Assembly (NCBI GenBank): GCA_041441465.1
Contig: JASDSY010000010.1
Coordinates: 105,883 to 169,882 of the forward strand
Reading direction: 5' to 3'
DNA length: 64,000 nt
Source of the DNA: Candidatus Wallbacteria bacterium
GTDB taxonomy: Bacteria; Muiribacteriota; UBA9980
Shown here: in pieces, positions 1 to 64,000 of the stretch
Layout of the letters: the number at the start of each line of letters is the position of its first letter
Numbering within the stretch: position 1 is the stretch's first letter
Program-made: the position numbers and the translations under genes
Notes under the pieces: generated by a model
Told to the model about the DNA's origin: nothing
Seen by the model: the letters and a program-made list of their open reading frames with translations, nothing else
Databases searched by the model: none

Positions 1-71
1 GCCATTAATCAATATTAAGCAAACAAAAAATTAAAAGAAGCGTAAAAAAATTTGACGAATAAAAGGTATTT

Positions 72-1235
72 ATGAAATTCAAGCATTTAAAAATAATATT
101 AATAGCCATGTTAATAAGCGTTTTCACTGAAACCGCATTTGCGGCAAATTTCAAGGACGCCTGCTTTTACATAAAAAGCAAATGGGAAAATGAAAGACTG
201 GCAGCGATAAACGATTTCATCGAACTTGATAATGAAAACGCCGTGCCGTTTCTTGCGCGGGCGGTATCGGATAAAACGCCGGCCGTAAGAAAACGCGCGG
301 CAGAGGCCCTTATAAAACTTGGAAACCTTCAGGATTCTATAACGGTGCCGGCGCTTTTGGAACAGATAAAAATCGAACCCGATATCCCGACTCTCGGAGT
401 TTTAATATTCGCGCTCGGCAACTTTTCAGGCGAAGAAAACACGGTTAAAACTTTTAAGGAAGAATTTAAAAGCTATGAAGCCGAGCAAAAATACAATGTC
501 CTTGACGCGTTGATCCCGCTTGCCGTCAACCATAAAGCAGCATATCTTAATTTTTTTGAAATTATTACTGAATCGCAAAATTCCGATGACGCCCTTTTGA
601 GGCTGCACGCGGTAATAAATATGGGCGAATTCGGCGACCGTGAATATGTTACGGCGCCTTTAATAAAGGCGCTCAGCGATAAATATGACGATATACGCGC
701 GATGTCATGCAAATATCTCGGGATCATAAAACCGCAGCAAGCAATAAGGCCGCTTGTAATGGTCGGCCTTAACGATAAATCGCCGATGGTGCGCCGAAAA
801 TCTGTAATTGCCGTAAGAAATTACGCTCATCCCGATACTTTTGATTTTTTCAAAAATATCCTCGAATTCGACCTCGACGGCGAAGTACGCGGCGAAGCCG
901 CTCTCGCGTTTATCGATTTAAAAGACCGGCGCGCTCTGCCTTATCTTAAAAACGCTCTTCTGGATTCCCCGAACGTCGTGCGTCTTAATTCGGCTTACGC
1001 GCTGGCTTTTTTCGATGACGATAAAGGCCAGGAGGAGCTCGTATGGTTCTTATGGGAACAAAACCTTCCGGCGTACAGGCAGCGCGCAATTAAAGGCCTG
1101 GCAATGCTTAACAACCGAAGCGTGATAGACGATCTTCAGCGCGCGCTTTCCGACTGGGATGATATAGTCCGGGAAACGGCATTCCAGGCGCTCAGGCATA
1201 AATGGAAACATGATGTCAGAACCGAACCAAGATAA
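72..1235 (+). CDS. HEAT-repeat (PBS-lyase-like) protein with N-terminal signal peptide
   Basis: 387-aa ORF; hydrophobic N-terminus MKFKHLKIILIAMLISVFTETAFA; repeated units of the form AVRKRAAEALIKLGN / MVRRKSVIAV typical of HEAT-like repeats. Confidence 0.6.
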   Translation: MKFKHLKIILIAMLISVFTETAFAANFKDACFYIKSKWENERLAAINDFIELDNENAVPFLARAVSDKTPAVRKRAAEALIKLGNLQDSITVPALLEQIKIEPDIPTLGVLIFALGNFSGEENTVKTFKEEFKSYEAEQKYNVLDALIPLAVNHKAAYLNFFEIITESQNSDDALLRLHAVINMGEFGDREYVTAPLIKALSDKYDDIRAMSCKYLGIIKPQQAIRPLVMVGLNDKSPMVRRKSVIAVRNYAHPDTFDFFKNILEFDLDGEVRGEAALAFIDLKDRRALPYLKNALLDSPNVVRLNSAYALAFFDDDKGQEELVWFLWEQNLPAYRQRAIKGLAMLNNRSVIDDLQRALSDWDDIVRETAFQALRHKWKHDVRTEPR

Positions 1236-1324
1236 GCTGATTCATAATTTATTCAATGTTTTTTTATAAATCTTAAGTATTTAAAATTTTTAGCCGAAAA
1301 ATAATGGATTAAATTTTATAATTG

Positions 1325-1333
1325 TGGTATAAT
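1325..1333 (+). promoter_or_regulatory. extended -10 promoter element TGgTATAAT upstream of the carbamoyltransferase gene
   Basis: tggtataat about 38 nt upstream of the ATG at 1371; RBS-like gagg at 1356-1359. Confidence 0.35.
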
Positions 1334-1370
1334 ATTCCCACATAAATAAAAACTATGAGGTGTTATAGTA

Positions 1371-2555
1371 ATGAAAAATGAGGTAATGAAGTTAATATCA
1401 AAACTCAACGAACTTGATCACAAAATGTACGGAACAGATTTTTTTCTCACATGGGAAAAAAACGACGACCAGATAAACGCTACGCTTTTAACGGCTAAAA
1501 TATTGAAATCATTATACGAAGAAAACTATAGCTGCAAGCTTTTCAAATCAGGTCTCGCCATTTCAAACTTCCGCGATAACTCGACCAGAACGAGATTTTC
1601 ATTCGCTTCTGCTTCGAACCTTTTAGGCCTTGCCGTTCAGGAATTGAACGAAAGCACATCGCAGATCGCGCACGGCGAAACGGTCCGTGAAACCGCTAAT
1701 ATGATTTCATTCCTTTCAGAAGTTATCGGTATCCGCGATGATATGTATCTCGGCGAAGGCAATAAATACATGCATGAAGTCGCTGACGCTCTCGACGACG
1801 GCTATAAAAACGGTGTATTGCACCAGCGCCCTACGATAGTCAACCTTCAGTGCGATATCGACCACCCGACACAGTCTATGGCCGACCTTGCGCACTTAAT
1901 CGATTACTACGGCGGAGTTGAAAACTTAAAAGGCAAAAAAATCGCTATGACATGGGCTTATTCGCCAAGTTACGGCAAGCCGCTTTCAGTACCGCAGGGC
2001 ATTATCGGCCTTATGACAAGATTCGGCATGGATGTTACGCTCGCTCATCCTGAAGGCTATAACCTCATACCGGACACATTGAAAGTAGCCGAAAAGAACG
2101 CTAAAAAATCAGGCGGTTCGTTCAAGCATGTAAACACAATGGAAGAAGCTTTCAAAAACGCCGATATCGTTTATCCTAAATCATGGGCGCCTTTCAGCGT
2201 TATGCAGGAACGCACAACATTATTGAAGAAAAAAGACCTCGACGGCTTAAAAAATCTCGAAAAACGCTGCCTCGAAAACAACGCTAAATATAAAAACTGG
2301 GAATGCAACGAAAAAATGATGAAACTCACCAAAGGCGGCAAAGCGCTTTATATGCACTGCCTGCCTGCCGACATTTCAGGCGTTTCAAGCAAAGAAGGCG
2401 AAGTTTCAGCTAAAGTATTCGAAAAATACAGGATTGAAACATACAAAGAAGCTGGTTACAAGCCTTTTGTAATAGCCGCAATGATAGCTCTCGCGAAAGT
2501 TAAAGACATCTCAAGAGTTCTCGGCAGCCTTCGCAAAAAAAGATTCGCCGAATAA
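1371..2555 (+). CDS. ygeW: YgeW-type (long, knotted-class) carbamoyltransferase
   Basis: 394 aa; carbamoyl-phosphate binding motif STRTR (FRDNSTRTRFSF), HPTQ and HCLP motifs; about 80 aa longer than OTC/ATC, matching the YgeW family size. Confidence 0.75.
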   Translation: MKNEVMKLISKLNELDHKMYGTDFFLTWEKNDDQINATLLTAKILKSLYEENYSCKLFKSGLAISNFRDNSTRTRFSFASASNLLGLAVQELNESTSQIAHGETVRETANMISFLSEVIGIRDDMYLGEGNKYMHEVADALDDGYKNGVLHQRPTIVNLQCDIDHPTQSMADLAHLIDYYGGVENLKGKKIAMTWAYSPSYGKPLSVPQGIIGLMTRFGMDVTLAHPEGYNLIPDTLKVAEKNAKKSGGSFKHVNTMEEAFKNADIVYPKSWAPFSVMQERTTLLKKKDLDGLKNLEKRCLENNAKYKNWECNEKMMKLTKGGKALYMHCLPADISGVSSKEGEVSAKVFEKYRIETYKEAGYKPFVIAAMIALAKVKDISRVLGSLRKKRFAE

Positions 2556-2655
2556 TTAATTATAAAAAATCAGCTTAAATTTTTAAGCGAAGTTAACATA
2601 TCATAAAGTATTTAAACTTCACTTAAAAATGAAAATAAAAATTACGGGTTTTAAA

Positions 2656-2679
2656 GGGCACGCGCTAAGCGCGTGCCCC
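2656..2679. other. perfect GC-rich hairpin (gggcacgcgc-taa-gcgcgtgccc) downstream of the carbamoyltransferase gene
   Basis: 10-bp perfect inverted repeat; no clear U-run afterwards, so terminator versus regulatory hairpin is unresolved. Confidence 0.4.
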
Positions 2680-2725
2680 TGAATATTATTAAAAGTACCA
2701 AAAAAATAAAAGGGGATGGGGATTA

Positions 2726-3940
2726 ATGGACACACAGAAAATATTACAGGAAGCCAAAAATTATGAAAAAGACCTTATAAAATTTATGAGGGATTTGATA
2801 GCAATACCTGGTGAATCATGCCAGGAAGGCCCGGTAGTCAAACGCATCGAAGAGGAAATGAAAAAAGTCGGATTCGACGAAGTTAAAATAGACAAAATGG
2901 GCAATATTATAGGCCGCATCGGTAAAGGCAAGACCAAAATAATGATGGACGCTCATATCGACACAGTCGGAATAGGCGATCGCAGCGCATGGAAAATCGA
3001 TCCTTATAAAGGCGACATGAAAGACGGCATAATTTACGGACGCGGCGCTACCGATCAGCGCGGCGGCATGGTTTCAATGGTTTACGCCGGCGCTATAATC
3101 AAAAAACTCCAACTCGAAGACGATTACACTTTATACGTAACCGGCACATGCCAGGAAGAAGACTGCGACGGTCTCCCGCTTTTACATATGATCCGCGACA
3201 CTAAAGAAGTCGTTCCTGATTTCGTTGTAATCACCGAGCCTACAAACCTCGGCGTATATCGCGGCCACCGCGGCAGAATGGAAATGAAAGTCGTAACTAA
3301 AGGCGTTTCATGCCACGGTTCCGCTCCTGACCGCGGCGTCAACGCGGTTTACAAAATGATGCCTATCATTAAAGGCATTGAAAAATTAAACGAAGGCGGC
3401 TTAAAAGACGATAAATTCCTGGGCAAAGGCACAATCACGGTATCTAAAATCGAATGCCAGACACCGTCGCTCTGCGCCGTCCCTGACGAATGCACGATCT
3501 ACATCGACCGCAGAATGACCGTAGGCGAAACCGCAGAATCGTCAGTCGCCGAAATCCAGAAAATCATCGATGACAATAAAATAAAGGACGCAAAAGTTGA
3601 AATACTTCAGTACGAGGTAAAATCATGGACAGGACTCACAGTCGGCCAGGAAAAATTCTATCCGACATGGGTATTGCCTGAGGATCATAACCTTACCAAA
3701 GCCGCAGTTAAATCAGCTGAAATAGCGCTCGGCGAAAAACCGCGCGTCGACAAATGGACATTCTCGACAAACGGCGTGGCCTCAATGGGAAGACTTAACA
3801 TCCCGACCATAGGTTTCGGCCCGGCAAACGAAATATACGCTCACTCTATAAACGACCAGGTGCCTGTCGATCATCTTGTAAAAGCAGCTGCATTTTATGC
3901 TTGCTTCCCTAAAAATCTCCTTAACGAACTTAAAAAATAA
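2726..3940 (+). CDS. ygeY: M20 family peptidase/amidohydrolase, YgeY-like
   Basis: 404 aa; metal-ligand regions MMDAHIDTVG and GRGATDQRGGM typical of M20/DapE/ArgE-type hydrolases; same size as E. coli YgeY; RBS aggggatgggga. Confidence 0.7.
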   Translation: MDTQKILQEAKNYEKDLIKFMRDLIAIPGESCQEGPVVKRIEEEMKKVGFDEVKIDKMGNIIGRIGKGKTKIMMDAHIDTVGIGDRSAWKIDPYKGDMKDGIIYGRGATDQRGGMVSMVYAGAIIKKLQLEDDYTLYVTGTCQEEDCDGLPLLHMIRDTKEVVPDFVVITEPTNLGVYRGHRGRMEMKVVTKGVSCHGSAPDRGVNAVYKMMPIIKGIEKLNEGGLKDDKFLGKGTITVSKIECQTPSLCAVPDECTIYIDRRMTVGETAESSVAEIQKIIDDNKIKDAKVEILQYEVKSWTGLTVGQEKFYPTWVLPEDHNLTKAAVKSAEIALGEKPRVDKWTFSTNGVASMGRLNIPTIGFGPANEIYAHSINDQVPVDHLVKAAAFYACFPKNLLNELKK

Positions 3941-4076
3941 ATAATATCCAAACGCTATCAATAAATTCAGGAATTCGGAAGAATATTCCGGTTCCTGAAT
4001 TTATCGGGCATAATAAAATTAATTGTAAACATTAAAACATAGTAAAATTAATTATAATAACGGAGGAAATAGTCAC

Positions 4077-5015
4077 ATGAAAAAGGCAGTAATTGCGGTA
4101 GGCGGAAATTCACTTATAAAAGATAAAAATCACCAGAGCGTTCCTGACCAGTACGCTGCGGTATGCGAAACCGTAAAACACGTTACCGGCATGATCGAAA
4201 AAGGCTATAACGTCGTCATGACGCACGGCAACGGCCCGCAGGTCGGCTTCATATTAAGGCGCTCCGAAATCTCTTCAACGGAACTTCACGAAGTTCCTCT
4301 CGATTCCTGCGGCGCCGACACCCAGGGCGCAATCGGCTATCAAATTCAGCAGGCTTTTTATAACGAATTTAAAAAACGCAACATCCAAAAAAAAGCTGCA
4401 ACCGTAGTAACTCAAGTTTTAGTTGACCGCGAAGACCCGGCGTTCAAAACTCCTACCAAACCTATCGGCTCATTCATGCAAAAAGAGGAAGCCGACAAGA
4501 AAGTAAAAGAAGAAGGCTGGAACATAAAAGAAGACGCGGGCAGGGGTTACCGCCGCGTTGTGGCATCGCCTATGCCTAAAGAAATTATTGAAATCGACGC
4601 CATAAAAAAACTTATCGATTCAGACTTCATCGTAATCGCTGTCGGCGGCGGCGGCATTCCAGTACTCAAAAAAGAAAACGGCGATTTGGTCGGCACAGCC
4701 GCAGTTATCGACAAAGATTTCGCATCAGCGCTTCTTGCGGCAAATGTTAAAGCCGATGTTTTCATGATAACAACCGGCGTCGAAAAAGTCTGCATCAACT
4801 ACAATAAGCCTGACCAGAAAACAATCGATAAAATGACAATGGCCGAAGCTGAAAAATACCTTGCAGAAGGCCAGTTCCCGGCAGGCTCGATGGGCCCAAA
4901 AATCCAGGCTGCTATTATGTTTTTGAAAAACGGGGGAGAAAAAGTAATAATCACCTCGCCTGAATTCATCGAAAAAGCGATAAACGGCGAGACTGGAACC
5001 GTTATCACAAAATAA
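4077..5015 (+). CDS. yqeA: carbamate kinase family protein
   Basis: 312 aa; N-terminal AVIAVGGNSL and VVMTHGNGPQVG, and IVIAVGGGGIP, are characteristic carbamate kinase motifs; RBS ggagg. Confidence 0.75.
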   Translation: MKKAVIAVGGNSLIKDKNHQSVPDQYAAVCETVKHVTGMIEKGYNVVMTHGNGPQVGFILRRSEISSTELHEVPLDSCGADTQGAIGYQIQQAFYNEFKKRNIQKKAATVVTQVLVDREDPAFKTPTKPIGSFMQKEEADKKVKEEGWNIKEDAGRGYRRVVASPMPKEIIEIDAIKKLIDSDFIVIAVGGGGIPVLKKENGDLVGTAAVIDKDFASALLAANVKADVFMITTGVEKVCINYNKPDQKTIDKMTMAEAEKYLAEGQFPAGSMGPKIQAAIMFLKNGGEKVIITSPEFIEKAINGETGTVITK

Positions 5016-5054
5016 TTTTTCACGTTTCATAAATAATCACAATTTTAACACTAA

Positions 5055-5082
5055 ACGGCCTTTTAACAGGCCGTTTTTTTTA
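5055..5082 (+). terminator. intrinsic terminator after the carbamate kinase gene
   Basis: stem acggcct / aggccgt with loop tttaac, followed by an 8-T run. Confidence 0.7.
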
Positions 5083-5123
5083 TTTATAGATACACCATTA
5101 ATAGTTTGATCATTTTCTATGAT

Positions 5124-5411
5124 GGGGGAGTCAAAGGGCCAATGGCCCTCTAACTCCCCCTATTCCCCCCATAACTCCCGGCTATTTTTTCTTTGTTTAT
5201 TTTTAATTACCGCAAAGCGCGGACACTGTCCGCTTACTTTGCGGTAATTAAGCATTCGCGCAAAAATTTGCGCGATATGAAAATATAAGATAATATAACG
5301 AGCAGGCGCGGAGGCCTGCCGATAGACAGCAGTAAAGGTTCACGCTTATTTTATTTGATTGCCAGATACACGCAAAGCAAGTGGATACAATCCACGCTTT
5401 ACGTGTATATC
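5124..5411. repeat. cluster of five independent GC-rich hairpin palindromes in an otherwise AT-rich intergenic region
   Basis: hairpins at 5124-5160 (gggggagt...actccccc with inner agggcc/ggccct), 5203-5251 (ttaattaccgcaaag...ctttgcggtaattaa with inner gcggaca/tgtccgc), 5257-5274 (cgcgcaaa/tttgcgcg), 5302-5319 (gcaggc/gcctgc), 5365-5411 (gatacacgcaaagc...gctttacgtgtat with inner gtggat/atccac). Confidence 0.6.
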
Positions 5412-5444
5412 AGGATGGGTGGGGGTTTCAAGGAATTGTCAAAA

Positions 5445-5520
5445 AAGATTTTTTCGGGACCGCGTTCGAAAATCCTTCCGGGATTTTCGCCGCTTCCGAG
5501 ATGTCCCTGCAAAAATCTTT
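5445..5520 (+). repeat. structured intergenic element, copy A (second copy at 59611-59730)
   Basis: shares with copy B the blocks ttttttc-(g/a)ggg, hairpin aaaatcc-(t/a)tccg-ggatttt, ccgct and ccctgcaaaaat; closing helix gggac/gtccc. Confidence 0.5.
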
Positions 5521-5626
5521 TTTGACTCTAATATACATTCAATTTTTTAAAAGGTGTTTTATGAAATAAACTTTTTGATTAGCCTCTGACAAAAAAATTA
5601 AAAATGCGATGTTTTTTTTAAATATA

Positions 5627-5635
5627 TGTTATAAT
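5627..5635 (+). promoter_or_regulatory. extended -10 promoter element TGtTATAAT upstream of the 5674 gene
   Basis: tgttataat about 39 nt upstream of the ATG; RBS aaggag at 5661-5666. Confidence 0.35.
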
Positions 5636-5673
5636 TTACCTGGAAAACATTTTAAATTTAAGGAGCATTTTTA

Positions 5674-6324
5674 ATGAGAAGTAAAATAGTTTTATTTTTT
5701 ATGATTTTGACGATATTAATTTCATCAATCCCGGCTAATGCAGCAAGATTGGCCGAAGATAAAGGAAAAGAAGTGAAGCTTGACGCAGGGCAGAAGAAAA
5801 AACTGAACACTTTTTTCAGTAATTTTGCCGAAACATATCTCGAATTTTTCGCTGAAGGCAAAATTAAAAATGAAGAACTGATAAGGTTTGGAATACTGCA
5901 CAATTCAATTAATAAACCGGCTAATATAAAAAAAGTTGATAATTATTACGGTGTTCTGGCTGAAAAAGACGTCGAAACCGCCGCTAAAAAATATTTCGGC
6001 GAAATAAAAATAACAAATAAGTCAATTCAGGATTATGAATATTCGAAAGGCAATTATAAAATTCCTTATGCGGACGGCGAGGCATATAATTTTTCGCAGA
6101 TAGAAAAATTAATCGATATAAGTGATAATTATTATATCGCCTATTTAAATAACTACATTGCTTCTCCAGGTTTTACAGGCGATCCGCATGCTGCAATCGA
6201 TAAATTAAAAAAAGGCGAAGACACTCCGGAATTAAAAGATAAAATAAAAGCCGTAATAAAAAAGGTTGAAGACGGCGGCCAAAGCCGTTATATCTTAATC
6301 GAATATTTAAAAAATCAACTATAA
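5674..6324 (+). CDS. hypothetical secreted protein
   Basis: 216 aa; signal-peptide-like N-terminus MRSKIVLFFMILTILISSIPANAA; strong RBS; no family recognised. Confidence 0.55.
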   Translation: MRSKIVLFFMILTILISSIPANAARLAEDKGKEVKLDAGQKKKLNTFFSNFAETYLEFFAEGKIKNEELIRFGILHNSINKPANIKKVDNYYGVLAEKDVETAAKKYFGEIKITNKSIQDYEYSKGNYKIPYADGEAYNFSQIEKLIDISDNYYIAYLNNYIASPGFTGDPHAAIDKLKKGEDTPELKDKIKAVIKKVEDGGQSRYILIEYLKNQL

Positions 6325-6436
6325 ATTCCGCTCCGTGAATTTATAGTTACTTCATAATCACAGCAAAATAGCATAATTTCGAAATATAAAAACGATATTA
6401 TCTTAAAATAATTTAAGCATTATAAGAGGTAATAAT

Positions 6437-7288
6437 ATGGACGAAAATGATAATATAAACGCCAGCCAGAAGGAAATCGAAGGCCAGGAACATCAAAATT
6501 CAACACTCCGGCAAGAAGTGAAATTTTATATTCCGGAAATTACGAAAAATTGTGAACTTCCTGAAAATATAAAAATCGAGCTGGACACCTTTCTGGAAAC
6601 ATTGCTTAAATATTTATATGGCGGCTGTTTTCTTATAAGCTGTTATTTATTTTATGTAAGTAAATTCGGGCATTATACCGGACGCGGCAATTCAAGACAT
6701 TATATCCCTCCGGACCCGTCAGCTTTTCCTGACGCGCTATGGTTTATGGCCGGAGCTTTTTTATTTTTCATAATCGCATTAAACACCGATAATTATTACA
6801 TTTTAAACACCAAGCGAAAAACAATATATTATCACTTTAAATGCCTTTTCTGGAAATATATAAAACCGAGCCTGACTAACGATAAAATATTTGCAATCGC
6901 GGTAGACTGCAGGGAAAAACATCAAAAAAGCTCAAAATGGTGGGAATATGGAATATGCGCCGTTTCGAACGACGGAAAATTTACCGAATTAAGCGATTTT
7001 AAAAAAGATATTGAAAATCCGAACTGCCTTTCAGAACTGAATCACCAGGCAATGATAATGGCGATGGCGATGCAGTGCAAATTTGCCGAATGCCCTGAAA
7101 AACATTCGCTGCAAGCCGCAATGAACAATAATTCATTAGACCTGAAATATTTCGTGCCGCCGAAAGAAGAACCGCCGCCGCCGGCTCGACCTAAATATGA
7201 CTTCCTGCGGCTGATATTTACCGCTTTCCTGCTGATAACATTAGTCTCGGTAACGTTAATGGGATTAATGCTTTTACTTTGCAAATAG
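6437..7288 (+). CDS. hypothetical membrane protein, Cys-containing
   Basis: 283 aa; hydrophobic segments (CFLISCYLFYV, WFMAGAFLFFIIAL, C-terminal LIFTAFLLITLVSVTLMGLMLLL); RBS agagg; stop codon abuts the stop of the convergent radical SAM gene. Confidence 0.45.
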   Translation: MDENDNINASQKEIEGQEHQNSTLRQEVKFYIPEITKNCELPENIKIELDTFLETLLKYLYGGCFLISCYLFYVSKFGHYTGRGNSRHYIPPDPSAFPDALWFMAGAFLFFIIALNTDNYYILNTKRKTIYYHFKCLFWKYIKPSLTNDKIFAIAVDCREKHQKSSKWWEYGICAVSNDGKFTELSDFKKDIENPNCLSELNHQAMIMAMAMQCKFAECPEKHSLQAAMNNNSLDLKYFVPPKEEPPPPARPKYDFLRLIFTAFLLITLVSVTLMGLMLLLCK

Positions 7289-8365
7289 TTATTTCAGCAT
7301 ATCATACTGGCAATAAAGCAATTCACCGGTTTTTTCATCCCGAAGATGAAGACCGTTACCCTCGCACCAATCGAATACATCGCATTTAGCGCATTTTCCG
7401 GTTTTCATCCATGCGCGGTCGCGCATAACCTGAAATTTATTGTTCCAGCATTCTAAAAAATCGTCTTTATATATATTCCCCTGTATATAATCGGCGCGCA
7501 GGCTCGGACAGGCCGATATGGACCCGTCGGCCAGAACGGACCCTACATTTATGCCGGCGCGGCAGAACATATATCCTTTACGCGCGATATTTTCCATTCT
7601 TCCCAAAAAGCCGTCACAGGCATATTGAAGATCGATCTTGCCCTCGCGCCTGGTGTCGGCGATAAAGTCTATTATATACTTGAGCTGGTTCGACGTGACG
7701 CGCAAAAGGTCGTTCGTCAAAGCGCGGCCTTTCATAAATATATCGAAAAGACGCCATTTTTTTATCCCGATGCCTATCAAAAATTTTTTAATTTCATTAA
7801 GTTCGGTTATATTTTTCTGGGTAACGCATGTAATAGCTTCGCACACAATTTTGGGAAATTTAGACGAATGGGCAAGCGCGTTCGCAGCCGCATCGAATGA
7901 ACGTTCATTCTGCCGCAGCCAGTTATGGCTTTCGCGCAGTCCGTCAAGGCTTATCGAAACGGAATGCATCCCTGAATTCGCGAGCGAATCAAAACGCTCA
8001 TTCGTCAAAAGCATCGCGTTAGTAACAATTCCCCAGGGATAGCCGCGTTTAAAAAGCTCGAAACCGCATTCCTCGAGATCGCTTCGAAGCAGGGCCTCGC
8101 CGCCGGTAATGGCTATAAAAACATTATTCGGATTATACTGCTTTGAAATTATATCCGTTACTTTCAAAAAATCCTGATAAGGCATATCAGGCACCGTGCC
8201 GAGTTTCTGGCAATCGCTCCCGCAGTGACGGCAATTCAGCATACACCGCGAAGTGCATTCCCAGAATAAATAATTCAACTGATGTTTTCTAGTTTCCATC
8301 TTTTTGGCATAACGGAACATTTCAAGCGATATTTTCTTTTGAAAAGGAATATCAGTATAATTCAT
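7289..8365 (-). CDS. radical SAM enzyme with C-terminal SPASM-like Cys cluster
   Basis: 358 aa; CxxxCxxC motif (CMLNCRHC); glycine-rich ITGGEALL; C-terminal CAKCDVFDWCEGNG cluster; RBS gaggt. Confidence 0.7.
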   Translation of the reverse strand: MNYTDIPFQKKISLEMFRYAKKMETRKHQLNYLFWECTSRCMLNCRHCGSDCQKLGTVPDMPYQDFLKVTDIISKQYNPNNVFIAITGGEALLRSDLEECGFELFKRGYPWGIVTNAMLLTNERFDSLANSGMHSVSISLDGLRESHNWLRQNERSFDAAANALAHSSKFPKIVCEAITCVTQKNITELNEIKKFLIGIGIKKWRLFDIFMKGRALTNDLLRVTSNQLKYIIDFIADTRREGKIDLQYACDGFLGRMENIARKGYMFCRAGINVGSVLADGSISACPSLRADYIQGNIYKDDFLECWNNKFQVMRDRAWMKTGKCAKCDVFDWCEGNGLHLRDEKTGELLYCQYDMLK

Positions 8366-8615
8366 ATTATTAACCTCATTTTTACGGACGTGATTACAAA
8401 TATTATTTTATAAACTTTAATATATTATAAAACATCTTTTTATTTTTTTATACTCTTTTTTTGTTTTTTTATTTTTCGAACTTAATCGTAATTTAAGCAG
8501 TCAATATACTGAAAAAATTCATAAATATTTTTTCTGCCCCCGAAACTGCATATTCATTTTAAAATAATTAAAAGCCTACAATTTAAATTAAAGTTGACGC
8601 CATATATCAAATATA

Positions 8616-8644
8616 TTGACGAACATTGTCATTTTTTATATAAT
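8616..8644 (+). promoter_or_regulatory. consensus sigma70-type promoter TTGACG-N17-TATAAT for paralog 1
   Basis: -35 ttgacg 8616-8621, 17-nt spacer, -10 tataat 8639-8644; ggagg RBS at 8663-8667, ATG at 8677. Confidence 0.6.
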
Positions 8645-8676
8645 AGATGCAATTTAAAAATCTGGAGGCATAATCA

Positions 8677-9177
8677 ATGGATTTTATAAAAAAAAGAACT
8701 AAAAATATATTAATAAGCATCATTGCGTTTTTACTTGTAAGTCCGGGTTTTATCGCCGATTATTTGTTTGCGCAAAATAATTTAGTCAATGAAAAAACGG
8801 AAGAAGTAAAGGCAAATAAAATGCCGCTGCCGGAACCGCCGGTTTACGGAATGCCGCCGACGCGTTTTGATCATAACATGCCGGGCCGCAATATTTCGGT
8901 TATAAGCGCCAGGCCGAAAGTCAAAAAGAGCTTTTCAGGAATAATAGTATCCGCCGGCTCAGAAACACCTCTTCCAGGAATGATATTAGAAATACAACAG
9001 CTCAACTCCAGGACAATTACGAGTAAAACCGGAGCTTTCAAATTTCAGGAGCTTTACGCCGAAAAAGATTCGGATAAATTTATCATGACAATAACCAACT
9101 CAGAAGACAGAAGCATTTGCCGGACGATGGAAATAGAGTTAACTAAAAGCGGCAGTACTATTGAAGTTTCATTATAA
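8677..9177 (+). CDS. small secreted protein, paralog 1, with C-terminal carboxypeptidase-regulatory-like beta-sandwich motif
   Basis: 166 aa; signal peptide KNILISIIAFLLVSPGF; C-terminal GIIVSAGSETPLPGMILEI...TGAFKF pattern; ends KSGSTIEVSL. Confidence 0.6.
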   Translation: MDFIKKRTKNILISIIAFLLVSPGFIADYLFAQNNLVNEKTEEVKANKMPLPEPPVYGMPPTRFDHNMPGRNISVISARPKVKKSFSGIIVSAGSETPLPGMILEIQQLNSRTITSKTGAFKFQELYAEKDSDKFIMTITNSEDRSICRTMEIELTKSGSTIEVSL

Positions 9178-9223
9178 TATCAGAATTCAAGTATTTTTAA
9201 TTAAATTGAAAACAATAAAAATA

Positions 9224-9252
9224 TTGACTGACACCGATAATTGTAATATAAT
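9224..9252 (+). promoter_or_regulatory. consensus sigma70-type promoter TTGACT-N17-TATAAT for paralog 2
   Basis: -35 ttgact 9224-9229, 17-nt spacer, -10 tataat 9247-9252; ggagg RBS at 9284-9288. Confidence 0.6.
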
Positions 9253-9293
9253 GATTTTTAAAACAAAGCATTATGAAAAATTCGGAGGAAATC

Positions 9294-9749
9294 ATGATAG
9301 AATTTATAAAGATAAAAGCTAAAAATATGTTAATAAGCATTATAGCGTTTTTACTTGTAAGCCCGTGTTTACTGACCGATTATTTATTCGCCGGCGATTC
9401 GGCTTTAAAGGAAAAAGTAAATATGGCAAACGAAGATATGGCAGCCACTAAATATGGCGGCCCGGCAATGAATTTTGACGAAGATATAATATTGGAAAAA
9501 CTTGTAGAATTATTCGGCGTGGTTACATCAAAGGAAACGAAAAAACCTGTCGAAGGCATTATTATAAAAATCCAGGATTCAAAAGCAAAAGCTGTAACCG
9601 GTAAAGACGGCATGTTTAAATTCCCTCCATGCCCGCCCAGATTAAAAAAAGTTACACTGGAAGTAAAAGACGCCAAAGACGAAAAACTTCTGCAGACCAA
9701 AGAAGTGGAGCTTAAAAATGCCGGCTCTACAATCGAAATTTCACTTTAA
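9294..9749 (+). CDS. small secreted protein, paralog 2 (start moved to RBS-supported ATG)
   Basis: ORF track starts at 9273, but ggagg sits 6 nt upstream of the ATG at 9294, giving MIEFIKIKAKNMLISIIAFLLVSP parallel to paralog 1; ends NAGSTIEISL. Confidence 0.6.
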   Translation: MIEFIKIKAKNMLISIIAFLLVSPCLLTDYLFAGDSALKEKVNMANEDMAATKYGGPAMNFDEDIILEKLVELFGVVTSKETKKPVEGIIIKIQDSKAKAVTGKDGMFKFPPCPPRLKKVTLEVKDAKDEKLLQTKEVELKNAGSTIEISL

Positions 9750-9887
9750 TCCCAAATAATTAAATAAATAATAATACTTCATAAAAGTTATTTTTTAATA
9801 AATATTCCACATTATCAAAATTAATGAAAATTTAAAAACGGCTGTTTCATTACAAAAAATTTATAAATACAAACATCATAATAAAAT

Positions 9888-9924
9888 AAAAATCCGCCCG
9901 GTAAAAATTTCGAGCGGATTTTTA
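9888..9924. terminator. bidirectional terminator hairpin between convergent genes
   Basis: 10-bp stem aaaaatccgc / gcggattttt with A-run before and T-run after. Confidence 0.55.
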
Positions 9925-10002
9925 TTTTTATTCAACCCTAAAATATAACAGACGAATAAGGTATTTTCAGGTTAATACAGAAATATTTTTATTTCCTATT
10001 TC

Positions 10003-11418
10003 CTATTTCTTATTTTCTATAATGCCGTATGCCGCTTTTATAATATCATTGAGCCTGTCCGGAAATACTTTATATAGTTTTTTAGGCTCGTCGCATTTGA
10101 CATAATTAGCTTTATCGAAATCCCGCGGAATAATGAACATCGCTTCGTCTGTGCCGCCTGAAAACGTGCCAAGCCTTATTTCCATTGTCGCAGGAGAAAA
10201 TTTAGAGAGCAATTCGGCATTAGTGGTGTCGCGGTCTATAGACTGCAGCATGCAATTAGCTATAAGCTGAGTCAAATTTTCAACTTTCGCCTTATCTATT
10301 ACCGCCTCTAAAGTCGAATCGCCGACACGAGTTATTTTCCAGTCGCTATTCGTCTTTTTTACCTCGACCGATACGGTGCCGGCCGGAATAAGTCTGACGC
10401 TGTTAACTTCCGAAGCCGCAAAATCATTAGTCAACTTAGGCATAAAATCCATGGCCGATTTTTTTAATTCGGCCTTAAAATCCCTGTCAAGCATAAGGAT
10501 TTCTTTTTTATAATTGGATTTAACCGCTATGAGGTTTTCAGACGTGCTGTCACGGCCGACATTAATTACCGTCATTACCTCGGCGGTTGCGCCGGTACTG
10601 AGTTTTAATATTATTTCAGCCGATGTTTCGCTTACCAGATTATTTTTATACGAAGCATCGGTCTCGTCTATAATTTTTTTTGCGGAAGCGGCCTGTATTT
10701 TATTAATGATCTCGTTAATCATCTTAGTATCGCAGCGGCCGTTCTCCGGCGATTCCATGCTCCATATCCCGGCTTTATTCGTAAAAGAATATTTTTCTTC
10801 GGCCGTCGTGCCGGGATATGAAATTTCAAAATGCTTTATGTTTGCCGGAATAAAAGAAGCGATTTTTTTATCGCGGAATTCAAAAAGGTTTTTATTCGCG
10901 TCATTGTAAAGCCCCGACTCAACCAGAAATATATCTTTGCTTTCAGGAAATTTCACGTAGCATAATTCGCCGGACGGATTTTTGTTTCCATAACAAAAAG
11001 TAATTTCGGCGCTTTCAGCCTTCAAAGTAACCTTTATCTCATTGGTCCCAAAGCCGAAATCCGCCATGTTAGATATCTGATCGGCCGTAATTTTAGAATC
11101 GATTCTGGCGAGCTTGATTTTATTCGTCATTTCATTGACAGCGCTCTGATCTAAAAGCGCATCAAGCGGTTTTTCAAGCATCCATTCTTTCTTTTCGTTT
11201 TTCTTTGAAAAAACAATTTCAGTCAAAGCGCCGCCGGATTTTGTATAATCAGGCTTCTGGATTTTCAGATGAGTCAGTCCTTCAAAGTTAAAGTTAGCCG
11301 CCAATTGTGCTTTCTTGCTTTCCTCGGTTTCAACCGGCGCCTGCCTGAGATTATTCGCGTAGAACCCGAGCGCGATAAGAACAATAAGAGCGACAATAGT
11401 TTTTATATATTGATTCAT
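10003..11418 (-). CDS. DUF4340-like protein (GldG-associated)
   Basis: 471 aa; N-terminal membrane anchor IVALIVLIALGFYA; last gene of the ABC/GldG operon, the usual position for this family. Confidence 0.5.
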   Translation of the reverse strand: MNQYIKTIVALIVLIALGFYANNLRQAPVETEESKKAQLAANFNFEGLTHLKIQKPDYTKSGGALTEIVFSKKNEKKEWMLEKPLDALLDQSAVNEMTNKIKLARIDSKITADQISNMADFGFGTNEIKVTLKAESAEITFCYGNKNPSGELCYVKFPESKDIFLVESGLYNDANKNLFEFRDKKIASFIPANIKHFEISYPGTTAEEKYSFTNKAGIWSMESPENGRCDTKMINEIINKIQAASAKKIIDETDASYKNNLVSETSAEIILKLSTGATAEVMTVINVGRDSTSENLIAVKSNYKKEILMLDRDFKAELKKSAMDFMPKLTNDFAASEVNSVRLIPAGTVSVEVKKTNSDWKITRVGDSTLEAVIDKAKVENLTQLIANCMLQSIDRDTTNAELLSKFSPATMEIRLGTFSGGTDEAMFIIPRDFDKANYVKCDEPKKLYKVFPDRLNDIIKAAYGIIENKK

Positions 11419-11440
11419 AAAGTATCACTCCCGTAAAAAT

Positions 11441-13090
11441 TTATGACCTGTAATACCACACGGTAAATCCTGTCAATATAACGATACCAGGCACCAAGAG
11501 TATAACTATAAACCATACGTTATTGGCCGCTTTCTGATTGAAATCGAGCGTAAACGGCACCGGCGCCTTAGGCGTAACCGCTATGAGATCTTCGATATCG
11601 GCCAGGTAACTGAACATATTCAGCGCAAGATTAAAATTTCCCTGTAATCCTATAAATTCGTTACGCATAAAATTCGAAGTGCCGGCCGCAATAATGCGCA
11701 TTTCTTTTTGTTTGGAACGACGGCCGTTAGCGTCGGATACGATCGCGTTTTCACCGGTGCCTGAATGTATTTCAGCGTTAGCGACAGTTTTTGAAACCGC
11801 TGTTACGACAGTTATCGGCCCTTTTATATCGCGGTCAGAATCAAATTTCACGTTTTTATCGGTCAGATAAGTCGTATCAGCAAACGAGTCAGGGCTGGTC
11901 TGAACAAGCGCAGCCGCAGTCATGCCCGGCGGCATATTTTTAACGGAATTCACGGCCCTGGCAAGCGGATAAAAAGTAGCCATATTAAAACCTTTTACCA
12001 CAGGATGGTCACTGTTATAAATCATTCCGAGCGGCATGGTATAATCGCCGAGTCCGAGCATCTTCAATGCCGGTTTCATATCTATTATAATGTTTTTACC
12101 GGGCTCGATTCCGTATTTTGAAAGCAGCCTTTCCATGCTGGCCGAAGGCGCCTGCGGCGGGAAATTCACGTCAACTAAAAAGAGCGCATGACCGCCGTTA
12201 TCAAGATATTTAGAGATCATCGCTTCCTCAGTTTCCATAAGCTCAATCTGCGGTCCTGCAATTACGAGCGCGCTGCAATTGCCCGGCACTTCCTGGCGCT
12301 GAAGCAGGTTGAGTTTTTGCAGCTCGAAATTCTTGTTAGCCAATTCCTGCTTCATAAGGCTCATGCCGCGTTTATCATCCGAATTAATGTCGGCTTCGTT
12401 ATGCCCCTCAAGAAAATATATGACGTTTTTTTCCTTCGAAGTAGCCCTTATTATAGCGTTAGTCAATTCCTGCTCGCCGAAAAAATTCTCGAGTTTTTCC
12501 GTTTTGCCTTCATATTTAACGACAGTGATGCCGTCGCGAGTTATGTTAAATTCCTTGGCGAGAAGCGGTTTTTTGTTCATATCCACAAATTCATACTTGA
12601 ACTTCGGGTTGTTATATGAATACTGCTTCATAAGATCGGAAAAATGCCTTCTGACTTCAGGAATATCACGATAGAAAAGATAAACGTTGATATCGCTTTT
12701 AAGCCTCGCTATCGCCTTGACCGACTGCTCGGCCAGCGAATATCTTTTATTCGACGTCATATCCCACTGCTTCGTATCGCGCCCCGCAATAAAATTAAGA
12801 AGCACGACTATAGCTATTATAATAGCGCCATAAATCAACGCGTTAGTCGAATATTTAAATGAACGTGTCCTCATTTTATTAGCGATATAATTGAAATTAT
12901 AAATCGTGATACCGAGCGCCATGATAAGGCCGGCTGCAGCCAGGGCCGCCGGAACCGTTGTCGATTCAGCCATAAAATATCCGAAGAAACCTGAAAAAAT
13001 AAGCAGCGCGGTTAATATTTTCAAAGTTGCCATTAATTTAGTGTTGTTATCGCCGTTAGAGTTTTTTATTTCACGAATATCGTTATTCAT
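11441..13090 (-). CDS. GldG-like ABC transporter auxiliary component
   Basis: 549 aa; N- and C-terminal TM segments (C-terminal VWFIVILLVPGIVILTGF); sits between an ABC-2 permease and the DUF4340-like gene. Confidence 0.55.
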   Translation of the reverse strand: MNNDIREIKNSNGDNNTKLMATLKILTALLIFSGFFGYFMAESTTVPAALAAAGLIMALGITIYNFNYIANKMRTRSFKYSTNALIYGAIIIAIVVLLNFIAGRDTKQWDMTSNKRYSLAEQSVKAIARLKSDINVYLFYRDIPEVRRHFSDLMKQYSYNNPKFKYEFVDMNKKPLLAKEFNITRDGITVVKYEGKTEKLENFFGEQELTNAIIRATSKEKNVIYFLEGHNEADINSDDKRGMSLMKQELANKNFELQKLNLLQRQEVPGNCSALVIAGPQIELMETEEAMISKYLDNGGHALFLVDVNFPPQAPSASMERLLSKYGIEPGKNIIIDMKPALKMLGLGDYTMPLGMIYNSDHPVVKGFNMATFYPLARAVNSVKNMPPGMTAAALVQTSPDSFADTTYLTDKNVKFDSDRDIKGPITVVTAVSKTVANAEIHSGTGENAIVSDANGRRSKQKEMRIIAAGTSNFMRNEFIGLQGNFNLALNMFSYLADIEDLIAVTPKAPVPFTLDFNQKAANNVWFIVILLVPGIVILTGFTVWYYRS

Positions 13091-13093
13091 TTA

Positions 13094-13879
13094 TTACAGC
13101 CTCCATTTCGTCGATTCTAATGAAAGTGAGGTTAAGAAAAGCCCTATAAAGGTAAAACTTAAATAATACATCATATCTTTCGAGTCAATTACGCCTTTCG
13201 CGAATGTCTCAAAATGTTCCATAATCGAAATCGACTTTAAAAATTCGCCAAGAACGCCTTCTGCGCTATACGATGCCCAGCCTATCACCCAGAATAAAAG
13301 CAGTACGCCGAAGCCAAGGACTGCCGAAACCACCTGATTTTTGCTTAATGTAGAGGTGAAATTTCCGACTGCGGCAAAAGCCATACCTATAAGAAACAAT
13401 CCGAAGTATGACGTAAATAGCGGCCCTGTTTCGACATTTCCATATACGTATAAAATCGCCGGATAGGTAAAGGTAAGAGCCAGCATCAACGCAAAAACGC
13501 CGACCGACGCGAAAAATTTTCCAAGCACGATAGAAATATGAGAAACCGGAGAAGTGAGCAAAAGCTCGATAGTTCCGGTCTTAAACTCTTCCGAATATAA
13601 CCGCATTGTAAGAAGCGGCATTATAAGAAGTATGACGACGCTGGCGTTATATACAAGCGGCCTCAAAACGGCGTCGGCGATATTGATTTTCGATAATTGC
13701 TCCATCGCCTGCGGATTGCCGGATGTCTTCATGTAATTGACGTAATTTGCGAATGAAACAATGCCCATATAGAAAAAATAACCTGTCAGTATCAAATATA
13801 CGGCTATTATCATATAAGCGATTGGCGAAGTGAAAAAAAGCGACATTTCTTTTTTAAAAATCGACCATGTATTACGCAT
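13094..13879 (-). CDS. ABC-2 family permease (GldF-like)
   Basis: 261 aa polytopic membrane protein; overlaps the ATPase gene by 8 nt. Confidence 0.6.
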   Translation of the reverse strand: MRNTWSIFKKEMSLFFTSPIAYMIIAVYLILTGYFFYMGIVSFANYVNYMKTSGNPQAMEQLSKINIADAVLRPLVYNASVVILLIMPLLTMRLYSEEFKTGTIELLLTSPVSHISIVLGKFFASVGVFALMLALTFTYPAILYVYGNVETGPLFTSYFGLFLIGMAFAAVGNFTSTLSKNQVVSAVLGFGVLLLFWVIGWASYSAEGVLGEFLKSISIMEHFETFAKGVIDSKDMMYYLSFTFIGLFLTSLSLESTKWRL

Positions 13880-14831
13880 TTACCGATTCCTCCTTGGTTA
13901 TAAGCTTAAGGAAAATATCCTCGAGGGAAGTTTCCTGCGTGCGGAGCTCGTGTATGTTAAGCTTTATTTCCAAGAGCCTTGCTGCCGCAAGCGGAGCGAT
14001 TTCAAAATTAGCGGAAGTTTCAATCAATATTTTTCTGGCGTTTTTATGAATCTCATCGTTTATTATATTAACGGATTTTATTCCGGTGATAGGTTCGAGC
14101 GAAGTTTTGATTTGTTCACCTGTCGCCTCACCCGTTATCGTTATTTCCATACGTTCATCTTTCGAAACGGCTTTCGTAAGGTTTGCGGTAGCGTCTTCGG
14201 CAATTATCCGGCCGTGATTTATTATGACGACACGCGAGCATGTTATAGACACCTCAGGCAGAATATGTGTCGAAAGTATAACGGTATGGGCGTCCTTTAA
14301 ATTTTTAATAAGCGTCCTGACCTCGTTTATCTGGAGCGGATCGAGGCCTACCGTCGGTTCGTCAAGTATCAGAAGTTTTGGATTATGAACCAGCGCCTGC
14401 GCCAGTCCAACCCTTTGCTGATACCCTTTCGAAAGATGCCCTATCAACTTGCCGGCCACATTAGAAATATTTGTTTTTTCCATGGCAAGTTCAACAGCCT
14501 TATTAATTTCACGAACAGGAATGCCCTTAATTTCTCCGACGAATTTCAGGTACGAACGCACGCTCATCTCCGGATAGACCGGCGGTTTTTCCGGTAGATA
14601 ACCTATAAGGCGTTTGGCATTTATGGCGTCATCGTAAATATCGTGGCCGTCAACTTTGACAGTGCCGGCCGTCGCCGAAAGAAAACCGGTAATAATGCGC
14701 ATCGTAGTAGTTTTACCGGCGGCATTCGGCCCAAGAAAACCCATGATTTCACCCTGTTTGACATTAAACGTAACATTCGAAATCGCAGTGAAATCGCCAT
14801 AGTTTTTCGTAAGATTTTGAACTTCGATCAA
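13872..14831 (-). CDS. ABC transporter ATP-binding protein (GldA-like)
   Basis: 319 aa; Walker A GPNAAGKTT, ABC signature LSKGYQQR, Walker B LLILDEPTVGLD. Confidence 0.8.
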   Translation of the reverse strand: MIEVQNLTKNYGDFTAISNVTFNVKQGEIMGFLGPNAAGKTTTMRIITGFLSATAGTVKVDGHDIYDDAINAKRLIGYLPEKPPVYPEMSVRSYLKFVGEIKGIPVREINKAVELAMEKTNISNVAGKLIGHLSKGYQQRVGLAQALVHNPKLLILDEPTVGLDPLQINEVRTLIKNLKDAHTVILSTHILPEVSITCSRVVIINHGRIIAEDATANLTKAVSKDERMEITITGEATGEQIKTSLEPITGIKSVNIINDEIHKNARKILIETSANFEIAPLAAARLLEIKLNIHELRTQETSLEDIFLKLITKEESVNA

Positions 14832-15188
14832 TTGCGGTTCCTCCCCGTTATTAAAATTAAAAATTAAATGTAAAAATCCGGACTTTTTTCAGCCCGGCTG
14901 ACCTTATAACATACCCAGGATTAACCAAGCGCATTAAGTAACTCAATTTTCAAACTTAGTCGCACCTGAATATTTTTTTAATTGAAACTTTAACAAATAT
15001 AAGACCTTAAAGAGCCAATAAGTTTATAAAAAGATTTTGCATGGAATAATTTTATATCATAATTTTTTTTTGTTGTCAAATATTTCATTGTTAAATTTAT
15101 AGTCTTGAATATTTTCCTTTTATTTGATAGAATAGACATTTTATAACTTAACGGCAATATGACTTTATAAGGAAAATTTGCAGAAATT

Positions 15189-17588
15189 ATGCGCAATTTT
15201 ATTAACGAACTTCTAAGAATAATAGAATCGAACAAGTTAAATGTTAACTCAGAAGAGCTGTCAACCCAGCTCAAGCTTGTTATAAGCGAATACAACAAAA
15301 GCATTGAGTACTTAAAATTCTATGAAAGTATTATCCATTCACAAACGGAGATGATCTGCCGTTATCTGCCGGACCTCACACTTACGTTCGTAAATGACGC
15401 TTACTGTCACGCTCGCTGCCAGAAACGCGAGCAGCTTTTGGGCAAGAAAATAACGGACTTTATAGATGAAGACTGCCGCGAAAAATTTATCGAATATGTC
15501 GAGCATTTCGGGAAATTCAGAATTTCTAATTCCATAGAGCAAAAAATAACATTAGATAACGGCGTTACTAAATGGGAACTCTGGGGAGACAACGCGGTAT
15601 TTGACGAATATGGGCGCATAGTGGAATTTCAGGCCGTCGGGCGCGACATAACCGAGCAGAAAAACACTGAAATCGAACTTGAAAAATCCAGGGCCCGCCT
15701 CAACTCAATCTTTAACAACAATTTTTTATCGATAATACTCATTAACAAAGATTTAAAAATTTGTGAATTCAACAGAATCGCTGAAGAAAGAATTAAAAGG
15801 TTATACGGCCTTTCGATAAAAATGGAAAGCAATTTTTACGATTATGTGCCGGCCGAGCTTGTAAATTTTTATGATGAAGTTTTAAAAAACGTATTTAAAG
15901 GCGATAATGTCATATTTGAAATGCATATAAACGATACCGCCGGAAATAAAACATACTGGTTTACCAATAACATTCCAATCCATAATGCCGACGGCACGAT
16001 ATTCGGAGCATGCCTGACATCCATCGAAACCACTAAATTTAAAGAATTCGAAAGCCAGTATAAATTATTCGAAGAAAACGTTAAACAAATGTTGAGTAAC
16101 TCCAACCAGGCTTTTATTGTCGTCGGGTTAGACAATAAAATAAAAGTGTTCAACGAATCGGCAAACGACATATCGCTCAAGGTAATCGGCCGGTCGCTTC
16201 AAACCGAAACGCTGCTTATCGAGCTCATACCGGAAAAAAAGATAAAAATAATAACCGAAATGCTGTTAAACGTTAAAGACGGCAAATTTAAAAGCGCCGA
16301 AGCCGAATTCAAAGACTTGTCCGGCCAAAAATATTGGTGGAACTTTAATTTTTCGCCTATCTTCGATTCGGAAGGTAAAATAAACAGCATCTTTATTTCA
16401 ATAATAGACATAACTGAAAAAAAAATGCTTGAGCAGGAGCTTGTCAAATTAAACTCCGAGCTTGAACTAAGGGTTACAGAACGCACCGCCGAACTTGAAA
16501 ATGCCAATAAAAAGCTGCGCGCCGAAATCATGCTCCGCGAAAAAGCCGAAAAAGAAGTTGTAGCCGTTAAGAATGAACTAATTAAAAAATATTCATTTTA
16601 TGACCTTGTAGGAAAAAGCCCGCAAATGCAAGGCATAATGGATATGCTTAACGTAATATCTGAAAATGACTGCAACATTTTAATTGAAGGGCCGTCCGGC
16701 ACCGGAAAGAGCCTTATCGCTAAAATAATTCATAATTTATACGACCCGGATAATAAAAAACCTTTTATAGTTTTAAACTGCGGAGCTTTTCCTGAAACGC
16801 TCCTCGAATCAGAATTATTCGGCTATGTCAAAGGCGCATTCACAGGCGCTAATCGTGATAAAGCCGGAAAATTCGAGGCCGCTAACGGCGGTACAATATT
16901 TTTGGATGAAATAGCCGAAATGCCGATTCAGCTTCAGGTAAAATTATTACGCGTTATCGAAGATAAATGCTTCGAACCGCTCGGATCGAACGTTACCTGC
17001 CGCGTAAACGCCAAAATAATAGCAGCCACCAATAAAGACATTCCGGAACTTATAAAACAGAATAAATTCCGGCTCGACTTATATTACCGGCTGAAAGTGG
17101 CAAATATAAAAATACCTTCGTTATCTGAAAGACGCGAAGATATTGATCTTTTAATCGATTACTTTATCGTAAAATTTAACGATAAATATAAAAAAAATAT
17201 AAAGGGCCTTTCAAAAGAAGTATATGAGTTTTTTATGATATATGATTTTCCCGGCAATATCAGGGAACTTGAAAATATTTTCAACGCGTCCTTTATATTT
17301 TGTAACGGCGATTACATTAACTCCAGACACATTCCAGCGGAATACAGGCAAATTATCGATGAAAAAATGCTCGAAGATAAAAATTATCATGCAGGCGGCA
17401 TTGAAACTATATCAGTCGACGAATCGCCTTTCAATTACGAAAATATCACTACAATTGACCTTAGCGAAAAACAATGCATTTTAGAAACCCTGAAACAATT
17501 TAACTTCAACCGCACGCTCGCAGCGCAGCGACTAAAAATCGACCGAACAACATTATGGCGAAAAATGAAAAAATATAATCTTCTATAA
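15189..17588 (+). CDS. sigma54-dependent transcriptional activator with N-terminal PAS-type sensor region, no receiver domain
   Basis: 799 aa; AAA+ Walker A GPSGTGKS, GAFTGA motif (YVKGAFTGANRDK), C-terminal Fis-type HTH (AAQRLKIDRTTLWRKM). Confidence 0.8.
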   Translation: MRNFINELLRIIESNKLNVNSEELSTQLKLVISEYNKSIEYLKFYESIIHSQTEMICRYLPDLTLTFVNDAYCHARCQKREQLLGKKITDFIDEDCREKFIEYVEHFGKFRISNSIEQKITLDNGVTKWELWGDNAVFDEYGRIVEFQAVGRDITEQKNTEIELEKSRARLNSIFNNNFLSIILINKDLKICEFNRIAEERIKRLYGLSIKMESNFYDYVPAELVNFYDEVLKNVFKGDNVIFEMHINDTAGNKTYWFTNNIPIHNADGTIFGACLTSIETTKFKEFESQYKLFEENVKQMLSNSNQAFIVVGLDNKIKVFNESANDISLKVIGRSLQTETLLIELIPEKKIKIITEMLLNVKDGKFKSAEAEFKDLSGQKYWWNFNFSPIFDSEGKINSIFISIIDITEKKMLEQELVKLNSELELRVTERTAELENANKKLRAEIMLREKAEKEVVAVKNELIKKYSFYDLVGKSPQMQGIMDMLNVISENDCNILIEGPSGTGKSLIAKIIHNLYDPDNKKPFIVLNCGAFPETLLESELFGYVKGAFTGANRDKAGKFEAANGGTIFLDEIAEMPIQLQVKLLRVIEDKCFEPLGSNVTCRVNAKIIAATNKDIPELIKQNKFRLDLYYRLKVANIKIPSLSERREDIDLLIDYFIVKFNDKYKKNIKGLSKEVYEFFMIYDFPGNIRELENIFNASFIFCNGDYINSRHIPAEYRQIIDEKMLEDKNYHAGGIETISVDESPFNYENITTIDLSEKQCILETLKQFNFNRTLAAQRLKIDRTTLWRKMKKYNLL

Positions 17589-17632
17589 TTTATTTAGTTT
17601 TAAGAATTTCAGGCATAAACTAAATACATTTC

Positions 17633-17663
17633 ATGTTGCAATATGTTGCATTTTAAATGTTGC
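17633..17663 (+). promoter_or_regulatory. three direct repeats of ATGTTGC, candidate activator binding site
   Basis: atgttgc at 17633, 17643 and 17657, lying 60-90 nt upstream of a sigma54-like element. Confidence 0.3.
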
Positions 17664-17724
17664 TTTTAAAAAAAAGCGACATTTTTTTTATTTTAAAAGC
17701 ATATTTTATAACCCTTTTTAAACA

Positions 17725-17740
17725 TGGCACAAAAATTGTC
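17725..17740 (+). promoter_or_regulatory. sigma54-like -24/-12 element TGGCAC-N5-TTGTC (non-canonical -12)
   Basis: tggcacaaaaattgtc; -24 GG present, -12 reads GT instead of GC; about 40 nt upstream of the proposed cheA start. Confidence 0.25.
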
Positions 17741-17779
17741 CTTATATTTCTTACGAAAAGAAAAGGTCTGGTGATAAAT

Positions 17780-20020
17780 ATGGTAAAAAATTTAAGCAAT
17801 AACACCAATGAAAAAAAAGTTCCAAGAAAAATAAAAATAAGTTCAGCTGACCAGGCTGCTGCCATGCTTATTAACGCAGACGCTCCAGACTATATCGGCG
17901 TCAGTGAGGTAGCCGACTACATTCAAAATGTTATAGCTGAATATAATCCTTCAGGCGAAATAGGAGCGCTTGTATTTAATATATTTACAGAAGCTCTCAA
18001 TAAATTAAAAGAAGCCATAAAATTAAAAGATGAATCTCCCATAAATACAAAAGCAATAGAAGAATTACTCGGGGCTGCCGGCAGGCTTTTCGAAGCCGGA
18101 AAATCATATTATGAGTCAGACTCGCCTAAATTAAAAAGCGAAATTAAAACACCAGACAGTAAACCAAACCTTGACACTGAAAATAATGCCGGTATGACTA
18201 TGAATTTATCTAATAATCCCATAAGCTCACAAAATTCCGACACCAATCCCGCCGCGCAAAATAATGTTGCAAATTCGCAACCTTCCGTTAACTTAAACAA
18301 TGAATTACTGCCGGAATTTGTGAATGAAAGTCTTGAACATGTCGAAAAAGCTGAAGCCGCTCTTTTAACTCTCGAAAATTCGCCGGACGACCGCGACTCG
18401 ATCGATACCGTTTTCAGGGCATTTCATACGATAAAAGGGTCGGCTGCCTTTTTAGGCCTTGATTATATAGTAAAACTAGCGCATCAGGCCGAAAGCATGC
18501 TTTCAAAAATAAGGGAAGGCACACTGCAATATTCGGCATTTATATCAGACAGCGCACTTTCGGCTATCGACATGCTTTCTTTAATGATAAAAGGCGCGCA
18601 ATCAGGAAAATTATATAAGCCGGAAAACTTTGACGATCTGTTAAAAAAAATAGAATCTCCCGAATTAAATATAAATATTGCCAGCGGTAACAGCAATAGT
18701 AATAATGATATTGACAACAATATTAATAAAACAGAAAATAACGCGGCGGCTGCAATAACTCCAGCCGGCAATCCAGCCGAATCCCAAACCGGCCAGACAT
18801 CATCAACCAAAAATTCACAGCCTTCAATATCGGACGAAGAATCGATGCTGAGAATAAAAACGGATAGGGTTGACAAGTTAATAGACATGATAGGTGAATT
18901 GGTCATAGCGCATTCGATGGTAATGCAGGATAGTTTTGTTAAAACCGGCATAAATCATAATTTACAAAAAAAAGTAATGCGCACTTCTAAAATTATACGC
19001 GAGCTGCAGGATTTAAGCATGCTTATGCGCATGGTGCAATTCAAATCGCTGTTCCAGAAAATGGCGCGTTTAGTGCGCGACACTTCAAAAAAAACCGGCA
19101 AGGCTATTGAATTTATAACTTCGGGACATGAGACCGAAGTTGACCGCAACATCGTAGATACTTTAAATGACGCCCTGATTCATATGATCAGAAATTCCAT
19201 AGACCACGGCATCGAGCCTGCCGGGCAAAGGAGCGCTCAAAACAAACCTGCGCGCGGCGCAATTACGCTTTCTGCATTCCACGAAGGCGGTAACATAGTA
19301 TTAAAACTAAGCGATGACGGCCAGGGCTTGGACCGCGATAAAATATTAAATAAAGCGCTTGAAAAAGGAATAATAAAATCCGCACAGGGATTAAACGAAA
19401 ACGATGTTTTTAACTTAATATTTTTGCCGGGCTTTTCGACGAATGATAAGGTGACATCTCTTTCAGGACGCGGAGTCGGCATGGACGTAGTAAAAAAGGC
19501 CGTTGAAAAACTGCACGGCAAAATTGAGATATCATCAATAAAAAATAAAGGGACCACATTCACAATAAGGCTTCCGCTTACAATGGCAATAACGGACGGC
19601 ATGCTGATAAGAGTCGGAACTCAAAAGTTTATTATTCCGACGATCAATATAAAAATGACAATAAAGCCGCAAAAAGAACAAATTTCAATAATATCAGGCA
19701 GCGGCGAGCTTATAGCATTCAGGGGAAAAATGCTTCCGATATTCAGATTGAAAAAAGTATTTGAAATCAACGAGGGCGAAGACCTTATTGAAAACGGAAT
19801 AATTATAATACTAGAAGACAATCAAACTACATGCGCATTCTTTGTAGATGAGTTGCTGGGACAATACCAGGTTGTAGTCAAGCCTTTAGGCGCCGGCATC
19901 GGCAAGATCGACGGCATTTCAGGCGGGGCAATACTTGGCGACGGACGTGTCGGCCTCATAATCGAACCTTCTGAGTTAATAGAACAGGCAAAGCTTTTAG
20001 CCGTGCCGGTCGCAGCTTAA
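17780..20020 (+). CDS. cheA: chemotaxis histidine kinase CheA
   Basis: Hpt motif FRAFHTIKGSAAFLGL, HATPase region GRGVGMDVV, C-terminal CheW-like domain; ORF track starts at 17657 but that start would overlap the upstream repeat/promoter region, so the ATG at 17780 (MVKNL) is preferred. Confidence 0.8.
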   Translation: MVKNLSNNTNEKKVPRKIKISSADQAAAMLINADAPDYIGVSEVADYIQNVIAEYNPSGEIGALVFNIFTEALNKLKEAIKLKDESPINTKAIEELLGAAGRLFEAGKSYYESDSPKLKSEIKTPDSKPNLDTENNAGMTMNLSNNPISSQNSDTNPAAQNNVANSQPSVNLNNELLPEFVNESLEHVEKAEAALLTLENSPDDRDSIDTVFRAFHTIKGSAAFLGLDYIVKLAHQAESMLSKIREGTLQYSAFISDSALSAIDMLSLMIKGAQSGKLYKPENFDDLLKKIESPELNINIASGNSNSNNDIDNNINKTENNAAAAITPAGNPAESQTGQTSSTKNSQPSISDEESMLRIKTDRVDKLIDMIGELVIAHSMVMQDSFVKTGINHNLQKKVMRTSKIIRELQDLSMLMRMVQFKSLFQKMARLVRDTSKKTGKAIEFITSGHETEVDRNIVDTLNDALIHMIRNSIDHGIEPAGQRSAQNKPARGAITLSAFHEGGNIVLKLSDDGQGLDRDKILNKALEKGIIKSAQGLNENDVFNLIFLPGFSTNDKVTSLSGRGVGMDVVKKAVEKLHGKIEISSIKNKGTTFTIRLPLTMAITDGMLIRVGTQKFIIPTINIKMTIKPQKEQISIISGSGELIAFRGKMLPIFRLKKVFEINEGEDLIENGIIIILEDNQTTCAFFVDELLGQYQVVVKPLGAGIGKIDGISGGAILGDGRVGLIIEPSELIEQAKLLAVPVAA

Positions 20021-20024
20021 TATA

Positions 20025-20549
20025 ATGGCGGTGAGTATAATGACTATGGAAAACGCTCAAATTTATAACCATCCAACACAGGAAGCCGTTCAAATCAAAC
20101 CTGAACTGATTAAGCTGCTGACATTCATATTGAACGGAGAAGAATATGCGGTTGATATATTAAAAGTTCAGGAAATAATAGGCATCATTGAAATAACGCC
20201 GGTGCCTAAAACTAAGCCTTATATTAAAGGCGTTATAAATCTCAGGGGTTATATAATACCGGTAATAGACCTCAGAAAATTATTTGAGATGGCGGAAATA
20301 AAGTACACTGATTTAACCTGCATAGTAATAATTAAATCAGGCGGAATAACAATGGGGCTTATCGTCGATATGGTTTCTGACGTAATCGACGCCGGCACCG
20401 CTAATCTCCAAAAAACTCCCGATTTCGGCATTTCAGTTAAAACAGCATTCATTAATTCAATCGTAAAATCCGAACATAAGCCAAAATACTTAATAAATCT
20501 TGAAAAAATAATTGGAAGCGATGAAAATGCCGTAAATGGAAATACTTAA
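20025..20549 (+). CDS. cheW: chemotaxis coupling protein CheW
   Basis: 174 aa; CheW-like domain (FILNGEEYAVDILKVQEII...INLRGYIIPVIDLR). Confidence 0.8.
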   Translation: MAVSIMTMENAQIYNHPTQEAVQIKPELIKLLTFILNGEEYAVDILKVQEIIGIIEITPVPKTKPYIKGVINLRGYIIPVIDLRKLFEMAEIKYTDLTCIVIIKSGGITMGLIVDMVSDVIDAGTANLQKTPDFGISVKTAFINSIVKSEHKPKYLINLEKIIGSDENAVNGNT

Positions 20550-20620
20550 AATTTAAAATTAAATAACCAATACATGATAATAAAAATATAATAAAGTTAA
20601 CTATATAAGGGGGACTAAAC

Positions 20621-22525
20621 ATGAAAATTAAAATAAGCACAAAATTGATATCGAGCTTTATAGTGATCGCTCTAATAGCGGGATTAATAGGTATAATAAG
20701 CCGGAATAATCTTTTAGAAATCGATGGGAATTATACAAATCTCATCGAAAAATATATGCGCCCGCTTGTTAAAATCGAGAAAATCGACACCAACTTTCAG
20801 CATATAAGGGTATATTTAAGAGATTTGATAATGGAAACAAACAAGGACAAAATATCGAAAATCAAAGATAATATCACCGCATTAGACGAAGAAAATCAAA
20901 AACAGATAAAAGAAGTCGATCAAACTCTTTCTGATAATTCGAATATAAAAACAATAAATGAAATTTATGATTCATTTGTCAGCGAATACAATAGTTATAT
21001 GAGTGATGCAAATAAAATTAAAAATATTGTTAACGCCGGTCAGGAGAGCGAAGCGATAGCCATTTTAAACAGCAGCGCATTTATCGAAAAAGTAAATAAA
21101 GCTGACGAATATTTAAATAACTTGAACAAACTAGCTAACGCTGAAATTACCAGAATAGAAAATATAAACGAAGCGGAAGTTCATTCGACCCTCAGTACGA
21201 TCCTCTGGATCATCGTATCCGGAATAATTTTGGCGGTCATATTGGGGTTATTTATTTCAAGAGGCATCTCAAAAATAATATTGAATTTGAATAACGAAGT
21301 AAGGGCGATAATAAATTCGATTTTAGAAGGCAATCTTAAATTCAGGGGCGACTACCAAAAAATTAATTTTGAATTCCAGGACATAATAAAAGGCATTAAC
21401 GATATAATGGACGCTTATGATAAGCCTGTAAATGAAGCGCTCGCAACACTCGAAAAGATTTCAGAAAATGATTTAACGGTAAGAATGACAGGCAACTACA
21501 AAGGCGATTTCTTAAAAATTAAAGAATCGATCAATAAGGCTTTTGAAACGCTTGACAAGACGCTCCAAAATATACTCGCCAGCTCGGAACAGGTATCTGC
21601 ATCAGCGGTTCAAATCAGCGACGGCAGTCAGTCACTGGCAGCAGGCGCATCTGAGCAGGCAAGTTCTCTCGAAGAAATTTCAAGCAGCCTCCATGAAATG
21701 AACTCAATGGCTAAGCAAAATGCGGCAAATTCCAAAGAAGGCCAGAACCTTGCATTAATTACAAGAAAAAGCTCGGACCACGAAGTTGAAAGCATGAAAG
21801 AGCTTTCGAAAGCTATCGAAAAAATTAAAGAATCAGCCAGCAACACGGCGAAAATAACGAAAACGATAGAAGAAATAGCGTTCCAGACGAACCTTCTGGC
21901 CCTTAACGCGGCCGTAGAAGCGGCAAGAGCTGGAGACGCCGGCAAAGGATTCGCCGTTGTAGCCGAAGAAGTAAGGAATCTTGCAATGAGGAGCGCGGAA
22001 GCTGCTAAAAACACCGCGCAGCTTATAGAAGAATCGGTTAAAGACACTGTTTATGTAGTAAATATAAGCAATGACGCATTAAAAGGCCTGGCAGAAATCA
22101 GCTCGCATATAAATAAAGTCAACGAATTCATGTCCGAAATCGCCGCCGCATCTGAACAGCAGAGCCAGGGAATCGACCAGATCAACGCGGGCGTTTCTCA
22201 GTTAAATCAGGTTACGCAACAAAATGCAGCATTTTCTGAAGAATCAGCAGGATCGGCCGAAGAGTTGAATTCACTATCACGCGAAATGTTTTCAATGATA
22301 TTGAACTTCAAATTAACAGGAAGCGGCCAGATCAACTCAAAAAATTACGTAAACGCAATAGCCAGGCAAGATAAAAAAACAAGCGGAGTCAATGAAAAAA
22401 GACCGATAATAGACGCAGTACACAATATAAAAAAACTCGATAAATTTAAATCGAACACTATAAAAAAATCTCCTGAATCAATAATTCCATTTGATGATGA
22501 CAATGACATACTGAAGCAATTTTAA
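20621..22525 (+). CDS. methyl-accepting chemotaxis protein
   Basis: 634 aa; N-terminal TM, HAMP-like region, conserved signalling motif [34 protein letters not shown]; RBS aaggggg. Confidence 0.85.
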
Positions 22526-22561
22526 TTGTTTAAAGATATAATTCAAAGAAAGGAGGCTAGT

Positions 22562-23395
22562 ATGCCTTCGAAACTTTCCACAATTGAATTAAAAAATGCA
22601 GATTTTTTGAAGATAAGCGATCTGTTATATACATCATGCGGAATAGATCTGGACGACAATAAACAGGAACTTGTAAAATCAAGGCTTATAAAAAGGATCA
22701 GCGACCTTGAATTTAACAGCTTCGAACAGTATCTGGCCTTTATAAAACAGGATTATTCAAAAAAAGAATTGGCCTCTATGATCGATATGCTAACCACCAA
22801 TGTTACATATTTTTTCAGGGAACAAAGGCACTTTGATTTTATGGCCGCGTCGCTGAAAGCAAAAAAGGATACAAGAAAAGTAAGATTATGGAGCGCCGGG
22901 TGCTCATCCGGCGAAGAACCGTATTCAATCATAATGACTCTCAATGAAGAGTTGAGCAAATTTAACGAGTATGACATAAAAGTCCTGAGTACGGATATTT
23001 CGTCTAAAATGATAAATAAGGCACGTACCGGAATATACGACTCTATATCCTTGAAAGGCCTTAATAATTATATAATAGACAAGTATTTCATCAAGCAGGC
23101 TGAACTGCCTGAGTATAAAAACAACATAAAATACGACATAAAAAATAATATCAAGCGGCATATAAGTTTCGCGCGGCTGAATCTTATGGATGACTGGCCT
23201 ATGCACGGCCCTTTCGACTATATATTCTGCCGCAACGTCATGATATATTTTGATAAATTGACGCAGAATAAATTAATTAACAGATTTTATTCGCTTTTAG
23301 CAGACGGAGGTTATCTTTTTATAGGTCATTCAGAAAGCCTCTCCGCGTTAAAACATAATTTTAAATATATAGAACCAGCTATTTATTTAAAATAA
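22562..23395 (+). CDS. cheR: chemotaxis methyltransferase CheR
   Basis: SAM-binding region LWSAGCSSGEEPYSIIM; start set at the ATG 6 nt after aggagg (ORF track 22526). Confidence 0.8.
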   Translation: MPSKLSTIELKNADFLKISDLLYTSCGIDLDDNKQELVKSRLIKRISDLEFNSFEQYLAFIKQDYSKKELASMIDMLTTNVTYFFREQRHFDFMAASLKAKKDTRKVRLWSAGCSSGEEPYSIIMTLNEELSKFNEYDIKVLSTDISSKMINKARTGIYDSISLKGLNNYIIDKYFIKQAELPEYKNNIKYDIKNNIKRHISFARLNLMDDWPMHGPFDYIFCRNVMIYFDKLTQNKLINRFYSLLADGGYLFIGHSESLSALKHNFKYIEPAIYLK

Positions 23396-23418
23396 TTAAG
23401 TATATTGGAGGCGCCAGG

Positions 23419-24525
23419 ATGATTCGCGTTTTAATTGTTGATGATTCGGCGTTCGTAAGGAAAATCTTAAAAAATGAACTTTTAAAATATGACGACATCG
23501 AAGTGATCGGCGAGGCGGCCGACCCTTATGCCGCCCGTGAAATAATAGCGGAAAATAAACCGGACGTTATCACTCTTGACATTGAAATGCCAAGAATGGA
23601 CGGTATTACTTTTCTTGAAAAATTAATGAAATATTACCCGATTCCCGTTATAATAGTAAGCTCAGTTACCGCTCAAAACCGTGATTTAATACTAAAAGCG
23701 ATGAATTTGGGAGCAATCGAAGTAATAAATAAGGCAGGATCGCAATATTCTCTTCCAGATACTATAAGATTAATTAAAGCCATTAAAAACGCATCGTTGA
23801 TCAATATCGAAAAAATGAACTATACGGCTGAAATAAACCATGACTCAAATATAATCAAAGTAAAAAATACGGGTTTACAAGATAAAACCAATAATTATCA
23901 GGCTTCATTACAAAATGTTCCGGCGCTTCAGACGACGGATAAGTTAATAGCGATAGGCGCCTCAACTGGCGGGACGAAAGCGCTTGAAATAGTTCTTGCC
24001 GGCTTACCGGCCGACGTTCCGGCCGTCCTTATCGTCCAGCATATGCCTGAAGGATTTACCGAATCATTCGCCAAACGCCTCGACAGCATATGCAGCTTGC
24101 ATGTTAAAGAAGCAGCCGACGGCGATTATCTCGTTTCAGGTACGGCATTTATCGCACCGGGCAATAAACACATGGTACTTGCCAGAAGCGGCGCGCGATA
24201 TTATATAAAAATAAAGGACGGCCCTCATGTTCATCACCAAAAACCAAGCGTCGATGTGCTTTTTCATTCAGTATCCAGAAACGCCGGCCCGAACGCTGTA
24301 GGAGTCATATTAACCGGAATGGGCGCTGACGGCGCGTCTGGTATGCTTGAAATGCACGAATCAGGCTCCTATAATATAGCTCAGGACGAACAAAGTTCAG
24401 TCGTATTCGGAATGCCCAAAGAAGCCATAAAACTCGGCGCGGCCGATGAAGTCGCCGCTCTTGATAAAATCGCGGGTAAGATTGTCACGGCCGTCGAAAA
24501 GATAAAAAAACAGTCTGATAATTAA
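23419..24525 (+). CDS. cheB: chemotaxis methylesterase/response regulator CheB
   Basis: 368 aa; N-terminal receiver domain (VLIVDDSAFVRK...ITLDIEMPRMDG) and C-terminal methylesterase (IAIGASTGGTKALE). Confidence 0.85.
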   Translation: MIRVLIVDDSAFVRKILKNELLKYDDIEVIGEAADPYAAREIIAENKPDVITLDIEMPRMDGITFLEKLMKYYPIPVIIVSSVTAQNRDLILKAMNLGAIEVINKAGSQYSLPDTIRLIKAIKNASLINIEKMNYTAEINHDSNIIKVKNTGLQDKTNNYQASLQNVPALQTTDKLIAIGASTGGTKALEIVLAGLPADVPAVLIVQHMPEGFTESFAKRLDSICSLHVKEAADGDYLVSGTAFIAPGNKHMVLARSGARYYIKIKDGPHVHHQKPSVDVLFHSVSRNAGPNAVGVILTGMGADGASGMLEMHESGSYNIAQDEQSSVVFGMPKEAIKLGAADEVAALDKIAGKIVTAVEKIKKQSDN

Positions 24526-24620
24526 ATTATTTCCGAAAAAAAATTTGCAGAATACTTCAGAACCATTAGTTTTAACAGCAAATCAGAAATCATCAAAAAA
24601 ACAAGCCGATAATCTAAAAA

Positions 24621-24657
24621 AACGGTAAGGCTAATTAAAGCTTTACCGTTTTTTTTA
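24621..24657. terminator. bidirectional intrinsic terminator between cheB and the convergent peptidase gene
   Basis: stem aacggtaagg / ctttaccgtt (one G-U) with loop ctaattaaag, A-run before and 8-T run after. Confidence 0.65.
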
Positions 24658-24695
24658 AATTAATTTAATTTTTATTTATCTTAATTCTTGTGCAA

Positions 24696-26084
24696 TTAGT
24701 TAGTTTTCATCATAGGCGGCATATCCATTCCGTGCATGAACGGATTGCTGTTAGGCATCGGCGACGCTGACGGCGCTGCTGATTCGTTAGCTTCGTCTTT
24801 TTTGGAATAAACCGCTTTGATCATTTCATCCCATCTCAAAGCTGCAAACTTTGTCGTGTCGTATTTAGCGTTAAAACCATATGTCGGAATGTAAATAGCC
24901 ATGCCTGTCGCGTTAGAAACCGAACCGCCGGTCTGGGAATTCTGCATAACAGCTTTTTCATAAGCCATTAAAACTTTAACGGCGGCATCTTTAATTTTAG
25001 CGTTAACTGCTGATTCCTGTAAGTTTTTCATTAAATTTCCAATATCCACGTTATCGGCTTCGTCAAATTTTTGTGATTTTGATACAGCCCATTTGAAGGC
25101 TTTTACATCGGCGGCATTGCCGGCGCTTTCGATTACCGAAGCTGCAAAAGCGTCCAATGCGTTAGCCAGATCGTCAAGTTTCGAGCAGTCAACCGCTGAC
25201 TGTGTAGCACCGGTTTCATTTTTATAACTTTCACCGAAAGCGCTTACAACAATATTTACAAATTCTTTGCCGTTTAATTTAGGGTTTTGAACAAGAGGCG
25301 GACAAACGAGATCGTAAGGCCAGCCTGCGCCCGGTTCAACTTCTTCTGAAGCTGATATGAATTTTACGTTATCTTTTACTTCGTATGCAACTTCCATCAT
25401 CTGCATCAGGCATGCGTCCATACCGAAAACATCAAGCGGTTTACCAAGTATCTGCTGGATTTTTTCCATAGCGATGCCAAGATCTTTTGTTGTAATATGA
25501 TTGCCTGACTGGTCGTCATAAGAAATCCCGCGGAAAGCTTTCTGAGCTTTTTTCTTCCAGCCTGAACCGTGGTTTTCAATTACAAGCATATATTTTGAAG
25601 CAGGATAATTTTCTTTTGTCCACTTAACGAATTCAACAAGCTGCTTATAGTCGCCCATGTCAACTTCGCCAATTTCCATAACTTTATTGCCGGTCAATCC
25701 CCAATCGTCGGCTTTGGCGCCGGCCTTGCGATCGGTAAGAGAATAACGGCGCGCCGGTTTATTTTCACGGTCAAGCTGTACTATAATATTTACGTCATTG
25801 CTTAATCCGGCTTTTTCCATTTCCTGAGCGTCACGAACTAAATCCGAATCAAGGTTGTTATCGCCGTTTGAAAATACCATGAATGTCCATTTTTTAGAAG
25901 CCGCCGCCTGAGTTTGAGCCATTTCAGGCTGAGGAGTTTCCTGAGTTTGAGTTACGGCAGGAGTATTATCCGCTGCCGGATTTTGATTTTCTTGAGCTGA
26001 TAAATTCGAAGCAGGATTAGCTAGCATAAGACAACAAATTGCAAATGAAACTGCCAATAATGTTTTCTTCATGACCGTTACCAC
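24696..26084 (-). CDS. clostripain-like (C11 family) cysteine peptidase, secreted
   Basis: 462 aa; signal peptide; candidate His (VIENHGSGW) and Cys (FGMDACLMQ) dyad contexts; Met-rich C-terminal tail. Confidence 0.6.
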   Translation of the reverse strand: MVTVMKKTLLAVSFAICCLMLANPASNLSAQENQNPAADNTPAVTQTQETPQPEMAQTQAAASKKWTFMVFSNGDNNLDSDLVRDAQEMEKAGLSNDVNIIVQLDRENKPARRYSLTDRKAGAKADDWGLTGNKVMEIGEVDMGDYKQLVEFVKWTKENYPASKYMLVIENHGSGWKKKAQKAFRGISYDDQSGNHITTKDLGIAMEKIQQILGKPLDVFGMDACLMQMMEVAYEVKDNVKFISASEEVEPGAGWPYDLVCPPLVQNPKLNGKEFVNIVVSAFGESYKNETGATQSAVDCSKLDDLANALDAFAASVIESAGNAADVKAFKWAVSKSQKFDEADNVDIGNLMKNLQESAVNAKIKDAAVKVLMAYEKAVMQNSQTGGSVSNATGMAIYIPTYGFNAKYDTTKFAALRWDEMIKAVYSKKDEANESAAPSASPMPNSNPFMHGMDMPPMMKTN

Positions 26085-26456
26085 CTTAACTTTTTTTATT
26101 TTTACAAATTATACAATAAAATTAATTCATTGTAAAGAATCGAATAAAAGTTTTTTTATTTTTATTTATTTTTGTTGACAGCAGGACATAAAAAATATTA
26201 AAATCAAAAAATTCATTTTTTAATTTAACTTTGAATTTTATTAAATTATGTAAATAAAAAAGTCAACATACCTGCATAGTTAATAATTAAGATTTATAAA
26301 ACATAAAAAACGGTTCTGAAATAAAGGTTATATCGAAAAATATTAAAATTTTGCAGCTAATAATTTCTAAAATAAAAAAACTTATCATTATGTCAGGAAT
26401 AAGCAAGGTATAGAAATAAGCAAAAACAAAAAAATAACGCATGGGTGGTATGAAAA

Positions 26457-28094
26457 ATGATTAAAGGCAAACTAATCGACTTATTTGCAAGGAAAATATT
26501 TCCGGCCGAAGTTATAATCTCAGAAAACAAAATCGGTAAAATTAATGATTTAACCGGAAAAATTACAGATGAAGAAACAAAAAAATTACCGTATATTATG
26601 CCTGGATTTGTTGATGCCCACATCCACATAGAAAGCTCTATGCTCACCCCGTCGAATTTCGCAGTAGCGGCAGTACCGCACGGCACAATAGCTACAGTTT
26701 CCGATCCTCATGAAATAGCCAACGTAATAGGCGCCGCCGGAATTGATTTCATGCTCAATGATGCAGCTAAAGTACCTTTAAAATTTTACTTCAGCGTTCC
26801 GTCATGCGTGCCGTTCGAAAAATTCGGCGGCATAATTAACGATTCCGAATTCGAAAAATTCATGGCGCATGAAAAAATAAAATGCCTCGGTGAAGTAATG
26901 GATTTTCCAGGTGTAATAAATGATCACGACGGGATAATGAAAAAAATAGAACTGGCTAAAAAATATAACAAAATCTCCGACGGCCATGCCCCCGGCTTAT
27001 CAGGCGACGCGGCAAAAAAATATTTCGGCGCCGGCATAACAACGGACCATGAATGTATGACATTCGAAGAGGCCGTCGAAAAAGCCAACCTCGGAGTCAT
27101 GGTGCAAATTCGCGAAGGGTCAGCCGCCAAAAATTTCAATGATATAATAAAACTCATCGAGATAAAACCGCAAAATTGTATGTTTTGCAGCGACGACCGT
27201 CACCCTGACGATTTATTGCACGGCCATATCAATTTATTAGTAAAAAAAGCGTTAAAATCAGGTTATGATCTGTTTGACGTTTTAAACGCCGCATCGACAA
27301 ATGCGATCAGGCATTACAAACTTGATTGCGGCCTTTTAAGAAAAGGCGATTTTGCGGATTTCATAATAGTAGACGATCTCGACAATTTCAACATCGAACG
27401 AGTATTCATAAACGGCGCCGAAATTGCCGCGCACGGCAAGGCTTTATTTAATGCCGCCGGATTGAGCCACATCAACCGTTTTAAAACACATGAAAAAACC
27501 GTCGATGATTTTAAAATTTTATATAACGGCCAAAAGCCAGTAAAAGTAAAAGTTATCGAAGCGATCGACGGCCAGCTCGTCACCGGCAAAACCAGTTTTA
27601 TTCCGCAAATAGAAAATAATTGCGTTCTGGCGGATGTTAAAAACGACATTTTAAAAATAGCGATAGTCAATAGATACTGCGATTCTCCAATTTCGGTCGG
27701 GTTCATAAAAAATTTCGGCATGAAAAACGGCGCCCTGGCGTCAAGCGTAATGCACGACTCGCATAATATAATCGCAGTAGGCGTTTCCGATGAGGCTATA
27801 TGCCGCGCTGTCAACGTTATAATAAAAAATAAGGGCGGCATATGCGTGGCGGCTGATTCAGGCGAGATGAGCCTGCCGCTTCCGATTGCCGGAATAATAT
27901 CAGACCTCGGCTGCCTCGAACTCGCACATAAGTACGAAGAAATACAAAACTTTGCCGCGCAGACCGGCACGACTCTTAAATCGCCTTTTATGACACTTTC
28001 ATTTATGGCGTTAACGGTCATTCCCGAATTAAAAATCAGCGCCGAAGGCTTATTCGATGTCACAAACTTTAAAGTCACGAGCCTGTTTGAGTAA
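26457..28094 (+). CDS. ade: adenine deaminase
   Basis: 545 aa; amidohydrolase metal-binding start GFVDAHIHIESS and overall Ade-like layout. Confidence 0.7.
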   Translation: MIKGKLIDLFARKIFPAEVIISENKIGKINDLTGKITDEETKKLPYIMPGFVDAHIHIESSMLTPSNFAVAAVPHGTIATVSDPHEIANVIGAAGIDFMLNDAAKVPLKFYFSVPSCVPFEKFGGIINDSEFEKFMAHEKIKCLGEVMDFPGVINDHDGIMKKIELAKKYNKISDGHAPGLSGDAAKKYFGAGITTDHECMTFEEAVEKANLGVMVQIREGSAAKNFNDIIKLIEIKPQNCMFCSDDRHPDDLLHGHINLLVKKALKSGYDLFDVLNAASTNAIRHYKLDCGLLRKGDFADFIIVDDLDNFNIERVFINGAEIAAHGKALFNAAGLSHINRFKTHEKTVDDFKILYNGQKPVKVKVIEAIDGQLVTGKTSFIPQIENNCVLADVKNDILKIAIVNRYCDSPISVGFIKNFGMKNGALASSVMHDSHNIIAVGVSDEAICRAVNVIIKNKGGICVAADSGEMSLPLPIAGIISDLGCLELAHKYEEIQNFAAQTGTTLKSPFMTLSFMALTVIPELKISAEGLFDVTNFKVTSLFE

Positions 28095-28135
28095 TACGGC
28101 CTCCGCTAATACTACAATCACGAGCAGTAAATATT

Positions 28136-28165
28136 TTGACAAAGCGTTAATTCGTGTGGTAAAAT
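28136..28165 (+). promoter_or_regulatory. sigma70-type promoter TTGACA-N18-TAAAAT with TGg extended -10
   Basis: ttgaca 28136-28141, gtggtaaaat ending at 28165; about 40 nt upstream of the ATG at 28207. Confidence 0.45.
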
Positions 28166-28206
28166 ATATATGCAATTATAATAATTTAAGATGAGGCTTT
28201 ATATTT

Positions 28207-29916
28207 ATGAAAATAAAAGATATTAAAATAAATGCTCTGTTTTTTAAAATATGTCTTTTAGCCGGCGTATTTTTGTACATCTTTGCGGGTTTATTCCATG
28301 GCAATTGTGAAGCCCGACAATTAAGGCTTGGCGCTTATAAATACCTGTCAGACGCCGATATGAAAAAAGTTCTCGACCCGTTCACGAACTATCTGTCAAA
28401 ATCGTTAAAAATACAGGTTAAGTTATATATTACTTCGACCTATACGGAGCTTGCGCAGCGTTTTATTTCGGGCGAAATGGATATGGCCATGATTCCGCCA
28501 TATGCTTATGTCAAGCTTGCCGACAAGATAAAAATGCAGCTTGCGGCTTCAATGAAACTTGACGGCTCATATTTTTATAACGGCGTAATAGTCGTCAAAG
28601 CCGATTCGGGCATCAACTCGATCGCTGATCTTACGAAAAAGCAATTCGCTTACGTATCGCCGGACAGCGCATCGGGTTACCTTTATCCAAGAATTTTAAT
28701 AAAAAAACAGGGCCTCGATCCGGATAATATGTTCTCTAAAGTCATATTTTCTGGCTCTCACGCCGAGTCAATAAAATCACTCGCGTCAGGAATGGTAGAC
28801 GGCATTTCTGTTTTCAAAACCGCCCTTGATTATTCCAACAACCAGGGTATCGATACATCTAAACTAAAAATAATAGCGGAAACGGAAAAAATACCGCACG
28901 AAGCTTTTATAGTTCAAAACAATATGGACCCCGCGCTTCTGTCATCCCTGAAACAGGCGTTGATCACTTTTAAATATTCGCCTCAGGAGATGGCCGAATT
29001 AGAAAAAAATTCCAAACAGGGCGTATTTAAGGTCGAAGGCTGGGTAGTGGGCCTTGACTCGCTTTATGACACGGTACGCGAGGCGCATAAATATTTTCCG
29101 GTAAAAGAACTCGAGAATACATCGAAAGATACAAACGCCGTAACAATCGGATATTATCCGCGCACCGATATAGACTCGACATTAAAATCGTTCGCGCCAC
29201 TTATCGAATATCTGTCAAAAGAAACAGGCTATAAATTTAAGCTGGCTTTCTCGCCGAATTATATCGACGTCGGCAACCAGCTGATAGAAGGCAATTATGA
29301 CATCGGCATAGTCACCCCGATTGCATTTGTAATGGCCAAAGAAAAATCCAAAACACCTATTAATGCACTAATTCAGCGTTCGACTGCCGGATTGACAACT
29401 TATAAAGGGATTCTGGTCAGCAAAAACGACGGCAAAATAAACAAGATAGAAGATTTAAAAGGCAAAATTTTCGCTTTTACAGAACCTGATTCAATTTCAG
29501 GAAGATTATACCCGCTTTCTATTTTTAAAAAGAACGGCATTTCAATAAAGACTTTTTTTGCAAAAACGTATTATGCAGGCTGTCCCAAAAAAGCACTTGA
29601 AGATGTCGCCGCGGGTTCGGCTGACGCATGCGCCTGCAATGACGCTGAGTTCAAGCTTTTAACCGAAGCCGATCCAAAACTTTTAAATTCGTTGAAAGTT
29701 TTTTATGTTACGCCGGAAATACCATATGAGTATTGGACGGTTATGGAAAATTCAAATCCGCTCATACGCGACAAATTCCAGGCCGCCGTTTTAAAAATTA
29801 ACTCAAATCCTCAATTAAAAAAAGAACTTCTTGAAAAAATTTTTTATGACGGTTTTTCAGCGCCTGACGAAAAAGGGCTGAATGAAATAATGGAAATGCT
29901 CAAAATTATTTTATGA
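28207..29916 (+). CDS. tandem PhnD-like periplasmic binding protein (two phosphonate-binding-type domains)
   Basis: 569 aa; N-terminal membrane anchor; internal duplication (FAYVSPDSASGYLYPRILIKKQGLDPD versus FAFTEPDSISGRLYPLSIFKKNGI). Confidence 0.6.
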   Translation: MKIKDIKINALFFKICLLAGVFLYIFAGLFHGNCEARQLRLGAYKYLSDADMKKVLDPFTNYLSKSLKIQVKLYITSTYTELAQRFISGEMDMAMIPPYAYVKLADKIKMQLAASMKLDGSYFYNGVIVVKADSGINSIADLTKKQFAYVSPDSASGYLYPRILIKKQGLDPDNMFSKVIFSGSHAESIKSLASGMVDGISVFKTALDYSNNQGIDTSKLKIIAETEKIPHEAFIVQNNMDPALLSSLKQALITFKYSPQEMAELEKNSKQGVFKVEGWVVGLDSLYDTVREAHKYFPVKELENTSKDTNAVTIGYYPRTDIDSTLKSFAPLIEYLSKETGYKFKLAFSPNYIDVGNQLIEGNYDIGIVTPIAFVMAKEKSKTPINALIQRSTAGLTTYKGILVSKNDGKINKIEDLKGKIFAFTEPDSISGRLYPLSIFKKNGISIKTFFAKTYYAGCPKKALEDVAAGSADACACNDAEFKLLTEADPKLLNSLKVFYVTPEIPYEYWTVMENSNPLIRDKFQAAVLKINSNPQLKKELLEKIFYDGFSAPDEKGLNEIMEMLKIIL

Positions 29917-29958
29917 TTGCGGTATGTTATAAATACCGGCCTTATAATGGAGGAATTT

Positions 29959-31197
29959 ATGAACAGGAATTTTTTAAAAATTTCAGTTATTACGTTTTTT
30001 ATCTTATCATTTTCATTCGTACTCTATGCCGACGAGGATAACATGCTGGCAATCGCCACAAAGGTAAAAGGAAACGCCGTCCGTCTTACTCTCAAAGGCG
30101 ATTCAGCCGCACTGCAAACCGGCGACAAGGTATATAAAGGCGAAAGCATAAAAACCGGAGCCGACGGCAGGGTCACATTAATATTCACCGACGGCGAAAT
30201 GCGCATAATAACATCGAATTCCGAATTAAAATTCGAAAATAGCGAAAAAAAGGAAAATCTTGCGGCAACCGACAAATTAAGCCAGACAATAGCATTTGCG
30301 GCTAACGTAAAAAATATCGAAGCCGCGGCGCAAAGCCTTACAGGCATAAAAACAAGCATGGCGCCGCCAAGCGTATCGGCGCCCAAGCCCGCAATGCCGC
30401 CAAGCGAATATGACAAATCCAATAATATCGAACCGGCCATGCCGGAAATCGAAGTTCCGCAAAAAGAAGCTTCAGCCATGCCAAATAAAAGCGGCATAAA
30501 GTCAAATCTTTACGATATCGATCTGGCGGAGCAAAAACATGAACACGTCCAGAGAGAGGACATGAAAAAAACAAGTAAAACCGATACAGCCAGAACCGGC
30601 GGCGGAAACTTAAAAAGTAAGACTGATTATTGGGACAGCTCAAAACTATTTAAAGAAAATGTAACAAAGTACAACCTGGGCTTGTGGTATGCCGATTCAG
30701 AATCAGTGACGCTTCAGGAAATTCTTCCTGGATTCGAAGCCGGCCCGCAAGCTGTTTTATGCATTACTGATTCGAGAAATTCAATAACGACAGCAGAAAT
30801 TAAATTTGCCGACACTTTAAAAATCGACAAAGTTATAGCGCAAAAAGAATCAGCCTGCGTATTAATCGCCCAAACACATGATTTCAAGCCGATAGTTCTT
30901 AATTTTGAATCGCCGAACGCCGATTATGAAATAAATTTAGTAAAAAGCGGAATGATATTTTTAGAAAAAATAAAAAATGACGATCCTGAAACTTATTTAT
31001 ATTTAAAAGCTTCGTTATTTTTTAACAACAAGTTTTATACGGCCGCATTAAAAAGCATATTCGAATTCGAAAAGCTGACCGGCAGCTGTCCTATGCACAT
31101 AATGAATTTGAAAGCGCTCATATATTCGAGCATGGGCCTGACGGAACATGCCAAAACAATATTAAAAAACAAGTTCAATAAAGAGCGTGAAAGATAA
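29959..31197 (+). CDS. FecR-domain protein with signal peptide/TM
   Basis: FecR-like motif GDKVYKGESIKTGADGRVTLIFTDGEMRIITSNSELKF; start set at the ATG 6 nt after ggagg (ORF track 29917); Pro/Ala-rich linker. Confidence 0.55.
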   Translation: MNRNFLKISVITFFILSFSFVLYADEDNMLAIATKVKGNAVRLTLKGDSAALQTGDKVYKGESIKTGADGRVTLIFTDGEMRIITSNSELKFENSEKKENLAATDKLSQTIAFAANVKNIEAAAQSLTGIKTSMAPPSVSAPKPAMPPSEYDKSNNIEPAMPEIEVPQKEASAMPNKSGIKSNLYDIDLAEQKHEHVQREDMKKTSKTDTARTGGGNLKSKTDYWDSSKLFKENVTKYNLGLWYADSESVTLQEILPGFEAGPQAVLCITDSRNSITTAEIKFADTLKIDKVIAQKESACVLIAQTHDFKPIVLNFESPNADYEINLVKSGMIFLEKIKNDDPETYLYLKASLFFNNKFYTAALKSIFEFEKLTGSCPMHIMNLKALIYSSMGLTEHAKTILKNKFNKERER

Positions 31198-31199
31198 AA

Positions 31200-33152
31200 A
31201 TGACCTCAGGGTTTAAACATAAGCGGCTGTTCCTTTATTTCCTTCTCACAGCCGCGGCTTTTTTGCTATTTTTTACGGACGGCAACGTTTTCGGCAGCTT
31301 CGTCGATTACAGGTGGCGCGACCTGCTTTTCTGGATGCGCGGTCCTGAACCGGTTGACGAAAGGATAATTATTTGCACAATAGACGAGGACTCGTTCGAG
31401 GCGCTTGAAAAAGACCTGCCGTTCGACCAGAAAATTTATATCAATTTCTTTGATAACTTAAAAAAACTTGAAGCCGGCGTTATCGGACTCGACTTCATAA
31501 TTTCGGAATCATATAAAAACGAATTCAGCACCGACGATGTCGCATTGAAAAAGAGCATTCAAAACCTAAATTCAATAGTATTCGCCGCGAAATTCGAAAA
31601 TTATTTTAAAAACGAAAAATTAGGCGGACAGGAAATAAGCTCGATCGGCATTAAATATAAAATGTCAAACCGTTTTTTCTCAGAATCAGGCAGGACAGGG
31701 TTAATAAACGCCGCTCTCGATCAGGACGGCACGATGAGAAATTCCAGGTTATTTTTCAAAAGCCCGATTGACGGCGAGACTAAAGAAACTTTTATATTCA
31801 AGCTTTACGAGGCGTTTTTCGACAGACTGAAAGACAGCGAGAAGAAAAACTATATGGCGCCCTCAAAATTAGCCCTCGAACGCAATAACTTCATAATCAA
31901 TTATGCCGGCGGGCCGAAACACTTTAACGAAGTGCCTTTTTATTCTTTTGCAATGATGCCGCCAGAGTCGATTGAAAAGTTAAAATCAAGATACAAAGAT
32001 AAAATTATAATAGTAGGCCCTTCTTATTATGAAAGCCACGATTTTTTCAGCGTGCCGTTTTCCAATTCGCAGTATGTGAAGGGCTACAACTTAATGGCCG
32101 GTGTCGAAGTCATCGCTAACGCGCTGAACACCATCATAAAGAATAAATTCATAACCGCAGCGCAGCGCAATGAATTTATATTCATTTATACGAGTTTTGC
32201 GGTTTTATCGATTATTATCTTCGGATTGTTTTCGAATTTTTTCGTTAACTTGTTTTTTTATGCTGCACAGGTATTATCGATATTATATATTTCGTATCAT
32301 TATTTCATAAATAAGCTTTCATTCATGGATATTTCAACTTTAATTTCGATGATAACCATAATTTATTTTATATCGGCCGCGTATAAAATATTTGTGATAG
32401 AAAGCGAAAAAAAAGCCATCAAATCGACCCTTGAACGATATGTCAGCCAGAACATAGTCGATACGATTTTAAATCACGGTGAAAGTATAAACATGGCCGG
32501 AAGCGATATCGATGCCGCGATTTTATTCGCTGACATAAGAAGTTTCACTTCGCTTTCGGAAAAATTGCCGGCCGAAAATATAGTGAAGATTTTAAATCTA
32601 GTTTTCAAAAAAATGGTTGACGTAATATTCGCCAATAACGGCACTCTCGACAAATTCATAGGCGACTGTGTCATGGTGATCTTCGGCGCTCCGCAAAAAA
32701 GCAAAATGCCGATAAAACAGGCTATAACATGCGCGCTTGAAATGCAGAAAGCGGCCCGTGAATTTAACAGGGAATATGCCGAAGAATTGTCAAAATTATG
32801 CGCGCCGGCTTTTAATGACCATAATAATAAAGGCGAAATAAAAATTTCTGAAATCTCGATAGGAATAGGTATAAATTTCGGCCGCTGCGCCGTAGGCAAT
32901 ATAGGTTCTGAAAAGCGTCTCGAATACACAGCGATCGGCGATACGGTGAACATAGCTTCAAGAATACAGAGCCTGGCAGGCGGCGGTGAGATTATCATAA
33001 CCGAAGATTTATACGAAGCGCTTTATAAAAATGAAAACGAATATTTCAACGCAATAAAAAATGATATTATAAAGTTAGAGCCTGTCCACCTCAAAGGCCG
33101 CGAAACGCCGGTTCTGATTTATAAGCTGCAAAACCGGCCGCTGATCAGCTGA
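31200..33152 (+). CDS. CHASE2 sensor domain-containing class III adenylate/guanylate cyclase
   Basis: 650 aa; CHASE2-like N-terminus (LLFWMRGPEP...IIICTIDEDS...GVIGLDFIISE), three TM helices, cyclase core AAILFADIRSFTSL...GDCVMVIFGAP. Confidence 0.75.
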   Translation: MTSGFKHKRLFLYFLLTAAAFLLFFTDGNVFGSFVDYRWRDLLFWMRGPEPVDERIIICTIDEDSFEALEKDLPFDQKIYINFFDNLKKLEAGVIGLDFIISESYKNEFSTDDVALKKSIQNLNSIVFAAKFENYFKNEKLGGQEISSIGIKYKMSNRFFSESGRTGLINAALDQDGTMRNSRLFFKSPIDGETKETFIFKLYEAFFDRLKDSEKKNYMAPSKLALERNNFIINYAGGPKHFNEVPFYSFAMMPPESIEKLKSRYKDKIIIVGPSYYESHDFFSVPFSNSQYVKGYNLMAGVEVIANALNTIIKNKFITAAQRNEFIFIYTSFAVLSIIIFGLFSNFFVNLFFYAAQVLSILYISYHYFINKLSFMDISTLISMITIIYFISAAYKIFVIESEKKAIKSTLERYVSQNIVDTILNHGESINMAGSDIDAAILFADIRSFTSLSEKLPAENIVKILNLVFKKMVDVIFANNGTLDKFIGDCVMVIFGAPQKSKMPIKQAITCALEMQKAAREFNREYAEELSKLCAPAFNDHNNKGEIKISEISIGIGINFGRCAVGNIGSEKRLEYTAIGDTVNIASRIQSLAGGGEIIITEDLYEALYKNENEYFNAIKNDIIKLEPVHLKGRETPVLIYKLQNRPLIS

Positions 33153-33388
33153 CAATAATATTCGCCGGCATAAAGTATAAAAAAAGCAGCAATACTAAGT
33201 TATAAAACTATAAAACTATAAAACGGCTTTAGTTTATGCAATTCAGGTCAATTTTTTTAAATTAATTAAAATCAAATATGACAACAAATGCCGGAGCACC
33301 GGCTGCATACATAAACCCGGAAACAATATTTTAAAGAATATTAAATAAAATATCCAGAACAAATAAAAATACAGGGGGAGGATAAAAT

Positions 33389-34210
33389 TTGAGTTTAAAA
33401 CACGATGAACTTAAAGTACACGCAAAATCAATCAGGAAAAACATTGTAAAAATGATTTATGAGGCAAATTCGGGGCATCCGGGCGGTTCGCTGTCGGCTG
33501 CCGACCTTATCACATCGCTTTATTTCAATCATTTGAAGCATGATCCGCGCATGCCTGAAATGGAAAACCGCGACCGCGTAATTTTTTCGAAAGGTCACGC
33601 TTCTCCGCTTCTTTACGCTACACTTGCCGAATGCGGTTATATCAAACAGGACGAACTTCAGACATTTCGTAAAATCAACTCGAGGCTTCAGGGCCATCCG
33701 GTTTACCACAAAGTCGAAGGTGTCGAAGCCACAGGCGGCCCGCTCGGACAGGGTTTCAGTTTCGGCGTAGGCGTGGCGCTCGCCTCAAGAGTAAATAAAA
33801 TAGATTACCGCGTTTATGTGCTTTTAGGCGACGGCGAACTGCAGGAAGGCCTTGTATGGGAAGCCGCAATGGCGGCCGGCCACTACAAACTTTCGAATAT
33901 GTGCTGTATGCTCGACTATAACGGCCTGCAAATCGACGGCAGCGTCGAAAAAGTAATGGGCGTCTCACCGGTAGCCGATAAATTCAGGGCATTTAACTTC
34001 AATGTTATTGAAATCGACGGTCACGACTATAATCAGATCGATGCGGCATTCAGACTCGCTAAGGCGAAAACCGATAAACCTACAATCATAATAGCTCATA
34101 CTGTAAAGGGAAAAGGCGTATCGTTCATGGAAAACGATTACACATGGCACGGCAAAGCCCCTAATAAAGAGCAGACAGAAAAAGCGTTAAGCGACATCGA
34201 CAAAATGTAA
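33389..34210 (+). CDS. transketolase, N-terminal (TPP-binding) subunit
   Basis: 273 aa; SGHPGGSLSAADL and GDGELQEG motifs. Confidence 0.8.
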   Translation: MSLKHDELKVHAKSIRKNIVKMIYEANSGHPGGSLSAADLITSLYFNHLKHDPRMPEMENRDRVIFSKGHASPLLYATLAECGYIKQDELQTFRKINSRLQGHPVYHKVEGVEATGGPLGQGFSFGVGVALASRVNKIDYRVYVLLGDGELQEGLVWEAAMAAGHYKLSNMCCMLDYNGLQIDGSVEKVMGVSPVADKFRAFNFNVIEIDGHDYNQIDAAFRLAKAKTDKPTIIIAHTVKGKGVSFMENDYTWHGKAPNKEQTEKALSDIDKM

Positions 34211-34281
34211 AATATGGTTACAAAGTAAATTCGATTAATTAACAAATCATTTTTAATAATTATTATTGGAGGTTATTATAG

Positions 34282-35268
34282 ATGGCTGAAATGAAAGCTA
34301 CAAGACAGGGATACGGCGAAGCGCTTGTGGAGCTCGGCGCCGCAAATCCTAAAGTCGTCGTATTAGACGCGGATCTTTCCAAATCGACAATGACATATAT
34401 GTTCGCCGAAAAATACCCGGAACGGTTCTTTAACATGGGTATCGCCGAACAAAATTTAATGTGTACCGCAGGCGGATTATCATCATGCGGCTTAATCCCG
34501 TTCGCTTCGACCTTCGGCGTTTTCGCGTCAGGCAGGGCTTATGAGCAAATCCGCAATACGATCTGTTACGCAAAATTGAATGTCAAAATAGGCGGCACGC
34601 ACGGCGGAATCACGGTAGGCGAAGACGGCGCGACGCACCAGGGGCTCGAAGAAATTGCCTTAATGCGCGCAATACCTAACATGACAGTAATCGTTCCGGC
34701 AGACGCGCATGAAGCCAAAATGGCTACTATTGCGGCTGCAAATTATCAGGGTCCGGTTTATCTGAGACTCGGCCGCGATAAAGTCGAAACAGTGACAGAT
34801 TACACTAAAACTCCTTTTGAAATAGGCAAAGGCTATCTTTTAGAGGACGGCACCGATGTCACGATAATCGCAACAGGCGTTATGACGCCGATCGCCCTTG
34901 CTGCAGCAAAAGAGCTGAAAGCCAAAGGTATTTCGGCGGCAGTAGTGAATTTACCGACGATAAAACCGCTCGACCGTGCAATAATACATGAAATGGCGCA
35001 CAAAACAGGCGCGATCGTGACCTGCGAAGAGCATCAAATTCACTGCGGCATGGGATCGGCCGTTTGCGAATACCTCGCGCAGCATATTCCGACTCCGGTA
35101 AAAATGGTTGCAATAGAGGATAAATTCGGCGAAAGCGGTAAGCCACTGGAACTTCTCGAAGCATACGGACTTAACGCTAAAAACATAATAAATAAAGTCA
35201 ACGAAGTATTAAAATTAAAAAACAGCAAGTGCCCGGCGAGCGCCCAGCCTGTAAGCGCTGATTTATAA
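34282..35268 (+). CDS. transketolase, C-terminal subunit
   Basis: 328 aa; pyrimidine-binding and C-terminal domains (FNMGIAEQNL...). Confidence 0.8.
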   Translation: MAEMKATRQGYGEALVELGAANPKVVVLDADLSKSTMTYMFAEKYPERFFNMGIAEQNLMCTAGGLSSCGLIPFASTFGVFASGRAYEQIRNTICYAKLNVKIGGTHGGITVGEDGATHQGLEEIALMRAIPNMTVIVPADAHEAKMATIAAANYQGPVYLRLGRDKVETVTDYTKTPFEIGKGYLLEDGTDVTIIATGVMTPIALAAAKELKAKGISAAVVNLPTIKPLDRAIIHEMAHKTGAIVTCEEHQIHCGMGSAVCEYLAQHIPTPVKMVAIEDKFGESGKPLELLEAYGLNAKNIINKVNEVLKLKNSKCPASAQPVSADL

Positions 35269-35398
35269 TAATTTAGGATCATAATCGTTTCTTAAAAAAA
35301 TACAAAAAAATACCGATATAAATAACAAGCTGATAATAAGCGAAAGCGAGGCTAAATGTCTCGCTTTTGCTATATGCCGATTCGGAGGTAATAACAAA

Positions 35399-35728
35399 AT
35401 GAAAGCCATCGCGCTGCTAACATTATCTAATATTTTCATGACATTCGCCTGGTACGGCCATTTAAAATATAAAAGTTCGCCGTTATGGGTCGCCATAATC
35501 GCCAGCTGGTCGATAGCGTTTATCGAATACTGTTTCCAGGTCCCGGCCAACCGCATAGGAAGTAATGATTTCACAACGGCGCAGCTGAAAGTAATTCAGG
35601 AAATAATTACTCTGATAGTATTCGCCGGATTTTCAGTATTATATTTAAAAGAAGATTTCCGCTGGAACTACCTTGTAGGTTTTGCATTTATGGTCATAGC
35701 CGTATTTTTTATATTTAAAAAATGGTAA
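35399..35728 (+). CDS. small DMT-like membrane protein (DUF486-type)
   Basis: 109 aa with about 4 hydrophobic helices. Confidence 0.4.
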   Translation: MKAIALLTLSNIFMTFAWYGHLKYKSSPLWVAIIASWSIAFIEYCFQVPANRIGSNDFTTAQLKVIQEIITLIVFAGFSVLYLKEDFRWNYLVGFAFMVIAVFFIFKKW

Positions 35729-35856
35729 TATAATCCACAAGTCAAAGTTAATATAAAAAAATAATAAAAATAACTTGATTTTAACTAAGCTTTATGTTAA
35801 AATAAAATGAATTTTTATAGGACATTTTAATTATAAATATATGGGAGGACACTTAA

Positions 35857-36117
35857 ATGCAAGAAAAAATTCATCCAAAGTATTATCCGGAAGCGGTAGT
35901 AACATGCGCTTGCGGCGAAACATTCAAAACTGGCTCGACATTGCCGACAATCAAAATTGAAATTTGCTCAAAATGCCATCCTTTCTTTACCGGTAAGGTA
36001 AAAGTTATGGATACTGCAGGCAGAATCGAGAAATTCCAGAAGAAGCACGCAAACGTTGAGATCGGCGCTGCTCCTAAGAAAAAAGCTCCAAAAGCAAGAA
36101 AAGAAAAAGCTGAATAA
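35857..36117 (+). CDS. rpmE: 50S ribosomal protein L31
   Basis: 86 aa; HPKYY, CxCG...[10 protein letters not shown] zinc-ribbon pattern typical of L31. Confidence 0.85.
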
Positions 36118-36161
36118 TAAGATATTTCAGGAATATATTTTTTTAATATTTGCAAGAAATC

Positions 36162-36190
36162 GGGCGTTTTTTTGAGCGCCCTTTTTCTTT
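36162..36190 (+). terminator. putative intrinsic terminator after rpmE
   Basis: short stem gggcg / cgccc followed by a T-run. Confidence 0.4.
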
Positions 36191-36230
36191 ATCCGTATTT
36201 TATTGATTTTAATTTCAGGAGATTATTAAA

Positions 36231-36956
36231 ATGCCAGAAGTCAAATTAAATGTCATGTTAGTCGAACACACGCCAGATCCCGAAAAACTTGTTGCCCTCG
36301 CGGCTAAGATGTGCTACTCGAAGCTTTCGGTAGGCGAATTAAAAAATAAAGTATCAGCCAAAGACCAGAAAGATTTCATAAAAAAAATAATGGAAATGCA
36401 GCATTTTACGCCAATCGAACATGTATCGTTCACGTTCGGAGTCGAAGGGGTAAGCCGCGCGCTGCTTGCGCAAATCACAAGGCACCGTATAGCTACGTTT
36501 TGCGTTAAGTCGCAAAGATACGTAGACGAACGCAGCAATGACGGCAAAGCGTCGTTTAATTTCATAATCCCGCCGTCGATAAAAAAACTCGGCAAAAAAT
36601 ATGTCAAAATATATGAAGAGCAATTACAAACCATACAGGGTTTTTATGATTTCTGGTTCGACGCTCTGGACAAAAATCCAGAAACAAAAGATTTCAGAAA
36701 CGAAGACTCGCGTTTTGTGCTGCCGAACGCGGCCGAAACAAAATTCGTATTTACGATGAACGCGAGAGAGCTTTTGCATTTTTTCAGGCTGCGCCTCTGC
36801 GCAAGGGCGCAATGGGAAATAAGGACGCTCGCGGCTAAAATGTATTACGAAGTCAAAAAAGCCGCTCCGACACTTTTCGCCTACGCCGGACCGGCATGTA
36901 AATTCGGAGAATGCAAGGAAGGTACTTTAAAATGCAAAAAAGACAGGATACTATAA
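36231..36956 (+). CDS. thyX: flavin-dependent thymidylate synthase ThyX
   Basis: 241 aa; ThyX signature RHRIATFCVKSQRY. Confidence 0.8.
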   Translation: MPEVKLNVMLVEHTPDPEKLVALAAKMCYSKLSVGELKNKVSAKDQKDFIKKIMEMQHFTPIEHVSFTFGVEGVSRALLAQITRHRIATFCVKSQRYVDERSNDGKASFNFIIPPSIKKLGKKYVKIYEEQLQTIQGFYDFWFDALDKNPETKDFRNEDSRFVLPNAAETKFVFTMNARELLHFFRLRLCARAQWEIRTLAAKMYYEVKKAAPTLFAYAGPACKFGECKEGTLKCKKDRIL

Positions 36957-37618
36957 TAGATCCTGACATAAAAATCATTCAAACAGAAGATTCGTTTTGC
37001 TATTCAACAGACACCCTGCTTTTATACGAATTCATTTCAGAGGTTTTCGATTTTTCGAAGCCGGCTAAAGTCCTTGAATTAGGGGCCGGCACCGGCGGGC
37101 TGTGCATAGTATTAGCGAAGAAGTACCCGGATTCCAAAGTCTTCGGAATTGAAATACAGCCGCATCTTATCGAACTCGCCAATGAAAGCGCCTCATTGAA
37201 CCGCATCGATAACGTCAATTTCATGTGCGGCGATATAAGAAAGGTAAAGGGCAATTATTATCCTGAATATTATAATTTAATCGTGACGAATCCGCCTTAT
37301 TTTAAACTCGGCACCGGCAGGATAAATAAAAACTCAAAAAAAGCGCAGGCAAAACATGAAATAAAATGCACGCTTTCCGACATATTCGAAGCAGCATCTT
37401 TTTCCATAAAAAAAACCGGCACATTCTGCCTGATTCAACACTATTCCAGATTTTATGACGTCATAAACGAAGCCGCCAAAAACGGATTCGAACTTATATG
37501 CATGCGGCCGGTTTACCTGACTCAAAATCAGCCTGCAAACGCGACACACTGCCTCTTCGCATTCGGCAAAAATCACAAAAAAGAGCCGCAGATAATGCCG
37601 CCAAAGTATATACGCTAA
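36932..37618 (+). CDS. N6-adenine-type methyltransferase, TrmN6/YfiC-like
   Basis: SAM-binding LELGAGTGG and NPPY motif (TNPPYFK); start set at the RBS-supported ATG (ORF track 36911); overlaps the thyX 3' end. Confidence 0.6.
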   Translation: MQKRQDTIIDPDIKIIQTEDSFCYSTDTLLLYEFISEVFDFSKPAKVLELGAGTGGLCIVLAKKYPDSKVFGIEIQPHLIELANESASLNRIDNVNFMCGDIRKVKGNYYPEYYNLIVTNPPYFKLGTGRINKNSKKAQAKHEIKCTLSDIFEAASFSIKKTGTFCLIQHYSRFYDVINEAAKNGFELICMRPVYLTQNQPANATHCLFAFGKNHKKEPQIMPPKYIR

Positions 37619-37649
37619 TTCAAACCCAACCCATATTTAATCAACCAAA

Positions 37650-37697
37650 AAACGCAATGCCGCGAGCTGCCTTTATGGCCTCTGCGGCATTGCGTTT
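37650..37697. terminator. bidirectional hairpin with perfect 14-bp stem between convergent genes
   Basis: aaacgcaatgccgc ... gcggcattgcgttt with a 20-nt loop. Confidence 0.5.
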
Positions 37698-37749
37698 ACG
37701 CTTAAAAATTTTAATAATGATAATATTTTTATAAAACCCTAATATTAAA

Positions 37750-39363
37750 TTAATTGTTAGGATATTCTGATTTTCTGCCGAGCAAGGCATTTTTTATGGC
37801 TTCCCAGCGTTTTTTATCGTCGCTGTTAGCCATCGCTTTTTCAAAATACTCAATTATAAAACTTAAGAATATCAGTATGAAAAAAACGGCGAATGACGCG
37901 ATCAAAATTGTCATGGTGCGCTTGGGGCCTGATTTTATTTCAGGCGGAATGGCTTTATCGAGTATTGTAATATTTTGTGATTCTTTAGCTTCGTCAATTT
38001 TAGCCAGCTCATATTGCTCGGTTATAACCTTGAATAATGTTTCCTGGACAACCTGTTCACGGTAAAGCCTCGCCAATTCTACCGAAAGATTCGGCACCCT
38101 TTTCAGCACTATATAAGAAGATGTAAATTTATTGTCATTCAAAATATTAAACGGGTCGCCCGACGCTTTTTCAATAACGTTTTCAACTGGTTTTTCAATA
38201 TTTCTCACAGCGTCCTGGTCAATGAATAACCCTGTTTTATTTTGCTGCGCCTGGCTGCCTGCGTTCGAGCTATTTGCAGTTTCTGGCTGCGCAGTATTAT
38301 TCGAATTCGAAGCTGAACCGTTATTCATTTTTTCAGAACTTGTAGCCACCGAGCTTACAGGCAAATTTGTCGGATTGTTAGCGACCGTGACGCCCGATTG
38401 CGAAGCGGACTGCGCCAGGCGCAGATCGTTTACTACAACGTATGATATCTCGCTCGTGCCCGGGCCATTTTCAATGACCGATAATTTTTTCTTTAGTTCC
38501 TCTATATATTTTTTAGCGGCGATAACCTGCGGATGCGATTCGTTGTTCGAAAGCATTGCAACTTTTAATTCTATTTCTTTAGCGGTTATCTGACCCTGCA
38601 ATGCGCCGATAGCCGAAATTGTGGCAGAAGCCTGCGCGTCGATCTGGTAGATATTATTTTTCATTTTGAATTGAGTTATCGAATCCTCGCATTTAGCAAG
38701 GGTTTCTTTAATTTCTTTAAGCCTCGTCTCAAGAAATATTCTTCTCTGACGGGTATTCGAAAGGCTCATTTCATTTATCATCTTATCGAGGCGTTCGACA
38801 AGCGTATTAGCCATATCTGCCGCTAAAACCGCGTTAGTATCGCTGACGCTAAGTTCGATTATGCCTTCTTTAGTAAGAATTTTAGTTTCAATTTTTTTTT
38901 CAAACAATTGTCTGATATTTTCCATTTTGGCACTAGCCGGGGCGTCCTGTCTGATTTTATATTTATCGATCATGAAATCAATCATCTGCCTTGATTTAAA
39001 AAGGCTGACATAAAAATCATTCGAGCTTGCGACTCCCAGGTAATCGCCCGCAAGCGAGGAAAGGCTGCCGAGTTTTGCTGCAAGCATTGCGCTTGCGTTA
39101 CCGGAAGAGCTTTTCGGCGGCACAAATGAAACTTTGGCCGTATACACATTCGGCTGTAAAAACATGTAAATTGCCATAATAATACCGGCGGCAACAGTAT
39201 AAGAAACTATCATTCTCGCTCTTTTAGCTATGACATATAAAAGGTCCAGAAGGTTAATTTCATCTTCATCCGCCCCGGCATTATTCAAACCGGTACATTT
39301 ATCGGGATCATTCGAAAAAATTTGCTCAAGTTCCTTTTTTGTTTTATCTTCGTTATTTTTCAA
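37750..39363 (-). CDS. polysaccharide chain-length determinant (Wzz/GumC-like) protein
   Basis: 537 aa; N-terminal TM after LLDLLYVIAKRARMI, long coiled-coil-like periplasmic region with a low-complexity Ser/Asn/Gln stretch, C-terminal TM. Confidence 0.55.
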   Translation of the reverse strand: MKNNEDKTKKELEQIFSNDPDKCTGLNNAGADEDEINLLDLLYVIAKRARMIVSYTVAAGIIMAIYMFLQPNVYTAKVSFVPPKSSSGNASAMLAAKLGSLSSLAGDYLGVASSNDFYVSLFKSRQMIDFMIDKYKIRQDAPASAKMENIRQLFEKKIETKILTKEGIIELSVSDTNAVLAADMANTLVERLDKMINEMSLSNTRQRRIFLETRLKEIKETLAKCEDSITQFKMKNNIYQIDAQASATISAIGALQGQITAKEIELKVAMLSNNESHPQVIAAKKYIEELKKKLSVIENGPGTSEISYVVVNDLRLAQSASQSGVTVANNPTNLPVSSVATSSEKMNNGSASNSNNTAQPETANSSNAGSQAQQNKTGLFIDQDAVRNIEKPVENVIEKASGDPFNILNDNKFTSSYIVLKRVPNLSVELARLYREQVVQETLFKVITEQYELAKIDEAKESQNITILDKAIPPEIKSGPKRTMTILIASFAVFFILIFLSFIIEYFEKAMANSDDKKRWEAIKNALLGRKSEYPNN

Positions 39364-39499
39364 TTTTTTTCATTCTCCATTTTTTATTAAATTATTGCCG
39401 CTTACGCGTCTGTAAGTTATAAATTCATTAAGGCCGCCATTTTATCAAACAAAGGTATCCGTGTCAAGCGGGCAGCAAATTTTATTTAAAAATCATAAA

Positions 39500-41344
39500 C
39501 TAAACCCTGAATTCAATTGCGAGTTCGTCCAATTTTTTATTCGAAGGAACGCCAAATTCATTCCAGCCCCTTAATTTATAGTAATCTGAAATTATGGCGC
39601 CGACATCTGGAAGATTATCAGCTGCAATGCCGCCGCCCCTTTTTTTACAGTAAAGGCGGGCAGGCAAAATATCGTCTTTTCTTGATATTCCAAGTTTCAC
39701 ATTTAAAAGCCTTTTCTCGTTAAAAACTCTTTCGCTTATATGCAGCAGTTCATCATTTGACATATTAATATCGGTAATATATTTCAGCCATTTGGCAATA
39801 TCAAAAATAGTCACGCCTCCGCGCGCCATGAACTTGCAAATTCCAAGCGGATTAAATATCCCGAAAAAATTTTGAGTTAAAACAGAAAGCAGCGCCGCGC
39901 TCTGCGAATCATTAGAAACCGTGTCGGGCAAGCCGATACCGTCGTAATATCTTCCGATTCCAAGAGTATATGAAAGTCCTTCGAGATGGCAGGCGCCGCG
40001 GTTGGCGGTCATATAATCAGCTGCCATACTGTAAAACGCCCGAGGATCATGCATCGCAACTTCGAGCCCCTTGACGTGCACCGCAAATTCCGATGAATTT
40101 TTCCCGATCGTCTCGGCGGCCTTTTTTACTCCGCCGGTGAGTATCGCCCCGATACCGGCGCCTTTAGCCATTTGTTCCAAAACGGCCATTACCGCATCCG
40201 CATTTCCCCACTCGAGCTTGATTCCCTGTAAATCGATACCGCTTAATATTCCGTATTCATAACATTCCATGGCAAAGGCAACAGCTGAAGAGGCTGAAAT
40301 AGCATCGAGCCCCATACGGTCGCAATATTCGCTCGCCGCACAAACTAAGTAAGGGTCATCGTTCATTATTAAAGCGGAAAAACCTTCTACAGCCTCAAGT
40401 TCCGGCGAATGTGAGTGAAGGTTGCCATATTTAGGATGAATGAAATTCATTATTTTTCCGCAGCCCACCGGACATGCAAAACATGAATAATCCTTTTCGA
40501 ATGTAAGTTTTTTTATCTCCTGGCCGGAAACTTTTTCGACTTTTTCCTTAAAACTACCGTCACGCCAGTTTTTTACAGGCAAATCGCCGCGCGCCTCAGC
40601 GTTGATAATTCCTCCGGAAGTCCCGAATTCATGCAATGACATGGTGTTTTCTTTTATAACGGGTATTTTTTCTTTAACTTCATTTAAAAGCAAATCCTGC
40701 GAAAACAGTTCGGACTTGATATCGCCGCAAGCCGCTATGGCCTTGAGTTTCTTCGAGCCCATAACCGCTCCCATCCCGCCGCGGCCGGCGCTGCGCGCAT
40801 TACGGCCCTCGCATATTATCGAAGCGATCGAAGCAGACCTTTCGCCCGCCGGACCAATGCACATCACCTTTAATTTTTCGCCTTCATCAGCTATTATTTT
40901 ATCGTTAGTAAAAAAAGTATCTTTGCCCCATAAATGGCCGGCATCTTTAAACTCGACATCCTGGTTCTTTATAACCAGATAAATAGGATTAGCCGACCGG
41001 CCTTTTATCAGGAGACCGTCATAACCCGTGCTTTTTAATGCGGCCGGAAAATAACCGCCGACCGTGGATTCATTCCATATTCCGGTAAGCGGCGACAAAC
41101 CGCAAACCGACATCTTACAGGAAGCCGGAAATGGCGTACCGGTAAGTAATCCCGTAAATATAAGAAGCGGAGCTTCAGGCGACAAAGGATTAACGTGGAT
41201 GTTAAAATATTTAAGCATATAATAAATGCCATAACCTGACCCTAACAGATGCGATTTTATAATTTTCGGATCTATCAGGATCTCCTTATACGACTGAAAC
41301 CCGAGATCTATTTCCAGGAATTTACCGTTATAGCCATAAGGCAT
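39500..41344 (-). CDS. aor: aldehyde:ferredoxin oxidoreductase family (tungstopterin-type)
   Basis: 614 aa; N-terminus MPYGYNGKFLEIDL and overall AOR family layout. Confidence 0.7.
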   Translation of the reverse strand: MPYGYNGKFLEIDLGFQSYKEILIDPKIIKSHLLGSGYGIYYMLKYFNIHVNPLSPEAPLLIFTGLLTGTPFPASCKMSVCGLSPLTGIWNESTVGGYFPAALKSTGYDGLLIKGRSANPIYLVIKNQDVEFKDAGHLWGKDTFFTNDKIIADEGEKLKVMCIGPAGERSASIASIICEGRNARSAGRGGMGAVMGSKKLKAIAACGDIKSELFSQDLLLNEVKEKIPVIKENTMSLHEFGTSGGIINAEARGDLPVKNWRDGSFKEKVEKVSGQEIKKLTFEKDYSCFACPVGCGKIMNFIHPKYGNLHSHSPELEAVEGFSALIMNDDPYLVCAASEYCDRMGLDAISASSAVAFAMECYEYGILSGIDLQGIKLEWGNADAVMAVLEQMAKGAGIGAILTGGVKKAAETIGKNSSEFAVHVKGLEVAMHDPRAFYSMAADYMTANRGACHLEGLSYTLGIGRYYDGIGLPDTVSNDSQSAALLSVLTQNFFGIFNPLGICKFMARGGVTIFDIAKWLKYITDINMSNDELLHISERVFNEKRLLNVKLGISRKDDILPARLYCKKRGGGIAADNLPDVGAIISDYYKLRGWNEFGVPSNKKLDELAIEFRV

Positions 41345-41384
41345 TATATGGAACGCTCCTTTACGATTCTCGCTTATTTAATTT

Positions 41385-43550
41385 CTAATTATTGTTTTTA
41401 TTCTGTGTTTTAACGGTGTTGCTGCCGCCCATGCTTCTGGATTCAACCTTTTTATTCGAAAGTTTAAATTCGAGAACGATAGCGCGCCTGTTGCCGGGCG
41501 ACTTGGAAGCGCCAGTCGACGGCCTGTTCGGATTGTAAAACGGCGAAAAATCATCCACAAAAAAAGCTACATTATAGGTTTTAGAAGCGTCAGGGTTTCT
41601 GAAAATATAATCAGGATAAGTAAAAACATTATTGTCTTTATTTTCGTATTTCAAATTATCGACTCCGGTAGGGTCCTGAATAATCCATGTGCAGTAGCGT
41701 AAAAGCGAATCATCGTTCTTCTCGAACCCGTCCATCGGAGTTGAAATGCCATACTGGCCGATTTTATTTCCCTGGTTTTTCACTTCAACGTTACGGTTAA
41801 TGTTATCATAAGCGGCCATATCGAATATCAGCCTCACGTCTTCGTTTATCTGAAGCGCCTCGGTATATTCCTTATAACGGTCTGGATCATTTGCTTCGAG
41901 CCATTTCATTGTTTCGGTCGAATTGTCATATTTAAAATGCCACAAATCCCCGAGGTCCTTATTATACGGCGAATAAGGCGCTGAGCATAAATCGGAATTA
42001 GGCAGAGTGAATATAGTAGTTTTATTAGTTTCGGTATTTGTCATCGAAAGCATCGGATTTGGCGATATATCGTCATAAGGAACGATCGCCATGCATTCCA
42101 TCTGGCCGGCCGCCATATAATTCGGCGTGGTGCCGTAACGGGTCTTTATATCGTTAATAAATACATTGGAACCGGCAGCAAGATAAGGCAGCCTGAAATT
42201 CATCGAAGTATCGCATGCGCTGACGATTATTCTTGTGCAGCATTCGGTAACGCCGGAGCTTGATTGTATGCTGTGGCTTTCCTTAACCGCGTTATCGGTG
42301 AACGCTATGCCGGATCTGGAAGCGTAATGCGGATTCATTATCGACGAACCCGGACGGAGTTTTTCCATGGCGTTTTCAAGATCGGTTATCGGCCCCTCGA
42401 ATACTATGACGGAGCACAACTTGCTCTTATCGGCAACAGGCGAATTCGTCGGATGACCGTCGGCTACAACCTGTCCGTTATTAACTTCAGCAGAAACAAT
42501 CTGATATTTCCAGTTAGGCATATCGTCAGCCCATATCGGCCCGACCCATTCAAACGCGCCGTCCGGAGTAGCCTTGCCTTTTGAAGTATTAAGAGCGTTT
42601 TCATCCACACGTTCGCCGGTAATCCTTTCGATTTTATTCTGGCTGCTGCTGGCATCAGGCAATTTCCCATAATAAGTCTTAAAAACTTCAACATAAAAGG
42701 CAATATTAGGGCTGCCTTTCTGGTTATATTTATGAAGTACGCCATTTTTCTTGGCGCTTGCGAAATAATTATTATCCTTAACGGCAACCCTTATTATGTC
42801 AGGGTTTTCATCCGCCTTAAAATTCCAGGCTTTCGCTTTTTTATTAAAGTTAGATATCTTATCGTTGGTTGTCGCGAGCAATACCGGAGTATCGAAATAG
42901 ATTTCATGCGGCGGTATATTATCGACGGTCAGAACCTGGCCCAATATTTTTTGGACAAAAAACCAGTGAGGCTTGCCGCCAGCATCGTATGTGAATATAG
43001 CGGTAACGCCGACACGGCATGATTCATTCGGATCCGTAGCGTAATTAAAAGTGTATTTAATGTTGCTGCCGCCGTTTGGAGGGGTAAGGGTCAGCATTGT
43101 TTTATCCCAGTTTAATATGGTATAATGAACTGAATGCAAAGCAATATTACTGTAATTGCCGGCACCGATAGATTTTTTAAAAACATCTGTTTCCATTTGA
43201 TTAATATAGCTGGAGCTGTTAAATTGAAACTCGCATTCCTGGCCCTGTAATACATTAAAAACATTCCCGCTTTGCTCGGAATTTGTTATTTTCATATAAT
43301 TACTGACTTCAGGGTAAGTATACGACGATGGATTACCTGGGAAATCCATAGTTCCAAGTTTTCCGCTGGTCAAACTGTCGTCTTTTATAAACTCCGACAG
43401 CTGCTCATCGAGCTTCGTTTCGTCCGCCGCGTAAAGATTATTACGCAGAGCGATGCCTGAACATGCCAGCACCAGTAAACAAATAACAGAACATATTAAA
43501 AATTTTCCGCTAAAAAATGAACTGCCGTTACAATTAAATTTCTTTTTCAT
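41385..43550 (-). CDS. large hypothetical secreted protein
   Basis: 721 aa; signal-peptide-like N-terminus with Cys; no family recognised; directly upstream of aor on the same strand. Confidence 0.5.
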   Translation of the reverse strand: MKKKFNCNGSSFFSGKFLICSVICLLVLACSGIALRNNLYAADETKLDEQLSEFIKDDSLTSGKLGTMDFPGNPSSYTYPEVSNYMKITNSEQSGNVFNVLQGQECEFQFNSSSYINQMETDVFKKSIGAGNYSNIALHSVHYTILNWDKTMLTLTPPNGGSNIKYTFNYATDPNESCRVGVTAIFTYDAGGKPHWFFVQKILGQVLTVDNIPPHEIYFDTPVLLATTNDKISNFNKKAKAWNFKADENPDIIRVAVKDNNYFASAKKNGVLHKYNQKGSPNIAFYVEVFKTYYGKLPDASSSQNKIERITGERVDENALNTSKGKATPDGAFEWVGPIWADDMPNWKYQIVSAEVNNGQVVADGHPTNSPVADKSKLCSVIVFEGPITDLENAMEKLRPGSSIMNPHYASRSGIAFTDNAVKESHSIQSSSGVTECCTRIIVSACDTSMNFRLPYLAAGSNVFINDIKTRYGTTPNYMAAGQMECMAIVPYDDISPNPMLSMTNTETNKTTIFTLPNSDLCSAPYSPYNKDLGDLWHFKYDNSTETMKWLEANDPDRYKEYTEALQINEDVRLIFDMAAYDNINRNVEVKNQGNKIGQYGISTPMDGFEKNDDSLLRYCTWIIQDPTGVDNLKYENKDNNVFTYPDYIFRNPDASKTYNVAFFVDDFSPFYNPNRPSTGASKSPGNRRAIVLEFKLSNKKVESRSMGGSNTVKTQNKNNN

Positions 43551-43801
43551 TACCCGCCTCCGTATATGTATATATTGAAAAAAATTTTCCTTCGGTTTTC
43601 TAAAATAATCACGATAAAATTAAATAGATAAATATTTTTAATTTTATCAGAAATAATTTTTAATTGCAAATAATTTATTATTCAGGCGAATAACCGCTTC
43701 AGGGACATTATCCGGCAAAGCAGGAAATATTACAAAATTACTCTGATTTATTTTTAACAATTGACTTAATAGGCTTATTTATGGTATAAGAGAAAAATAT
43801 A

Positions 43802-44773
43802 ATGGAAAATTTTTTTAAATACTTAAGAATTTCAATTACCGACAAATGCAACCTGAAATGCAAGTATTGCGATACCGGCAAATATTGCAAGCTGCCGCCT
43901 GCGTCGATTCTTTCATTTGAAAACATATGCCGTATCGTCCGCTGCGCGGCCGAATGCGGTGCTGAAAAGATAAGAATAACCGGCGGCGAGCCTTTAATGC
44001 GCAATAATTTTCTTGAGTTATTTAAAATGATAAAGTCTATAAGCGGAATAAATGAACTTACATTCACAACGAACGGCATATTGCTCGACAGATGGGCCGA
44101 TAAATTATTCGATATCGGCATCCGCCGTTTTAACGTGTCGCTTGACACGCTCTGCCGTGAAAATTTTAAAAAAATTAACGGGTCCGACAATTTGGACAGA
44201 GTTCTCAAGAACCTTGAAGATTGTAAAAAAATAGGCTTCGCGCCTATTAAAATCAACACGGTATTACTGAAAGGCATAAACGACAGCGAGATTCCGGAAC
44301 TCATAAAATACGCCGCAAATAATGGTTTTTTAATAAGGTTTATAGAACTGATGGATATTTCACATTCAAAAGGCTTTTTTGAAAAACATTTTATAAGCTC
44401 CGACTGTGTTATAAAAAAATTAAAAGAATCTTACGTTATCGAAAAAATAACAAATCATGACGGCGCCCTCGAAGGCCCTGCTGTTTATTATAAAATAAAA
44501 GGCGAAGGCATCGACGGCAGGATAGGTTTTATAACGCCCGTAAGCCATCATTTCTGCAAACATTGCAACAGGCTGCGCCTTACGGTTGACGGCAAACTCA
44601 AACCGTGCCTTTTAAGAGCTGACGAAATAAATCTTAATGAGCTTTTAAATAATAATATAAGCGATAACGAGTTAAAGGAAATTTTTAAAAATACATTTAA
44701 AGACAAAAATAAAGCTTCAGGAAAACATTTATTTAACAATAATTTTAGAAATATGTCTGAAATAGGCGGTTAA
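43802..44773 (+). CDS. moaA: GTP 3',8-cyclase MoaA (molybdopterin/tungstopterin cofactor biosynthesis)
   Basis: 323 aa; radical SAM CxxxCxxC (CNLKCKYC) and C-terminal Cys triad context. Confidence 0.75.
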   Translation: MENFFKYLRISITDKCNLKCKYCDTGKYCKLPPASILSFENICRIVRCAAECGAEKIRITGGEPLMRNNFLELFKMIKSISGINELTFTTNGILLDRWADKLFDIGIRRFNVSLDTLCRENFKKINGSDNLDRVLKNLEDCKKIGFAPIKINTVLLKGINDSEIPELIKYAANNGFLIRFIELMDISHSKGFFEKHFISSDCVIKKLKESYVIEKITNHDGALEGPAVYYKIKGEGIDGRIGFITPVSHHFCKHCNRLRLTVDGKLKPCLLRADEINLNELLNNNISDNELKEIFKNTFKDKNKASGKHLFNNNFRNMSEIGG

Positions 44774-44794
44774 CGCCAAAAGGAGCAGTATTTT

Positions 44795-45724
44795 ATGAAA
44801 ATATTAGTTACCGGCGGAGCGGGATTTATCGGGTCGCACGTAGTTGACAAGTATATCGCTGCCGGCCATGAAGTCCATGTTCTCGACAATCTTTCAACAG
44901 GTAAAAAGAGCAATTTAAATCATGCCGCGAAACTGCATGTTGCCGATATCGGAAGCGAAGAAGCGCGCGAATTGATAACTGCAGAAAAATTTGACGTAAT
45001 CAATCATCACGCAGCGCAGATTTCGGTAACCGCATCCGTGGCCGATCCACAAAAAGACGCAAGAATCAACATTGAAGGCCTGATAAATATAATAACCGCT
45101 GCAATAAAATCGCAAAGCGTTAAAAAGATAATTTTTATTTCTTCCGGCGGAGCGGTTTACGGCGAAAAACAAAACTTTCCGATACCTGAAACTGAATTGC
45201 CCGAGCCGATGTCGCCATACGCGGTATCTAAACTCGCGGGCGAACATTATTTAAAATGTCTTTTAAACGGCACCGGAATAAATTACACAATTTTAAGATA
45301 TTCCAACGTATTCGGACCGCGCCAGGATCCGCACGGCGAAGCCGGAGTCGTAGCCATATTTTCGAAACTCATGATTTCCGGAAAACCGGTTAATATATAC
45401 GGCGACGGTTCGGCTATAAGAGATTATGTATACGTTAAAGATGTAGCGGAAGTAAATCTTATGGCGCTCGATAAAGTCAATAACCAGACAATCAATGTTT
45501 CGACCGCGGTCGGCACTTCAGTAAACAGGCTTTTTGCTATGATGGCCGAAATTTTAGGCTTCGATAAAAAGCCGAACCACCTCGCCAAACGTTCCGGTGA
45601 ACTTGAAAAATCAGTCATTGACAATCAAAAATGCCAGGAACTATTGAGTTTTAAACCTGTTTATAGTTTCATGGAAGGACTGCGCGAAACTATTCATTAT
45701 TTTAAAATGGAGTCGAACCAATGA
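44795..45724 (+). CDS. NAD-dependent sugar epimerase/dehydratase (GalE-like SDR)
   Basis: 309 aa; Rossmann motif VTGGAGFIGSH, catalytic YxxxK context (YAVSK). Confidence 0.75.
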   Translation: MKILVTGGAGFIGSHVVDKYIAAGHEVHVLDNLSTGKKSNLNHAAKLHVADIGSEEARELITAEKFDVINHHAAQISVTASVADPQKDARINIEGLINIITAAIKSQSVKKIIFISSGGAVYGEKQNFPIPETELPEPMSPYAVSKLAGEHYLKCLLNGTGINYTILRYSNVFGPRQDPHGEAGVVAIFSKLMISGKPVNIYGDGSAIRDYVYVKDVAEVNLMALDKVNNQTINVSTAVGTSVNRLFAMMAEILGFDKKPNHLAKRSGELEKSVIDNQKCQELLSFKPVYSFMEGLRETIHYFKMESNQ

Positions 45725-45882
45725 AAAAAAGTAACGATATCTTCATAATAAAACTCGTTATCATAATAAACTTTTTTTCTATATTTATAGCATTCGGCGC
45801 CGGCTGCCAGGGTAACAAAGTCACCGACGCGAACATTATCAAACCAGTCCAGGCAAATGAATCAGCTTTCAGTTCAAAATAA
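45721..45882 (+). CDS. small hydrophobic protein (53 aa), candidate translationally coupled ORF
   Basis: ATG overlaps the epimerase stop (ATGA); encodes MKKSNDIFIIKLVIIINFFSIFIAFGAGCQ...; immediately followed by a terminator; below the ORF-track length cutoff. Confidence 0.3.
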   Translation: MKKSNDIFIIKLVIIINFFSIFIAFGAGCQGNKVTDANIIKPVQANESAFSSK

Positions 45883-45892
45883 AAATAAAAAA

Positions 45893-45923
45893 ACGGGCTA
45901 AATAAAAATAGCCCGTTTTTTTT
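45893..45923 (+). terminator. intrinsic terminator
   Basis: stem acgggcta / tagcccgt with loop aataaaaa, followed by an 8-T run. Confidence 0.7.
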
Positions 45924-46092
45924 GCGCATTTTTTAAAATTTACTTATTAATCCAAAAACAAATGGCAATATAAACTCTGTCTTTTTTATAAAATCAACAT
46001 TTACTTTATTTGTTCACAAGAAGAATGAGGACACATTTTTTTATTTCTTATTTTTATTTCTGATAAATTTCGAACTTATTACGATTTAATAT

Positions 46093-47424
46093 TTAATATG
46101 CCTCATACTGTGTTCCCAGCACTAAAATTCTCATAGGCACCGGAGTTGACGATTTGAAAACATGCAGCTGCGGAGCGGTCAGGCCGACACCGCCGGCGGC
46201 GATAATATCGAGGCGGCCGTCGCCGTCAAGATCGCAGATAGTTACCGGAGTCACAGATTTACCGATATATTTTGGAAAACCCTGAAGCGGTTCGCCCTTA
46301 ATATTTAAAACATTTACAAGCCCGGCTTTTTCACGCGCATCATTAGTCCACGCGGTAAAAATTATGTCAGGTGACCCGTCACCGTCGACATCGGCAATCT
46401 GAGGAATACCATTTATGTATTTTCCGACTTTCCTCGGCCAGCCCGGCAAAGACTCGCCTTTTTGCGTTCTTATATCTATATAGGCACCTTTATCGTCCGG
46501 ATATGTATAAGTCACTATCATATCTAACTCGCCGTCTTTATTAATATCGGCGCAGCGTATTTGCGAATGCGATTCGGCAGGCAGATCCTGTTTAAATTTT
46601 ACAGTCCCTTTCAAATCATAAGCTTTTATTGAAAAAGGCTCCGGCGTCTGGCCTATAATTTCAGACTTGCCGTCCCTGTCAGTATCCGCCACCTCGAGTT
46701 CGAAAGGCCAATAACCCGTATTGCCGCCGATATTCTGCGGGAACCCTGACCGCACCTTGCCTTCGTCATAAACGGTAATTTTACCGCTGTTATCGCGAAT
46801 AATGATGTCTTTTTTACCGTTACCTTCGAGATCGGCTATCTTTACGGGCGAGGTAACAGCCGTTCCCGCATTAGTCTGCCACTCTACATCGCCGTTTTCA
46901 TTTAATTTTACGACACGTCCCGATGTGGAGCCAACCACTATCTTCAGCTTCTGGCTGCCGTCAGGATCGTATAACTGCGGATTGGAAAAAGTAATACTGC
47001 CTTTGGTATCATACGCCCATTCGGTTTTGCCGTATTTATCTATGCAGTAAACCTTACCGTCAAGACTGCCGACCACGACCCTTAATTTTCCGTCATTTTT
47101 AATATCGCCGATCGCAACCGACGATAAAATAGGGCCGCCCGTTTGTTTCGGCCATAAGCCAAATCTTTTTTCCTTGCCGTCCACGCCAACGATATGAACC
47201 ATGCCGTCAGTTGCGCCAAATACCATTTCATTTTTGCCGTCGCCGTCAACATCGGCTACTTTTACCTGGCCGTATACGTCGCCGGTGACTGCCGCCGGAA
47301 ACCCGTCGCGATAAGTAGCGGCATCGGAACCGTCAGCGCAAAGAGCCGGCTCTAAAACCATAAAAGCAAATAATAACTGACAGGCAATTGAAAATAAAAT
47401 ATATAAATTAACACGATTTTTCAA
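46093..47424 (-). CDS. FG-GAP/VCBS repeat secreted protein
   Basis: 443 aa; signal peptide; repeated DxDGDG motifs (DVDGDGKNEMVFG, DINKDGELDMIVT, CDLDGDGRLDIIAAG). Confidence 0.65.
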   Translation of the reverse strand: MKNRVNLYILFSIACQLLFAFMVLEPALCADGSDAATYRDGFPAAVTGDVYGQVKVADVDGDGKNEMVFGATDGMVHIVGVDGKEKRFGLWPKQTGGPILSSVAIGDIKNDGKLRVVVGSLDGKVYCIDKYGKTEWAYDTKGSITFSNPQLYDPDGSQKLKIVVGSTSGRVVKLNENGDVEWQTNAGTAVTSPVKIADLEGNGKKDIIIRDNSGKITVYDEGKVRSGFPQNIGGNTGYWPFELEVADTDRDGKSEIIGQTPEPFSIKAYDLKGTVKFKQDLPAESHSQIRCADINKDGELDMIVTYTYPDDKGAYIDIRTQKGESLPGWPRKVGKYINGIPQIADVDGDGSPDIIFTAWTNDAREKAGLVNVLNIKGEPLQGFPKYIGKSVTPVTICDLDGDGRLDIIAAGGVGLTAPQLHVFKSSTPVPMRILVLGTQYEAY

Positions 47425-47466
47425 TGTAAGCCCTCCTATTTAGTAAAACTTGCAACCATTTTCCGT

Positions 47467-48039
47467 TTAATATCTTATTTTTTCCCTTATTATCTTAACG
47501 AGTGAAGTCATTTTTACCCTTGTATTAGAAGCTGGAATTTCGCCCATGGTGGTTATCCTGTATATGTCATAATTGCCGTAATCATTGCTTCCGATAACAT
47601 ATTTCGCATTCTGAAAATTCTTTGTTATGGTCTCGACGGGAGTTTTGAGATTTTTCACTATTTCTACCTTCAAAACCTTGTAAGCTCCGTCACCGAGCTG
47701 TCTTTCAAATTGATCTCCGGAGCCTAACTTTTGTTCAGGATAAGACCAGTTCATATTTCCGGCCACATATTGATTTTTTATCGTCAAAAGCGCCTTCTGA
47801 TATGCGGCATAAGCGAGATTACGCGCCTTTATCCTATGTGCCTGAAGCAATATGCTGTCAACCGACTGCATCGAATATTTGAAAAAAATAGTTCCGACCG
47901 CGAGCGCCACCGCCAGAAGCATTATAACTACAACTTCCACAATCGCCCTGTCGCCGGTATCAAACCGCAAATTTCTAATACCGCCGGCTTTTCTTTTGGA
48001 ATCGTTGTTCATTAAAATCATTCGAAAAATATTCGGCAT
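47467..48039 (-). CDS. hypothetical membrane-anchored protein (possibly PilX-like, unconfirmed)
   Basis: 190 aa; single N-terminal hydrophobic helix AIVEVVVIMLLAVALAVGTIFF. Confidence 0.4.
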   Translation of the reverse strand: MPNIFRMILMNNDSKRKAGGIRNLRFDTGDRAIVEVVVIMLLAVALAVGTIFFKYSMQSVDSILLQAHRIKARNLAYAAYQKALLTIKNQYVAGNMNWSYPEQKLGSGDQFERQLGDGAYKVLKVEIVKNLKTPVETITKNFQNAKYVIGSNDYGNYDIYRITTMGEIPASNTRVKMTSLVKIIREKIRY

Positions 48040-48071
48040 CCTTATTTATCCTCAACCTTTTTACTTATTTT

Positions 48072-48992
48072 TTATTCAGGCACTTTGAAGCGTAAAATCT
48101 TTTCGTCGTTAGATACATTTGAAATTTCGATTTCATAAGCGTTGGAATCAAGTTTTACGACATTGCCGCGGCCTGCTATGAATTTATCAAGCGTATCGAT
48201 TATTATGTTGCCGGCGGTTTTTTCAGTTTTATAATGCATCGGAATTATTATTTTAGGCGAGATAAGCCTTATTACTTCCCAGGCGTCAAACGCATCGATA
48301 GTAAAATAACCGCCGACCGGCACCATCAGCACATCAACCCGCCCGATTTTCGAAAGCTGCTGATCATTTAAAACATGGCCGAGATCACCAAGGTGCGCGA
48401 TCCTGAAATTATTAAATGAAATTATGCTTACAAGGTTTTCTCCGCGTTTTTTGCCGTTTTCTTTATCATGATATGTAAGTACCTGCTCAATATTCACCGC
48501 GCCGCAGCTATATGTTCCGGCATTTTTAAATTCCTGGTAAGCGCCGGTTAAACGGCCCGTATAATTATGATCAAAATGCGAATGAGAAATTACGCAGCCG
48601 TCGCATCTTAAAGCTTTCGGCACTGTATAACCGCTGTCCTCGTTGAATGGATCGATTACGATTTTCTGTCCGCCGATTTCAACTAAAAACATGGAATGCC
48701 CAAACCATGTAATCGTCACGCTGTCTGTTTTATTTTTCTTAGCTTCATTTTTAGCGCTTGTTTCCATAGTATCCGAACCGGAATGATCTTTTTCAGGCGA
48801 ATTTTCTTCCGCGCTCGAAGCCGGATCAGGTTTATTTTTGCCGGCCGAATCCGCCGCTTCCGCATTTTTATAATTCATAAAAATTACTCCGCAAAAGAAC
48901 AATATAAAAAACATAACCATAAAAGTTTTTAAACTCCGCATAATTAATATATTAAATTCAATCATATACATAAAGCCCCTTGTTTTATTCAA
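48072..48992 (-). CDS. MBL-fold metallo-hydrolase, secreted/membrane-anchored
   Basis: 306 aa; HxHxDH motif (ISHSHFDHN); N-terminal hydrophobic segment. Confidence 0.65.
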   Translation of the reverse strand: MNKTRGFMYMIEFNILIMRSLKTFMVMFFILFFCGVIFMNYKNAEAADSAGKNKPDPASSAEENSPEKDHSGSDTMETSAKNEAKKNKTDSVTITWFGHSMFLVEIGGQKIVIDPFNEDSGYTVPKALRCDGCVISHSHFDHNYTGRLTGAYQEFKNAGTYSCGAVNIEQVLTYHDKENGKKRGENLVSIISFNNFRIAHLGDLGHVLNDQQLSKIGRVDVLMVPVGGYFTIDAFDAWEVIRLISPKIIIPMHYKTEKTAGNIIIDTLDKFIAGRGNVVKLDSNAYEIEISNVSNDEKILRFKVPE

Positions 48993-49004
48993 TAATTTAT
49001 AATT

Positions 49005-49748
49005 TTACTTTTTTTCCGTCCCTTCATCTTTTTTATCATCAGTTTTTATTTTTTCTTCCTTGCCGCTATCATTATCTTTGGCATTATTTTCGGATTTTTT
49101 AGAGCCCGACGGCTTTTTAAAAAGCTCTTCATTCTGAATTCCGAAGTTATAATCATTAAAATCAGCTTCAGCCAATAACTTGCCGGTTTCGTTATATACC
49201 CTTTCCTGAATGATCAAGTTCTCTTTAGTATCGATGGTTAATTCGCACTTTATCTTCAAATCTTTATTCAAATATGAATATATCATATTTTCGCCGCTTA
49301 CAGATTCGTTAAACCCATATTTTTTAAATTTCTCAAGCTCGTTTTCAGGCACGGCAGAGTCTACCGTCATTTCCTTCGATTCATCATATATCCATGCTTT
49401 CTCTTCATTTACAACGGTAATCGTTCTTTTTCCTTTATTATCCGAATCGATTCTATAAACGCCGGGATTTTTGTAATAAACTTTTATGCGGCCCAGTTCT
49501 TTGCTTTCGAGCGTATACGAAACATTACCAGTCGAACGGGCATAAGCTTTTTTCAAATACTCGGGAATGGTTTTACCGTCATAACTCTTGACTTCAGCAG
49601 TATCAGAAGCGGCTGCATTTATTTTATCTTCAGTTTTCACTTCTTTTTTTATATCGTGTTCCTCGCCGAAACATAGAGCGGCACGCGAAAATAACAACAA
49701 TAAAATAATAATAAACAAAGTTATCCTATTTTTTTTCATAAAAAGCAA
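49005..49748 (-). CDS. hypothetical secreted protein with Lys/Glu-rich C-terminal tail
   Basis: 247 aa; signal peptide; first gene of a 4-gene minus-strand block. Confidence 0.45.
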   Translation of the reverse strand: MLFMKKNRITLFIIILLLLFSRAALCFGEEHDIKKEVKTEDKINAAASDTAEVKSYDGKTIPEYLKKAYARSTGNVSYTLESKELGRIKVYYKNPGVYRIDSDNKGKRTITVVNEEKAWIYDESKEMTVDSAVPENELEKFKKYGFNESVSGENMIYSYLNKDLKIKCELTIDTKENLIIQERVYNETGKLLAEADFNDYNFGIQNEELFKKPSGSKKSENNAKDNDSGKEEKIKTDDKKDEGTEKK

Positions 49749-49822
49749 TACACTCCATATTTTATATCTCGCTTATCTCAAGTAAAAAAAGCACATACCA
49801 ATTTTGCTTGTAATTTTTTAGG

Positions 49823-50485
49823 CTAATAAAATAAAAATAAAAATATCGTTTTTAACACATTATAAACTAAAACCAGCCCGAATCCCGTAAAAATAGAAGC
49901 ACATAAAAATGATATCAACTCAAAGACAGAATTATTTATATATTTTTTCCCTTTATGGATAATATGGCTTAAAATATAAAACCATAACAGCGACCCGGCA
50001 AGAACCCCAAGCGTAAAATACCATATTCCGCCGTAAACTTTTATAAAGGACGATTGCACGGTTCCCAGAAAAACTATCCAGAACCCTAAAACCATCGGAT
50101 TAGAAGTATTAATCATAAATCCCATGAGAACCGGATCACGCTTCGAACCTGAATAATTCAATTTTTGCATTATATCTTCTTTATTTTTCGAAAAAACACT
50201 TTTAAACCCGCTGATTCCAAGATTGATCATTATAATTGAACAAATAATCCACAAAAAAAACGTTATGACTTTAGAACCGAGAAATAATTTAGCGATTCCG
50301 AAATAAACAACAAGGCACAGCAATGCATCAGAAAGTCCGACTCCCAGACCGACTTTCATTCCAGCCTCAAACCCTTCACGAAGGCCGCGGCGCAATAGCT
50401 CAATATTTCCGGGTCCTATCGGAAGCGCGATCATCGCACCGTATATAGTTCCGACCATTATTACCTTTAAAATCGCTAATATCAT
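49823..50485 (-). CDS. LysE/RhtB-type amino-acid exporter family protein
   Basis: 220 aa polytopic membrane protein; N-terminal IALPIGPGNIELL region. Confidence 0.5.
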   Translation of the reverse strand: MILAILKVIMVGTIYGAMIALPIGPGNIELLRRGLREGFEAGMKVGLGVGLSDALLCLVVYFGIAKLFLGSKVITFFLWIICSIIMINLGISGFKSVFSKNKEDIMQKLNYSGSKRDPVLMGFMINTSNPMVLGFWIVFLGTVQSSFIKVYGGIWYFTLGVLAGSLLWFYILSHIIHKGKKYINNSVFELISFLCASIFTGFGLVLVYNVLKTIFLFLFY

Positions 50486-50676
50486 CAGTTTAATTTTATC
50501 ATTTTTTAAGCTTTTTTACAATAAAAAACTTTTAAGGTCATGTTTTAAAACTAAACAAAAAAATACGCATATTGGAATTTATCCAATGCGTATTTTTTAT
50601 GTGCTTTTTTATTTTAATAAATGTATTAAATTTTTATATTAGCAGAAAATATATTCGAGAGCTTTTTTATCACTGT

Positions 50677-53600
50677 TTATTCAGTCTTAAACTGCCACTT
50701 TAACGGCATCAATGACTGCCCTGTCGTGTTCTTTATTCCCGCATTAAGGGTTACTTCATAGCGGGTGCCGTAATTTAAAGGCTGCGCCGGCCTGAATATT
50801 AATTTTTTCATGCGCTGATTGTACAGGATTTTGCCATTAACGGTGCCTTCAGCGCCTGTTACTATAAAATTAACCCCGTTCAGCGTAGCTACATCGGCAT
50901 CCTGGCTGAACACTACAGTAATAGTGCTGTTCAACTTTATCTTTTCGGAGTTTTTATTAGGATAGATCGCCGTAATATAAAACTGCGAAGCGCTCTGTTC
51001 ATTGCCGTATGAAGTCGAAAGCTGAGGCTCGAAAGTATTGAATGTAGTCAGCTCTTTCTGTTTTCTAGCTTTTTGGATATTTTCCGGCGTTATTACTTCG
51101 TTTCTGTTGTTCTTTATAAGTCCTTCCTTTTGAGCCTGAATTATCGGATTATCCGAATTATCAGCCATTATTTCATCCACTGCCATGCCGTTTATTGTTC
51201 CTTTAGGGCCGGACGCCGGATTGGTTTCTGAAGCCGCCGCGACCATGTTGCCGTTAGCTAATCCGGAGGCAGGTTTCACAAAAGCCGCCGGTGACGCATC
51301 GGACGCTGTGGCGACGTTATCAGGAACCGCGCGGGCCACCATATTTTTTAAAGCCGCATTTTCAGCCTGTGCGTCAGGTCCGAATGCCTCATACTCGCCT
51401 GCCTGAGGCGCCGCAGAAACTGACTGGACCTGAGGCTGATCATTATTAGCCGCAACCGGTTTTACAAAATTACCGGAATCATTATTGCCTGTTCCGGCTA
51501 AAACTATGTTTTGACCCGAGGCCGTGACATTTACCAAATCCTGTTTTAAAATCGGCCCGGCCGGATTTTCTGAAAGATATGGAGCTTTAATACCAGGCTG
51601 TGCCTGAACCGCCGCAATATTAGCATCTGTTTTGGCTTGATAAGCATTTCCGGCCTGGACCGCTATATCATCTTTCAACGGCGATTCAATTAAACTGTCA
51701 ATAGAATTATTACCGGCGTATAATCCGGCCGGCTGGACTGCCGCTGAAACCTGCGCTGCCTGCGGCCTGCCGTCAATGCGGCCGCCGTTCATCGAAATCG
51801 GTTTTTTATACTGCATCGGAGTATTTTTTAACTGATCAGGCTGGCTGTTATCGCCATCCTGGATTTTTTTATCCTCGCTGCCGTATTGCTCCACTTTTTC
51901 AAGATTTATCAAATCGGCGTCATCGCCTATTAATTTAGGCTGCTGAGGTTTTTGCATCGTTTCAACCGGATTATCCGAATTAATCGAGTTTTCTTTTGAA
52001 GGCGGTTCCGACATCTGTACAAAAACCGATTTAGGGTTCCTGTATTCCTGTGCCTGCATTATACCGTCTTCTCTTGTATATTTCACATTCTGGCCGTTAA
52101 ATTTTGTCGCGACATCCTGTCTTATTTTTTCAGCTGCAGGCGATCTCTTTTCTTCTTCACTTCCTGCAATCGGAATCTTCGGAGTCATTTCTTCGGGACG
52201 CATCATTTCACGGTCAGGGTTAGGCGTAATATTATTTCCCATACCGTTGGCATAGGCATCAGCTACAGGTTCGCTGTTCGAAGGCAAAGCATCGATAGCT
52301 GCACCCATTTTAGCCTGCGCTTTGGAATCATCGGATAAAAATTTAGCTATCTGGTCCTTTAACGTTTCGGCCGCCGCGTCATCAATAACGTCCGTCTGGT
52401 CAACCGTATCTTTTATTCTTTTCGCATTCACTTTTCCATAAGCGCCCTTATCCGAAACTGAATGACGCAGTGCCATTTCATCCGGCGGAGTATCGTCAAC
52501 TATTTCAGAATTATCTATAGTGTCTTTTACGCTTTTAGCCGTGACTTTACCGTATGCGCCCTTGTCAGAAGCAGAAAGTCTGTCTTTGACATCTGCGATA
52601 GGAACTATTTGCCTTAATTTTGTTTCTTTAGGATAATTAACATTCATCTGCTGACCAATTTCACTCATAGCTTCGGCGCTTGCCGCGGTCTTCTCGCCCA
52701 TCGGCGCGATGGCCTCCGAACCCATAGCTTTTTGAACCTTAATCTGCATGCTGGCGTCTTCGCCGGCCGCTACCGATGTCACGTTTCCCTTAGTCATACC
52801 GGCAGTTTTCAAACCGCTTCCCGTTTTAAATTTCCACATCTGCGGTTCTGAAAGAGTCATGCCTTCCTTATCTTCGACAGTTTTTGCAATTGTCACATTA
52901 TAAAGCGTATTCGGCGACAATGTATTCCATGGGGTAAACGATGCCGTCGTCGTGGCGTCATCGTATGTAACCCGCCCCTGGACAGCTCTTGTTCCATCCG
53001 TCACGAAAAATGAAAAAGGCGTTATTGTACTGCCTTTCATCCTGCGGTCGAAAGTAACCGAAATCACAGGCGATAATTCTATATCGAACCCGTCTCTATC
53101 GGGTTTGAGACCTATAATCGCCGGACCTCTTCCCGACCAGCTTTTGCCTACCAGAAATTTCCATTTCTTTTCACGCTGCATATAATTACTCGATAAATCC
53201 ATTACGCCTTTTGTAACAACCGCGGTATAAGCCGCGCCCTCTTCGAGAGGCTGACGCGGAGTGAATATAGCTTTTTTCTGGGCTGAATCGTAATAAATTT
53301 TTCCGGGCACTTCCGCTTCGCTGTTTAAGACCCTGAACGTAAACGAGTTGAGTGAAAAATCTTTTATAGCTTCATCAAACGATGCGGTTATCTGCGAAGA
53401 GGCAGGCACATTGTCAGAATTATCGCGAGGCGCGACACTAATAACATTCGGGCCGGTAATATCTTTACTCATGCTCTTCGGTTCATCGAACATTTTTTTC
53501 ATGTTAGCGGAAGCGATTTGTTTCAATGTCGAAAACTCCCAGCTGTTTGGCTGGCCAAGTCTGCTGCCCTGTATGTCCTCGATTTTTTCCGAAAGCGTAA

Positions 53601-54954
53601 CCCTGTATTTACGGTTGACCTTAAGCGCCCCCGAAGGCGTATAGACCGCGGTTTTGGTTTTCTGGTTATATTCGACTTTGCCGAATATATATTCATCGCC
53701 GTCCTGCAGAGAAAAATTGAAAATATTAAATGAGGCTGGATTCATTTTTTTATTAAATTTAACTATTATTTTTTCGTCGAGATTTATCATATCAGCGCCG
53801 GGAGCAGGAAACATCTCGATAATTTCAAACTTGCCTGCTTTTCCGTCACCGGCAATTTCATCTTCCGCGACGACAGGTTCATCTTCGTCCGCGCCTGATT
53901 CACCCTTGTCTTTTTTTATTTTAGCCATTAATTTCTGTATTTTAGGATTAGCCGAAAGGCGTTCTGAAGTTTTACTAACCGCGGGTTCGTCTTCTTCAGC
54001 AGCGTTTTCATTTTCAACTGCCGCTGCAATCTTTCCTCTGGCAGCAGGATTTTTTATCTTCGAAGAAGTTTTCGCACTTTTTTTAACGCTTTCAGCGCCA
54101 CCGTCGGCCGAAATCACAGTCCCGGCAATACGGGCACTGCCGGTTTTAAAAGTATAAACATAATCACGTGACATTTTATTTTTAGAGGCATCGCATATTT
54201 CAGAGGATATTTTTACTTCATGAACCGCGTTAGGTTTCAAATTATTAAGCGGTGAAAATATAGCTTTATTTACGTCATCAAAATAGCGGATAGCGCCCGC
54301 AATTTTTTCGCGGCCGCATTTCACTGTAATAGTATTTTCATTTATAGAAGCCTCATACATTTTCTTGTTGAATATGACTTCGAGTTTAGTGTCAACCGGC
54401 ACGCCTGATGCCGAAACAGTCGGCGACACATCGGCTACGACCGGCGGATTGGAATCGACTTTTTTTACGGTCCTGAATTTCCACACTTTATCGGATGTCA
54501 TTGTCTTGCCGTTAAGGTCCCTTATGGTCCTGCTTATCGTTAAGAAATATCCGTGATCGGGCTGCAAATTTTCAAGAGGCGATACGGTCACTTTCATAAG
54601 TTCGCTGTTATAACGCACGGTAGTCGATATATCAGAAACTCCGTCATTCAACGTAACAGTAAACTCATTAATATCTTCATCCTGCATTTTTTTATTGAAT
54701 ATCGCCATGATTTTAACATCGAGCGCTACATCTTCGTCGTTATCTTCAGGCAGCGTTCTCACGACAGAAGGCGCCGCACCGCCTTCATTCGTTTCTTTTT
54801 CAGCCTGCTTTGCCTTTGCGGCAGCAAAAGCGGCACCGGTATTTAAAATATAAAAAACGAAAAAAACGGCTATAATCAAAAACACGCAGCCTGATGGCCG
54901 AAGTTTTTTTCTAACCGATGTACCGCCTTTTTCTTTTAATAATTCTGATCTCAT
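50677..54954 (-). CDS. giant secreted surface protein with multiple Ig-like (SbsA/Big-type) repeats
   Basis: 1425 aa; signal peptide; at least six recurrent repeat units of about 90-100 aa; long low-complexity Ala/Gln/Asn-rich central region. Confidence 0.6.
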   Translation of the reverse strand: MRSELLKEKGGTSVRKKLRPSGCVFLIIAVFFVFYILNTGAAFAAAKAKQAEKETNEGGAAPSVVRTLPEDNDEDVALDVKIMAIFNKKMQDEDINEFTVTLNDGVSDISTTVRYNSELMKVTVSPLENLQPDHGYFLTISRTIRDLNGKTMTSDKVWKFRTVKKVDSNPPVVADVSPTVSASGVPVDTKLEVIFNKKMYEASINENTITVKCGREKIAGAIRYFDDVNKAIFSPLNNLKPNAVHEVKISSEICDASKNKMSRDYVYTFKTGSARIAGTVISADGGAESVKKSAKTSSKIKNPAARGKIAAAVENENAAEEDEPAVSKTSERLSANPKIQKLMAKIKKDKGESGADEDEPVVAEDEIAGDGKAGKFEIIEMFPAPGADMINLDEKIIVKFNKKMNPASFNIFNFSLQDGDEYIFGKVEYNQKTKTAVYTPSGALKVNRKYRVTLSEKIEDIQGSRLGQPNSWEFSTLKQIASANMKKMFDEPKSMSKDITGPNVISVAPRDNSDNVPASSQITASFDEAIKDFSLNSFTFRVLNSEAEVPGKIYYDSAQKKAIFTPRQPLEEGAAYTAVVTKGVMDLSSNYMQREKKWKFLVGKSWSGRGPAIIGLKPDRDGFDIELSPVISVTFDRRMKGSTITPFSFFVTDGTRAVQGRVTYDDATTTASFTPWNTLSPNTLYNVTIAKTVEDKEGMTLSEPQMWKFKTGSGLKTAGMTKGNVTSVAAGEDASMQIKVQKAMGSEAIAPMGEKTAASAEAMSEIGQQMNVNYPKETKLRQIVPIADVKDRLSASDKGAYGKVTAKSVKDTIDNSEIVDDTPPDEMALRHSVSDKGAYGKVNAKRIKDTVDQTDVIDDAAAETLKDQIAKFLSDDSKAQAKMGAAIDALPSNSEPVADAYANGMGNNITPNPDREMMRPEEMTPKIPIAGSEEEKRSPAAEKIRQDVATKFNGQNVKYTREDGIMQAQEYRNPKSVFVQMSEPPSKENSINSDNPVETMQKPQQPKLIGDDADLINLEKVEQYGSEDKKIQDGDNSQPDQLKNTPMQYKKPISMNGGRIDGRPQAAQVSAAVQPAGLYAGNNSIDSLIESPLKDDIAVQAGNAYQAKTDANIAAVQAQPGIKAPYLSENPAGPILKQDLVNVTASGQNIVLAGTGNNDSGNFVKPVAANNDQPQVQSVSAAPQAGEYEAFGPDAQAENAALKNMVARAVPDNVATASDASPAAFVKPASGLANGNMVAAASETNPASGPKGTINGMAVDEIMADNSDNPIIQAQKEGLIKNNRNEVITPENIQKARKQKELTTFNTFEPQLSTSYGNEQSASQFYITAIYPNKNSEKIKLNSTITVVFSQDADVATLNGVNFIVTGAEGTVNGKILYNQRMKKLIFRPAQPLNYGTRYEVTLNAGIKNTTGQSLMPLKWQFKTE

Positions 54955-55203
54955 TATTTCTTACGCCTCTTTTATTTTATTGTTTTTATAAAATAAAAAA
55001 TGAAAATTAAAAATATAATTACACTTATATCTTCATATATTTCGTAATAATAATGAAAAAGTTTAGCTTTTTTTCAAGATAAAGCGGCCAGGACTTTGTC
55101 AGATGATTCGATGAGCCTGCCCGAGTCTGAAATAAGTATCTTTGCTTTCGGCACATGAAATGTAATAATAAAAAAATAGCAGTATGGGTGGAGGATTATA
55201 AAG

Positions 55204-55264
55204 GGGCGGTAAGGAATAATTCCTTACCGCCCACTTATCAAAAAAACAATGACTCATTGTTTTT
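55204..55264 (-). terminator. tandem hairpins downstream of the 55302-55856 gene
   Basis: perfect 13-bp palindrome gggcggtaaggaa-taa-ttccttaccgccc (55204-55232) plus an A/T-flanked hairpin aacaatg/cattgtt (55241-55264). Confidence 0.5.
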
Positions 55265-55301
55265 ATATTCATTTTAAAATGAGGTAATGAAATAGTATTT
55301 A

Positions 55302-55856
55302 TTAATAAAACCTAATAAACATGCTTACCGCGTATTCAGCAATTCTAAAAGCCAGGTAAGAAATAACAACGGTTGCGACTATATTTTTAGGATCCCTCAT
55401 ATCATGCGCCTCTGCGCAGGCCACATATTCAACGAGTATCGTCAGCACCTGCATCGGATAATACAGAATGCCAAAAAATCTTATTAATGAACGGAAAAGC
55501 GCCAGCGGAAAAGAAATCAAGCCGAAAGCCACGGCTATATTTTGCGGAGTGCCGCGGCCGCCGAACGTCTGGCCTACAAAGTAAAAAGCAAGCATATTTA
55601 TGATCACGTTCAAATTAAAAGTTAAAAGAACGCCGGGAAGAATTTTATATGGTGAAATATAAACAAACTTATTATTGAGGTTAAAAGAATTAAACGCGCC
55701 GATAAAGCCCAGGGCTATGATGATATTTGCCAGGATAACTGAAGCCAGCGAATCAGCCAGAGCGTTTTCATCGACGGCTTTTTTTATGGCGCGCGGCAGT
55801 GATATGAACATTTCGATAAACCGGCCTATAAATTTATTTATATCAAAGTTTCCCAT
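55302..55856 (-). CDS. Yip1-like polytopic membrane protein (tentative)
   Basis: 184 aa with about 5 hydrophobic helices. Confidence 0.4.
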   Translation of the reverse strand: MGNFDINKFIGRFIEMFISLPRAIKKAVDENALADSLASVILANIIIALGFIGAFNSFNLNNKFVYISPYKILPGVLLTFNLNVIINMLAFYFVGQTFGGRGTPQNIAVAFGLISFPLALFRSLIRFFGILYYPMQVLTILVEYVACAEAHDMRDPKNIVATVVISYLAFRIAEYAVSMFIRFY

Positions 55857-55990
55857 GGGGCCTCCAGAATAAGTAATAAAAAAATATATCAGGTATATAC
55901 TTTAAATTTTAATAATTAAACTCCTGAGATAAAAACAAAAAAGTTATTTATGAATTTAGTTCAAATATTTTTAAAGTTAAGGCATTATTT

Positions 55991-57016
55991 TTAGCTGACG
56001 CTTTTAGAAATGCCTGTCAGCGTCTCAAACACGATTTTACGGAGTTTTGAGTTCTGGTAATTAATGCTGAAATCGACGGTGCCGTTTTCTACGAGGCTCT
56101 CCAATTCAACATTTTCACCAAGCAGTTCATTCAAGCGCTCTTCTGTAAAATCCTTAATAAAACTGAAATACTGCTCGCGCAGGCGTTTTTTTCTGATATC
56201 GGCGAATAATCCGCTTTTTTTCATATACCGGTCGTGCGCTTTTATTTTTTCGATAACTTCGCTCACGCCGTCGCCCGATATGCAGTTTGTTTTGACAATA
56301 GGAACGCTCCATTCGGAAACGATTCCGTCTTCACGGTTCTTATCTTCGCGAAGTTTCAGCATGTAATTAATTTCAGTGTAAACTTTTTCGACGCCGGTCC
56401 GGTCGCTTTTATTAATAACAAATATATCACCGATTTCAAAAAGTCCGGCTTTTATGGCCTGCACTTCATCGCCGAGTCCCGGCACTTCAGTCACAATAGT
56501 AGTATCTGTCATTTTAGCGACTTCGATCTCCAGTTGACCGACACCGACCGTTTCGACAATAATATAATTAAATCCGAATAATTCATAAATTCTCAAAACA
56601 TAAGGAATGCAGCGTGACATTCCACCCAGAGCGCCGCGCGTGCCCATGCTTCGAAAATAAAGATTAGGCGAAGTGAAATTAGACATTCTCACACGGTCGC
56701 CGAGTATCGCGCCGCCGGTGAACGGGCTTGAAGGATCGAAAGCTATAATTGCGATTTTCGCTTCCGGTTCTTTATTTAAAATCTCGCGCGATATTTTATC
56801 GACAAGCGTGCTTTTTCCAGCGCCCGGCGGCCCGGTAATGCCTATTATAGCCTGGTCAGGCGCGAGATAACTGGCAGGATTGCCGTTTTTATTCCTGAAA
56901 TGTTCTTCGAGTTTTGTCAATATCTCAAAGCCGTCATCGTCAAAATTTTCAACCGCCGTTATAAGTTTCGCCAGAGCGCGGTGATTGCCGTTCAAAAACT
57001 CATTATATATGTCCAT
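55991..57016 (-). CDS. meaB: MeaB/ArgK-type G-protein (methylmalonyl-CoA mutase-associated GTPase family)
   Basis: 341 aa; P-loop GITGPPGAGKST, VETVGVGQ and NKSD GTPase motifs. Confidence 0.7.
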   Translation of the reverse strand: MDIYNEFLNGNHRALAKLITAVENFDDDGFEILTKLEEHFRNKNGNPASYLAPDQAIIGITGPPGAGKSTLVDKISREILNKEPEAKIAIIAFDPSSPFTGGAILGDRVRMSNFTSPNLYFRSMGTRGALGGMSRCIPYVLRIYELFGFNYIIVETVGVGQLEIEVAKMTDTTIVTEVPGLGDEVQAIKAGLFEIGDIFVINKSDRTGVEKVYTEINYMLKLREDKNREDGIVSEWSVPIVKTNCISGDGVSEVIEKIKAHDRYMKKSGLFADIRKKRLREQYFSFIKDFTEERLNELLGENVELESLVENGTVDFSINYQNSKLRKIVFETLTGISKSVS

Positions 57017-57102
57017 TGTATCTGAAACTTCCTTTATTATTTTCTGTTGATGCCTTATCGATAATTATCATGCCAATTATTATTTTAATTTATTTCATGC
57101 AA

Positions 57103-57366
57103 TTATTTTCCGAATTTATAATGCTTTCTTACCTTTTCAATTACTGTCCATTCGCAGCTAAGCCCTTCGGGAAATACAACATAATCTCCGGCAGCGAATT
57201 CAACATTTTCTTTACCGGTTTTTATTTTTACTTTGCCGTCAAGAATAAGGCATATTTCCTGTTCGTCATAATGCCATGGAAATGTTTTAGGTTCGCATTC
57301 CCATATCGGCTCTTTTTTCATTTGATCAATTTCAGACTGTGAAGGTTTTTTTACTATTATCCGCAT
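57103..57366 (-). CDS. small single-domain cupin protein (cupin_3/DUF861-like)
   Basis: 87 aa; WECEP...DEQEICLILDGKVKI...GDYVVFPEG pattern. Confidence 0.55.
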   Translation of the reverse strand: MRIIVKKPSQSEIDQMKKEPIWECEPKTFPWHYDEQEICLILDGKVKIKTGKENVEFAAGDYVVFPEGLSCEWTVIEKVRKHYKFGK

Positions 57367-57760
57367 CGTTATAACCCTCCGATTGATTATTTTTTAGTAT
57401 ATTAGCATAAAAACAATATAAATACAATATGAGAATATAACATGTGATTGTGATAATGTAATATCAAAAATATCTAAATACATAAAACTAATATTTACAG
57501 TCATACATAAAATCTAACTTCTTCAGTCAGCGCTTCCATCAACTTCTTCTTGTATGAATCTATGTTTTATGATAAACTTTATTTTTAAATTTATCTTTAC
57601 CAAAATAATAAAATATCTAAACAGTAAAGAATAATTTTTTATAACTAAAACTATAAGCCTTCTATTAAATCCTGAACAAAATTTAATGTTATAACGCCAA
57701 AATAAACCGTTCTTTTCGAATTAATAATTAAAAAGCTAAATAAAAATTGGAGATTTAAAT

Positions 57761-59602
57761 ATGTATGAAGACCCGCATAAAATCCTGCAGCAGCATTTCG
57801 GCTATTCTAAATTCAGGGATGGCCAGCAGGAAATAATTTCGGCGATTATTTCAGGGCGCGACGCTCTGGGAATAATGCCGACAGGCGCAGGAAAATCACT
57901 ATGTTTTCAAATTCCTGCGCTTATGTTCAAAGGAACCGTCATTGTTATTTCACCGCTTATTTCTCTTATGAAAGACCAGGTTGAAGCTCTCCGGCAGGCC
58001 GGGTTGCCGGCGGCATTCATTAACAGCACGCTCACGGGACGCGAACGCAAAGAAATAGAAAATGACGCTCTGGAAGGCAAGTACAAGTTAATTTACATGG
58101 CGCCGGAGCGGCTTGAAAATCCTGAATTTTTGAAATTCTTAAACGATATTTCGGTTTCAATGGTAACAGTCGATGAGGCGCACTGCGTATCGCAATGGGG
58201 CCATGATTTCCGCCCGAGTTATCTCAAAATACCCAATATGATTGAAATGTTAGCCCAAAAACCTATCATTTCAGCATTTACGGCAACCGCGACGCCTATA
58301 GTAAAAAATGATATCATGCAGCTGCTTAAGTTAAATAATCCCGTCACGGTAGTAACAGGTTTTGACCGAAAAAATTTATATTTCGAAGTGAACAAGCCTT
58401 CAAGCAAATCTGAATTCACGCTCGACTACGTCCGGAAGAATTCCGGCAAAAGCGGCATAATTTACTGCATTACGCGTAAATTAGTCGAAAGCGTATGCGA
58501 CATTTTAAATTCCAACGGCATCCCCGCCGTACGGTATCACGCAGGATTATCTCAGAAAGAAAGAAGCGAGGCGCAGGAAAAGTTCATTTTTGAAGACGCC
58601 GGAATAATCGTCGCCACTAATGCTTTCGGCATGGGTATCGATAAATCAAACGTCAGGTTCGTATTGCACTATAACATGCCTAAAAACATAGAAAGTTATT
58701 ATCAGGAAGCCGGCAGGGCCGGGCGCGACGGCGAAAAAGCAGAGTGCATATTGCTCTTTTCAGGCCAGGACATCATCATGAATAAATTTTTAATTGAAAA
58801 CAGCGACAGGGACAAAGAAAAAAGCGGAGGCGAGCGTTCCGATAAGAGCGGCGAACTGCGAAAACTTTCTCAAATGGTAGATTATTGTTCCACGACATCA
58901 TGCATAAGACGCTACGTACTGAATTATTTCGGCGAAAATCATACTTATGAAAGCTGCGGCAACTGCGGAAGCTGTTTAAGCGCCCCGGCGGAACTTACCG
59001 ACATGACCGAATGCTGCCGGAAAATACTTTCGTGCATAAAACTTATGGGCGAGCGTTTCGGCCGCACTTTCGTATCAGAGGTTTTGCGCGGCTCAAATCC
59101 CGAACGCTCCAGTGAATTCGGATTTAATAGACTTTCGGTATACGGCGCTTTAAAAGAATATTCACAGGATTTTATAAAAGACACCATCTCGGCGCTTGCG
59201 GATGCCGGATATATAAAAGTTGACAGCAGCCAGTATCAAACGCTTTCATTATCATTTAAAGCCCTTAACTCATTAAACACAGGCGAAAAAATATTAATAA
59301 AAGCCGCTGAAATTAAAAGTAAATCCAAAGCAAAGGCCAAAACTAAAACCGCGCCTCAAAGTGCCGGAGACAGCAATTTATTTGACAGGTTAAGGGCATT
59401 GCGACGCGATCTGGCTCTTAAGCAGCGAGTACCGCCTTATCTGATATTTTCAGATGCCGCATTAAACAGCATGTGCCAATTACTGCCTTCGACCGATGAA
59501 GATTTTTTAGAAGTCAACGGCGTGGGCAGGCGGAAGCTTGAACAATACGGCGAGATTTTTATGGATGAAATTAAGCAGTTTCAGGATTCAAAAAGAGGTT
59601 AG
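57761..59602 (+). CDS. recQ: ATP-dependent DNA helicase RecQ
   Basis: 613 aa; FGYSKFRDGQQEII start, Walker A MPTGAGKS, DEAH box VDEAHCVSQWGHDFRP, Zn-binding Cys cluster, C-terminal HRDC-like region. Confidence 0.85.
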   Translation: MYEDPHKILQQHFGYSKFRDGQQEIISAIISGRDALGIMPTGAGKSLCFQIPALMFKGTVIVISPLISLMKDQVEALRQAGLPAAFINSTLTGRERKEIENDALEGKYKLIYMAPERLENPEFLKFLNDISVSMVTVDEAHCVSQWGHDFRPSYLKIPNMIEMLAQKPIISAFTATATPIVKNDIMQLLKLNNPVTVVTGFDRKNLYFEVNKPSSKSEFTLDYVRKNSGKSGIIYCITRKLVESVCDILNSNGIPAVRYHAGLSQKERSEAQEKFIFEDAGIIVATNAFGMGIDKSNVRFVLHYNMPKNIESYYQEAGRAGRDGEKAECILLFSGQDIIMNKFLIENSDRDKEKSGGERSDKSGELRKLSQMVDYCSTTSCIRRYVLNYFGENHTYESCGNCGSCLSAPAELTDMTECCRKILSCIKLMGERFGRTFVSEVLRGSNPERSSEFGFNRLSVYGALKEYSQDFIKDTISALADAGYIKVDSSQYQTLSLSFKALNSLNTGEKILIKAAEIKSKSKAKAKTKTAPQSAGDSNLFDRLRALRRDLALKQRVPPYLIFSDAALNSMCQLLPSTDEDFLEVNGVGRRKLEQYGEIFMDEIKQFQDSKRG

Positions 59603-59610
59603 TGTGCCAG

Positions 59611-59730
59611 ATAATTTTTTCAGGGGACGCTGCTAAAAATCCATCCGGGATTTTTAACCGCTCGGTGCTCCGGCGCCTCTCACCCATCCATGGGTTCCGG
59701 CGCCTTCGCAACACCCCTGCAAAAATTTCT
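59611..59730 (+). repeat. structured intergenic element, copy B (copy A at 5445-5520)
   Basis: same blocks as copy A; closing helix cagggg/cccctg; extra nested hairpin ggcgcc-[cccat-cc-atggg]-ggcgcc inserted relative to copy A; begins 9 nt after the recQ stop. Confidence 0.5.
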
Positions 59731-60075
59731 GTCACACTGTTAAATATTCCGAAAAATAATTCACTTATCATCACTATTTCCACCTAAAGAATAAACTTTG
59801 TCTATCGTTATAATTTTTATCCCTAAAACGAACTTGTGAAAAATGTGGGTTCGCAATTGTTCCAGATTTAGAATGATAAATAAATTTATGCTAATATGAA
59901 GGATTAAGCAAAAGCCCCGCTGCCCGTTCTATTTCAATACTCTCTTATTCTCATCTCGCCGGGCGTTCGCAGAGCTTCGAAAAATAACATTAAATTATCA
60001 TAAACAATATAAACGCTACCATATCAACATTTTTTAAAAATCGATATTTTTTTATTTCAAATTTTAAAAAAATTG

Positions 60076-60084
60076 TGATATAAT
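60076..60084 (+). promoter_or_regulatory. extended -10 promoter element TGaTATAAT upstream of the PLD-SNF2 gene
   Basis: tgatataat 25 nt upstream of the ATG at 60109; RBS aaggag. Confidence 0.35.
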
Positions 60085-60108
60085 TTTTTTCAAGAAAAAG
60101 GAGCCTAT

Positions 60109-63100
60109 ATGCCTAAAATCTATGACAATATAGAAAATCAACTAACACGCGGATTAAACGAAACGCTTGAATTATCCAATAGAGCGGACTTTTGCGTTGG
60201 TTACTTCAATCTTAGAGGCTGGAAAGAAGTCGCAGAAAAGATTGAAAAACTTACCGGTTCTGAAATTCTTGAAGGAAAAAATGATGTTCACCGAATTTGT
60301 CGATTATTGGTCGGCATGCAAAAATTACCCGTTGATATACTACGTGAACATTTCGGCCAGGACGAAAATTACATAATTGACAACGCAGAAGCGGTTAAAA
60401 TCAGGAAACGATTAGCGCAAGAATTCAAAGATCAATTAACGATAGGCACACCTTCCGAATCTGATGAAAAAGCGTTACGTCTTCTAAGCAAACAAATGAA
60501 AGAAAACAAAGTAACCGTTAAGTTACACTTGCGTTATACGCTTCATGCTAAACTATATCTGGCTTACAGCGACGATAAACGCGTTCCCATAGTTGGTTTC
60601 CTTGGAAGCAGTAATCTTACGTTGGCCGGACTTGCCAGACAGGGTGAGCTAAATATTGATGTTATGGATCAGGACGCCGCCGGAAAGCTTGCCAAATGGT
60701 TTGACGACCGCTGGAGTGATCGGTGGTGTCTCGATATTACACAGGAACTTATTGAAATTATCGATAACAGTTGGGCCGCTGATAGGATTGTATCTCCGTA
60801 TCATATTTATCTGAAAATAGCATATCATCTTTCACGAGAAGCACGTGCAGGCATTAATGAATTTAAATTGCCTAAAGTTTTTCAAAGAGAATTACTTGAA
60901 TTTCAACAAAAAGCCGTTCTTGTTGCGGCACATCACCTTCATAAAAGGGGCGGCGTATTAATTGGCGATGTGGTTGGACTTGGAAAAACAATAACAGCTA
61001 CCGCGCTTGCAAAATTATTCGAAGATGATTTTTTTCTTGAAACGCTTATAATTTGTCCCAAAAATCTCGTTCCGATGTGGGAAGAATATGCTCACAAATA
61101 TCAAATTAGGGCTAAAATAATATCACAAAGTAAAGTTCAGAGTCTGCTTCCTAACATGAGACGATACAGACTTGTAATTATAGATGAAAGCCATAATCTT
61201 AGAAATGACGAAGGAAGTCGCTATCGCGCAATCAAATCATACCTTGAAGAAAATGAAAGCAAGGTTATTTTGCTATCTGCAACGCCATATAACAAATCAT
61301 ACCTTGATTTATCAAATCAACTGCGTCTTTTCATATCAGATGACAAAGATTTAGGAATAAGTCCTGAAAGATATATTGATGAAATTGGAGGACAGATTCA
61401 ATTTGGCGCAAAGCACACTGAAACGTTTATACGAAGCATTAAAGCATTTGAGAAAAGTCATTTTTCAGATGATTGGCGCGAACTTATGCGTTTATATTTA
61501 GTTAGACGTACAAGAAGCTTTATAAAAAACAACTACGCCGCAACCGATCCAGAAAATAATAGAAAGTATTTAACTTTCGCCGATGGCACTAAATCATATT
61601 TTCCCGACAGGCTTCCTCGAAGGGTTGAATATGCTTTTAATCCAGATGATCCCAAAGATCAATATGCCAAATTATATTCGCCTGAAATAGTTGACATAGT
61701 TAATTCACTAGAATTACCAAGATATGGATTGGGTAACTTTTTAACTCCCAATCCGATTATAAAACCTGACAAAAACGAAGAAGTAATAATTGAAAATCTT
61801 TCGCGAGCCGGAAAACGATTAATGGGTTTTTGTCGTACAAATCTTTTTAAAAGACTTGAAAGCAGCGGATATTCATTTCTTGTTTCACTTTGCCGTCATA
61901 TTTTACGCAATTATATTTTTATATTCGCGCTTCAGAATAAACTGCCAATTCCAATTGGAAATAATATATCGCAAAATTTAGATGAATTTCTCGAAGACAG
62001 CGATACTGACAACGACACCAGAGAAGAAAGGCAATTTAATTTTATACTTGACGAAAATGAATATTTAAAAAAAGCGGAAAATGTATATTACTCTATGTTA
62101 AATGAAAAGAACCGTTATGACTGGATAAAAAGTGAACTATTTATTTCATCACTTCAAAAAAAGCTAATTGACGATAGCCGTGAAATAATTAAAATATTAA
62201 AAAAGGGCTATAATTGGGCCCCTGAAGAAGACAGACAATTAAACGCGCTTCATCAACTTATTGCTAATACTCATGGCAATGAAAAGGTCCTTGTTTTCAC
62301 TCAGTTTGCCGATACCGCAAATTATCTTACAGACAATTTGAAAAAAAGAGGCGTCAAAAAAATCGAATGTGTAACCGGCGATTGTGAAAATCCAACACAT
62401 TTAGCGCATCGTTTCAGCCCAAGAAGCAATGGCAATAATGAAATAGCCAACACTTCCGACGAATTAAAAGTGCTTATTACAACTGATGTATTGAGCGAAG
62501 GGCAAAACTTGCAAGACGGCCACATAATTTTAAATTACGACCTTCCGTGGGCAATTATTCGTTTAATACAACGTGCGGGGCGTGTTGACCGAATAGGCCA
62601 GAAATCAGATAAAATAATTTGCTATTCATTTTTTCCAGAAGACGGCATCGAGCAAATAATTAACCTCAGAAGCAGGCTAAGAACACGCATTGAACAAAAC
62701 GCCGAAGTTGTCGGCTCGGATGAAACATTTTTCGACGGCGATCCTGTCAATCTTGAAGATTTATATAACGAACGTTCAGGAATTTTAGACGATGATGATG
62801 ACGACGGCGAAGTTGACCTTGCATCTTACGCTTATCAAATCTGGAAAAACGCTACCGACGCCGATCCATCGTTAAACAAAAAAATACCGGATTTGCCGAA
62901 TGTTATTTATTCAACTAAACAGAACAACAATAAGCCTGAAACCGAAGGTGTTATTTTATATACGCGAACTACGGATGAAAATGATGTATTGACATGGATT
63001 GATAAAAATGGAAAAATCATAACACAATCACAGCTGACTATTTTAAAAGCCGCTCAATGTCCTCCGGATGTGAAGGCTTTTTATAAAATAGAAAATCACC

Positions 63101-63474
63101 ACGACCTTGTAAAAAAAGGAATTGACTACATTCGCGAAGAAGAAAAAAATACTGGAACGTCATTGGGCAAAAAGACGGGTGTAAAGTATAGAGTTTATAT
63201 GCGTCTGGACAGATATTGCAAAGAAAACGAAGATACGCTATTCGTAACCGAGGAACTAAAGAAAGCCATTAATGACATTTATAAATTTCCGATGAAAGAA
63301 TTTGCGCGTGATACACTTAACAGACAATTGAAAGCCGGAATTTCTGATGAAATGCTTGCCGGGCTCGTTGTTTCACTGCGCGAAGATGATAAGCTGGTAA
63401 TAGTTAATGAAGATGAGATGCCAAACAGGCTTCCTCAAATTATTTGTTCACTTGGACTTAAAAATGGAGAATGA
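60109..63474 (+). CDS. PLD-like (HKD-type) nuclease domain fused to SNF2/DEXH-family helicase
   Basis: 1121 aa; N-terminal HKD-like segment HAKLYLAYSDD...GSSNLT; helicase motif I GDVVGLGKTITA, motif II LVIIDESHNLRN, helicase C motifs TDVLSEGQNLQD and QRAGRVDRIGQ. Confidence 0.8.
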   Translation: MPKIYDNIENQLTRGLNETLELSNRADFCVGYFNLRGWKEVAEKIEKLTGSEILEGKNDVHRICRLLVGMQKLPVDILREHFGQDENYIIDNAEAVKIRKRLAQEFKDQLTIGTPSESDEKALRLLSKQMKENKVTVKLHLRYTLHAKLYLAYSDDKRVPIVGFLGSSNLTLAGLARQGELNIDVMDQDAAGKLAKWFDDRWSDRWCLDITQELIEIIDNSWAADRIVSPYHIYLKIAYHLSREARAGINEFKLPKVFQRELLEFQQKAVLVAAHHLHKRGGVLIGDVVGLGKTITATALAKLFEDDFFLETLIICPKNLVPMWEEYAHKYQIRAKIISQSKVQSLLPNMRRYRLVIIDESHNLRNDEGSRYRAIKSYLEENESKVILLSATPYNKSYLDLSNQLRLFISDDKDLGISPERYIDEIGGQIQFGAKHTETFIRSIKAFEKSHFSDDWRELMRLYLVRRTRSFIKNNYAATDPENNRKYLTFADGTKSYFPDRLPRRVEYAFNPDDPKDQYAKLYSPEIVDIVNSLELPRYGLGNFLTPNPIIKPDKNEEVIIENLSRAGKRLMGFCRTNLFKRLESSGYSFLVSLCRHILRNYIFIFALQNKLPIPIGNNISQNLDEFLEDSDTDNDTREERQFNFILDENEYLKKAENVYYSMLNEKNRYDWIKSELFISSLQKKLIDDSREIIKILKKGYNWAPEEDRQLNALHQLIANTHGNEKVLVFTQFADTANYLTDNLKKRGVKKIECVTGDCENPTHLAHRFSPRSNGNNEIANTSDELKVLITTDVLSEGQNLQDGHIILNYDLPWAIIRLIQRAGRVDRIGQKSDKIICYSFFPEDGIEQIINLRSRLRTRIEQNAEVVGSDETFFDGDPVNLEDLYNERSGILDDDDDDGEVDLASYAYQIWKNATDADPSLNKKIPDLPNVIYSTKQNNNKPETEGVILYTRTTDENDVLTWIDKNGKIITQSQLTILKAAQCPPDVKAFYKIENHHDLVKKGIDYIREEEKNTGTSLGKKTGVKYRVYMRLDRYCKENEDTLFVTEELKKAINDIYKFPMKEFARDTLNRQLKAGISDEMLAGLVVSLREDDKLVIVNEDEMPNRLPQIICSLGLKNGE

Positions 63475-63476
63475 TA

Positions 63477-64000
63477 ATGGCAATTTCTAAAAATGAATTT
63501 TCACAATATATAAAAAAATTTGATTTTCGCGGATTATTCAACGAAATGGGATGGAATAACGACGATAAAAAATTTGCAATATCTTTACCCAAGAAAAATA
63601 CGTTTGTTTTATATACTGTAGGTGAAAAAAGCGGATTTAAAATATTCGTATGCAGCCCCACATCGGAAGGGAAAATCCCGGACTTTTCAATAAGAAGAAA
63701 AATCGAAACTGAAGTTACAAAACTTTTTCAAGAGCATCTTATTATTTTTCACGACACTAAAAAGCATGAGCAAGTGTGGCAATTGGTTGTCAGACAATCA
63801 GGCCAGCCGGCGAAAGTTACTGAAACACGCTACAACGTCAAACAGGACCCGGAACTTTTATATCAAAGAGCATCAGGCATTTTCTTCGAACTCGATGAAG
63901 AGGAAAAAATAACTATTGTTGATGTTACAAAAAGAGTCGCCGAAAATTTCAATCAAAATAATGAAAAAGTAACAAAACAATTTTATGACAAATTTAAAAA
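63477..64000 (+). CDS. 5'-partial ORF running off the window end; function unassigned
   Basis: ATG 3 nt after the helicase stop with ggag RBS; open for at least 174 codons (MAISKNEFSQYIKKFDFRGLFNEMGWNN...) with no stop before position 64000. Confidence 0.55.
   Translation, partial: MAISKNEFSQYIKKFDFRGLFNEMGWNNDDKKFAISLPKKNTFVLYTVGEKSGFKIFVCSPTSEGKIPDFSIRRKIETEVTKLFQEHLIIFHDTKKHEQVWQLVVRQSGQPAKVTETRYNVKQDPELLYQRASGIFFELDEEEKITIVDVTKRVAENFNQNNEKVTKQFYDKFK

What the first reader, a model, noticed from the sequence alone, without database searches (positions are those of the whole stretch)
1371..5015. Compact YgeW-type carbamoyltransferase / M20 hydrolase / carbamate kinase trio
Seen: three co-directional genes encode a long carbamoyltransferase (STRTR, HPTQ, HCLP; 394 aa), an M20 hydrolase (404 aa) and a carbamate kinase (312 aa), with one terminator after the third. 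Established knowledge: in E. coli ygeW, ygeY and yqeA belong to a larger island (with ygeX and hyuA) associated with anaerobic purine/urate catabolism, and the natural substrate of YgeW-type transcarbamylases has long been unclear. Inference: this minimal trio would allow hydrolytic release of a carbamoylated or ureido compound, phosphorolysis to carbamoyl phosphate, and ATP gain via carbamate kinase. The absence of the ammonia-lyase and hydantoinase-like genes here suggests a reduced or different substrate pathway. Adenine deaminase is encoded in the same window at 26457.
Basis: partly seen in the sequence, partly recalled or inferred. Interest (0 to 1): 0.45.

Follow-up and report, generated by a model that had tools for sequence, protein, structure and literature searches.

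The report
Stand-alone ureido-cleaving, ATP-yielding YgeW operon
Three adjacent genes in a Candidatus Wallbacteria genome are clear counterparts of the E. coli enzymes YgeW, YgeY and carbamate kinase, which since 2025 are known to strip two urea-like groups off a purine breakdown product and make ATP; here they stand alone without the rest of that pathway, which is mildly unusual but not a new kind of system.

Summary
Window 1371-2555, 2726-3940 and 4077-5015 (+ strand) encode a YgeW knotted carbamoyltransferase (691 bits, cutoff 453; 68.5% identical to E. coli YgeW), a YgeY M20 hydrolase (580 bits, cutoff 321; 54%) and a carbamate kinase (47% to YqeA). A clean terminator follows at 5053-5081.

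Two 2025 papers showed that YgeW phosphorolyses 2,3-diureidopropionate, an intermediate of the 2,8-dioxopurine (reductive urate) pathway, to carbamoyl phosphate. YqeA converts that to ATP. YgeY then hydrolyses the remaining ureido group to give 2,3-diaminopropionate. So YgeY acts after YgeW, not before it.

The source is a Candidatus Wallbacteria MAG. No YgeX, HyuA, SsnA, YgfK or XdhD homologue occurs in 82 kb (window plus 8.6 kb left and 9.5 kb right). The same isolated trio recurs in other Wallbacteria in two further, unrelated neighbourhoods.

In a sample of reference genomes, 14 of 40 well-flanked ygeW loci also lack purine genes nearby. The Wallbacteria YgeW and YgeY are no more divergent than orthologues that do sit beside ring-opening genes.

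Most likely this is the same chemistry packaged as a separate operon. Whether the genome encodes the upstream steps elsewhere could not be tested. It is a new member of a known kind, of modest interest.

The parts
1325..1333 (+). Promoter-like extended -10 (TGGTATAAT) in the AT-rich (20% GC) 135-bp region upstream of ygeW. The RBS GAGGTG lies at 1357-1362.
   Evidence: The sequence itself. The consensus scan did not list it. This is a consensus match only, and function is not shown. No sigma-54 promoter is present here.
1371..2555 (+). ygeW: knotted carbamoyltransferase, 394 aa.
   Evidence: NF005538 690.6 bits against cutoff 453. It is 68.5% identical to E. coli YgeW over 390 aa with no gaps. 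PDB 3Q98 scores 592 bits. It keeps 191 of 210 positions that are invariant in 21 orthologues from full clusters.
2656..2678 (+). Strong GC hairpin (GGGCACGCGC-TAA-GCGCGTGCCC) in the 170-bp ygeW-ygeY spacer, with no T-run. It may be an mRNA stability or processing element, or a partial attenuator.
   Evidence: Other Wallbacteria spacers also carry GC hairpins, but their sequences are not conserved.
2726..3940 (+). ygeY: M20 metallo-hydrolase, 404 aa.
   Evidence: NF009555 580.4 bits against cutoff 321. It is 54.3% identical to E. coli YgeY. Four conserved sequence segments shared with E. coli YgeY (AHIDTV, DQxGG, QEEDCDG, TEPT) are present; assigning them to the M20 metal or catalytic site rests on my knowledge of the family, not on a test here. 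It keeps 133 of 181 positions invariant in full-cluster orthologues, the same range as ring-linked environmental YgeYs.
3964..4001 (+). Long hairpin in the 136-bp ygeY-kinase spacer, with no T-run. The RBS GGAGGAAA lies at 4062-4069.
4077..5015 (+). Carbamate kinase (arcC/yqeA type), 312 aa.
   Evidence: NF009007 429.3 bits against cutoff 266 and TIGR00746 390.3 against 358.25. It is 47.3% identical to E. coli YqeA. NCBI accession MEZ7890877.1, 'carbamate kinase [Candidatus Wallbacteria bacterium]'.
5053..5081 (+). Intrinsic-terminator-like hairpin (AAACGGCC...GGCCGTTT) followed by T8, which closes the unit.

Best explanation
The trio is a self-contained operon for the lower, ureido-cleaving and ATP-yielding part of the 2,8-dioxopurine (reductive urate) pathway. 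The inferred steps are as follows. YgeW phosphorolyses one ureido group of 2,3-diureidopropionate to carbamoyl phosphate plus a mono-ureido-aminopropionate. Carbamate kinase converts carbamoyl phosphate and ADP to ATP, CO2 and NH3, which pulls the unfavourable phosphorolysis forward. YgeY hydrolyses the second ureido group to give 2,3-diaminopropionate, CO2 and NH3. In this Candidatus Wallbacteria lineage the module is uncoupled in the genome from the ring-reducing and ring-opening enzymes and from diaminopropionate ammonia-lyase. Those are most probably encoded elsewhere in the genome, so the pathway would be dispersed rather than absent. What is shown: the orthology of all three proteins, the operon-like layout, and the isolation of the trio and its conservation. 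What is inferred: the substrate, the order of steps, and the presence of the partner genes elsewhere.
For: All three proteins score well above the curated cutoffs of their equivalog models. Identities to the E. coli enzymes are 68.5%, 54.3% and 47.3%. The E. coli enzymes were characterised in vitro. YgeW plus YqeA make ATP from UA-5, which the preprint assigns provisionally as 2,3-diureidopropanoate. YgeY then yields diaminopropionate (10.1101/2025.04.24.650524; PMC12507026). The window YgeW keeps 191 of 210 residues that are invariant across 21 full-cluster orthologues. That lies inside the 184-205 range of YgeWs that sit beside SsnA, YgfK or HyuA in other environmental phyla. YgeY keeps 133 of 181, against 128-137 for the same comparison group. 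The neighbour-joining tree of YgeW follows taxonomy, not gene context, so isolated copies are not a separate paralogue clade. Pathway genes are often dispersed. In Candidatus Rifleibacterium the ygeY-ygeW pair lies about 4 kb from a bona fide SsnA (539 bits). In spirochaetes, XdhD and YgeY lie 3-10 kb from ygeW. ygeX is nearby in only 15 of 40 well-flanked loci. Good RBSs, a single terminator, and the absence of + strand promoter-like sites in either spacer fit one transcription unit.
Against: No YgeX, HyuA, SsnA, YgfK or XdhD homologue occurs in 82.1 kb around the trio. None was found by tblastn in Wallbacteria loci L003, L004, L090 and L093, and none appears in the gene lists of L091 and L092, which repeat L090's synteny; these loci cover about 3-10 kb a side. 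Among the 120 best homologues of the Rifleibacterium SsnA, none is labelled Wallbacteria. That test has low power, because most entries carry no name. No transporter and no purine gene are conserved next to the trio. The two papers disagree on which ureido group YgeW removes, the 3-ureido or the 2-ureido. No enzyme from this lineage has been assayed.
Confidence: 0.58

Rival explanations
1. The chemistry is the same, but the module is autonomous and used for scavenging. Wallbacteria would lack the ring-opening enzymes and take up 2,3-diureidopropionate, or mono-ureido-aminopropionates such as albizziin, released by other purine or urate degraders. That would yield 1 ATP and 2 NH3 per molecule. 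The diaminopropionate would be excreted or handled by an unrelated enzyme.
For: The trio is the only conserved unit across three unrelated Wallbacteria neighbourhoods. No partner gene lies within 82 kb. No Wallbacteria-labelled SsnA was found. Mutants of C. sporogenes and E. coli release pathway intermediates into culture supernatants, so these compounds can leave cells. By stoichiometry the trio alone is energetically and nutritionally productive (inference).
Against: No transporter is adjacent or conserved. Release of intermediates by wild-type degraders is not documented in the text I read. Absence from the whole genome has not been shown. Dispersed pathway genes are common in other phyla.
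Confidence: 0.2
2. The substrate is different. In Wallbacteria the YgeW/YgeY pair would act on another N-carbamoyl (ureido) compound unrelated to urate, making the trio a distinct catabolic route.
For: The isolation from purine genes is conserved. Fourteen of 40 well-flanked ygeW loci in reference genomes have no purine gene nearby. Wallbacteria share the substitutions D93N and K96T in the YgeW loop that aligns with the AOTCase 80s loop. That loop sets specificity in AOTCase, a point I recall from memory and did not test here. There is also a lineage-specific patch in YgeY, aa 146-150 PLLHM instead of CWQYI, next to the conserved QEEDCDG segment.
Against: The same N93 and T96 occur in a spirochaete YgeW (L044) that sits next to YgeY and a 53%-identical XdhD. 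L069 has A95 and S96 and sits with SsnA (53%), YgfK (51%) and XdhD (53%). So these loop changes do not separate purine-linked from isolated copies. Overall conservation is as high as in purine-linked orthologues. The tree shows no paralogue split.
Confidence: 0.15
3. An ordinary arginine-deiminase or agmatine-deiminase type pathway, that is, a catabolic ornithine or putrescine transcarbamylase plus carbamate kinase.
For: The layout of a transcarbamylase with a carbamate kinase resembles arcB-arcC. Weak sub-threshold hits to OTC and PTC models exist.
Against: The best OTC model scores 115.7 bits against a cutoff of 280.85, and the PTC model 97.8 against 500, while YgeW scores 690.6 against 453. 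No arginine or agmatine deiminase is adjacent. The best PDB matches are YgeW structures at 580-592 bits, against about 72 bits for OTC.
Confidence: 0.02
4. A biosynthetic role. Carbamate kinase would make carbamoyl phosphate and YgeW would carbamoylate an amine to build a ureido metabolite.
For: The equilibrium of transcarbamylases favours carbamoylation (PMC4016543).
Against: Pairing with a ureido-hydrolysing M20 enzyme in one operon makes no sense for synthesis. The orthologues act catabolically, with ATP production demonstrated.
Confidence: 0.03

Closest known systems
E. coli ygeW-ygeX-ygeY-hyuA-yqeA operon within the xdhD-ygfK-ssnA island (2,8-dioxopurine / reductive urate pathway; 10.1101/2025.04.24.650524 and PMC12507026)
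   Same: The three proteins are orthologous at 68.5%, 54.3% and 47.3% identity. All hit the equivalog HMMs, and all three genes point the same way. The inferred logic is the same: phosphorolysis of a ureido group coupled to carbamate kinase for substrate-level ATP, followed by hydrolysis of the second ureido group.
   Different: ygeX and hyuA are not between the three genes. There is no ssnA, ygfK, xdhD, ygfM, purine permease or YgeV-type regulator within 82 kb, and no sigma-54 promoter upstream. The gene order is W-Y-CK. The host is an uncultured candidate phylum, Wallbacteria, not a gut Enterobacterium or Clostridium.
Clostridial and Lachnospiraceae uric-acid clusters (for example Eubacterium callanderi L062 and Oribacterium L076)
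   Same: The ygeX-ygeY-ygeW-carbamate kinase core has the kinase immediately downstream of ygeW. YgeW is 65-69% identical to the window protein.
   Different: Those clusters also carry ygeX, ssnA and ygfK, with or without hyuA, within 10 kb. In them ygeY precedes ygeW, whereas here ygeY lies between ygeW and the kinase.
Arginine deiminase pathway (ArcB catabolic OTC plus ArcC carbamate kinase)
   Same: The energy-conserving principle is the same: transcarbamylase phosphorolysis yields carbamoyl phosphate, which yields ATP. The 2025 preprint draws this analogy itself.
   Different: The transcarbamylase subfamily is different: the OTC models score far below their cutoffs. There is no deiminase, and the substrate is a diureido acid rather than citrulline.
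Ureidoglycine carbamoyltransferase plus carbamate kinase of Rubrobacter xylanophilus (PMC4016543)
   Same: It also pairs a purine-catabolic transcarbamylase with an adjacent carbamate kinase, and phosphorolysis replaces a hydrolase.
   Different: That enzyme is a 'pseudo-ATCase' acting on allantoate in the oxidative route. It is a different subfamily from YgeW.
C. difficile variant in which UacY (a D-aminoacylase-like hydrolase) replaces YgeW and YqeA (PMC12507026)
   Same: It shows that the ureido-cleaving step is a modular, exchangeable part of the pathway.
   Different: The direction is opposite. C. difficile lost the ATP-yielding module and kept the rest of the pathway. Here only the ATP-yielding module is seen.

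Membership tests
YgeW knotted carbamoyltransferase (NF005538 / TIGR03316) | Whole-protein score above the curated equivalog cutoff | tested here: met
   690.6 bits against 453, and 660.9 against 500.
YgeW knotted carbamoyltransferase (NF005538 / TIGR03316) | Carbamoyl-phosphate and transcarbamylase signature motifs STRTR, HPTQ and HCLP | tested here: met
   Found at aa 71, 165 and 329. Pfam OTCace_N and OTCace both hit.
YgeW knotted carbamoyltransferase (NF005538 / TIGR03316) | Full-length similarity to the solved YgeW structures, including the roughly 60-aa insertions that make it longer than OTC | tested here: met
   3Q98 scores 592 bits over aa 4-386 and 2YFK 580 bits. The alignment to E. 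coli YgeW is gap-free at 68.5% identity.
YgeW knotted carbamoyltransferase (NF005538 / TIGR03316) | Trefoil-knotted fold | not tested
   Inferred only from 68.5% identity to 3Q98. No model was built.
YgeW knotted carbamoyltransferase (NF005538 / TIGR03316) | Phosphorolysis of 2,3-diureidopropionate to carbamoyl phosphate | not testable with these tools
   Shown only for the E. coli enzyme. Indirect support comes from 191 of 210 full-cluster-invariant residues being kept.
YgeY M20 hydrolase (NF009555 / TIGR03526) | Equivalog score above cutoff and conserved sequence segments shared with E. coli YgeY | tested here: met
   580.4 bits against 321. The segments AHIDTV, DQxGG, QEEDCDG and TEPT are shared with E. 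coli YgeY; that they form the M20 metal or catalytic site rests on my knowledge of the family. Identity is 54.3%.
Carbamate kinase (TIGR00746 arcC) | Equivalog score above cutoff | tested here: met
   390.3 bits against 358.25, and NF009007 429.3 against 266.
2,8-dioxopurine / reductive urate degradation gene cluster | Co-localisation of at least 4 of 7 marker genes (Xdh, YgfK, SsnA, HyuA, YgeW, YgeY, YgeX), adapting the genome-level criterion of 10.1101/2025.04.24.650524 | tested here: not met
   Only YgeW and YgeY, 2 of 7, plus carbamate kinase, occur in 82.1 kb. The published criterion applies to whole genomes, and that could not be tested.
2,8-dioxopurine / reductive urate degradation gene cluster | SsnA within a 15-gene neighbourhood (the marker used in PMC12507026) | tested here: not met
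   No SsnA homologue was found. Adenine deaminase is the only amidohydrolase-superfamily protein found in the window, and it scores as TIGR01178.
Arginine/agmatine deiminase pathway transcarbamylases (OTC, PTC) | Score above the OTC or PTC model cutoff | tested here: not met
   OTC 115.7 bits against 280.85, and PTC 97.8 against 500.

The most novel reading that the evidence does not exclude
In Wallbacteria, and perhaps in the many environmental bacteria with solitary or paired ygeW, the YgeW-YgeY-carbamate kinase trio is an autonomous module. It would harvest ATP and nitrogen from externally supplied ureido acids, either diureidopropionate cross-fed from other purine degraders or a ureido compound not yet identified. 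If so, YgeW has a wider ecological role than the gut urate pathway in which it was just characterised.
Probability: 0.25. Interest if true: 0.55.

Novelty: new member of a known kind. Interest (0 to 1): 0.3.

Why it matters
The finding places the recently solved YgeW/YgeY/YqeA chemistry in an uncultured candidate phylum. It also shows that the ATP-yielding end of the pathway can exist as a separate, conserved operon.

The survey adds a point the two 2025 papers do not discuss in the passages I read. About a third of well-flanked ygeW loci in a sample of reference genomes lack purine-ring genes nearby. Surveys that call the pathway from clustered genes may therefore misjudge who can use its intermediates. 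If the module proves autonomous, it would point to cross-feeding on purine breakdown intermediates in anoxic communities.

Otherwise it is an ordinary case of a dispersed pathway, and the annotation can be upgraded from 'putative' to a specific predicted function.

Tried and rejected
1. Purine genes elsewhere in the window. The large ORFs at 15-25 kb turned out to be a sigma-54 PAS regulator and cheA/W/MCP/R/B. Every other ORF of 150 aa or more that does not lie inside a longer annotated ORF was scanned, and none is purine-related except adenine deaminase.

2. Regulation like E. coli YgeV. There is no sigma-54 promoter upstream of ygeW. The eight loose matches in the window are fewer than the 22 expected by chance.

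3. A riboswitch or leader in the long spacers. The Rfam E-value scan of 1-7000 gave only noise: MIR8008, L20 leader and OxyS, all far below their gathering scores. The ygeW-ygeY spacer is not conserved among Wallbacteria.

4. The specificity-loop lead. D93N and K96T align with the AOTCase 80s loop, but I rejected them as discriminating. N93/T96 and A95/S96 also occur in YgeWs linked to XdhD, SsnA and YgfK.

5. Finding the source genome among the GTDB representatives.

6. A Wallbacteria SsnA. I probed the large protein collection with the Rifleibacterium SsnA. No hit among the top 120 is labelled Wallbacteria, nor among 10 unnamed clusters checked. This is inconclusive because most entries carry no name.

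7. Published MAG taxonomy tables. The held supplements of the preprint contain no taxonomy terms.

8. The YgeW structure paper (PMC3115391) is not held.

9. No solved YgeY structure was found at E <= 1e-30.

10. The annotated E. coli locus was not available to the sandbox, so I pasted translated proteins in by hand.


Full report
**Observation**

The three co-directional ORFs are exactly as described: 1371-2555 (394 aa), 2726-3940 (404 aa) and 4077-5015 (312 aa), all on the + strand. NCBIfam equivalog models place them unambiguously:

| Protein | Model | Bits | Cutoff |
|---|---|---|---|
| YgeW | NF005538 | 690.6 | 453 |
| YgeW | TIGR03316 | 660.9 | 500 |
| YgeY | NF009555 | 580.4 | 321 |
| Carbamate kinase | NF009007 | 429.3 | 266 |
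| Carbamate kinase | TIGR00746 | 390.3 | 358.25 |

The best ornithine, N-acetylornithine, putrescine and aspartate transcarbamylase models reach only 73-116 bits against cutoffs of 237-500.

The motifs STRTR, HPTQ and HCLP sit at aa 71, 165 and 329. The nearest solved structures are the two YgeW entries, 3Q98 at 592 bits and 2YFK at 580 bits. OTC structures score about 72 bits.

**Anatomy of the unit**

- The 135-bp region upstream of ygeW is 20% GC and carries an extended -10 (TGGTATAAT, 1325-1333) and an RBS.
- Both internal spacers are long, at 170 and 136 bp. Each holds a strong hairpin without a T-run (2656-2678 and 3964-4001). Neither contains a + strand promoter-like site.
- A 9-bp GC hairpin plus T8 (5053-5081) follows the kinase.
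- This fits one transcription unit, possibly with internal processing or stability elements. Co-transcription is inferred, not shown.
- No sigma-54 promoter and no Rfam family is present.

**What the orthologues do**

The preprint 10.1101/2025.04.24.650524 reconstituted the '2,8-dioxopurine pathway' in vitro. The steps are:

1. Urate is converted to 2,8-dioxopurine by the Mo-hydroxylase.
2. YgfK reduces it.
3. [quoted passage not shown]
4. HyuA opens the hydantoin, giving 2,3-diureidopropanoate.
5. YgeW cleaves one ureido group. Together with YqeA, Mg and ADP this makes ATP.
6. YgeY hydrolyses the second ureido group, giving 2,3-diaminopropionate.
7. YgeX converts that to pyruvate.

PMC12507026 reaches the same scheme independently. 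It differs only on which ureido group YgeW removes, with albizziin as the intermediate. It notes that the phosphorolysis is thermodynamically unfavourable. That explains why the preprint found that YqeA stimulates YgeW.

**Similarity to the characterised enzymes**

I fetched the MG1655 island and used its translated proteins as tblastn queries.

- YgeW is 68.5% identical over 390 aa with no gaps.
- YgeY is 54.3% identical.
- YqeA is 47.3% identical.

**Is the trio really alone?**

Yes, as far as the sequence reaches.

- tblastn with E. coli YgeX, HyuA, SsnA, YgfK and XdhD finds only noise at E <= 1 in the window.
- A Logan contig, L001, is 100% identical to window 1-4169 and adds 8,630 bp on the left. 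It encodes a SpoIIE response regulator, an MCP, a PilT-like ATPase, GH77, FBP aldolase and a HEAT protein.
- L098 is 100% identical to window 59674-64000 and adds 9,474 bp on the right. It encodes an MmeI-type methyltransferase, DUF1016 and others.
- Neither extension holds a pathway gene, so 82.1 kb in total are free of them.
- Every other window ORF of 150 aa or more that does not lie inside a longer annotated ORF was scanned and is unrelated: a sigma-54 PAS regulator, a chemotaxis operon, a C11 peptidase, a PhnD-like binding protein, a CHASE2 cyclase, a split transketolase, thyX, a tungsten-type AOR, moaA, galE-like, MeaB, recQ and an SNF2 helicase.
- Adenine deaminase (26457-28094; TIGR01178, 599 bits) is the only purine enzyme. 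It lies 21 kb away behind unrelated operons.

**Organism and conservation**

Exact-sequence look-up identifies the window proteins as NCBI MEZ7890876.1 (YgeY), MEZ7890877.1 (carbamate kinase), MEZ7890894.1 (adenine deaminase), MEZ7890907.1 (MoaA) and MEZ7890919.1 (RecQ). All come from a 'Candidatus Wallbacteria bacterium' MAG on a 462-kb contig. Of the closest YgeW relatives (83-85% identical), the two clusters checked (P0007 and P0008) are also labelled Wallbacteria.

Their contexts show the same intact trio in two further, unrelated neighbourhoods:

- EF-G, PAS histidine kinase, [W-Y-CK], with or without a flavodiiron gene, then GlnRS, SurE and YjgF (L003 and L090-L093).
- Cytochromes, GH57, an RHS-like gene, [W-Y-CK], then unknown genes (L004).

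A near-identical strain, 98.9% at the DNA level, shares the window's context (L094). The trio itself is thus the conserved unit. No neighbour, transporter or regulator is conserved with it.

**Wider survey**

A scan of GTDB representative genomes returned 80 YgeW loci with flanks of up to 10 kb a side. I screened them by tblastn for the E. coli pathway proteins.

Complete clusters (W, Y, CK, X, SsnA, YgfK, with or without HyuA) occur in Enterobacteria, Aeromonas and Clostridia. Environmental phyla show every degree of dispersal. Among the 40 loci with at least 8 kb on both sides:

| Context | Loci |
|---|---|
| Full cluster | 15 |
| Ring genes present, no ygeX | 7 |
| Only a Mo-hydroxylase-like gene nearby | 4 |
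| Isolated ygeW + ygeY | 5 |
| Solitary ygeW | 9 |

An isolated ygeW is therefore common (14 of 40). The isolated W+Y+CK trio is rarer, seen in Wallbacteria and one Bacteriovoracaceae MAG (L014).

Candidatus Rifleibacterium (L016), one of the candidate phyla in the sample, has ygeY-ygeW about 4 kb from a bona fide SsnA (539 bits against cutoff 444) and an 8-oxoguanine deaminase.

**Has the Wallbacteria enzyme diverged in function?**

I found no sign of it.

- Of 210 alignment positions invariant in 21 full-cluster YgeWs, the window protein keeps 191. YgeWs that sit next to SsnA, YgfK or HyuA in other environmental phyla keep 184-205.
- For YgeY the figures are 133 of 181, against 128-137.
- A neighbour-joining tree follows taxonomy rather than context.
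- Two substitutions shared by Wallbacteria (D93N, K96T) fall in the loop that aligns with the AOTCase 80s loop. I recall this loop as a specificity determinant, but that is from memory. The same residues occur in purine-linked spirochaete YgeWs (L044 and L069), so they do not discriminate.
- One lineage-specific patch remains unexplained: YgeY aa 146-150 read PLLHM instead of CWQYI.

**Explanation**

The best-supported reading (about 0.58) is that this is the known lower module of the reductive urate / 2,8-dioxopurine pathway, packaged as its own operon, with the remaining genes elsewhere in the genome.

I could not test the last clause. The genome scan did not retrieve the Wallbacteria genome. 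A probe with the Rifleibacterium SsnA found no Wallbacteria-labelled homologue among the top 120, or among 10 unnamed clusters, but most entries carry no name.

The rivals are:

- An autonomous scavenging or cross-feeding module (about 0.2). By stoichiometry the trio alone would yield 1 ATP and 2 NH3.
- A different ureido substrate (about 0.15).
- An ADI-type pathway (about 0.02), which the family scores refute.
- A biosynthetic role (about 0.03), which is implausible.

**Verdict**

- It is a new member of a known kind, in an unusual stand-alone arrangement within a candidate phylum.
- Interest is modest (0.3).

Noticed in passing
window 5120-5560: A highly structured non-coding stretch lies right after the trio's terminator. 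The MFE is -192.5 kcal/mol for the 561-nt stretch 5120-5680. It contains several long GC-rich hairpins, for example at 5203-5251 and 5438-5526. It is unique within the window, has no credible ORF, and gives only sub-threshold Rfam noise. It could be an uncharacterised sRNA, a REP-like element or a relic.
   Followed up: partly
window 2656-2678 and 3964-4001: Both intergenic spacers of the operon carry strong hairpins without T-runs. The ygeW-ygeY spacers of other Wallbacteria (L003, L090, L004) also carry GC-rich hairpins, but their sequences are not conserved. This may reflect differential mRNA stability or attenuation within the operon.
   Followed up: partly
window 3161-3175 (YgeY aa 146-150): Wallbacteria YgeYs read PLLHM where 46 of 52 other YgeYs read C-W-(Q/K)-Y-(I/L). 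The patch follows directly after the conserved QEEDCDG segment. Its structural position is unknown, and no YgeY structure has been solved.
   Followed up: partly
L010-L089 (GTDB YgeW loci): About a third of well-flanked ygeW loci (14 of 40) have no SsnA, YgfK, HyuA, YgeX or Mo-hydroxylase gene within 8-10 kb. Solitary ygeW is common in Spirochaetales, Verrucomicrobiota, Bacteroidales and groundwater candidate phyla. This is not discussed in the passages of the two 2025 pathway papers that I read.
   Followed up: partly
window 39500-44773: A tungsten-type aldehyde:ferredoxin oxidoreductase (AFOR_N and AFOR_C; 39500-41344, - strand) sits next to a 721-aa ORF with no family hit (41385-43550, - strand) and a divergent moaA (43802-44773).
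   Followed up: no
window 60109-63474 and L098 3804-8098: An SNF2/PLD-type helicase with DISARM DrmD-like and DpdE-like hits is followed, just beyond the window, by an MmeI-type methyltransferase/Eco57I gene and a DUF1016 (YhcG) nuclease-like gene. This is a likely anti-phage defence island.
   Followed up: no
window 7289-9749: A radical SAM/SPASM gene (7289-8365, - strand) lies next to two paralogous small secreted proteins (8677-9177 and 9273-9749). Their signal peptides are near-identical (…LISIIAFLLVSP…DYLFA), as are their C-termini (…GSTIE(V/I)SL). They may be a maturase-substrate pair.
   Followed up: no
window 28207-33152: A fused double PhnD-like periplasmic binding protein (569 aa, two Phosphonate-bd stretches) is followed by a 426-aa protein of unknown function and a CHASE2-adenylate/guanylate cyclase. 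This may be a solute-sensing signalling unit directly downstream of adenine deaminase.
   Followed up: no
window 33389-35268: Transketolase is split into separate N-terminal (273 aa) and C-terminal (328 aa) genes.
   Followed up: no
L004 11267-12928: In one Wallbacteria MAG (GCA_964551445.1) the YgeY homologue is called as 553 aa rather than about 404 aa. This is probably a mis-called start or an N-terminal extension.
   Followed up: no

What the first reader, a model, noticed from the sequence alone, without database searches (positions are those of the whole stretch)
5016..5673. 650-bp intergenic region unusually dense in perfect GC-rich palindromes
Seen: after a canonical terminator (5055-5082) the spacer holds five separate near-perfect hairpins (5124-5160, 5203-5251, 5257-5274, 5302-5319, 5365-5411), several with a palindrome nested inside a palindrome, followed by copy A of the structured element. 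They are GC-rich islands in AT-rich DNA and do not repeat each other. Inference: this is more than one terminator needs. Options are a highly structured noncoding RNA, a set of REP-like palindromic units, or stacked operator sites for dimeric regulators.
Basis: seen in the sequence. Interest (0 to 1): 0.5.

Follow-up and report, generated by a model that had tools for sequence, protein, structure and literature searches.

The report
Mosaic hairpin repeat in Wallbacteria spacer
The hairpin-packed gap after the carbamate kinase gene is real, and its two ends are copies of structured repeats that recur between genes in Candidatus Wallbacteria genomes, so it is a lineage-specific relative of REP/BIME- or BOX-type repeats, not a unique RNA gene or a regulator-binding site.

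Summary
The region 5100-5540 folds far better than shuffled sequence (z -10.7 on the plus strand, -14.2 on the minus strand), and no other spacer in the window has more than one strong hairpin.

The hairpins are not all unrelated, one-off sequences. H1 and its C-rich tail (5113-5203) match a model built only from other genomes (E 2e-8). That module has at least 25 copies in related Wallbacteria MAGs and a second copy in the window at 55155-55247.

"Copy A" (5427-5534, minus strand) is a truncated member of a dispersed element with strong covariation. The element carries one to four hairpin modules inside a long stem. Copy B is at 59594-59744. Another strain keeps the full two-hairpin version of copy A.

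In related genomes the H1-type module, a T-rich run, GC palindromes and the element sit together as a 420-780-nt composite in the same order. In the window the element is inverted relative to H1.

H2-H5 have no detectable homologues. H2 and H5 are paralogues, and H2, H3 and H5 share a CGCAAA/TTTGCG stem.

Strains differ by deletions between short direct repeats, and the gene after arcC differs between the related genomes examined.

The function is untested.

The parts
5053..5084 (+). Canonical intrinsic terminator of the ygeW-like / M20 peptidase / carbamate kinase operon (9-bp stem, 6-nt loop, T-run).
   Evidence: DNA fold z -4.8
5113..5203 (+). HpA-type module: (T)n-GAT, then hairpin H1 (5124-5160), then a C-rich tail (5161-5186) that partly repeats the right arm of H1, then a T-rich run.
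   Evidence: Model R2, built only from 26 copies in other genomes, gives this as its best hit in the window: 36.6 bits, E 2.4e-8. nhmmer with a profile of the whole composite hits 5118-5150 on the plus strand, E 0.02.
5203..5251 (.). H2: 15-nt perfect outer arms with a nested hairpin, GCGGAC-ACT-GTCCGC.
   Evidence: z -7.2. No homologue found elsewhere. Its left arm is orphaned by a deletion in strain L003.
5256..5275 (.). H3: a 20-nt palindrome, TCGCGCAAA-AA-TTTGCGCGA, sharing the CGCAAA/TTTGCG core with H2 and H5.
   Evidence: z -2.2; not significant alone
5302..5319 (.). H4: GCAGGC-GCGGAG-GCCTGC. It resembles a shortened version of the GC palindrome HpC of the composite repeat (L104: GCAGGCGCGCTCAGCGAGCGCGCCTGC).
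   Evidence: Resemblance by eye only. The HpC model R3 does not list it at E <= 10. z -1.8 alone.
5365..5411 (.). H5: outer stem with a nested hairpin, GTGGAT-ACA-ATCCAC, a paralogue of the inner hairpin of H2.
   Evidence: z -7.1. Six substitutions in strain L198, and the inner part is deleted in L003.
5427..5534 (-). Element A: a truncated copy with one inner hairpin of the dispersed element, which resembles the TwoAYGGAY RNA motif. It has a 21-nt outer stem (5438-5458 / 5506-5526) and an inner hairpin at 5469-5487.
   Evidence: Model R1: 65.2 bits, E 6.7e-15, with the second hairpin missing. Strain L198 has the full version (110 bits). The window copy lost 38 nt between GCCGCTT direct repeats.
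5627..5635 (+). Extended -10-like promoter box TGTTATAAT for the 216-aa gene (RBS AAGGAG at 5660-5665, ATG at 5674). It places the hairpin block outside that gene's likely 5' UTR.
   Evidence: Read from the sequence; inference. The consensus scan did not list it.
55155..55247 (-). Second HpA-type module in the window (hairpin GGGCGGTAAGGAATTATTCCTTACCGCCC plus a C-rich tail), 55 nt after the stop of the gene at 55302-55856. No element lies next to it.
   Evidence: R2: 26.6 bits, E 3.3e-5
59594..59744 (-). Element B: a full two-hairpin copy of the dispersed element. It overlaps the stop codon of the recQ-like ORF 57761-59602.
   Evidence: R1: 126 bits (it was in the training set). About 80% identical to copies in other genomes..

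Best explanation
The spacer is one rearranged and partly decayed copy of a mosaic, protein-less, hairpin-rich intergenic repeat specific to Candidatus Wallbacteria.

**What is shown.**
- The window comes from a Wallbacteria MAG.
- The left end of the block (H1 plus C-rich tail) and the right end (element A) each belong to a multi-copy family of structured repeats.
- In related genomes these two modules, a T-rich microsatellite and GC-rich palindromes form a 420-780-nt composite in the same order and at similar spacing.
- The element keeps its fold through many compensatory changes and carries one to four hairpin modules.
- The locus is a point where gene order breaks between related genomes.
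- The locus varies between strains by deletions between 5-7-nt direct repeats.

**What is inferred.**
- The modules spread and shuffle as non-autonomous DNA, in the manner of REP/BIME, BOX or MITE repeats. Their hairpins would be kept because propagation or a host-level role (insulating transcription, protecting mRNA 3' ends) needs them.
- H2-H5 are species-specific hairpins in the variable middle of the composite. They arose by local duplication (H2 and H5 are paralogues) or by insertion of hairpins into loops, and are now decaying by slippage.
- Element A was inverted relative to H1, plausibly by recombination between its own inverted arms.
For: **Organism.** The carbamate kinase is 100% identical to a protein that NCBI names as from a Candidatus Wallbacteria MAG.

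**Element family.**
- A scan for the inner hairpin found more than 118 stretches, clustered in ADurb.Bin243, JPNA_metabat.86, GWC2_49_35 and two unnamed MAGs. Many lie at contig ends.
- An alignment of 24 copies has 38 predicted pairs, 12 of them with compensatory changes.
- On 41 copies, 18 pairs change on both sides and 97.3% of cells are paired. No shuffle of 500 reaches this, and the slid controls are far lower.
- Copies fall into length classes of one to four modules.
- Model R1 finds A (65 bits) and B (126 bits) in the window and nothing else.

**HpA module.** There are 25 near-identical copies plus a divergent one in L104. Model R2, built without the window, hits 5113-5203 at E 2.4e-8 and 55155-55247 at E 3.3e-5.

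**Composite.** The layout recurs in at least 22 loci. Strong hairpins flank nearly every element copy.

**Strain variation.** L003 lacks 5218-5306 (between GCGCGGA repeats) and the inside of H5 (between CACGC repeats). L198 and L002 carry a 15-nt TTTTTTC-flanked insertion. L198 has the full element A.

**Assembly behaviour.** Short-read contigs from both sides stop inside element A, at 5459-5495.

**Synteny.** The ygeW-like/M20/arcC operon is conserved, but four different arrangements follow arcC in the five related genomes examined.

**No encoded protein.** No protein family recurs next to the repeats. The neighbours checked are beta-lactamase-family proteins, histidine kinases and a response regulator.
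Against: - H2-H5, about 200 nt in the middle of the block, have no detectable homologue anywhere. That they belong to the composite rests on position only. The HpC model R3 does not detect H4, and its best hit inside the spacer is 13 bits, E 1.6, over H2.
- Element A is inverted relative to H1 compared with every composite seen in other genomes. Two independent modules may simply lie side by side here.
- Mobility is not shown. I found no empty site, no target-site duplication and no transposase.
- All three stem mismatches in H1 and H5 are C-A on the plus strand, which is G-U on the minus strand. That hints at selection on a minus-strand RNA, not on DNA.
- Only 64 kb of this genome could be read, so copy numbers in this species are unknown.
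Confidence: 0.6

Rival explanations
1. The block encodes one long, highly structured non-coding RNA of about 430 nt, read from the minus strand (5534 down to about 5100). Element A is its 5' domain and H5-H1 are further helices.
For: - The minus strand folds better than the plus strand (-186.3 against -174.8 kcal/mol; z -14.2 against -10.7).
- The two mismatches in H1 and the one in H5 are G-U on the minus strand.
- The two G-to-A changes in the inner stem of H5 in strain L198 also give G-U on the minus strand.
- Stems of the element family show 17 G-U against 8 A-C cells in that orientation.
Against: - No Rfam family reaches gathering score.
- No counterpart lies downstream of arcC in five relatives.
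- Strains delete H2's right arm, all of H3, H4's left arm and the core of H5.
- L198 also has a transversion that breaks H5 on both strands, and the A-to-G change in H2 is G-U only on the plus strand.
- H1 is oriented on the plus strand by its asymmetric tail.
- No promoter or terminator was identified for such a transcript.
Confidence: 0.1
2. The hairpins work in cis on the arcC operon transcript. They would be back-up terminators, an insulator against read-through into the downstream gene island, or 3' stabilisers against exonucleases, as shown for some REP/BIME copies.
For: - The block begins 30 nt after the operon terminator and ends before the likely promoter of the next gene.
- HpA-type modules lie 8-98 nt after stop codons, co-oriented with the gene, in both window copies and both L104 copies.
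- Element copies overlap or closely follow stop codons in B, L118, L090 and L021. The element's orientation is biased relative to flanking genes: 22 against 8, not all independent.
Against: - None of H1-H5 is followed by a U-run on the plus strand.
- Across all copies, HpA is divergent from its neighbour as often as co-oriented (16 against 12).
- Hairpins are lost between strains with no change in the operon.
- This could be a side effect of the repeat and not a rival origin.
Confidence: 0.15
3. Element A/B, read from the minus strand, is a small RNA that sequesters a CsrA-type RNA-binding protein through GGA motifs in its hairpin loops. The other hairpins would be unrelated.
For: - The family has three invariant GGA motifs on that strand: GCGGA at the junction, and loops CCCAnGGAnGGG and UCCCGGAGGGA.
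- Copy A gives a marginal hit to Rfam TwoAYGGAY (26.5 bits, E 0.02-0.1).
- TwoAYGGAY has been proposed as a CsrA-binding sRNA (PMC4333381).
- G-U outnumbers A-C 17 to 8 on that strand.
Against: - The hit is below the Rfam gathering score (43 bits), and full copies give no hit at all.
- There are tens of copies per genome, most of them antisense to the flanking genes.
- No csrA gene was found in the sequence at hand (this covers only a fraction of any genome).
- No promoter or terminator was defined.
- It does not explain H1-H5.
Confidence: 0.1
4. The palindromes are stacked operator sites for dimeric DNA-binding regulators that control the downstream gene.
For: H3 is a perfect 9+2+9 palindrome of operator-like size.
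Against: - The arms are 15-18 nt, GC-rich, separated by up to 19 nt, and contain nested hairpins.
- They lie 220-500 nt upstream of the likely -10 box.
- No regulator gene is adjacent.
- Sites are deleted between strains.
- Two of the units are dispersed repeats.
Confidence: 0.03

Closest known systems
REP / BIME (bacterial interspersed mosaic elements) of Enterobacteria and Pseudomonas
   Same: - Extragenic position, often just after stop codons.
- Imperfect GC-rich palindromes clustered in mosaics with other short conserved motifs.
- Tens or more copies per genome.
- They break short-read assemblies.
- Presence varies between strains.
   Different: - The units here are larger: an HpA module of about 90 nt, an element of 110-260 nt and a composite of 420-780 nt.
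- No conserved GTAG-type head and no RAYT gene were seen.
- Four of the five hairpins in this spacer have no other copy.
BOX elements of Streptococcus pneumoniae (boxA-boxB(n)-boxC), and MITEs such as Correia or RUP
   Same: - Non-coding and modular, with a variable number of internal modules (one to four here).
- Long terminal inverted arms that fold into a stable stem.
- Dispersed between genes.
   Different: - No sequence relationship.
- No target-site duplication or parent insertion sequence was found.
- The loops carry invariant GGA (or, on the other strand, UCC) motifs.
- The stems show strong compensatory covariation between copies.
Rfam TwoAYGGAY RNA (RF01731), an orphan motif of Clostridiales, gamma-proteobacteria and human gut
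   Same: - Two hairpins with A-Y-GGA-Y-type loops inside a long closing stem.
- Conserved CAG...AG...CGG junction residues align for copy A.
   Different: - The score is below gathering (26.5 against 43 bits), and full copies are not detected.
- A different phylum.
- Variable module number.
- High copy number, and linkage to other repeat modules.

Membership tests
Rfam TwoAYGGAY (RF01731) | Covariance-model score at or above the gathering score of 43 bits | tested here: not met
   Copy A scores 26.5 bits. Copy B and eight loci with full copies give no hit at E <= 1-10. Sixteen loci give no hit at gathering score apart from a genuine one in Lachnospiraceae locus L046, 75 bits.
Rfam TwoAYGGAY (RF01731) | Two hairpins whose terminal loops carry AYGGAY, enclosed by an outer stem | tested here: inconclusive
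   On the minus strand, B has loops CAUGGAUG and CCCGGAUGG inside a long stem. The window's A keeps one hairpin only, while strain L198 has two.
REP / BIME | The same short palindrome present in many copies across the genome | tested here: inconclusive
   Met for the H1-type module: 2 copies in 64 kb and at least 25 in relatives. Not met for H2-H5, which have no other copy in the window, in about 0.36 Mb of related genomes, or among the other fetched loci. Exact H1 arms recur in JGI metagenomes only at this same locus, L198. The rest of this genome could not be read.
REP / BIME | Association with a RAYT (IS200/IS605-like TnpA) gene | not testable with these tools
   No recurrent protein was found beside the repeats in 42 loci, but the full genomes are not available.
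REP / BIME | Extragenic position, commonly at the 3' ends of genes | tested here: met
   All copies are intergenic. Window copies start 98, 55 and -8 nt from stop codons.
MITE | Terminal inverted repeats plus a target-site duplication | tested here: inconclusive
   The element has 21-nt arms that are 90% complementary. No duplication or empty site was identified. The composite as a whole has no terminal inverted repeats, except that HpA modules flank the spacer in inverted orientation in L104.
BOX-like modular repeat | Variable number of internal modules between conserved ends | tested here: met
   The distance from the conserved inner hairpin to the 3' closing motif falls into classes of about 69, 123, 176 and 237 nt. 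A 38-nt module is present or absent between strains.
Intrinsic terminator | GC-rich stem-loop followed directly by a U-run on the transcribed strand | tested here: not met
   Only 5053-5084 qualifies. H1-H5 lack a T-run on the plus strand. H4 has a weak one on the minus strand.
CsrB/RsmZ-type protein-sponge sRNA | Several GGA motifs in hairpin loops, a cognate CsrA protein, and its own promoter and terminator | tested here: inconclusive
   GGA loops are invariant on the minus strand. A csrA gene was not found in the sequence at hand, but whole genomes were not searched. No promoter or terminator was defined.

The most novel reading that the evidence does not exclude
The composite (HpA, T-rich run, GC palindromes, GGA-loop element) is an undescribed multi-copy family of structured RNA genes in Wallbacteria, not selfish DNA. 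Related versions occur in some Clostridia, and the orphan TwoAYGGAY motif would belong to the same class. These RNAs would carry one to four CsrA-type binding hairpins and tune a global RNA-binding protein by copy number and module number. This spacer would then hold one such gene caught in the act of losing modules.
Probability: 0.15. Interest if true: 0.65.

Novelty: new member of a known kind. Interest (0 to 1): 0.4.

Why it matters
For this window, a puzzling 650-bp gap becomes an ordinary but informative feature. It is a landing place or breakpoint filled with lineage-specific structured repeats. It should not be annotated as a riboswitch, an sRNA or an operator array.

More widely, Candidatus Wallbacteria is an uncultured phylum with no described repeat families. 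None of the 15 papers in the library that mention it has it in its title or abstract.

The element has unusually clean covariation and invariant GGA loops. It has tens of copies per genome and resembles the orphan TwoAYGGAY motif. That offers a way to test whether TwoAYGGAY-like RNAs are mobile repeats or protein-sponge RNAs.

These repeats also explain why short-read assemblies of these genomes break at such spacers.

Tried and rejected
- **Rfam at gathering score, whole window:** nothing.
- **tRNA and tmRNA scan:** nothing.
- **Rfam in permissive mode:** only miRNA-type hairpin noise and the marginal TwoAYGGAY hit.
- **BLAST of the spacer against the window:** only copy B's core.
- **BLAST of the spacer against 118 pattern-derived loci:** only the element.
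- **Plasmid and phage collections, distant mode:** no match.
- **Metagenome scan for the H1 arms:** 101 hits. All are single, non-palindromic chance matches except L198, which is the same locus.
- **Patterns for the shared H2/H3/H5 stem and for the H2/H5 inner hairpin:** no family elsewhere.
- **HpC model R3:** does not detect H4. Its best hit is the in-operon hairpin at 2640-2708, E 0.054.
- **Pseudogene remnant:** the proteins that follow arcC in relatives have no tblastn match anywhere in the window.
- **Orthologous spacers:** relatives carry other repeats or a plain terminator, not H1-H5.
- **csrA by tblastn:** none in the sequence at hand.
- **Recurrent neighbouring protein or transposase:** none.
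- **Integron attC sites:** considered and dropped by inspection, as there are no RYYYAAC / GTTRRRY cores.
- **Strand of action:** unresolved. G-U counts favour the GGA strand (17 against 8), while gene orientation favours the opposite strand being co-transcribed (22 against 8).

Full report
**Setting.** The finding lies between a carbamate kinase gene (4077-5015, plus strand) and a 216-aa gene with no Pfam domain (5674-6324, plus strand). The carbamate kinase is the last gene of an operon that also encodes a ygeW-like carbamoyltransferase and an M20 peptidase. It is 100% identical to a protein that NCBI names as from a Candidatus Wallbacteria MAG. Relatives at 86-91% identity include Wallbacteria GWC2_49_35 and bacterium ADurb.Bin243.

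- Region 5100-5540 folds at -174.8 kcal/mol on the plus strand against -110.8 +/- 6.0 for shuffles (z -10.7). On the minus strand it folds at -186.3 kcal/mol (z -14.2).
- Folded singly as DNA, H1, H2, H5 and element A are each far beyond shuffles. The short H3 and H4 are not.
- A sliding fold of all 64 kb shows that other strong hairpins stand alone in their spacers, and those examined are mostly hairpin-plus-T-run terminators. This spacer is the only cluster.
- One correction: the hairpins are not all unrelated. The inner hairpins of H2 and H5 differ by two compensated pairs, and H2, H3 and H5 share a CGCAAA/TTTGCG stem.

**Known families are excluded.** No Rfam family reaches its gathering score anywhere in the window, and there are no tRNAs. 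In permissive mode, the minus strand of copy A gives a marginal hit to TwoAYGGAY: 26.5 bits against a gathering score of 43. Copy B and full copies from other genomes give nothing. A genuine TwoAYGGAY (75 bits) was found in a Lachnospiraceae locus by the same search, so the search works.

**Element A/B is a dispersed, structured, modular repeat.**
- *Copy number.* Scanning 185,579 species genomes for the inner hairpin (AAAATCCNTCCGGGATTTT) gave more than 118 stretches. They are heavily clustered in ADurb.Bin243, JPNA_metabat.86, Wallbacteria GWC2_49_35 and two unnamed MAGs, often at contig ends. A different-looking family occurs in one Clostridiales MAG.
- *Covariation.* Twenty-four two-hairpin copies align to a consensus with 38 pairs, 12 of which show compensatory changes. 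On 41 copies fitted to model R1, 18 pairs change on both sides and 97.3% of cells pair. No shuffle of 500 reaches any measure, and the slid controls collapse.
- *Modularity.* Copies carry one to four hairpin modules.
- *Conserved motifs.* On the modelled strand there are three invariant GGA motifs, two of them in hairpin loops.
- *In the window.* R1 finds only B (59594-59744, 126 bits) and A (5427-5534, 65 bits, second hairpin missing). It finds nothing at H1-H5.

**H1 is also a repeat module.** Strong hairpins flank nearly every element copy in the related genomes. Printing those flanks showed a conserved composite of 420-780 nt. Its parts, in order, are:
1. (T)n-GATAA and hairpin HpA (GGGAAGGCGAGGTGCC...GGCCCCTCCCTTCCC).
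2. A C-rich tail.
3. A variable hairpin.
4. A T-rich microsatellite.
5. A perfect GC palindrome, HpC (GCAGACGCGCGC..GCGCGCGTCTGC).
6. Further hairpins.
7. The element.

Model R2 was built from HpA plus tail of 26 copies in other genomes. Its best hit in the window is 5113-5203 (plus strand), at 36.6 bits and E 2.4e-8. That is H1 with its tail TATTCCCCCCATAACTCCCGG. A second HpA module lies at 55155-55247 on the minus strand (E 3.3e-5).

The window spacer has the same order and spacing as the composite: HpA, tail, T-run, GC palindromes, element. The distance from HpA to the element is 306 nt, against 259-480 nt elsewhere. The difference is that element A is inverted relative to H1.

**H2-H5 remain orphans.** They sit where the composite has its variable hairpins and HpC. 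H4 resembles a shortened HpC of locus L104. Model R3 of HpC does not detect H4, and its best hit inside the spacer is 13 bits over H2. No copy of H2-H5 was found in the window, in about 0.36 Mb of related genomes, among the other fetched loci, or in plasmids and phages. The exact H1 arms recur in JGI metagenomes only at this same locus.

**Variation between strains.** Eight contigs of the same species (98.9-100% identical over shared sequence, apart from the spacer-spanning L198 at 94.3%) cover parts of the spacer.
- L003 lacks 5218-5306, a deletion between GCGCGGA repeats. This orphans the left arm of H2.
- L003 also lacks the inside of H5, a deletion between CACGC repeats.
- L002 and L198 carry a 15-nt insertion between TTTTTTC repeats.
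- L198 has the full two-hairpin element A (110 bits). The window copy therefore lost 38 nt between GCCGCTT repeats.
- L198 has six substitutions in H5, several of which break pairs.
- The spacer differs from L198 at about 2.8% of sites, against 1.6% in the adjacent gene (my count from the alignments).
- Short-read contigs from both sides end at 5459-5495, inside the element.

**Comparison between species.** The operon is conserved, but four different arrangements follow arcC in the five related genomes examined:
- an ankyrin-repeat gene in GWC2_49_35, a JGI contig (L237) and L242's relative;
- a 587-aa gene followed by a 1.25-kb non-coding stretch with one full composite and two partial elements in ADurb.Bin243;
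- a glutaminyl-tRNA synthetase gene in another JGI contig (L239).

Their spacers carry other repeats, not H1-H5. The proteins encoded downstream of arcC in those relatives have no match in the window. The spacer is therefore a point where gene order breaks.

**Mechanism.** I read the block as a rearranged, decaying copy of a protein-less mosaic repeat, comparable to BIME or BOX elements. No transposase or other recurrent protein lies beside the copies.

The strand of action is unresolved. G-U pairs favour the GGA strand (17 against 8). The element, however, is antisense to co-directional flanking genes in 22 of 30 cases. HpA shows no orientation rule (16 against 12).

A CsrA-sponge role has been proposed for TwoAYGGAY (PMC4333381). 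It cannot be tested here: no csrA gene is in the sequence at hand.

A likely extended -10 box (TGTTATAAT, 5627-5635) places the block outside the 5' UTR of the next gene (inference).

**Verdict.** The spacer holds a new member of a known kind of element, in a phylum where none has been described in the literature library.

Noticed in passing
window 5674-6324 (also 6437-7288, 8677-9177, 9273-9749): Homologues of the 216-aa protein (39-48% identity) sit 60-70 nt after giant Rhs/YD-repeat toxin genes in other contigs (L127, L129, L130). The gene here therefore looks like an orphan immunity-type gene in a small variable island. Two downstream ORFs share a 116-nt repeat at their starts (8656-8771 and 9276-9391, 78% identical).
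   Followed up: partly
window 59594-59744: The full element copy B begins inside the stop codon region of the recQ-like ORF (57761-59602). Its outer stem includes the TAG.
   Followed up: partly
window 55155-55247 (minus strand): A solo HpA-type module lies 55 nt after a gene end, preceded by a small AT-rich hairpin plus T-run. No element or GC palindrome lies next to it.
   Followed up: partly
window 2656-2678 and 3961-4006: Strong hairpins without T-runs lie inside the operon, between its genes. GGGCACGCGCTAAGCGCGTGCCC is the best window hit of the HpC model (18 bits, E 0.054). There is also a nested palindrome, AAATTCAGGAATTCGGAAGAATATTCCGGTTCCTGAATTT.
   Followed up: no
L235 4937-5176, L237 4937-5157, L242 2404-2577: In GWC2_49_35-type relatives the spacer after arcC is a long imperfect inverted repeat built from GGAGAG / TAGTGCATAG-type units (-78.6 kcal/mol for 240 nt). 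Related units flank the partial elements in ADurb.Bin243 (L233 7560-7900). This is a further repeat family.
   Followed up: no
L118 7457-7725 (minus strand): In an AT-rich relative, the loop of the HpA stem (AAGGGAAAGG...CCTTTCCCTT) holds about 95 nt of further nested hairpins. One of them has a CCAGGGAUGG loop. So insertion of hairpins into hairpin loops recurs in this family.
   Followed up: no
L104 1668-2845: Two HpA modules in inverted orientation bracket a 1.2-kb spacer between convergent genes. Each lies 8-16 nt after a stop codon, and one element lies between them.
   Followed up: no
L244 4744-4889 (IMG/VR UViG 3300037047_000294): A full element copy (136 bits) lies on a contig classed as viral, from the same metagenome as two Wallbacteria contigs. 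It may be a prophage, a phage of this lineage or a misclassified contig.
   Followed up: no
L009, L020, L027-L030, L098 and other loci of Clostridiales MAG CTOTU40347: At least 30 copies of a different structured repeat share the same inner hairpin (AAAATCCGTCCGGGATTTT). Rfam does not recognise it at gathering score (L020, L028 and L098 tested). Model R1 scores one copy at 29.5 bits.
   Followed up: no
L046 7178-7357 and 7501-7519 (also L036, L051, L089): In a Lachnospiraceae MAG a genuine TwoAYGGAY RNA (75 bits) lies 144 nt from the same hairpin. The hairpin's flanks recur in the four loci of that genome, so the hairpin-bearing segment looks multi-copy there.
   Followed up: no

What the first reader, a model, noticed from the sequence alone, without database searches (positions are those of the whole stretch)
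5445..5520. Two-copy structured intergenic element with base-pair-compatible changes (copy A)
Seen: positions 5445-5520 and 59611-59730 share an ordered set of blocks, namely a T-run plus C(G/A)GGG, a hairpin AAAATCC-(T/A)TCCG-GGATTTT, CCGCT, and CCCTGCAAAAAT. In copy A the outer helix is GGGAC/GTCCC; in copy B it is CAGGGG/CCCCTG, so the sequence differs but pairing is preserved. The internal hairpin keeps its stem while the loop differs by one base. Inference: conservation of pairing rather than sequence is the signature of a structured RNA (small RNA, cis-regulatory leader or terminator-associated element) rather than a protein-coding or purely DNA-level repeat. The overlapping small ORFs in the track (5359-5550, 5381-5569) are then probably spurious.
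Basis: seen in the sequence. Interest (0 to 1): 0.62.

Follow-up and report, generated by a model that had tools for sequence, protein, structure and literature searches.

The report
Dispersed structured palindromic repeat family
The two look-alike intergenic hairpins are real, but they are two members (one of them truncated) of a many-copy family of strongly self-pairing repeats scattered through Wallbacteria genomes, a kind of element already known from other bacteria, and not a unique regulatory RNA gene; what the repeats do is still unknown.

Summary
Copy A (5438-5526) and copy B (59600-59739) are long imperfect palindromes: a 16-20 bp outer stem, a G/C helix, and an invariant hairpin AAAATCC-NTCC-GGGATTTT. 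Copy B carries one more GC hairpin.

A covariance model built without copy A finds it at E = 6.5e-16. The window holds no third copy.

The window comes from a Candidatus Wallbacteria MAG. Related MAGs carry at least 25 copies each. These sit at unrelated loci, often in tandem, often at contig ends, and once on a phage-like contig. Pairing is strongly supported: 96.6% of cells are paired, 28 of 43 pairs show compensatory changes, and 0 of 500 shuffles reach this. Almost all changes are Watson-Crick to Watson-Crick, which also occurs in DNA hairpin repeats (REPINs).

Copy A is a deletion derivative. recQ orthologues in relatives lack copy B.

No Rfam family reaches threshold. The architecture on the minus strand resembles the TwoAYGGAY motif, and the loops there read ANGGAN, the CsrA consensus.

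Verdict: a new, lineage-specific family of a known kind of dispersed structured repeat. RNA-level versus DNA-level action is unresolved. Interest is moderate to low.

The parts
5438..5526 (+). Copy A, the whole palindromic element. It is the truncated form and lacks hairpin A.
   Evidence: MFE fold; CM R1 hit at 67.4 bits, E 6.5e-16; alignment to the full-length relative L125.
5438..5453 (+). Copy A, outer stem P1, 5' arm (GTCAAAAAAGATTTTT). It pairs with 5511-5526.
   Evidence: 16 uninterrupted Watson-Crick pairs in the RNA and DNA folds.
5511..5526 (+). Copy A, outer stem P1, 3' arm (AAAAATCTTTTTTGAC).
5455..5460 (+). Copy A, helix P2, 5' side (CGGGAC). It pairs with 5503-5509 (GTCCCTG).
   Evidence: corresponds to the model's GGGG/CCCC helix.
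5467..5489 (+). Copy A, hairpin B (CGAAAATCC-TTCCG-GGATTTTCG). This is the invariant core of the family.
5490..5502 (+). Copy A, deletion junction (CCGCTT CCGAGAT). In the relative L125, about 43 nt carrying hairpin A lie between two C(A/G)CCGCTT direct repeats.
   Evidence: Alignment A3.
5527..5564 (+). 3' flank of copy A that travels with this subfamily (TCTAATATACATTCAATTTT...). It is also present next to the L125 copy at a non-orthologous locus.
   Evidence: blastn 84% over 77 nt; alignment.
59600..59739 (+). Copy B, the whole element in its standard two-hairpin form. Its first three bases are the recQ stop codon TAG.
   Evidence: Fold; CM 113 bits; ORF end at 59602.
59600..59619 (+). Copy B, outer stem P1, 5' arm (TAGTGTG-C-CAGA-T-AATTTTT). 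It pairs with 59721-59739.
59721..59739 (+). Copy B, outer stem P1, 3' arm (AAAAATTTCTG-T-CACACTG).
59621..59626 (+). Copy B, helix P2, 5' side (CAGGGG). It pairs with CCCCTG at 59714-59719.
59634..59656 (+). Copy B, hairpin B (TAAAAATCC-ATCCG-GGATTTTTA).
59663..59713 (+). Copy B, branch P4-P5-hairpin A. P4 is CG.TGC / GCA.AC. P5 is GGCGCC (59672-59677) paired with GGCGCC (59699-59704). The tip is ACCC-ATCCAT-GGGT (59682-59695). On the minus strand the loop reads AUGGAU.
5355..5569 (+). Small ORFs that overlap copy A (5355-5525, 5359-5550, 5381-5569). Judged spurious.
   Evidence: They run through the palindrome. Across 26 copies, 48 of 78 + strand frames are open in all three registers, so no reading frame is conserved.

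Best explanation
Copies A and B are two members of a lineage-specific family of dispersed, non-coding, highly structured palindromic repeats in Candidatus Wallbacteria. They are the same kind of element as REP/REPIN/BIME-type repeats and the multi-copy TwoAYGGAY motif.

Each element has:
- a long closing stem (P1);
- a short G/C helix (P2);
- a junction that carries an invariant hairpin B, plus 0 to 3 or more further GC hairpin modules.

The element has a polarity. All tip loops read (N)UCC on one strand and GGA on the other.

Shown:
- The family spreads or is reshuffled as DNA. Copies are found at new loci, in tandem clusters, with module gain and loss, and as truncated forms such as copy A.
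- Pairing is maintained in every helix.

Inferred:
- Pairing is kept because a single-stranded form must fold. That form could be an ssDNA intermediate of copying, as in REPIN or IS200/IS605-type systems, or the transcript.
- The invariant hairpin B is the site that a trans-acting protein recognises.
- The two window copies are therefore not dedicated regulators of arcC, recQ or their neighbours.
For: Organism: the window's RecQ is 100% identical to a protein named Candidatus Wallbacteria.

Multi-copy and dispersed:
- The 19-mer scan returned 118 loci.
- CM R1 finds 55 hits in 246 kb from five Wallbacteria-type MAGs. At least about 25 are in ADurb.Bin243 and at least about 24 in JPNA_metabat.86.
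- Copies in different genomes share only the element, not the flanks.
- One strong copy (133 bits) lies on an IMG/VR contig that carries a phage tail chaperone gene.
- Tandem pairs lie 170-260 bp apart.

Repeat in the window's own species: independent assemblies of that species end inside copy B and inside copy A. At least 8 other hits are cut by contig ends.

Not locus-conserved at depth: four recQ orthologues (72-79% amino-acid identity) have 18-87 nt after recQ and no element.

Turnover: two MAGs whose flanks are 90-98% identical keep elements at the same loci, but the interiors are remodelled.

Copy A is a deletion derivative between CCGCTT direct repeats.

Modular size classes: the distance from hairpin B to the 3' arm is 17, about 56, about 110, about 164 or 224 nt.

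Structure:
- 97.4% of cells paired and 16 of 43 pairs compensatory in the 26-sequence alignment.
- 96.6% paired and 28 of 43 compensatory in the 44-sequence alignment.
- 0 of 500 shuffles reach this, and slid controls give 32-58% paired.

G-U pairs are rare: 33 of 1801 cells.

REPINs are documented to show compensatory changes in a DNA hairpin and to form tandem clusters (PMC3116915).
Against: - No transposase or RAYT gene was found. No protein family recurs next to the copies.
- No target-site duplication and no conserved terminal inverted repeat is seen. The outermost stem is the most variable part. The means of spread is therefore unknown.
- The window itself holds only two copies.
- Gene-proximal copies show a strict orientation. 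Ten of ten copies lying 113 nt or less after a verified gene end are in the sense (+) orientation. This points to an interaction with transcription and hence to some RNA-level effect.
- G-T exceeds A-C on the + strand, 33 versus 14 cells. This also leans weakly towards RNA.
Confidence: 0.72

Rival explanations
1. The functional product is the minus-strand RNA: a TwoAYGGAY-like RNA whose hairpin loops bind CsrA/Rsm proteins. Depending on context it would act as a decoy, a sponge or a cis site. The variable number of GGA hairpins would work like the repeated hairpins of CsrB/RsmZ. This is compatible with the element also being a dispersed repeat.
For: - On the minus strand, the hairpin-A loop reads A-N-G-G-A-(U/G) in 23 of 26 copies. 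Position 2 varies freely while A, G, G and A are fixed: AUGGAU 9, AGGGAU 5, ACGGAG 3, AAGGAU 3, AGGGAG 3.
- This is the ANGGAN hexaloop on a G-rich stem that RsmA and RsmN recognise. AAGGAU is the loop of RsmZ hairpin 2 (PMC3791407).
- The hairpin-B loop reads CGGA(G/U).
- The extra modules of the long forms also carry AUGGAC loops.
- The only Rfam hit is copy A on the minus strand to RF01731 TwoAYGGAY, at E 0.02.
- TwoAYGGAY has a very long P1 and two such loops and is multi-copy. It has been proposed to bind CsrA (PMC4333381).
- Wallbacteria are listed among the phyla that have flagellins. From general knowledge, CsrA usually accompanies FliW and flagellar genes outside the Gammaproteobacteria.
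Against: - The Rfam score of 26.5 bits is below the gathering score of 43. Copy B and 11 other loci give no TwoAYGGAY hit.
- Orientation and wobble evidence favour the other strand. Gene-proximal copies are 10 of 10 in the orientation that puts UCC, not GGA, into the mRNA. G-T exceeds A-C on the + strand.
- No promoter or terminator defines a minus-strand transcript.
- No csrA gene was seen in the sampled DNA.
- Copy A keeps only one hairpin.
Confidence: 0.2
2. The functional product is the + strand RNA carried in the 3' UTR or in the intercistronic part of the upstream gene's mRNA. There the long hairpin would block 3' exonucleases, would be cut by RNase III, or would end transcription in a non-canonical way, as REP/BIME and ERIC elements do.
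For: - Ten of ten copies within 113 nt after a verified stop codon are in the sense orientation. The upstream genes are recQ, ddl, two histidine kinase genes, glnA, an MFS transporter gene and others.
- Copy B starts at the recQ stop codon, and no canonical terminator follows recQ.
- G-T outnumbers A-C on this strand.
- Family 2 has a copy between mutS and mutL.
Against: - Copy A lies about 360 nt downstream of a good canonical terminator at 5053-5076.
- About a third of copies with both neighbours called are antisense to both (7 versus 14).
- No U-run follows any stem directly, so it is not an intrinsic terminator.
- The sequence invariance of hairpin B and the fixed UCC loops are not needed for a simple stability element.
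- The orientation bias could instead come from selection against GGA/SD-like loops inside mRNAs.
Confidence: 0.2
3. A classical MITE: a deletion derivative of a DDE-transposase insertion sequence, moved by cut-and-paste through its terminal inverted repeats.
For: Its size (90-250 bp), inverted ends, multi-copy dispersal and intergenic location fit.
Against: - The outermost stem is the most variable part and the inner hairpin the most conserved. This is the reverse of what transposase-bound ends would show.
- No flanking direct repeats were seen in the six copies inspected: window A and B, L083, L095, L111 and L125.
- Internal helices covary too.
- No parent IS or transposase is present in the sampled loci.
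Confidence: 0.05
4. A dedicated two-copy small RNA or a cis-regulatory leader of the adjacent genes.
For: Strong folds and covariation. Copy A lies 140 nt upstream of the next gene.
Against: - Dozens of copies lie next to unrelated genes.
- It is absent at the orthologous recQ locus.
- Copy A is truncated.
- No Rfam family matches.
- No promoter or terminator pairs are found.
Confidence: 0.03

Closest known systems
TwoAYGGAY RNA motif (Rfam RF01731; Weinberg et al. 2010, PMC2864571)
   Same: - A closing P1 stem that is often very long (about 24 bp).
- P1 encloses hairpins whose terminal loops read AYGGAY on one strand.
- Several copies per genome, as in Psychromonas ingrahamii.
- Not tied to particular genes, and function unknown.
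It is the only Rfam family that gives any signal: copy A on the minus strand, 26.5 bits.
   Different: - The score is below the family's gathering score, and copy B and the other copies are not detected at all.
- One loop is CGGAN rather than AYGGAY.
- Hairpin A sits on an extra covarying helix.
- The number of hairpins varies from 1 to 4 or more.
- The host phylum is different.
- Orientation evidence here favours the opposite strand.
REPINs / REP-BIME elements mobilised by RAYT (Bertels & Rainey 2011, PMC3116915)
   Same: - Extragenic, tens of copies per genome.
- A long hairpin kept by compensatory changes.
- Tandem clusters with flanking modules.
- A mosaic with other palindromes.
- Persistence at a locus between close relatives.
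   Different: - It is not built from two inverted REP units. The internal hairpins share one polarity.
- No GTAG-type REP motif is present.
- No RAYT gene has been found so far.
- It is larger and branched (a three-way junction).
ERIC/IRU, Correia (NEMIS), RUP/BOX and other MITE-like bacterial repeats (from general knowledge)
   Same: Imperfect palindromes of 100-200 bp in intergenic regions, co-transcribed with neighbouring genes, able to fold as RNA and to affect mRNA fate.
   Different: No conserved terminal inverted repeats or target duplications. There is no sequence similarity: no match in the plasmid or phage collections and none in Rfam.
CsrB/RsmY/RsmZ-type CsrA-sequestering sRNAs
   Same: Repeated GC-stem hairpins with ANGGAN loops on the minus strand, in variable number.
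   Different: Those are single-copy genes with their own promoter and terminator. Here there are dozens of dispersed copies without recognisable transcription signals, and the strand evidence points the other way.

Membership tests
TwoAYGGAY (RF01731) | Scores at or above Rfam's gathering score (43 bits) with the family model | tested here: not met
   Copy A on the minus strand scores 26.5 bits, E 0.02. Copy B gives no hit at E<=10. There is no hit in 15 + 11 related loci.
TwoAYGGAY (RF01731) | Two terminal loops that carry AYGGAY | tested here: inconclusive
   On the minus strand of copy B, loop A is AUGGAU (met) and loop B is CCGGAUG (CGGAU, first position not A). Across the family, loop A is ANGGAK and loop B is CGGAG or CGGAU. 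Copy A has one hairpin only.
TwoAYGGAY (RF01731) | Closing P1 stem, often very large (about 24 bp) | tested here: met
   16 bp in A and about 18 bp with bulges in B.
REPIN/REP (RAYT-dependent) | Two REP palindromes in inverted orientation that form the hairpin | tested here: not met
   The arms of P1 are inverted. The internal hairpins A and B both show UCC on the same strand, so they are not inverted copies of each other.
REPIN/REP (RAYT-dependent) | A RAYT (Y1/HUH) gene flanked by the repeats | tested here: inconclusive
Whole genomes were not available.
REPIN/REP (RAYT-dependent) | High copy number, extragenic, hairpin with compensatory changes, tandem clusters | tested here: met
.
MITE (DDE transposon derivative) | Conserved terminal inverted repeats bound by the transposase | tested here: not met
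   The outer ends differ between copies (GTCAAAAAAGA, GTGTGCCAGATAA, GGGTGCCAAAGAA, GGTAACAAAAAA, GGGCGCCAGACAA), while the inner hairpin is invariant.
MITE (DDE transposon derivative) | Target-site duplication that flanks each copy | tested here: not met
   No matching direct repeats were seen at the ends of six inspected copies. No empty site was available to fix the exact ends.
CsrA-sequestering sRNA (CsrB/RsmZ type) | Several ANGGAN motifs presented in hairpin loops | tested here: met
   Met on the minus strand only. The consensus comes from PMC3791407.
CsrA-sequestering sRNA (CsrB/RsmZ type) | A discrete transcript with its own promoter and terminator; csrA present in the genome | not testable with these tools
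   The consensus scans found no suitable signals. csrA was not in the sampled DNA. No transcript data and no whole genome were available.
Intrinsic (Rho-independent) terminator | G+C-rich stem followed at once by a U-run | tested here: not met
   The scan found none at copy B. At copy A, the canonical terminator is elsewhere, at 5053-5076. In the elements, an A-run separates the GC helix from the T-run.

The most novel reading that the evidence does not exclude
The repeats form a cross-phylum class of mobile modules that scatter ready-made CsrA-type (ANGGAN) hairpins through a genome. The class would include this Wallbacteria family, the second family around the same 19-nt hairpin in a Clostridiales MAG, and the Rfam TwoAYGGAY motif. 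Whichever transcripts read through a copy on the GGA strand would gain a CsrA site, or would add to a dispersed CsrA sponge. The number of hairpins changes quickly through module gain and loss. The strict sense orientation of copies just after genes would then reflect selection against placing such sites in those mRNAs.
Probability: 0.12. Interest if true: 0.7.

Novelty: new variant of a known kind. Interest (0 to 1): 0.38.

Why it matters
If the main reading holds, the result is chiefly practical.
- These hairpins should be annotated as a repeat family, not as sRNA genes or small ORFs.
- They explain contig breaks in Wallbacteria assemblies.
- The covariance model built here can mask or count them.

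It is also a clear worked example that strong compensatory covariation does not by itself separate structured RNAs from DNA hairpin repeats.

The less likely reading would be of real interest. In it, a mobile repeat distributes protein-binding (ANGGAN) hairpins. That would give the long-unexplained TwoAYGGAY motif a testable function, and it would show a way for post-transcriptional regulons to be rewired by repeat spread.

Tried and rejected
- Rfam over the whole window at gathering thresholds: nothing. Rfam at permissive thresholds on both copies and on 26 related loci: only one sub-threshold TwoAYGGAY hit, plus chance miRNA and leader hits.
- tRNA/tmRNA scan: none.
- Extra copies in the window with the CM, filters off: none. 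The weak hits at 45877-45933 are an ordinary bidirectional terminator.
- Strand assignment from G-U versus A-C: a weak + bias only, 8 versus 4 and 17 versus 12 columns. Family 2 shows none, 14 versus 10.
- GC skew of the window: uninformative.
- Transposase and CsrA search by tblastn: nothing. A weak RayT-like hit in L021 turned out to lie inside mutL.
- Recurrent neighbouring protein families: only large paralogous families and spurious ORFs that run through the repeats.
- Plasmid and phage collections: no match.
- The idea that the variable outer stem is a target hairpin (for example a terminator) into which the element inserts: rejected. The same outer stem travels with copy A's relative at a non-orthologous locus.
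- An exact look-up of the window's RecQ by DNA reference failed. The protein id P0001 worked.

Full report
1. THE OBSERVATION

The elements extend further than reported.

Copy A spans 5438-5526.
- A perfect 16-bp outer stem: GTCAAAAAAGATTTTT / AAAAATCTTTTTTGAC.
- A short helix: GGGAC / GTCCC.
- The hairpin CGAAAATCC-TTCCG-GGATTTTCG.

Copy B spans 59600-59739.
- An outer stem of about 18 bp with three bulges.
- The helix CAGGGG / CCCCTG.
- The same hairpin with one loop base changed.
- A second branch that ends in ACCC-ATCCAT-GGGT.

Both strands fold far better than shuffled controls, with z from -5.2 to -7.3 and 0 of 200 shuffles as good.

The real double substitutions between A and B lie in the outer stem.

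A covariance model (R1) built from 26 family members that did not include copy A finds copy A at 67.4 bits, E = 6.5e-16. With filters off it finds nothing else in the 64 kb.

2. WHAT IT BELONGS TO

The window's RecQ is 100% identical to a protein deposited as Candidatus Wallbacteria.

About a third belong to one family, about 80% identical to copy B. It occurs in:
- the MAGs ADurb.Bin243 and JPNA_metabat.86;
- Candidatus Wallbacteria GWC2_49_35;
- two unnamed MAGs.

R1 finds 55 hits in 246 kb of these loci. A metagenome scan added four more contigs.

How the copies are placed:
- They lie next to unrelated genes, and copies in different genomes share only the element.
- They often occur as tandem pairs 170-260 bp apart.
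- At least eight are cut by contig ends.
- Two independent assemblies of the window's own species break inside copy B and inside copy A. Assemblers do this at repeats, so the source genome very likely holds further copies.
- One strong copy sits on an IMG/VR contig with a phage tail chaperone gene.

3. STRUCTURE AND COVARIATION

RNAalifold on the 26-sequence alignment gives 43 pairs in six helices:
- the outer stem P1;
- P2;
- hairpin B with a small supporting helix;
- a branch P4-P5-hairpin A.

Sixteen pairs show compensatory double changes. The counts are as follows.

| Measure | 26-sequence alignment | 44-sequence model-fitted alignment |
|---|---|---|
| Cells paired | 97.4% | 96.6% |
| Same, with 3' partners slid by 1-3 columns | 32-58% | 37.1-57.3% |
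| Pairs with compensatory changes | 16 of 43 | 28 of 43 |
| Shuffles reaching the observed values | 0 of 500 (12 of 500 for the count of further pair types) | 0 of 500 |

Pairing is therefore under constraint.

The changes are almost entirely Watson-Crick to Watson-Crick. G-T pairs are 33 of 1801 cells and A-C pairs 14. P5 alone shows ten different perfectly paired hexamer versions with hardly any intermediates.

The most conserved part is the sequence of hairpin B. The most variable part is the outer end of P1.

4. POLARITY

On the other strand the hairpin-A loop is A-N-G-G-A-(U/G) in 23 of 26 copies, with the second position free. The hairpin-B loop is CGGA(G/U). The element is therefore not a symmetric double-strand palindrome. 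One strand, as RNA or as ssDNA, is read.

5. DYNAMICS

The elements come in size classes. The distance from hairpin B to the 3' arm is 17, about 56, about 110, about 164 or 224 nt. The steps correspond to added GC hairpin modules.

Copy A is the only member of the 17-nt class. Metagenome contig L125 carries a copy that is 96.6% identical over the 5' half, with the same 3' arm and 3' flank, but with hairpin A present. The difference is a deletion of about 43 nt between two C(A/G)CCGCTT direct repeats. L125 is not the orthologous locus, because no flanking protein similarity was found.

Four recQ orthologues at 72-79% amino-acid identity have only 18-87 nt after recQ and no element.

ADurb.Bin243 and JPNA_metabat.86 have flanks 90-98% identical. 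They keep elements at the same loci, but the interiors are remodelled. At one locus, two tandem standard copies in one genome correspond to a single 247-nt form in the other.

6. ORIENTATION AND TRANSCRIPTION SIGNALS

With rough ORF calls:
- 14 copies are co-directional with both neighbours and 7 are antisense to both;
- 3 lie between divergent genes and 1 between convergent genes.

Every copy that lies 113 nt or less after the stop codon of a verified gene is in the sense orientation. That is ten of ten, after recQ, ddl, two histidine kinase genes, glnA, an MFS transporter gene and others. Antisense copies lie at least 317 nt from a gene end, apart from one doubtful ORF.

Copy B begins with the recQ stop codon, and no canonical terminator follows recQ. 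Copy A lies about 360 nt beyond a canonical terminator and 140 nt before the next gene. No element has a U-run directly after a GC stem, so none is an intrinsic terminator.

7. COMPARISON WITH KNOWN FAMILIES

Rfam 15 gives no hit at gathering thresholds in the window or in 15 related loci. At permissive thresholds the only meaningful signal is copy A, minus strand, against RF01731 TwoAYGGAY. It scores 26.5 bits against a gathering score of 43, E = 0.02. Copy B and 11 other loci give nothing.

The discoverers describe TwoAYGGAY as follows:
- two hairpins with AYGGAY loops;
- closed by a P1 that is 'often very large (e.g., 24 base pairs)';
- several copies in Psychromonas ingrahamii in their alignment.

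It has been proposed to bind CsrA (PMC4333381). The architecture is the same as ours on the minus strand, but membership by score is not met.

The ANGGAN hexaloop on a G-rich stem is the RsmA/RsmN recognition motif (PMC3791407).

REPINs share several features: extragenic location, copy number, a hairpin with compensatory changes, and tandem clusters (PMC3116915).

Classical MITE features are not met: there are no conserved terminal inverted repeats and no target duplications.

8. INTERPRETATION

Shown: the two loci are members, one truncated, of a dispersed, non-coding, strongly structured, polar repeat family that is specific to the Wallbacteria lineage and evolves by module gain and loss.

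Inferred:
- Pairing is kept because a single-stranded form has to fold.
- Hairpin B is a protein recognition site.

I rank the plain dispersed-repeat reading first (0.72). Two RNA-level readings, both compatible with it, stay open at about 0.2 each:
- a minus-strand RNA that presents CsrA-type loops;
- a + strand 3'-UTR structure.

The evidence is divided. The loop consensus speaks for the minus strand. The orientation of gene-proximal copies and the small G-U excess speak for the + strand. Alternatively, they reflect selection against GGA loops inside mRNAs.

The small ORFs that cross the elements are composition artefacts.

9. NOVELTY AND VERDICT

The family is not in Rfam, and I found no description of it. 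The kind of element is well known. It is best called a new variant of a known kind. The interest is moderate to low unless the CsrA-module reading is confirmed.

Noticed in passing
window 5200-5250 and 5418-5430: A 49-nt near-perfect palindrome (TTAATTACCGCAAAGCGCGGACACTGTCCGCTTACTTTGCGGTAATTAA) and a G-rich motif (GGTGGGGGTTTCA) lie in the same intergenic region as copy A. Both recur beside the copy-A-like element of metagenome contig L125, in a different order and next to unrelated genes. The region is therefore a mosaic of modules that travel together.
   Followed up: partly
window 59600-59602: The recQ stop codon TAG forms the first three bases of the outer stem of copy B. No canonical terminator follows recQ before the promoter-like site at 60056-60084.
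   Followed up: partly
L006, L041, L062, L001 and others (ADurb.Bin243) and L025, L101 (JPNA_metabat.86): In these MAGs the element is embedded in a composite repeat of about 700 bp. It has an upstream part of about 80 nt, 1-2 elements about 240 bp apart, and a downstream part of about 450 nt. The downstream part holds the GC palindrome GCGCAGACGCGCGCGTGCGCGCGTCTGC and a second hairpin followed by an A-run. A same-strand gene often starts 490-560 nt after the element.
   Followed up: partly
L002, L013, L020-L023, L091 and others (Clostridiales MAG CTOTU40347); L089, L102, L036: A second multi-copy palindromic family is built around the same 19-nt hairpin (AAAATCCGTCCGGGATTTT), with at least 35 copies in one genome. 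It has its own 24-bp outer stem in at least two covarying versions. One copy lies between mutS and mutL.
   Followed up: partly
L129:4752-4886: A strong family copy (133 bits) lies on an IMG/VR 'viral' contig, downstream of a gene block that includes a phage tail assembly chaperone.
   Followed up: partly
L025:812-1058: Some long forms contain hairpins with ATGGAT loops on the + strand (GACATGGATGTC, GCCATGGATGGC). These are modules in the opposite polarity nested inside an element.
   Followed up: no
window 60109-63474: A 1121-aa protein that combines a PLD-type nuclease domain with an SNF2/DEAD helicase lies directly downstream of copy B. It may be a defence or restriction-like gene.
   Followed up: no
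window 8656-8771 and 9276-9391: A 116-nt direct repeat, 78% identical, lies inside two adjacent small ORFs (8677-9177 and 9273-9749). They are probably tandem paralogues.
   Followed up: no
window 5053-5076 and 45887-45921: Two ordinary intrinsic terminators. The first follows the amino-acid-kinase gene. The second is bidirectional and accounts for the weak covariance-model hits there.
   Followed up: yes
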